Positions 1-16,617 of a stretch of 16,617 nucleotides of DNA are shown piece after piece. Numbering within the stretch: the first letter of the stretch is position 1; every line of letters begins with the position of its first letter. A program made the translations under genes and the position numbers. The stretch spans positions 1-16,617 of the forward strand of contig JAGWDQ010000148.1 in NCBI GenBank assembly GCA_018260615.1. The letters are read 5' to 3'. Origin of the DNA: Candidatus Altarchaeum sp. (GTDB lineage Archaea; Altiarchaeota; Altiarchaeia; Altiarchaeales; Altiarchaeaceae). The notes under the pieces are model-generated. The model saw nothing but the letters and a program-made list of their open reading frames with translations. It did not search any database and was not told the origin of the DNA.

Positions 1-740
1 CCGCTTGCTTTATTCATTTCAAAAATTTTCCCAACATTTTCTGCTGAAATATTCGTTTTTTCAGAAATTTCATCTTTACTCATTCCTTTCTCCATAAGCA
101 CTAAAATTTTATCTATTTCTTTGTAATCCATCCCTATTTCATCGCTTGCTTTTTGCCCTTTCCACAGTCGCGGAGACGGTTTCTTTGCAGTTATTTTTTC
201 AGGAACTCCCAAATATTTTGCCAAAATTTTAACCTGTGTTTTGTAAATATCTGCAATTGGTATTATATCGCAGCCGCCATCTCCGTATTTTGTGAAATAT
301 CCGATTAAAATTTCCGATTTGTCTCCTGTTCCGCAAACGATACCATTGTTTTTGTTGGCAATAGCATAAAGAATACACATCCTGACTCGTGCAGTTAAAT
401 TTCCTGTTGTCTTTTTATCCTGCATTTCGTCAAAATTTAAAATTTCCTTAAATTTCTCAACAACAGGATTTATTTCTGTGACAACCGTTTCGGTATTTAA
501 AATTTTTGAAATTTCTTTTGCATCTTCTATATCCTCTTGCGGTGTTATTCCGTTCATTGGCATCATAACAAAAATTTTTCTGATATTCACTTTTGCAAGC
601 AAATACGCACAAACCGCCGAGTCAATACCTCCCGAGACGCCGAGAACTATGCATTTTACTTCATTCCTTCGGACATAATTGTCAATAAATTTCACACATT
701 TTTCTTCAAAGTCCTTGCAGTTAAGGTTAAAATTTTCCAT
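1..740 (-). CDS. nadE: NH3-dependent NAD+ synthetase (3' end runs off the window)
   Basis: Not in the ORF track; translated by hand from ATG at 740: MENFNLNCKDF...IVLGVSGGIDSAV...GNLTARVRM...GTGDKSEILIGYFTKYGDGGCDIIPIADIYKTQV...KKPSPRLWKGQ. PP-loop SGGxDS and the NadE motifs YFTKYGDG and PSxxLWxGQ are present; frame is open to position 1. Confidence 0.95.
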   Translation of the reverse strand, partial: MENFNLNCKDFEEKCVKFIDNYVRRNEVKCIVLGVSGGIDSAVCAYLLAKVNIRKIFVMMPMNGITPQEDIEDAKEISKILNTETVVTEINPVVEKFKEILNFDEMQDKKTTGNLTARVRMCILYAIANKNNGIVCGTGDKSEILIGYFTKYGDGGCDIIPIADIYKTQVKILAKYLGVPEKITAKKPSPRLWKGQKASDEIGMDYKEIDKILVLMEKGMSKDEISEKTNISAENVGKIFEMNKAS

Positions 741-831
741 TTTAAAAACTTTGTTGTTCTTTACGAATTTACAAGTGCAAGTAAAAATTTTGAAATTCCA
801 TAGTGGGATTATGACATTATGAAAAACCAAT

Positions 832-1806
832 TTATTTACAAATTATTAAATATTGAATTATCAAAAAAACTATTAAAATCACCATTAATCCTATATAAAA
901 ATGCAATCCTGCGGGGAATGTTTCTTTCATAAGATTTGTAAATTTATCATAATTTTTAGCTTTATTGAGTTGGGTAAATGTAGATATAAATGTAATTATT
1001 GATGTGATAATCGCGACAAAAATTTTAACATACAACAATGTTTCAATTGGTGCTGCCTCTTCTTTACCTTTAACAGTAATTATATTTTTTTCATACTTTA
1101 CTATGTCTTTCCAATAATCTTTTAAAATTTCCCCATGCCTATCTTTATATTCCTCATTGAATGCTAACACATAGATTTCCCAATTTCCAACTTCATCCGC
1201 CGGGAAAGTATAATAAAACTTGCTTGGCTCTTTAGAATATAGTACTCCATAACGTTCAAATACGTAAGAACCTTCTCCCTTTATTAGAGATTCTCTATAA
1301 AAACCAAAGCGAGTATCATTTATTTCTATGAAAAGTAATGATTTCCCAATTGTATCATGGAAAGGGTTTGGAAGTGCACTCCACCTCTTATTACATTTAT
1401 AATCCCCTCCGCATTCACATCTGGGGAAACAACCTCGTAATTTTTTGTTAGGGTCTATAACATATATATAAAAATAAGATTTATCCATTGGAATAATCCC
1501 CGTATCATTTATTTTGACATCAAACTTTAAAAGATTGCCCTTTTGAATGGGGTTTTGTAAAGGAGTGATCTTAATATCAGAGTCATAATTAGGCACATAC
1601 AGATAAGACCCAATATAATCAGTTAACTCGTCAAATGAACACCCTGAAGTATCTGGTTTAAGAGATATTTCAAAGATATTTTCTTTGTTAACAATTTGGT
1701 CGAATAAACTTGACAATTCTCCTGAAAGAGTAGATATTAAAATAATAAGACCAAAGATTAATGCAAATATTAATGAAATCAAAGTTATTTTTGTTTTTTT
1801 ATTCAT
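832..1806 (-). CDS. Hypothetical membrane-anchored protein (N-terminal signal/TM, soluble domain, two C-terminal TM helices)
   Basis: 324-aa ORF; hydrophobic N-terminus (ITLISLIFALIFGLIILI), two hydrophobic C-terminal segments, Cys cluster CFPRCECGGDYKC. No family recognised with confidence. Confidence 0.8.
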   Translation of the reverse strand: MNKKTKITLISLIFALIFGLIILISTLSGELSSLFDQIVNKENIFEISLKPDTSGCSFDELTDYIGSYLYVPNYDSDIKITPLQNPIQKGNLLKFDVKINDTGIIPMDKSYFYIYVIDPNKKLRGCFPRCECGGDYKCNKRWSALPNPFHDTIGKSLLFIEINDTRFGFYRESLIKGEGSYVFERYGVLYSKEPSKFYYTFPADEVGNWEIYVLAFNEEYKDRHGEILKDYWKDIVKYEKNIITVKGKEEAAPIETLLYVKIFVAIITSIITFISTFTQLNKAKNYDKFTNLMKETFPAGLHFYIGLMVILIVFLIIQYLIICK

Positions 1807-1915
1807 TTTCCATAATTATAAATTTAACTTTCATGCTTAAATTTTCGTATTTGACAAATAGTTATTTATTTGTGCCTCTACATTTAATTGTTGTGGAAAA
1901 ATTTTGTAAGTAAAG

Positions 1916-2602
1916 TTAAATTAAATACTTTGTCATATCTTTTACATTTGCCATCTTAAAAGCCCTTTTTCTTCTTAAACAACTTTCGCATTCCCCGCAA
2001 TGAACATTATTGCTATCTGATTTATAACAACTCCACGAAACATGCATGGGTGCCTTAATTTTTTCTCCCAATTTAACAATTTCAGTTTTGTTCAGAGCAA
2101 TTAAAGGTGCAATAAGATATGGCTTTTTCTTTTGTAAAACTGCAAAATTTAACAAATTATTAAAATTTTTAACGAAGTCGTTGCTGTTATCTGGAAATGT
2201 AGCTGCTTCCTCTTTGTCAAATCCGGTAAATATGGCATCTGCATTTTCACTTTCTGCAATACCTGTGGCAATAGAGCAAAAGACCAGATTGCGGGCAGGA
2301 ACCCAGACCAGAGATGCGGACTGAGCAGATTTCTCTTTGTCATCCAAATCGCTAAATTTAACCTTTGGAATATTTCCTGATATTAAGCCGGATTTTAAAT
2401 TTTTCATCCATTCAAGAGTTATAATATCAAATTTTGCATCTAAAAATTCTGAAATTTCTTTTGCTGCGATTTTTTCCTGCTCTAATGCCTTTTGTCCGTA
2501 ATCAAAAAATAAAGTATGTAATTTATAACCCTCATTCTTTGCATAACTTGCTGCAACGCAACTATCCAATCCTCCTGAAAGGACAATTATTGCTTTTTTC
2601 AT
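1916..2602 (-). CDS. queC: 7-cyano-7-deazaguanine (preQ0) synthase
   Basis: Start taken at ATG 2602 (MKKAIIVLSGGLDS); FDYGQ, VWVPARN, YPD-like FPD, and Zn motif SWSCY...HCGECESC are typical of QueC. Confidence 0.93.
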   Translation of the reverse strand: MKKAIIVLSGGLDSCVAASYAKNEGYKLHTLFFDYGQKALEQEKIAAKEISEFLDAKFDIITLEWMKNLKSGLISGNIPKVKFSDLDDKEKSAQSASLVWVPARNLVFCSIATGIAESENADAIFTGFDKEEAATFPDNSNDFVKNFNNLLNFAVLQKKKPYLIAPLIALNKTEIVKLGEKIKAPMHVSWSCYKSDSNNVHCGECESCLRRKRAFKMANVKDMTKYLI

Positions 2603-2667
2603 TTTAAATTTATATATTAATTTATATTTAAGCATAATTTTATTTAGCATTTTTTAATCATAAGAAA

Positions 2668-3198
2668 ATGGAAAACATATACCAGCTTAAAATTGCTTTG
2701 AAAGGAATTAAGCCACCGGTATGGCGATTAATAGAAGTGCCGGAAACATATACTTTTGGGAAATTGCACAATGCAATACAGGATGCAATGGGATGGGATG
2801 ATTATCACCTGTATGTTTTTGAGATCGGCGGAGTTGAAATAGGGCATCCGGACATGATTGCAGAAGGCGGAGGTCTTGATGCAAATAAGAAAAAGATAAA
2901 GGATTATTTTGTAAAAGGAGGTAAGGCAACATATACCTACGACTTTGGAGACGACTGGGAGCATGAAGTAAAATTAAAAGACATAATTCCGTCTGAAAAA
3001 GGGACAAAATATCCGAGATGTATTGATGGAAAAAGAGCATGCCCGCCGGAGGATTGCGGAGGCATATACGGATATGAAGAGTTTTTAGAGGCAATAAAAG
3101 ATCCCGGGCATGATGAACATGATGAAATGCTGGAATGGGTAGGCGGAGAGTTTGACCCTGAAAAATTTGACCAGAAAGAGGTTAAATTTAGAAAGTAA
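2668..3198 (+). CDS. Plasmid pRiA4b ORF-3 family protein
   Basis: 176 aa with the family motifs YQLKIAL..IKPPVWR, LHNAIQDAMGWDDYHL, YTYDFGDDWEH, CIDGKRACPPEDCGGIYGY, FDPEKFD. Confidence 0.88.
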   Translation: MENIYQLKIALKGIKPPVWRLIEVPETYTFGKLHNAIQDAMGWDDYHLYVFEIGGVEIGHPDMIAEGGGLDANKKKIKDYFVKGGKATYTYDFGDDWEHEVKLKDIIPSEKGTKYPRCIDGKRACPPEDCGGIYGYEEFLEAIKDPGHDEHDEMLEWVGGEFDPEKFDQKEVKFRK

Positions 3199-3231
3199 TC
3201 AGTAGCAGATTATAACTGAACTCAAATTTAT
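3198..3231 (+). repeat. 34-bp imperfect direct repeat, copy 1
   Basis: atcagtagcagattataactgaactcaaatttat matches 4094-4127 at 30/34 positions. Confidence 0.8.
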
Positions 3232-3473
3232 GATTGTGTTAACTTAATATATGCCGATTTCGTTCCACTCACAGTATTCGTGTCTTTCAAAAACAGGTTT
3301 TGAAATAGACAAACATCAGAGGATTTCAGAGATTAAAAAGGAGTTCGGGAAATGGGACTCTATAAGGGGGATTTGAAGGCAGAAGATGAATTGACAAAAG
3401 AGCAACCGGATGAGATGCCGCTTAATAAATTGATTTATAATCTCAAAACCATAATTAAATATAAATTATTAAA

Positions 3474-3686
3474 ATGGAAAACCTAACTTTAGATCACATA
3501 TATAAGGCTTTAGATCACATGCATAAAGATATCGGAGAAATTAAATTTGAATTAAAGAGGCTCAGTTTTATAATTGAAGATGATTTTGAACTTAGCGAAA
3601 GCACAAAAAAAGATCTTGAGAAGGCAAGAAAGGAGCCACTGTCAAGTTATATAGACCACGAGGAAGTTCTTAAAGAATTCTTATAA
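3474..3686 (+). CDS. Putative type II antitoxin (archaeal RelB-like partner)
   Basis: 70-aa acidic protein ending LSESTKKDLEKARKEPLSSYIDHEEVLKEFL; its TAA overlaps the ATG of a RelE-like toxin (TAATG, 3684-3688). Confidence 0.7.
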   Translation: MENLTLDHIYKALDHMHKDIGEIKFELKRLSFIIEDDFELSESTKKDLEKARKEPLSSYIDHEEVLKEFL

Positions 3687-3896
3687 TGACTTATAAAATT
3701 AAATGGCGACCAATAGCATTAAAAGAGTTAAGAAAATGAAGGCCATAAACATTTCCTTGAAAAACTTACAGATGATGAAGGTTATAAAGTAAGAGTTGGC
3801 GACTATAGGGCAATAATAGATGTCCTTGAGCAGGAAAAGATAATAACAGTACGAGTTGTTGGACATCGGAGGAATATTTATAAAAGACATCTGTGA
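3686..3896 (+). pseudogene. relE: RelE/ParE-family toxin pseudogene (internal deletion with frameshift)
   Basis: ATG 3686 gives MTYKIKWRPIALKELRK*; another frame gives ...HFLEKLTDDEGYKVRVGDYRAIIDVLEQEKIITVRVVGHRRNIYKRHL* (TGA 3894-3896) with the RelE motifs RVGDYR and GHRRNIY. Span is 211 nt (3n+1). Confidence 0.85.
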
Positions 3897-4093
3897 TCAT
3901 ACAGGCATCATAATCCTACCCGATGTTTAGATAAATTTGCAGACGGGAAAAATTGACCTTCCCGAAAATTTAAAAGAAATATAACTATTCAGCTTCAGCC
4001 GCTCATAAAAATCAACTCACCACCGTTCGGAGATTTTAAAATCGCTTACGCTCATGCATTTCAAACAAGTTTGAAATTGAATTATTAAACATC

Positions 4094-4127
4094 ATCAATA
4101 GCGGATTGTAACAGAACTCAAATTTAT
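4094..4127 (+). repeat. 34-bp imperfect direct repeat, copy 2
   Basis: atcaatagcggattgtaacagaactcaaatttat, 30/34 identical to 3198-3231. Confidence 0.8.
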
Positions 4128-4130
4128 TTC

Positions 4131-4499
<369 letters not shown>

Positions 4500-4535
4500 T
4501 TAAAATTTAATAATAAATTTTGTTTAAATTTAAAA

Positions 4536-5702
4536 TTATTTCATAGCGTGTTCAGGATACATTTCAATCCCGAACTGTGAGTCAAGCCCTTTTCTTTCAA
4601 CTTCTGCTTTTTCTCTGATTCCGATAGTAAATTTTAATATTCCGAATACCAGCAATGCCAAAATTCCCGCAATTGCAACAATTATAAAAATTCCTATAAA
4701 TTGTGATAATATATTTACTCCTCCCGCACCTCCGAAAATTTTAAGTCCGAATATTCCCGCTGCAAGAGTTCCCCATATTCCAGAGACCGCATGAACAGAT
4801 GTTACCGCACAAACATCATCTATCTTTAATTTAGAATCAATAAATTTATAAACAACCGGCAATAAAATTCCCGCAACAAAGCCAATGAGCAAACCTCCGA
4901 CAGGATGCACAACATCCGCTCCCGCACATATTGCCACAAGTCCCGCTGCTGCTCCATTGGCAATAAATAAAGGATCTCCTTTACTCATAATTGCCGCCCC
5001 TATAATTCCTCCGGCCATCGCAAGTGTTGTGGCAACTGCAACCGAAAGCCCGATTTTCCAGTCATTAAACGAACTGATACTTCCGATATTAAATCCAAAC
5101 CAACATATTGCTAAAATCCATGCCCCGAGAACTGCAAAAGGAACATTATGTCATGCAATCGGAACGCTTGTCCCGTTTCTGTATTTTCCGATTCTCGCTC
5201 CTATTATGTATGCTGCGGTAAAGCCAATTATTCCTCCAAAAGCATGCACAACAGCAGAGCCGGCAAAATCATGAAAGCCAATATTTGCCAAAAAACCTCC
5301 GCCCCACGCTAAATGTTCAACGACGGGATAACCAAATCCGCCGATAATCATTGCTGCGATCATATAAGGAACAATTTTAACCCTTTCTGCTAATGCCCCG
5401 CTCATTATTGTAACCGCTGCAACTGCAAACATCAGCATCTTCATAAAATGTGCATAATCTTCTTCGGGAGCAATTCCGATATGAGGAAGAGCATAAGCAA
5501 TTGAATATCCGATAAAATAATACATCAGAATAACTGCTGCCAAATCAAGAAATTTCATCGTTAATTGCGTTCCGGCATTTTTTACTCTTATTTGTCCTAT
5601 TTCAAGCATTGCAAATCCCGCCTTCATAAAAAATATAAGCACTGCCGCCCATATAAAGAAAAAGGCAGTTAAACCGTCCATTAAGTTGAGCATTTCTTCC
5701 AT
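4536..5702 (-). pseudogene. amt: Ammonium transporter (Amt), full length (388 codons) but with one in-frame TGA at 5151-5153
   Basis: The two ORF-track pieces are in the same frame and the 44 codons between them are open: ...GTSVPIA*HNVPFAVLGAWILAICWFGFNIGS.... Amt motifs FFMKAGFAMLE, HDFAGSAVVH, WFGFN, DD, SVHAVSGIWG are all present. Confidence 0.9.
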
Positions 5703-5880
5703 TTTTGTATTTTTAATTTTTATTTTAAATTTATATTATAAACTTATAATCCCGCCATAAATATTTGATGTTTAAAATTTAAACAAAAAAGCATATTTAA
5801 GTTTCATACCTAAAAAGAAACAGAACTATAAATTTATTTTATATTTTTACAGTATTATATACTATATGTTTTTCATTGGT

Positions 5881-6196
5881 CTCTAACCTCGCTGTCGCAA
5901 AAATCTACAAGATTTTTGGGATATTCAAAAATGCTTGAAGCATTTTTGATATTGCTCGGAGATTTTCAAAATCTGTTGATTTTAAAAAAGACACAAAGGA
6001 GTTATACTGAAAATCTGTGAGATTTTCAATCTTTAAAAATCTGCGAAATTTTTAAATTACCTCGCTCTTCACCTCGCTCCTGCTCGGAGATTTAAAAAAT
6101 CTGTTGATTTTAAAAATCACCTCGCTCCTGCTCAGAGATTTTCAAATCTTTGAGATTTGAAAATACTCTGTGGCTTTGTGTCTTTGTGTGAATATT
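5881..6196. repeat. Intergenic cluster of modular repeats (ACCTCGCT..GCTCGGAGAT units with AT-rich hairpins)
   Basis: acctcgct at ~5886, 6059, 6071, 6119; gctcggagat at ~5954 and 6082; hairpins CAAAAATCT-aca-AGATTTTTG (5898-5918) and TCAAAAATGCT-tga-AGCATTTTTGA (5925-5949); 6003-6040 matches 16506-16543 at 37/38. Confidence 0.85.
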
Positions 6197-6331
6197 TTAT
6201 TATTTTTTACCAAAATTTAAAAATCCTGTGAAAAGAAAAATTTATTCCAAAAACAAATAATTATAAAATAAAAGGTAATTAATAACCAAATTTAATTTAA
6301 TACCTAATATATAATTAATCTAAATTTCAAA

Positions 6332-6610
6332 GTGGGACGAATAAAACAAACATATTTAAAAAGGGCAGCGATGGAAATTTATCGCACACACAAGGAAGAA
6401 CTGGCAGACAATTTTGAAGCAAATAAGGAAAGAGTTAATGAATATACGGACATTGAAAGCAAGCCGGTGAGAAATAAAATCGCAGGCTATCTGACAAAAT
6501 ATGTGAAAAGGATGCAGAAAAAAGAAGCAAAAGACACAGGCAGCAGTCAGGAAAGTGTGAGTCAGGAAAGTGTTCAGGAAGCAGCACAACAGGAAACAAA
6601 GAATAATTAA
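6332..6610 (+). CDS. rps17e: 30S ribosomal protein S17e with low-complexity C-terminal tail
   Basis: GTG start; MGRIKQTYLKR...FEANKERV...SKPVRNKIAGYLT is the S17e signature. Confidence 0.93.
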   Translation: MGRIKQTYLKRAAMEIYRTHKEELADNFEANKERVNEYTDIESKPVRNKIAGYLTKYVKRMQKKEAKDTGSSQESVSQESVQEAAQQETKNN

Positions 6611-6715
6611 TCAATATCTAACAATCCCAATAAAGAAGATAAATATAATTTTGGAGTTGGTTTAGGTGTATAAATTTTTAGCATTCAAATTTTTATGCGG
6701 ATTTTAGTTTTTTTT

Positions 6716-6790
6716 GGACCCGTGGCCCAACTTGGATAAGGCGACGGCCTCCTAAGTCGTAGATTGCGGGTTCAAATCCCGCCGGGCCCG
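6716..6790 (+). tRNA. tRNA-Arg (anticodon CCT)
   Basis: Cloverleaf: acceptor GGACCCG/CGGGCCC, D stem GCC/GGC, anticodon stem ACGGC/GTCGT with loop CT-CCT-AA, T arm GCGGG-TTCAAAT-CCCGC, discriminator G; no encoded CCA. Confidence 0.93.
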
Positions 6791-6829
6791 TTTGTTTTTT
6801 TATCGTACCGGAAAGTTCGTTTTATTGTT

Positions 6830-6947
6830 CTCTAACCTCGCTGTTGCTCGGATATTTTCAAAAACTCCGCGTTTTGAAAATCGCACCAAGACACGGAGAC
6901 ACAAAGGGCAATGTTGCTCTGTGACTTTGTGGCTTTGTGTGAGTATT
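6830..6947. repeat. Repeat module plus CTTTGTG-type repeats between convergent tRNA-Arg and the methyltransferase
   Basis: ctctaacctcgctgttgctcggatat followed by a ttttcaaaa..ttttgaaaa hairpin; 6917-6947 is 28/31 identical to 6166-6196. Confidence 0.8.
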
Positions 6948-6972
6948 CTTCTGATTTTTTTAAATTTAACCA

Positions 6973-7890
6973 CTACTTCTTTCTTATTTTACTCACAAAT
7001 GCCGTCTCTGTGTCATTATGCCATGGATACACCCTGATTCCATACTCGTTCTTTTCACAATTAACATTCAAATTAATTTCCTCAACTTCGGCATCGCTAT
7101 TGTTATCCATCAAAAATTTAACAACATCTTCGTTTTCTTCTGTTGGCGTTGTGCATGTGGAATAAACCAGAATCCCGCCTTTTTTTAAGTGGCTGAATGC
7201 ATCCGAAATCATCTTTTTCTGAACCTTTGAAATAGCGAGCGAAAATTTATATTCCCAACTTTTTAAAATTTCCTTATTCTTCCGTGAAGTTCCCAATGAC
7301 GAGCAGGGAGCATCCAAAAGCACTCTGTCAAATTTAAATAAATCGGGAAATTTACACGCATCATAATTTGTTACTATGCAATTTGTTATTCCCAGACGGT
7401 AAATATTGGCGATTAATGCCTGCGCCCGCTTTAAATTTAACTCGTTGGCTACAATTGTGCCCGAAAAATTTTTAACCGCAATCTGGGTTGTCTTTGAGCC
7501 GGGGGCGGCACATAAATCCAAAACCAAATTTCCATCGGCAACATCTAATGCCTCGGCAGCGAGCATTGCAGATGCCTCCTGGGAATAGCATAAACCAACA
7601 GCATGTTCAATTTTCAAACCGATTTTTCGTTCGTCAATGAAGTATGCATTTTCACTCCATAAAATTTGAGCATGTTCATAAGGAAAATTTTTAAAAAAAT
7701 CACCGGGAGAAATTTTTAATGTGTTAATTCGTATTGATTTTCTTAACGGAATATCCACATATTCCAGAAATTTTTCAGTCCATTCGTCACCAAATTTTTT
7801 ATGATATTCAAAAAAGTCAGGACTCGCCAGGTTTTTCGCTACTTTTGTATTTGTTATATCTGTTGTATTTGGTTTTTGCATTATTCGCAT
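6973..7890 (-). CDS. RsmB/RsmF/NOP2 (NSUN)-family RNA cytosine-C5 methyltransferase
   Basis: SIRINTLK, YSQEASAM, VLDLCAAPGSKT, FDRVLLDAPCS (motif IV PC), LVYSTCT..ENE (motif VI TC). Confidence 0.92.
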   Translation of the reverse strand: MRIMQKPNTTDITNTKVAKNLASPDFFEYHKKFGDEWTEKFLEYVDIPLRKSIRINTLKISPGDFFKNFPYEHAQILWSENAYFIDERKIGLKIEHAVGLCYSQEASAMLAAEALDVADGNLVLDLCAAPGSKTTQIAVKNFSGTIVANELNLKRAQALIANIYRLGITNCIVTNYDACKFPDLFKFDRVLLDAPCSSLGTSRKNKEILKSWEYKFSLAISKVQKKMISDAFSHLKKGGILVYSTCTTPTEENEDVVKFLMDNNSDAEVEEINLNVNCEKNEYGIRVYPWHNDTETAFVSKIRKK

Positions 7891-7991
7891 CTTTAAATTT
7901 TATCTTTAAATTTTTGATTTATTATCTGATATTCCTAATTTTTACGGATTAAAATATAATCAAATGAATTAAATATAAATACGATTAAAAT
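7748..7991 (+). repeat. Direct repeat A: methyltransferase 5' end plus divergent promoter region
   Basis: 7760-7827 = 10994-11061 (68 bp identical); 7873-7903 = 11125-11155 (31 bp); 7927-7956 = 11192-11221 (30 bp); cgattaaaat 7982-7991 = 11257-11266. Confidence 0.93.
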
Positions 7992-8028
7992 AGTAAATAA
8001 ATATATTAAATTGTAATTTTGTATCATA

Positions 8029-8940
8029 ATGAACAACCCTTTACGGAATATATTTAAACTGCAAATAAAAACATTGACAGGATTTGACTTTCAGGATTTT
8101 GTTGTTGATTTGTTCCTTCTGAAATATGGAGAACAAGGTTTTACCGTTATTAGGAAAAAGAAGGATAAAGGTTGTGATGGAATTATAAATGGTGAAAAAA
8201 GAGTTATTGCGTGTTATGGTCCAGAAGATGCAACTCAAAAAAAATTTGAAGACAAAGCAGACGATGATTTTAAAGATTATCAAAACAATTGGGGGAAAAA
8301 ATATCCTAAATGGATGTTTATAGTTAATCAGGATATTTCTCCCGCCCAAATAAATAAAATTGAAAGTTTAAAATCAGGAACTCCTCTTTTGGGAACGCAA
8401 CAAATACTTTCAATAATTGAGGGTTTAAAAAACGATCAGCGAAGAAAATTAGCTAAGTATTTAAAAATAGAGGATGAATTCATATCGTCGGACTATCTTG
8501 GAGAGATATTTGAAGATCTCCTGAAAGGCAGCGAAACAGCATTGGACAATATCAAATATGATACGAAAGGAAGGATTAATACTGAAGAAAAGATAGCAAT
8601 AAATTATGATAAATCCGATATAGAAGAAGCGATTAACGAGTACGGGCTTCTAATGGAAAGTGGTTCATTGAAAAAAGTAAGTGATTTATTGTTTGGGTAT
8701 GAAGATGAAGAAATTGACAGAATGAAACACCGTATTTTGTACGATTATAGTAATTTGACAATTGGAAGCTTCAAAACAAGATTAAAGCAACTCACAGAAC
8801 ATTATTTGGTAAAATACTCGTCTGAAAATGACGATGATTATCTTCATTATATTCGGACAGTTTTGATTTATTTATTTGAACAATGTTTAATAGGTCGCAA
8901 AATAAAACAAGAAAATGATATTGCCGCATCCAGAAAGTGA
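8029..8940 (+). CDS. lmuA: ABC-three-component/Lamassu effector (LmuA-like): N-terminal restriction-endonuclease-like (Mrr/PD-(D/E)xK) domain and C-terminal ABC-3C CTD
   Basis: GFDFQDFV..LF...GF......DKGCDG.....ACYGP..KFEDK..DDF resembles REase-fold effectors; C-terminal LIYLFEQCLIG resembles ABC-3C CTD endings; first gene of a CTD-MC-ATPase triad. Confidence 0.7.
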   Translation: MNNPLRNIFKLQIKTLTGFDFQDFVVDLFLLKYGEQGFTVIRKKKDKGCDGIINGEKRVIACYGPEDATQKKFEDKADDDFKDYQNNWGKKYPKWMFIVNQDISPAQINKIESLKSGTPLLGTQQILSIIEGLKNDQRRKLAKYLKIEDEFISSDYLGEIFEDLLKGSETALDNIKYDTKGRINTEEKIAINYDKSDIEEAINEYGLLMESGSLKKVSDLLFGYEDEEIDRMKHRILYDYSNLTIGSFKTRLKQLTEHYLVKYSSENDDDYLHYIRTVLIYLFEQCLIGRKIKQENDIAASRK

Positions 8941-9223
8941 TTTGACTTTAAATATTATGGTACTTGGAGTTGGTATTGTAGAACAACTCAAGGAACAAGA
9001 TTTTGTACTGGTTGAGAAATTAATGGTGGAATTCCTTGAAAAAAATAAGAAGCGAACACCTGAAATGTTTTTAAATTCATTAACATTTCTTTATTCTTGC
9101 GGTATGATTGAGAAAAAAGGATACAAAGTAAAATTAACTCCGCGAAAGGAGGTGCAAATGAAACTAAATGTTAAAAACGAAAAATGTTGGTCAGATTATT
9201 TTCAGAAACAGATTTATTATTAA
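8915..9223 (+). CDS. lmuC: ABC-three-component middle component (LmuC-like)
   Basis: Small protein MILPHPESDL...FLNSLTFLYSCGMIE, overlapping both neighbours, in the middle-component position. Confidence 0.68.
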   Translation: MILPHPESDLTLNIMVLGVGIVEQLKEQDFVLVEKLMVEFLEKNKKRTPEMFLNSLTFLYSCGMIEKKGYKVKLTPRKEVQMKLNVKNEKCWSDYFQKQIYY

Positions 9224-10971
9224 AGCCATTCAAGTTTGAAGCAGGCATTAATATTATTTTGGGCAAATACTCAGAGGATAAAGATAAAAGAGGAATAAAT
9301 GGAATAGGAAAATCATCACTGGTTAGATTAATCAATTATGCTTTGTTATCTGACACTGCGGAAAAGATATTCTCACAAGAGAAATACAATTTTTTACGAA
9401 CGGAAAAACATAATATTGTTTTGGAATTAAAAATAGAAAGCAAGACACTTTTTATTAAGAGATATTTTGTGACAGCCGATAAGGTTTATTTTGGAAATAC
9501 ACTCAATGAGCTTGAAGAATACACAAAAACAGAATTAAAAAAAATACTAATCAACAAATTATTTCCGATTCAAAGCAATGATGTTTTTTTTGAAGGCAAT
9601 AAATTCGGTACGCTGATGAGCTTCTTTATTAAAGACGATTTAGAAAATCAAAAGAGAGCCGACCCCCTATATTTCTTGACATATAATAATGCAAATGCCA
9701 GAGATATTGCCATTTATAATTTTTTTCTTCTAAATCTGCCAACAAAAAATCTTATTGGTTATAATGAATTAGCAAAAGAATATGCCAATCACAATAAAGC
9801 AATAAAAGTGCTTCAAGATAAAATTGAAGCAGATACGGGTAAACCCCTGGAAGAATTTAGAAGTGAGCGAATAAAAATAGAGCAGTCCATTTCTTTGCTT
9901 GAAAAAAGTTTAAAGGACTTTAAGTTTTTGGATAATTATAAAAATGTAGAATCTCAATTAATTGAAATCACTTCTCAAATAAATGAGAAGTTAAAAGATT
10001 TTCATTCGTTAAATCAAAAATTAAAAAAAGTTAAAGATGCTTTTCAATATACTCCGGATATAGATACAAATCACTTAAGAAAATTATACAATGAGGTTGT
10101 TTCAACATTTGGAGATATAGTCTCCAAAACACTAGATGAAATTATAGCGTTTAAAAAAGAAATTTTAGAAAACAGAAACAAGTTTTTAGTTTCCAGAGAA
10201 AATCAACTTCAAAAAGCCATAAATCAGGTATCAGATGAAATTTCTAAAATTGAAAAAAAAAGAAGTGAACTTTATAAAAAACTTGAAGAAAAAGGAGCAT
10301 TATCAGGCATTACAAATACCTATGAGCAGTTAACAATTGAAAAAACTAAATTGGCAGGCAATCTGGGAATATTAAAACAGATTGATGAAATTCAGGAAAT
10401 ACTCGGAAATTTGAATGTAAAAATAAGCGAAATCAAAAGGGATATTCTATATGAATTAAAAAATAATCAAAAATCCATCAATGACTTAAGGGGTATTTTT
10501 CAGGAAATTTTAGAAAATGCAATTTTCTTAGACAATGATAATCTAAAGGGTTATTTTGATATTTCGTCAAGAAATAACTCGAAAAGAGATCAGTTGCCAT
10601 TTAAAATTTATGTTGAGATACCAAAAGCAGATGCATTAGGACAATCACGTTTAAAAATTGTCGCGTATGATTTAATGGTATTTCTTAATAATATTAAAGC
10701 AAGCAGAAAGTTTCCTGATTTTATTGTTCATGATGGAGTTTATCATGGCATTTCACTAAACACAAAAATAAAAGCTCTGAATTATATTTACCATCAATAC
10801 CTTGCTAATCCTAATTTTCAATACATCGTAACATTTAATGAAGATGAAATTTATATTCCTAAAGAAAAACAATTATCAGTTGGTAAATTTGACTTTGATA
10901 TAAATGAACAGATCATTGCTGAATTTACAGATTCACCTTCTAAAATGATTTTTAAAAGAGATTTTAAATAG
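9184..10971 (+). CDS. lmuB: SMC/Rad50-like ABC ATPase with DUF2326-type C-terminus (LmuB-like)
   Basis: N-terminal FEAGINIILG, Walker A NGIGKSS, long coiled coil, degenerate signature LGQSRLKIVAYDL, Walker B FIVHDGVYHG, QYIVT; 595 aa with no CxxC hook. Confidence 0.85.
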   Translation: MLVRLFSETDLLLKPFKFEAGINIILGKYSEDKDKRGINGIGKSSLVRLINYALLSDTAEKIFSQEKYNFLRTEKHNIVLELKIESKTLFIKRYFVTADKVYFGNTLNELEEYTKTELKKILINKLFPIQSNDVFFEGNKFGTLMSFFIKDDLENQKRADPLYFLTYNNANARDIAIYNFFLLNLPTKNLIGYNELAKEYANHNKAIKVLQDKIEADTGKPLEEFRSERIKIEQSISLLEKSLKDFKFLDNYKNVESQLIEITSQINEKLKDFHSLNQKLKKVKDAFQYTPDIDTNHLRKLYNEVVSTFGDIVSKTLDEIIAFKKEILENRNKFLVSRENQLQKAINQVSDEISKIEKKRSELYKKLEEKGALSGITNTYEQLTIEKTKLAGNLGILKQIDEIQEILGNLNVKISEIKRDILYELKNNQKSINDLRGIFQEILENAIFLDNDNLKGYFDISSRNNSKRDQLPFKIYVEIPKADALGQSRLKIVAYDLMVFLNNIKASRKFPDFIVHDGVYHGISLNTKIKALNYIYHQYLANPNFQYIVTFNEDEIYIPKEKQLSVGKFDFDINEQIIAEFTDSPSKMIFKRDFK

Positions 10972-10974
10972 AAT

Positions 10975-11142
10975 TTACATTGGAATATTAACGTATTCCA
11001 GAAATTTTTCAGTCCATTCGTCACCAAATTTTTTATGATATTCAAAAAAGTCAGGACTCGCTATTTTCAAAACGAAGTTTTGAAAATCTCCGAGCGGTAG
11101 CGAGGTGATCTTGTTTCTCTCTGTTTTTTGCATTATTCGCAT
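10975..11142 (-). pseudogene. Truncated second 5' copy of the m5C methyltransferase (55 codons) containing an in-frame repeat module
   Basis: Hand translation: MRIMQKTERNKITSLPLGDFQNFVLKIASPDFFEYHKKFGDEWTEKFLEYVNIPM*, versus MRIMQKPNTTDITNTKVAKNLASPDFFEYHKKFGDEWTEKFLEYVDIPLRK for 7890-6973. Confidence 0.88.
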
Positions 11143-11266
11143 CTTTAAATTTTATTCTTTTAAATTTTACTTTATTTTTTGTTTTATTGTTTGATATTCC
11201 TAATTTTTACGGATTAAAATACAAACGAATAAATTAAATATAAATCAATATAAATGCGATTAAAAT
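10982..11266 (+). repeat. Direct repeat B: second copy of methyltransferase 5' end and promoter, ending at the pckG start codon
   Basis: See repeat A; also carries an inverted repeat module at 11063-11108 (ATTTTCAAAAC-gaa-GTTTTGAAAAT then ctccgagcggtagcgaggtga). Confidence 0.93.
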
Positions 11267-13070
11267 GGAAAATCTGAATAAAATTACAAACAAGTATATT
11301 AACAATTATATTAAAAACAAGTATGTCCTGGAATTTGTAAATAAATCGGCAGAACTCTGTGAGCCGGATAAAATTTACTTCTGTAACGGTTCGGAAGAAG
11401 AAAAAAAATTTCTTACCGGCGAGGCAATTAAAACAGGAGAATTGATTGAATTAAAACAGGAAAAATTTCCCGGATGCGTATTGCACAGGACTGCTATAAA
11501 TGATGTTGCAAGAACCGAGCATTTGACTTATATCTGCACGACAAAAAAAGAAGATGCAGGTCCCACAAACAACTGGATGGCACCCAAAGATGCTTATGAA
11601 GAATTGGGAGAGTATTTCAGGGATTCAATGAAGGGAAGAACGATGTATGTCATTCCGTTCATGATGGGTGTTCCAGGTTCAAAAATGAACAAAATAGGTG
11701 TGGAAATTACAGATAGTATCTATGTTGTTTTAAATATGAGAATAATGACACATATCGGAAGAATTGTAGCAGATGATATTATAGGAGATAACTTTACCAA
11801 AGGGCTTCACTCAAAAGGCGATATCAGTTTGGAAAAACGAAGAATCTGCCATTTTCCCGAGGATAATACTATATGGAGCATAAATTCCGGTTACGGCGGG
11901 AATGTTTTATTGGGTAAAAAATGCCTTGCCCTTCGTATCGCAAGTTATCTTGGCAGAAAGGAAGGATGGCTGGCAGAGCATATGCTTTTAATGGAGATAC
12001 AAACGCCCGACGGAAAAATTTTTTATGTTGCAGGAGCATTTCCAAGTTCGTGCGGAAAAACAAACCTCTCTATGTTGATTCCTCCGGAGTCACTTCCGGG
12101 TTACAAAGTAAGAGTACTCGGAGATGATATTGCGTGGATGTATATTGGCGATGATGGCCGACTATGGGCAATTAATCCCGAAGCGGGATTTTTCGGAGTT
12201 GTTCCCGGGACAAACATGAAAACAAATAAGAATGCGATGTTAACAATTCAAAAAAATACCATATTTACAAATGTTCTTTTAAAAGAGGATAAGACCGTCT
12301 GGTGGGAAGGAATGGAAAACCCGCCGGATAAAGGAATTGACTGGAAAGGTGATGCATGGACAAAGGAATCAAAAGAACCGGGAACACATCCGAACAGCAG
12401 ATTTACCACACCAACATCACAGTGTCCCGCATTATCTTCGGAATTTTCAAATCCGAAAGGAGTGCCGGTTTCAGCAGTCCTTTTTGGCGGAAGAAGAGGA
12501 AATGTTGTTCCTCTTGTTTACGAATCATTTAACTGGAAGCACGGAGTTTTTATAGGTGCAACATTGAGGTCAGAGACGACAGCGGCAGCAATGGGACTTG
12601 GAAAGATTGTAAGAAATGACCCTATGGCAATGATTCCGTTCTGCGGATACAATATGGGAGATTATTTTGCCCACTGGTTAGACCTTGGAAAACGGATGAA
12701 ATTTCCCCCGAAAATATTCTTCGTTAACTGGTTCAGGAAAAACAGGGAAGGAAAATTTTTATGGCCTGGATACGGTGAAAATTTAAGGGTTATTGAATGG
12801 ATTATAAAGCAATGTGATTCCGATAACAATAACAAAGAAAAAGAAGCAGTTGAAACACCTGTCGGATATGTTCCGGAGATTGATGCAATAAATACGAAAG
12901 GGATAGAAATAAGCAAACAAGACATAAAAGAATTGTTAAGCATTGATAAAAATGAATGGCTTGAAGAGGCGGATGAAGTAGAGAAATTTTTCAGTAAATT
13001 TGACAGGATGCCAAAGGAATTAACAAAGGAATTAAACGATTTGCGGGAACGACTAAAAAATTCGAAATGA
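11265..13070 (+). CDS. pckG: Phosphoenolpyruvate carboxykinase (GTP)
   Basis: DVARTE, MYVIPF, GYGGNVLLGKKCLALR, WLAEHM, FPSSCGKTN, GDDIAWM, NPEAGFFGV, HPNSRF, DPMAMIPFCGYN, VNWFRK, WPGYGEN. Confidence 0.97.
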   Translation: MENLNKITNKYINNYIKNKYVLEFVNKSAELCEPDKIYFCNGSEEEKKFLTGEAIKTGELIELKQEKFPGCVLHRTAINDVARTEHLTYICTTKKEDAGPTNNWMAPKDAYEELGEYFRDSMKGRTMYVIPFMMGVPGSKMNKIGVEITDSIYVVLNMRIMTHIGRIVADDIIGDNFTKGLHSKGDISLEKRRICHFPEDNTIWSINSGYGGNVLLGKKCLALRIASYLGRKEGWLAEHMLLMEIQTPDGKIFYVAGAFPSSCGKTNLSMLIPPESLPGYKVRVLGDDIAWMYIGDDGRLWAINPEAGFFGVVPGTNMKTNKNAMLTIQKNTIFTNVLLKEDKTVWWEGMENPPDKGIDWKGDAWTKESKEPGTHPNSRFTTPTSQCPALSSEFSNPKGVPVSAVLFGGRRGNVVPLVYESFNWKHGVFIGATLRSETTAAAMGLGKIVRNDPMAMIPFCGYNMGDYFAHWLDLGKRMKFPPKIFFVNWFRKNREGKFLWPGYGENLRVIEWIIKQCDSDNNNKEKEAVETPVGYVPEIDAINTKGIEISKQDIKELLSIDKNEWLEEADEVEKFFSKFDRMPKELTKELNDLRERLKNSK

Positions 13071-13420
13071 AAGTAGAAGAGTATTCATTCGGATGGATAA
13101 AAATTGAAGGTAAAGAATATACCCACGACTTGTGGATAATAAACGGAGAAATTTATAAAAGAGATAAAGGTCTTTCAAAGAGATTGTTTCAGACATCGCA
13201 CAGGATTCCTATGGAAGAATTAGAAAAAATTTTAAGAGAAAATACAAAAAGGGTCATAATTGGCACGGGAGAGGATGGATTGGTTTCCGTAGAGGAAAAT
13301 GGGGCAAAGTATCTGGAAGAAAAGGGAATAAAATTGGAGATGTATAAAACAGGAGAACTTGCAAAAATGAAATTGCAATTTGGAAAGGATGATTCGGGAA
13401 TTATACATCTGACATGTTAG
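13067..13420 (+). CDS. Mth938-like (DUF498/AAMDC) domain protein
   Basis: MKVEEYSFGWIKIEGKEYTHD, VIIGTGEDG, C-terminal HLTC; ATGA overlap with the pckG stop. Confidence 0.88.
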   Translation: MKVEEYSFGWIKIEGKEYTHDLWIINGEIYKRDKGLSKRLFQTSHRIPMEELEKILRENTKRVIIGTGEDGLVSVEENGAKYLEEKGIKLEMYKTGELAKMKLQFGKDDSGIIHLTC

Positions 13421-13490
13421 AATTTTGGGATTTTAAAATTTCTAATCTAAATAACATCACTTGTTTGGAGATTTTAGGACTTGTTTTAAA

Positions 13491-15656
13491 ATGGATATTG
13501 AAGGTTATTGCAGGCGTGAGTTAAAAAAAGGAATAAAGGAAAAAGAAATTTTGAGTGAAATTTCAGACCTGATTTTAAAGATAAAATTTAACTCCGACAA
13601 AAGTAAAAGCGATAAAGCAAAATTACTTGCAGAAGCGGTTTTGGAAGAAGTAAAGAAAACAAACAAAAAAATTGATAATAAATTTCTGAATGACCTGCTA
13701 AATTTTCCAAAGTCAAATGTCAGTATGGGAGAAATCGGGGTCGGAAGCCGGGGTAAAGGTGACTTCTTTGTTCATGAAAAAATCTGTGGAATTGCCTCAA
13801 ACAATATTAGCGGAAAATTTACAAATGTTATTGTCGGTGCAAAAGAACACGATGATGCAGGTATTGTAGATATAAGCGAAAATGTAGGAAAAAACGGAAA
13901 TTTTATTGTTGTTTCCGTAGACGGGACACACTCCCGTTTATCAGAATATCCTTTTATTGCCGGCTTTCATGTTGCAAGAGCATCATTAAGAGACATTTAT
14001 GTTAAAGGTGCAAAACCGGTCGCATTGCTTGATGACTTACATCTTGCAGATGACGGCGATGTCGGAAAACTTTTTGATTTTGTTGCAGGAATTTCTGCGG
14101 TCAGCGAACTGTCGGATGTTCCGTTGGTTGCCGGCTCAACATTAAGAATTGGCGGAGATATGGTTATCGGAGAGAGGATGGTTTCCTGTGTCGGTGCGGT
14201 TGGAATTATAAACGCTCCAAATTTAATTAAGGCGAGAAAAAATGTCCATGTCGGAGATAAAATTTTAATGACTAGTGGTGCAGGAGGCGGAACAATAGCG
14301 ACAACCGCAATTTATTCGGGAAATTTTGATGTTGTTCCTGAAACGCTCAATATTTCTTTCATAAAGGCGTGCAAAATTTTGCACGAGAAAAATTTACTGC
14401 ATAAGATTGATGCAATGCTTGATGTGACAAACGGAGGAATCAGAGGCGATGCTTATGAGGTTTTAAATTTATTAAACAAAAAAGACGAGGACGAAAAAAC
14501 GAAAATAATAAAAATTATTGAAATTTTAAGGACTGATTATAAGGAATTTTTTTACTCAGGCAAAGAACCATTTAGTGTATTAATTTCAACGCTCTTATCC
14601 CAAAGAACAAAAGATGCTAAAACAAAGCAGGCAGGTGAAAATTTATTTAAATTTATTTCAAAGCCGGAAGATGTTTTAAAGTGTGATTTAAGAGAAATAG
14701 AAAATGCGATAAAGAAGGTAAATTTTTATAAGACGAAGGCGAAACGAATTGTTGAAATTTCAAAAATTTTGATTGAGGAATATAATGGCAATGTTCCGGA
14801 TAATGAAGATGACCTGTTAAAATTAAGCGGCGTCGGAAGAAAAACGGCAAATTGTGTTTTGGCGTTTGCGTTTGACAGGCAGGCGATTCCTGTTGATACG
14901 CATGTTCATCGCATTTCAAATCGTATTGGAATGGTGAATACAAAAAATCCAAACGATACAGAGAATGACCTGAAAAAAATTTTACCTGAGGACTATTGGA
15001 AAACAATTAATTACCTGTTTGTTCAGCACGGACAAAAAATTTGTAAGCCGTTAAAGCCAAATTGCGAAAAATGTAAAATTAAGGAATATTGTAATTACTC
15101 ATTAACCGGAGCAGGCAAGAATGTCTCTCTAAAATTTTACGAACCAAAAATCAAAAATTTAATAAACAAAAAGGTCTATAGCATGCTTAAAAATTTAAAT
15201 ATTGATGAACTTGGCGTTTCTCTTGATTCGCTGATGCTTTTTGTTCCTCCTGAAAACTGCGGCGAAATTATCAAAAATTTAAGGGATGGCGGAATTGAAA
15301 TTGATGAAATCGGAGAGGTTATAGAAAGTAAGACAGAAGGAAAAATTTTGCTGACAGACAAAAATAATAATGAAAAAGCAGTTGAGCCGTTGTTTAGAGA
15401 GTCGGCATATACGAAGATTAAGAAGGTTGTCGGCGAGCAGACACCCGAGAAATTTGAGGAAATGAAGAAAAATGTGGATAATGCCTATCGGGATGCCTTA
15501 AAAAAGAAAGAGGAAATTTTAAAATTTATTGGGCTCGCACCTTTTTTTGAGTCATCCGCAGTAAAAAAAGTAACCTCACTTCGTTCGGATATTTCAAAAA
15601 CTTCGTTTTTGAAATTGCACCAAAAAAAGATAACCTCACTTCGTTCGGAGATTTAA
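13491..15656 (+). CDS. AIR-synthase-related (PurM/HypE-fold) protein with an in-frame nested endonuclease III domain
   Basis: Start at ATG 13491 (MDIEGY). AIRS-like motifs GVGSRGKGDF, DDAG, VSVDGTHSRLS, RDIYVKGAKP, GGDM, DVTNGGIRGD; after the Nth insert the host domain resumes (IDELGVSLDSLMLF...IGEV...FRESAYT). Confidence 0.85.
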   Translation: MDIEGYCRRELKKGIKEKEILSEISDLILKIKFNSDKSKSDKAKLLAEAVLEEVKKTNKKIDNKFLNDLLNFPKSNVSMGEIGVGSRGKGDFFVHEKICGIASNNISGKFTNVIVGAKEHDDAGIVDISENVGKNGNFIVVSVDGTHSRLSEYPFIAGFHVARASLRDIYVKGAKPVALLDDLHLADDGDVGKLFDFVAGISAVSELSDVPLVAGSTLRIGGDMVIGERMVSCVGAVGIINAPNLIKARKNVHVGDKILMTSGAGGGTIATTAIYSGNFDVVPETLNISFIKACKILHEKNLLHKIDAMLDVTNGGIRGDAYEVLNLLNKKDEDEKTKIIKIIEILRTDYKEFFYSGKEPFSVLISTLLSQRTKDAKTKQAGENLFKFISKPEDVLKCDLREIENAIKKVNFYKTKAKRIVEISKILIEEYNGNVPDNEDDLLKLSGVGRKTANCVLAFAFDRQAIPVDTHVHRISNRIGMVNTKNPNDTENDLKKILPEDYWKTINYLFVQHGQKICKPLKPNCEKCKIKEYCNYSLTGAGKNVSLKFYEPKIKNLINKKVYSMLKNLNIDELGVSLDSLMLFVPPENCGEIIKNLRDGGIEIDEIGEVIESKTEGKILLTDKNNNEKAVEPLFRESAYTKIKKVVGEQTPEKFEEMKKNVDNAYRDALKKKEEILKFIGLAPFFESSAVKKVTSLRSDISKTSFLKLHQKKITSLRSEI
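14490..15098 (+). other. nth: Endonuclease III (Nth) DNA glycosylase/AP lyase domain within the 13491-15656 CDS
   Basis: PFSVLISTLLSQRTKD, FYKTKAKRI, HhH motif LLKLSGVGRKTAN (catalytic Lys), VDTHV (catalytic Asp), 4Fe-4S motif CKPLKPNCEKCKIKEYC. Boundaries approximate. Confidence 0.93.
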
Positions 15657-15790
15657 AAATCACCTCGCTCTTGCTCGGAGATATTAAAATCCTTTGAGGA
15701 TTTTAATATCCTTTGAGGATTTTAAAATCACCTCGCTGACGCTCGGAGATATTCAAAAACTCCTTTTTGAATATGTAAAAATCTCCGATT
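15571..15790. repeat. Repeat-module cluster overlapping the 3' end of the AIRS/Nth gene
   Basis: taacctcacttcgttcgga at 15571 and 15631; cacctcgct..gctcggagat at 15661 and 15729; hairpin ATTTCAAAAAC-ttc-GTTTTTGAAAT (15591-15615). Confidence 0.88.
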
Positions 15791-15909
15791 TTGAAATTTT
15801 ATCCGGAAAAATTTTACAAAAAATACAAAAAACAAAACAACAATGAAAGATAAAGAGGGCAACTCTATAAATAAGTATAAAAAAAGAAACAGAAAATTTT
15901 AAAATTTAT

Positions 15910-15983
15910 TGCTCCTGCCGGGATTTGAACCCGAGTCGTCGGATCGAAAGTCCGATATCCTGGCCTGGCTAGACTACAGGAGC
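15910..15983 (-). tRNA. tRNA-Glu (anticodon TTC)
   Basis: Reverse complement GCTCCTG-TA-GTCT-AGCCAGGCCA-GGAT-A-TCGGA-CTTTCGA-TCCGA-CGAC-TCGGG-TTCAAAT-CCCGG-CAGGAGC-A folds as a cloverleaf; no CCA. Confidence 0.93.
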
Positions 15984-16100
15984 AAAATTTAAACTGAACA
16001 ATAAAATCTGCAAATAATTAGGTTTGGTTATATAAATTAAGATTAAAAATTTAGATATGAATTAAGAAAACAATAAAAAAATAATAAAATATTCACACAA

Positions 16101-16560
16101 TAACCTCGCTGTCACCTCATTTTTCAAACGAAGTTTGAAAAATCCACGAACGCAAGTGAGCGGACTCTGTTCGGAGATTTAAAAATTCTTTAAGAATTTT
16201 AAAATTGCTCGGATATTTACAAAATGCTTCGGCATTTTGTCACTTCACGTCGTTCGGAGATTTTTAAATATTCACTTCACTTCGTTCGGAGATTTTTAAA
16301 TATTCACTTCACTTCGTTCGGAGATTTTTAAATATTCACTTCACTTCGTTCGGAGATTTTTAAATCTCTGCGATTTAAAAATTGCGATTTTAAAAACAGA
16401 GTTTTTAAAATCTCCGAATGATAATGAGGTGATTTAAAAATAAGATTGAAAATCTTGTAGATTTTCAATATTTCAAAACCTTTGGGTTTTGAAAATACTG
16501 AAAACTATACTGAAAATCTGTAAGATTTTCAATCTTTAAAAATACTTGAAGTATTTTTAA
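16101..16560. repeat. Large repeat-module and hairpin cluster
   Basis: taacctcgctgtc (16101); hairpins TTTTCAAAC-gaa-GTTTGAAAA (16121-16141) and ACAAAATGC-ttcg-GCATTTTGT (16219-16240); many tcggagat cores; further AT hairpins to ~16560. Confidence 0.88.
16240..16365 (+). repeat. 32-bp tandem repeat, about 4 copies
   Basis: tcacttcacttcgttcggagatttttaaatat at 16240, 16272, 16304 and 16336 (last truncated; first has one substitution); no spacers. Confidence 0.95.
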
Positions 16561-16617
16561 ATCAGCCCATTCCAAAATTTCGTTACCGGCAAACTCTCTA
16601 AAAAATGATTTCGTGGA

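What the first reader, a model, noticed from the sequence alone, without database searches (positions are those of the whole stretch)
7748..11266. Defence cassette appears to have integrated using its own copy of a host gene's 5' end and promoter, with no integrase
Seen: the 5' ~49 codons of the m5C methyltransferase and the whole divergent intergenic region up to the pckG start occur twice in direct orientation (68-bp identical core, 3234 bp apart; other blocks diverged), with the three-gene operon in between. The intact methyltransferase uses copy A; copy B is a truncated, different allele ending 4 bp from the ATPase stop. The operon starts about 40 bp after the point where pckG starts in copy B. 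Inference: single-crossover (Campbell-type) integration of a circle carrying a homology arm from a related strain, which swapped the gene's N-terminus and put the defence genes behind a pckG-like promoter. The reverse crossover would excise a ~3.2-kb circle, giving a reversible, population-variable defence locus.
Basis: partly seen in the sequence, partly recalled or inferred. Interest (0 to 1): 0.8.

Follow-up and report, generated by a model that had tools for sequence, protein, structure and literature searches.

The report
Integrase-free defence cassette with borrowed gene start
In an uncultivated groundwater archaeon (Candidatus Altiarchaeum), a three-gene anti-virus cassette of bacterial type sits between two housekeeping genes, flanked by two unequal copies of the target DNA, which suggests it entered by ordinary homologous recombination through a borrowed homology arm, not through an integrase.

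Summary
Copy A (7748-7997) and copy B (10982-11272) are direct repeats 3234 bp apart. They share a 68-nt identical core (7760-7827 = 10994-11061). They bracket a three-gene ABC-3C/Lamassu-like cassette.

Two same-genus genomes have the empty site, with the methyltransferase directly next to pckG. Copy B is the native allele. It is 94% identical to the closest congener. Copy A right of the core is a different allele class and is contiguous with the cassette.

The cassette is 85% nucleotide-identical to a Bacteroidota MAG contig. It was not found in the 3 congeners, and only a 27%-identical relative turned up in 1 of 57 other class genomes. It carries no recombinase, and the MAG holds only one tyrosine recombinase.

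Best reading (~0.6): homologous, Campbell-type insertion of cassette plus a heterologous arm. The circle, the promoter use and the reversibility are untested.

The same scar recurs in this genome. I verified two more loci, and earlier follow-ups of this scan report it at dozens of genes. It matches the known "insertion with long target duplication" of restriction-modification units in bacteria. I therefore rate it a new variant of a known kind.

The parts
6973..7890 (-). RNA m5C methyltransferase (NOL1/NOP2/Sun family), now chimeric. The body and the core are of the native type. Codons 1 to about 21 (7828-7890) are of a foreign allele class.
   Evidence: Pfam Methyltr_RsmB-F 9e-48 and NCBIfam nop2p / tRNA C49 MTase. 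In a sliding window, identity to G001 is mostly 85-96% up to 7827 and then falls to about 35%. N-terminal types are compared.
7748..7997 (+). Repeat copy A: the methyltransferase 5' end (about 48 codons), the divergent intergenic region and the pckG start position (ATG mutated to ATA at 7990-7992).
7760..7827 (.). 68-nt core in copy A, identical to 10994-11061. This is the inferred crossover or gene-conversion zone.
   Evidence: the two cores are identical; 64/68 to G001
7987..7999 (.). Left junction. This zone resembles both the pckG start (AAAATGGAAAAT) and the upstream DNA of the Bacteroidota homologue (GTGGAAAATAAAA), so it is a possible microhomology join.
7998..10971 (+). Foreign cassette: about 30 bp of its own upstream DNA (with a TAATTTTG box) plus three genes, ending exactly at the ATPase stop codon.
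   Evidence: 85% nucleotide identity to L025:6925-9049 and 68-71% to four other Bacteroidota or metagenome loci. GC is 28.9% against 33.5-36.5% in the flanking segments.
8029..8940 (+). Effector component (303 aa). It is an ABC-3C CTD10-type protein by Atlas features. An N-terminal Mrr-like nuclease domain is only a weak lead.
   Evidence: Atlas score 0.97 and TM 0.85 to a CTD10 cluster; Mrr_cat E 0.055, below cut-off.
8915..9223 (+). Middle component (91-102 aa, depending on the start codon chosen).
   Evidence: Pfam MC8/MC6 E 0.005, below cut-off. The same position is conserved in the homologous loci.
9184..10971 (+). SMC/ABC-type ATPase (595 aa).
   Evidence: Pfam DUF2326 9.7e-26. PADLOC PDC-M68B 1.7e-60 over the full length and LmuB 8e-14.
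10982..11272 (+). Repeat copy B: the displaced native methyltransferase 5' end, the native intergenic region and the pckG start.
   Evidence: Intergenic part 93.9% identical to the G001 empty site; alignments.
10975..11142 (-). Open 55-codon stump of the native methyltransferase allele (MRIMQKTERNKITSLPLGDFQNFVLKIASPDFF...), ending 4 nt from the ATPase stop.
   Evidence: Sequence. The same N-terminus heads an intact 308-aa methyltransferase, P0250, in a sister strain.
11063..11110 (.). One unit of the genome's interspersed hairpin repeat family, lying in frame inside the stump. It is absent from G001.
   Evidence: 129 blast hits in G000.
11265..13070 (+). pckG (GTP-dependent PEP carboxykinase), native, with its native upstream region.
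   Evidence: Pfam PEPCK_GTP 5.8e-161; mostly 85-98% identical to G001 in sliding windows.

Best explanation
A three-gene ABC-3C/Lamassu-like cassette, whose closest relatives are in Bacteroidota, had become joined at both ends to a roughly 250-290-bp piece of the methyltransferase-pckG region of another Altiarchaeum lineage. One join is at pckG codon 3 and the other at methyltransferase codon ~48-51. This unit entered the present lineage by homologous recombination within a 68-nt stretch of the methyltransferase 5' end. The unit was most simply a circle, or equivalently a linear piece with terminal repeats.

The product is an insertion-duplication. The methyltransferase keeps its native body but now reads into the incoming N-terminus and upstream region, followed by the cassette. 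The native 5' end and native intergenic region are pushed to the far side, where they still serve pckG. No site-specific recombinase is needed.

Shown:
- the insertion relative to empty sites
- native versus foreign identity of the two copies
- the identical core
- lack of an integrase
- recurrence of the scar at other loci

Inferred:
- the circular intermediate
- the exact crossover point
- transcription from the duplicated pckG-side promoter
- excision by the reverse crossover
For: (1) Empty site. In G001:C72 and G002:C117 the methyltransferase and pckG are directly adjacent, with one copy of the segment. The cassette ATPase was not found in the 3 congeners, and only a 27%-identical relative was found in 1 of 57 other genomes of the class.

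(2) Copy B is native. Its intergenic part is 93.9% identical to G001, and its N-terminal codons match G001 apart from an inserted repeat unit. P0250, an intact 308-aa methyltransferase about 98% identical in its body, carries exactly the stump's N-terminus. It is recorded on a 91,282-bp contig, the same length as for a pckG that is 98.7% identical. None of the three cassette proteins looked up is recorded on a contig of that length.

(3) Copy A is foreign right of the core. Identity of the methyltransferase to G001 is mostly 85-96% up to 7827, then about 35%. The N-terminus is of the type seen in G003 and P0006. The intergenic part is 87.6% identical to G001 (78.6% counting gaps). This foreign tract runs unbroken to the cassette junction.

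(4) The 68 identical nt are flanked by divergence on both sides. There are 3 differences in the 12 nt to the left, including D to N where both the intact gene and the sister strain have D. This is the pattern expected of a crossover or heteroduplex tract. The core is not invariant among lineages: it is 64/68 to G001, and G002 and G003 carry a 9-nt indel.

(5) No recombinase. The three cassette proteins have no integrase or transposase domain. The MAG has one tyrosine recombinase, on C79. Cargos at other such loci share no protein.

(6) The same anatomy, with empty sites in congeners, occurs at C115 (hypD' + hypC, about 345 bp duplicated, 7.2-kb cargo) and at C79 (about 195 bp duplicated, 4-kb cargo).
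Against: - No reads were available, so neither a circle nor an empty-site junction in this sample could be looked for.
- Both cores look host-type. A simple reciprocal crossover would leave one donor-type core unless the donor core was already identical or was converted.
- The donor lineage is not sampled.
- At the two other verified loci the repeats are about 99% identical. The primary event there may therefore create the duplication de novo, and this locus could in principle be such an event followed by allele replacement.
- The three differences left of the core are few. A similar small cluster of differences sits at the junction of the C115 locus, so they might be a by-product of joining and not donor polymorphism.
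Confidence: 0.6

Rival explanations
1. De novo insertion with long target duplication in this lineage. A double-strand break with long staggered ends, or joining between two chromosome copies or template switching, captured the foreign fragment and duplicated about 290 bp. Copy A was later overwritten by an imported allele or diverged fast.
For: Near-identical repeats at the C115 and C79 loci fit duplication made at insertion. The phenomenon is described for restriction-modification units in bacteria, with an unknown and possibly break-related mechanism (PMC2853133). Both junctions lie in AT-rich microhomology zones.
Against: Copy A differs from copy B as different species do, and its N-terminus is of another allele class shared with other lineages. 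The foreign tract reaches to within a few nt of the cassette junction. A later replacement would therefore need its right crossover inside about 5-27 bp. A run of 68 identical nt within about 10-20% divergence is not expected from uniform decay.
Confidence: 0.2
2. Assembly state is wrong. The chromosome has the empty site (methyltransferase with B-type N-terminus next to pckG), and the cassette plus arm A is a separate 3.2-kb circle or belongs to a co-occurring strain. The assembler threaded both through the shared 68-nt core.
For: The sequence is a MAG contig. Only 68 nt are shared, so a short k-mer graph could be mis-threaded. A sister strain with the un-swapped allele exists in public data. 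In another assembly a 99.7%-identical ATPase sits on a contig of only 3,517 bp.
Against: The join of the native-type methyltransferase body to the A-type N-terminus is recorded on three contig records: this 16,617-bp window, 16,651 bp (P0243) and 9,550 bp (P0248). The stump and cassette are on both 16.6-kb records. A 68-nt repeat is shorter than usual reads. G000 holds no second contig with methyltransferase or pckG. Even under this reading the circle would carry a heterologous homology arm, so the biology would be the pre-integration state of the same model.
Confidence: 0.1
3. Site-specific integration by a recombinase supplied in trans or since lost. The 68-nt core is the att site, and the element carries a replacement gene end, as integrative elements in gene ends do.
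For: An identical core with diverged arms is also the anatomy of attL/attR. The E. coli H47 island has long imperfect direct repeats and no recombinase, and it moves RecA-independently with hybrid sites formed in identity segments (PMC3191183).
Against: There is no integrase in the 3-kb insert or the 16.6-kb contig. The MAG, 87% complete, holds only one Xer-like tyrosine recombinase. The arm extends through the whole intergenic region to the neighbour's third codon, beyond what restoring the gene needs. Other loci with the same scar have unrelated targets with no common sequence.
Confidence: 0.07

Closest known systems
Insertion with long (and variable) target duplication of restriction-modification gene units (Nobusato et al. 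2000, Gene 259:99; Furuta, Abe & Kobayashi 2010, PMC2853133)
   Same: A small defence gene unit with no mobility genes is flanked by direct repeats far longer than transposon target duplications. A related genome has an empty site with one copy. The repeats span the start or stop of the target gene, so that gene stays intact.
   Different: The host here is an archaeon and the cargo is an ABC-3C/Lamassu-like system, not R-M. The repeats are about 250-290 bp. They are two different alleles with a 68-nt identical core, which points to transfer between lineages through the repeat. The authors hypothesised that step ('release and invade') but had no evidence for it.
Campbell-type single-crossover integration (insertion-duplication, 'pop-in/pop-out') of a non-replicating circle carrying a homology arm (textbook genetics; own knowledge)
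   Same: The product is a direct duplication of the arm flanking the insert. Each copy is a hybrid of resident and incoming DNA. The reverse crossover excises the circle.
   Different: That is a laboratory procedure, or the behaviour of plasmids with large homologies. Here it is inferred for a natural 3-kb cassette with a short, 10-20% diverged arm. The circle has not been seen.
H47 genomic island of E. coli (Azpiroz et al. 2011, PMC3191183)
   Same: A small island flanked by extensive imperfect direct repeats that encodes no recombinase. Recombination occurs in segments of identity between the repeats.
   Different: H47 movement was shown experimentally and is RecA-independent, attributed to host site-specific functions. 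Nothing is known about the enzymes here.
Integrative elements that bring a replacement end for the gene they enter (e.g. e14 and phage 21 in icd; own knowledge)
   Same: The incoming DNA supplies a diverged copy of the gene end, so the gene stays functional. The original end is left as a stump on the far side.
   Different: Those elements encode an integrase and use a defined att core. Here there is no integrase, and the arm runs on through the intergenic region into the neighbour's start.
Homology-facilitated illegitimate recombination (de Vries & Wackernagel 2002; Prudhomme et al. 2002; summarised in PMC3240628 and PMC5361080)
   Same: Foreign DNA is anchored by one short homologous segment, and microhomology joins are seen where foreign DNA meets host DNA.
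   Different: HFIR acts on linear DNA and usually deletes or replaces recipient DNA. Here the target is duplicated and nothing is lost.
ABC-3C / Lamassu-family defence systems (cargo only)
   Same: Three-gene order of effector, small middle component and SMC/ABC ATPase (DUF2326; PADLOC PDC-M68B, LmuB-like).
   Different: The middle and effector components match Pfam models only below threshold. Activity has not been tested. The host is archaeal but the sequence is of bacterial type.

Membership tests
Insertion with long target duplication (Furuta et al. 2010 criteria) | Insert absent from an otherwise colinear related genome (empty site) | tested here: met
   G001:C72 and G002:C117 have the methyltransferase directly next to pckG.
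Insertion with long target duplication (Furuta et al. 2010 criteria) | Flanking direct repeats longer than 30 bp that correspond to a single-copy target in the empty genome | tested here: met
   Repeats of about 250-290 bp, present once in G001 and G002.
Insertion with long target duplication (Furuta et al. 2010 criteria) | Insert shorter than 20 kb, with no transposase, integrase or other mobile-element genes | tested here: met
   The insert is 3 kb. Pfam, PADLOC and NCBIfam show only ABC-3C-type proteins.
Insertion with long target duplication (Furuta et al. 2010 criteria) | Insert contains R and M gene homologues (their operational criterion) | tested here: not met
   The cargo is an ABC-3C/Lamassu-like system, not R-M.
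Campbell-type single-crossover insertion | Two copies that are reciprocal hybrids of resident and incoming alleles | tested here: inconclusive
   Right of the core the picture is clear: copy A is foreign and copy B native. Left of the core only 12 nt exist in copy B, with 3 differences.
Campbell-type single-crossover insertion | Circular intermediate, and dependence on the homologous recombinase (RadA) | not testable with these tools
Integrase-mediated genomic island / CIME | Tyrosine or serine recombinase in or next to the element | tested here: not met
   None in the window. There is a single PF00589 hit in the MAG, on contig C79.
Integrase-mediated genomic island / CIME | Identical att core at both ends | tested here: met
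   68-nt identical core. This is equally expected from homologous exchange.
ABC-3C / Lamassu family | SMC/ABC-type ATPase of the LmuB / DUF2326 kind | tested here: met
   DUF2326 9.7e-26. PDC-M68B 1.7e-60 and LmuB 8.4e-14.
ABC-3C / Lamassu family | Small middle component and an effector with an ABC-3C C-terminal domain | tested here: inconclusive
   MC6/MC8 E 0.005, below cut-off. CTD10 is supported only by Atlas features (0.97) and structure (TM 0.85). My own AF2 model was poor, pLDDT 54.
ABC-3C / Lamassu family | Protection against phage or plasmid | not testable with these tools
   Needs expression and challenge assays.
Homology-facilitated illegitimate recombination | One homologous anchor plus an illegitimate join, with loss or replacement of recipient DNA | tested here: not met
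   The target is duplicated and nothing is deleted.

The most novel reading that the evidence does not exclude
The unit 'cargo plus one copy of the duplicated target' is a self-sufficient, integrase-free mobile module. Once formed, it can loop out through its repeats, pass to another Altiarchaeum lineage and re-enter by homologous recombination, with the target copy serving as a portable homology arm. This locus, with its heterologous arm and inter-domain cargo, would be the first natural trace of the 'release and re-invade' step that was only hypothesised for insertion with long target duplication. It would be a general route of gene gain in this genus.
Probability: 0.3. Interest if true: 0.75.

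Novelty: new variant of a known kind. Interest (0 to 1): 0.55.

Why it matters
How defence systems move when they carry no integrase or transposase is an open question. Insertion with long target duplication was described 25 years ago for restriction-modification units and still has no mechanism. This locus adds three things.

- The scar is found in an archaeon, with a non-R-M defence system whose nearest relatives are bacterial (85% nucleotide identity).
- The two repeat copies are different alleles. The native one is displaced and the foreign one is attached to the cargo, which is what transfer through the repeat by homologous recombination predicts.
- A sister strain appears to keep the un-swapped allele, so the locus is variable within a population and can be tested with reads.

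It also shows a housekeeping enzyme acquiring a new N-terminus and upstream region as a side effect of defence-gene gain.

Tried and rejected
The public contigs of 91,282, 9,550 and 3,517 bp that carry the sister alleles could not be fetched, so their evidence is at protein level only.
- Viral contigs hold no relative of the ATPase and no copy of the core.
- The AF2 model of the effector from a 5-sequence alignment was too poor to search (pLDDT 54). PDB sequence searches gave nothing.
- G003 could not show 'other cargo at this site'. Its methyltransferase contig ends at the gene start, and the DNA upstream of its pckG is interspersed repeats plus a 215-bp segment shared with another contig end.
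- Other candidate insertion-duplication loci (C16, C30, C104, C20) gave no clean empty site in the three congeners. The C114 candidate abuts a run of N. I do not count any of these.
- No protein is shared among cargos, so there is no hidden common recombinase.
- No tRNA gene lies in or next to the repeats in the eight other candidate loci scanned (L043, L044, L046-L051). In the window, tRNA-Arg at 6715-6791 lies outside the repeat.
- The sigma-70 promoter scan was not used because the host is an archaeon.
- I rejected HFIR as the class, because the target is duplicated and not deleted.

Full report
**What is in the window**

The window is one whole contig (C148, 16,617 bp) of a MAG with 148 contigs, 87% complete. 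Source names of the closest proteins place it in Candidatus Altiarchaeum / Altiarchaeales. An archaeal ribosomal protein S17e gene lies on the contig.

The relevant genes are:
- 6973-7890 (minus strand): an RNA m5C methyltransferase of the NOL1/NOP2/Sun family.
- 8029-8940, 8915-9223 and 9184-10971 (plus strand): three genes.
- 11265-13070 (plus strand): GTP-dependent PEP carboxykinase, pckG.

**The observation**

The repeat is real. Copy A runs 7748-7997 and copy B runs 10982-11272, in direct orientation, 3234 bp apart at the left end. The copies share an exactly identical 68-nt core, 7760-7827 = 10994-11061. Outside the core:
- The 12 nt to the left have 3 differences.
- The methyltransferase N-terminal codons to the right are essentially unalignable.
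- The intergenic part is 89.5% identical, or 80% counting indels.

The segment occurs nowhere else in the MAG. Copy B contains an open 55-codon stump whose stop lies 4 nt from the ATPase stop. The pckG ATG position is ATA at 7990 in copy A, 39 nt before the first cassette gene.

**The cargo**

- The ATPase matches Pfam DUF2326 (9.7e-26). It matches the PADLOC candidate-system model PDC-M68B over its full length (1.7e-60), and LmuB of Lamassu more weakly (8e-14).
- The small middle protein gives sub-threshold hits to ABC-3C middle components MC6 and MC8.
- The first protein has no Pfam family. The ESM Atlas places it with ABC-3C proteins carrying C-terminal domain CTD10 (features 0.97, structure TM 0.85). 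A weak Mrr-type nuclease signal at its N-terminus (E 0.055) is a lead only.

The three-gene order is the same in five related loci. I read the cassette as an ABC-3C/Lamassu-family candidate defence system. Its function is untested.

**Origin of the cargo**

The cassette ATPase was not found in the three other genomes of the genus. Only one distant relative (27% identity) turned up in the other 57 class genomes searched.

Its nearest relatives lie in MAGs labelled Bacteroidetes, Bacteroidales and Daejeonella, and on two metagenome contigs. One Bacteroidetes contig (L025) is 85% identical in nucleotides over window 7987-10132. There the cassette sits beside a type III restriction-modification system and an SMC-like gene. 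L025 shares nothing else with this genome.

Similarity to the bacterial loci starts about 30 bp upstream of the first gene. It includes a TAnnTTTG box, which from my own knowledge is the Bacteroidota -7 promoter motif, and it ends at the ATPase stop codon. Cassette GC is 28.9% against 33.5-36.5% in the flanking segments. The acquired DNA is therefore about 7998-10971, a bare operon. Both joints lie in short AT-rich zones that resemble both partners.

**Insertion relative to empty sites**

In G001 (contig C72) and G002 (C117), both of the same genus, the methyltransferase and pckG are divergent neighbours with a single copy of the segment. G003 is uninformative. Its methyltransferase contig ends at the gene start, and the DNA upstream of its pckG is repeat-rich.

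**Which copy is native**

The methyltransferase body is mostly 85-96% identical to G001 up to position 7827. Identity then drops to about 35%, while G003 becomes the better match.

Copy B matches G001 closely:
- Its intergenic part is 93.9% identical.
- Its N-terminal codons (MQKTERNKI..) match, apart from a 48-bp unit of the genome's interspersed hairpin repeat inserted in frame.

Copy A's N-terminus (MQKPNTTDITNTKVAKNL) belongs to another allele class, seen in G003 and in a more distant homologue, P0006.

The strongest evidence comes from public protein records. P0250 is an intact 308-aa methyltransferase whose body differs from this one at 5 residues, and it carries exactly the stump's N-terminus, repeat unit included. 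It is recorded on a 91,282-bp contig. A pckG that is 98.7% identical is recorded on a contig of the same length. None of the three cassette proteins looked up is recorded on a contig of that length.

So the closest known strain appears to have the un-swapped gene. In the present genome that native 5' end is the displaced stump. This also shows that the repeat unit sat in a working gene before the event.

**How it most likely happened**

The foreign tract of copy A is continuous from the right edge of the core to the cassette junction. The native tract of copy B is continuous from the core into pckG. The 12 nt of copy B left of the core differ at 3 sites from the intact gene. One of these is an Asp-to-Asn change where both the intact gene and the sister strain have Asp.

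This is the reciprocal mosaic expected when a molecule carrying [arm from another lineage + cassette] recombines once with the chromosome inside the core. The core is not simply conserved. It differs from G001 at 4 of 68 positions, and G002 and G003 carry a 9-nt indel there. Its identity between the two copies therefore reflects exchange or conversion.

No recombinase is present in the insert or the contig. The MAG has a single, Xer-like tyrosine recombinase.

I therefore favour homologous, Campbell-type insertion, or its linear equivalent, of a cassette with a heterologous arm (0.6).

Caveats:
- Both cores look host-type, so either the donor core was already identical or one copy was converted.
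- The circle itself has not been observed.
- The donor lineage is unsampled.

**Not a one-off**

A self-comparison of the MAG finds many cargo segments bracketed by 150-555-bp direct repeats that include a gene end. I verified two of them against congeners:
- C115: 75 nt of hypD, the whole of hypC and its upstream 35 nt are duplicated (about 345 bp, about 99% identical) around 7.2 kb of cargo. G002 has the empty site.
- C79: about 195 bp of a divergent intergenic region is duplicated around a 4-kb, three-gene cargo. G001, G002 and G003 all have the empty site.

The cargos share no protein.

After this I consulted earlier notes of the scan. Other follow-ups report the same scar at dozens of genes of this genome, and they name the closest known phenomenon: insertion with long target duplication. 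I read that paper (PMC2853133). It describes restriction-modification units without mobility genes, flanked by long direct repeats that often span the start or stop of the target gene, with empty sites in relatives. The mechanism is unknown. The authors proposed an 'invade, amplify, release' cycle, with no evidence for release.

The present locus fits that class in every structural criterion except the cargo type. It adds the heterologous arm. The E. coli H47 island (PMC3191183) is a second close parallel.

**Rivals**

- De novo duplication at insertion followed by allele replacement (0.2). It is disfavoured because the foreign tract reaches the junction.
- Mis-threaded assembly, or an unintegrated circle (0.1). 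It is disfavoured because the join of the native body to the A-type N-terminus is recorded on three contig records: this 16,617-bp window, 16,651 bp and 9,550 bp. It cannot be excluded without reads. A 99.7%-identical ATPase on a 3,517-bp contig in another assembly remains unexplained.
- A recombinase acting in trans (0.07).

**Promoter and reversibility**

The duplicated intergenic region places the pckG-side TATA-like sequence (TTAAATATAAAT, 7966-7977) about 50-60 nt upstream of the operon. The cassette also keeps its own AT-rich upstream 30 bp, which could itself act as an archaeal TATA element for a leaderless transcript. Neither possibility is tested.

A 68-nt identity could support excision. 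The product of excision would be exactly the allele seen in the sister strain. That allele may therefore be either ancestral or a revertant.

**Verdict**

The circle, the promoter use and the reversibility are open.

This is a new variant of a known kind. It is of moderate to good interest because it makes the transfer step of an old, unexplained insertion mode directly testable with reads.

Noticed in passing
window 11063-11110, 6835-6863, 5954-6146, 15727-15758; G000 genome-wide: An abundant modular hairpin repeat (TTTTCAAAAC..GTTTTGAAAATCTCCGAGC..GCGAGGTGA) gives 129 blast hits in the MAG. It often lies at contig ends and is also present in the three congeners. One unit lies in frame in the methyltransferase N-terminus and is part of an intact gene in a sister strain (P0250).
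   Followed up: partly
G000:C115:9990-17581 (L046) and G000:C79:2717-7164 (L048): Two further cargo insertions are flanked by long target duplications, with empty sites in congeners. The first duplicates hypD' + hypC (about 345 bp) around 7.2 kb that includes a 1392-aa CARDB protein and a HEAT-repeat protein. The second duplicates a 195-bp intergenic stretch around three genes, two of them HD-domain paralogues.
   Followed up: yes
G000 contigs C20, C16, C30, C104, C18, C44, C117, C121, C129, C79:19077-22765, C114: There are many more candidate cargo segments bracketed by 150-580-bp direct repeats that include ends of housekeeping genes (UbiA, Topo VI-A, a PHP protein, a nucleoside phosphorylase). 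One cargo is a STAND NTPase-TPR protein. Empty sites were not established for these, and C114 abuts a run of N.
   Followed up: partly
public records P0241/P0254 (3,517-bp contig), P0248 (9,550-bp contig), P0250/P0258 (91,282-bp contig): Other assemblies hold three related records. One has the cassette with 2 ATPase substitutions on a very short contig. One has the same chimeric methyltransferase cut at a contig end. One is a sister strain with the un-swapped methyltransferase and a 98.7%-identical pckG.
   Followed up: partly
window 6792-6960: About 170 bp between tRNA-Arg(CCT) (6715-6791) and the methyltransferase stop is absent from G001-G003. It contains a unit of the hairpin repeat.
   Followed up: no
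window 4536-5702 (minus strand): The ammonium transporter gene reads as two ORFs (4536-5018 and 5151-5702), upstream of an intact P-II gene (4131-4472).
   Followed up: no
G003:C118 (L018) 5330-5400 and G003:C14 end (L040): In G003 the pckG start, including the ATG, is tandemly duplicated (a 24-nt unit). The 215 bp upstream are 100% identical to the end of another contig that carries an unrelated 439-aa gene. This is possibly another promoter-region duplication.
   Followed up: partly
L025 (CAINEZ010000582.1) 320-9049: In the Bacteroidetes MAG contig, the homologous ABC-3C cassette lies in a small defence island directly after a type III restriction-modification pair and an SMC-like 723-aa protein.
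   Followed up: no
window 13461-15656: A fusion ORF combines AIR-synthase-like and HhH-GPD (endonuclease III) domains. An earlier finding of the scan already covers it.
   Followed up: no
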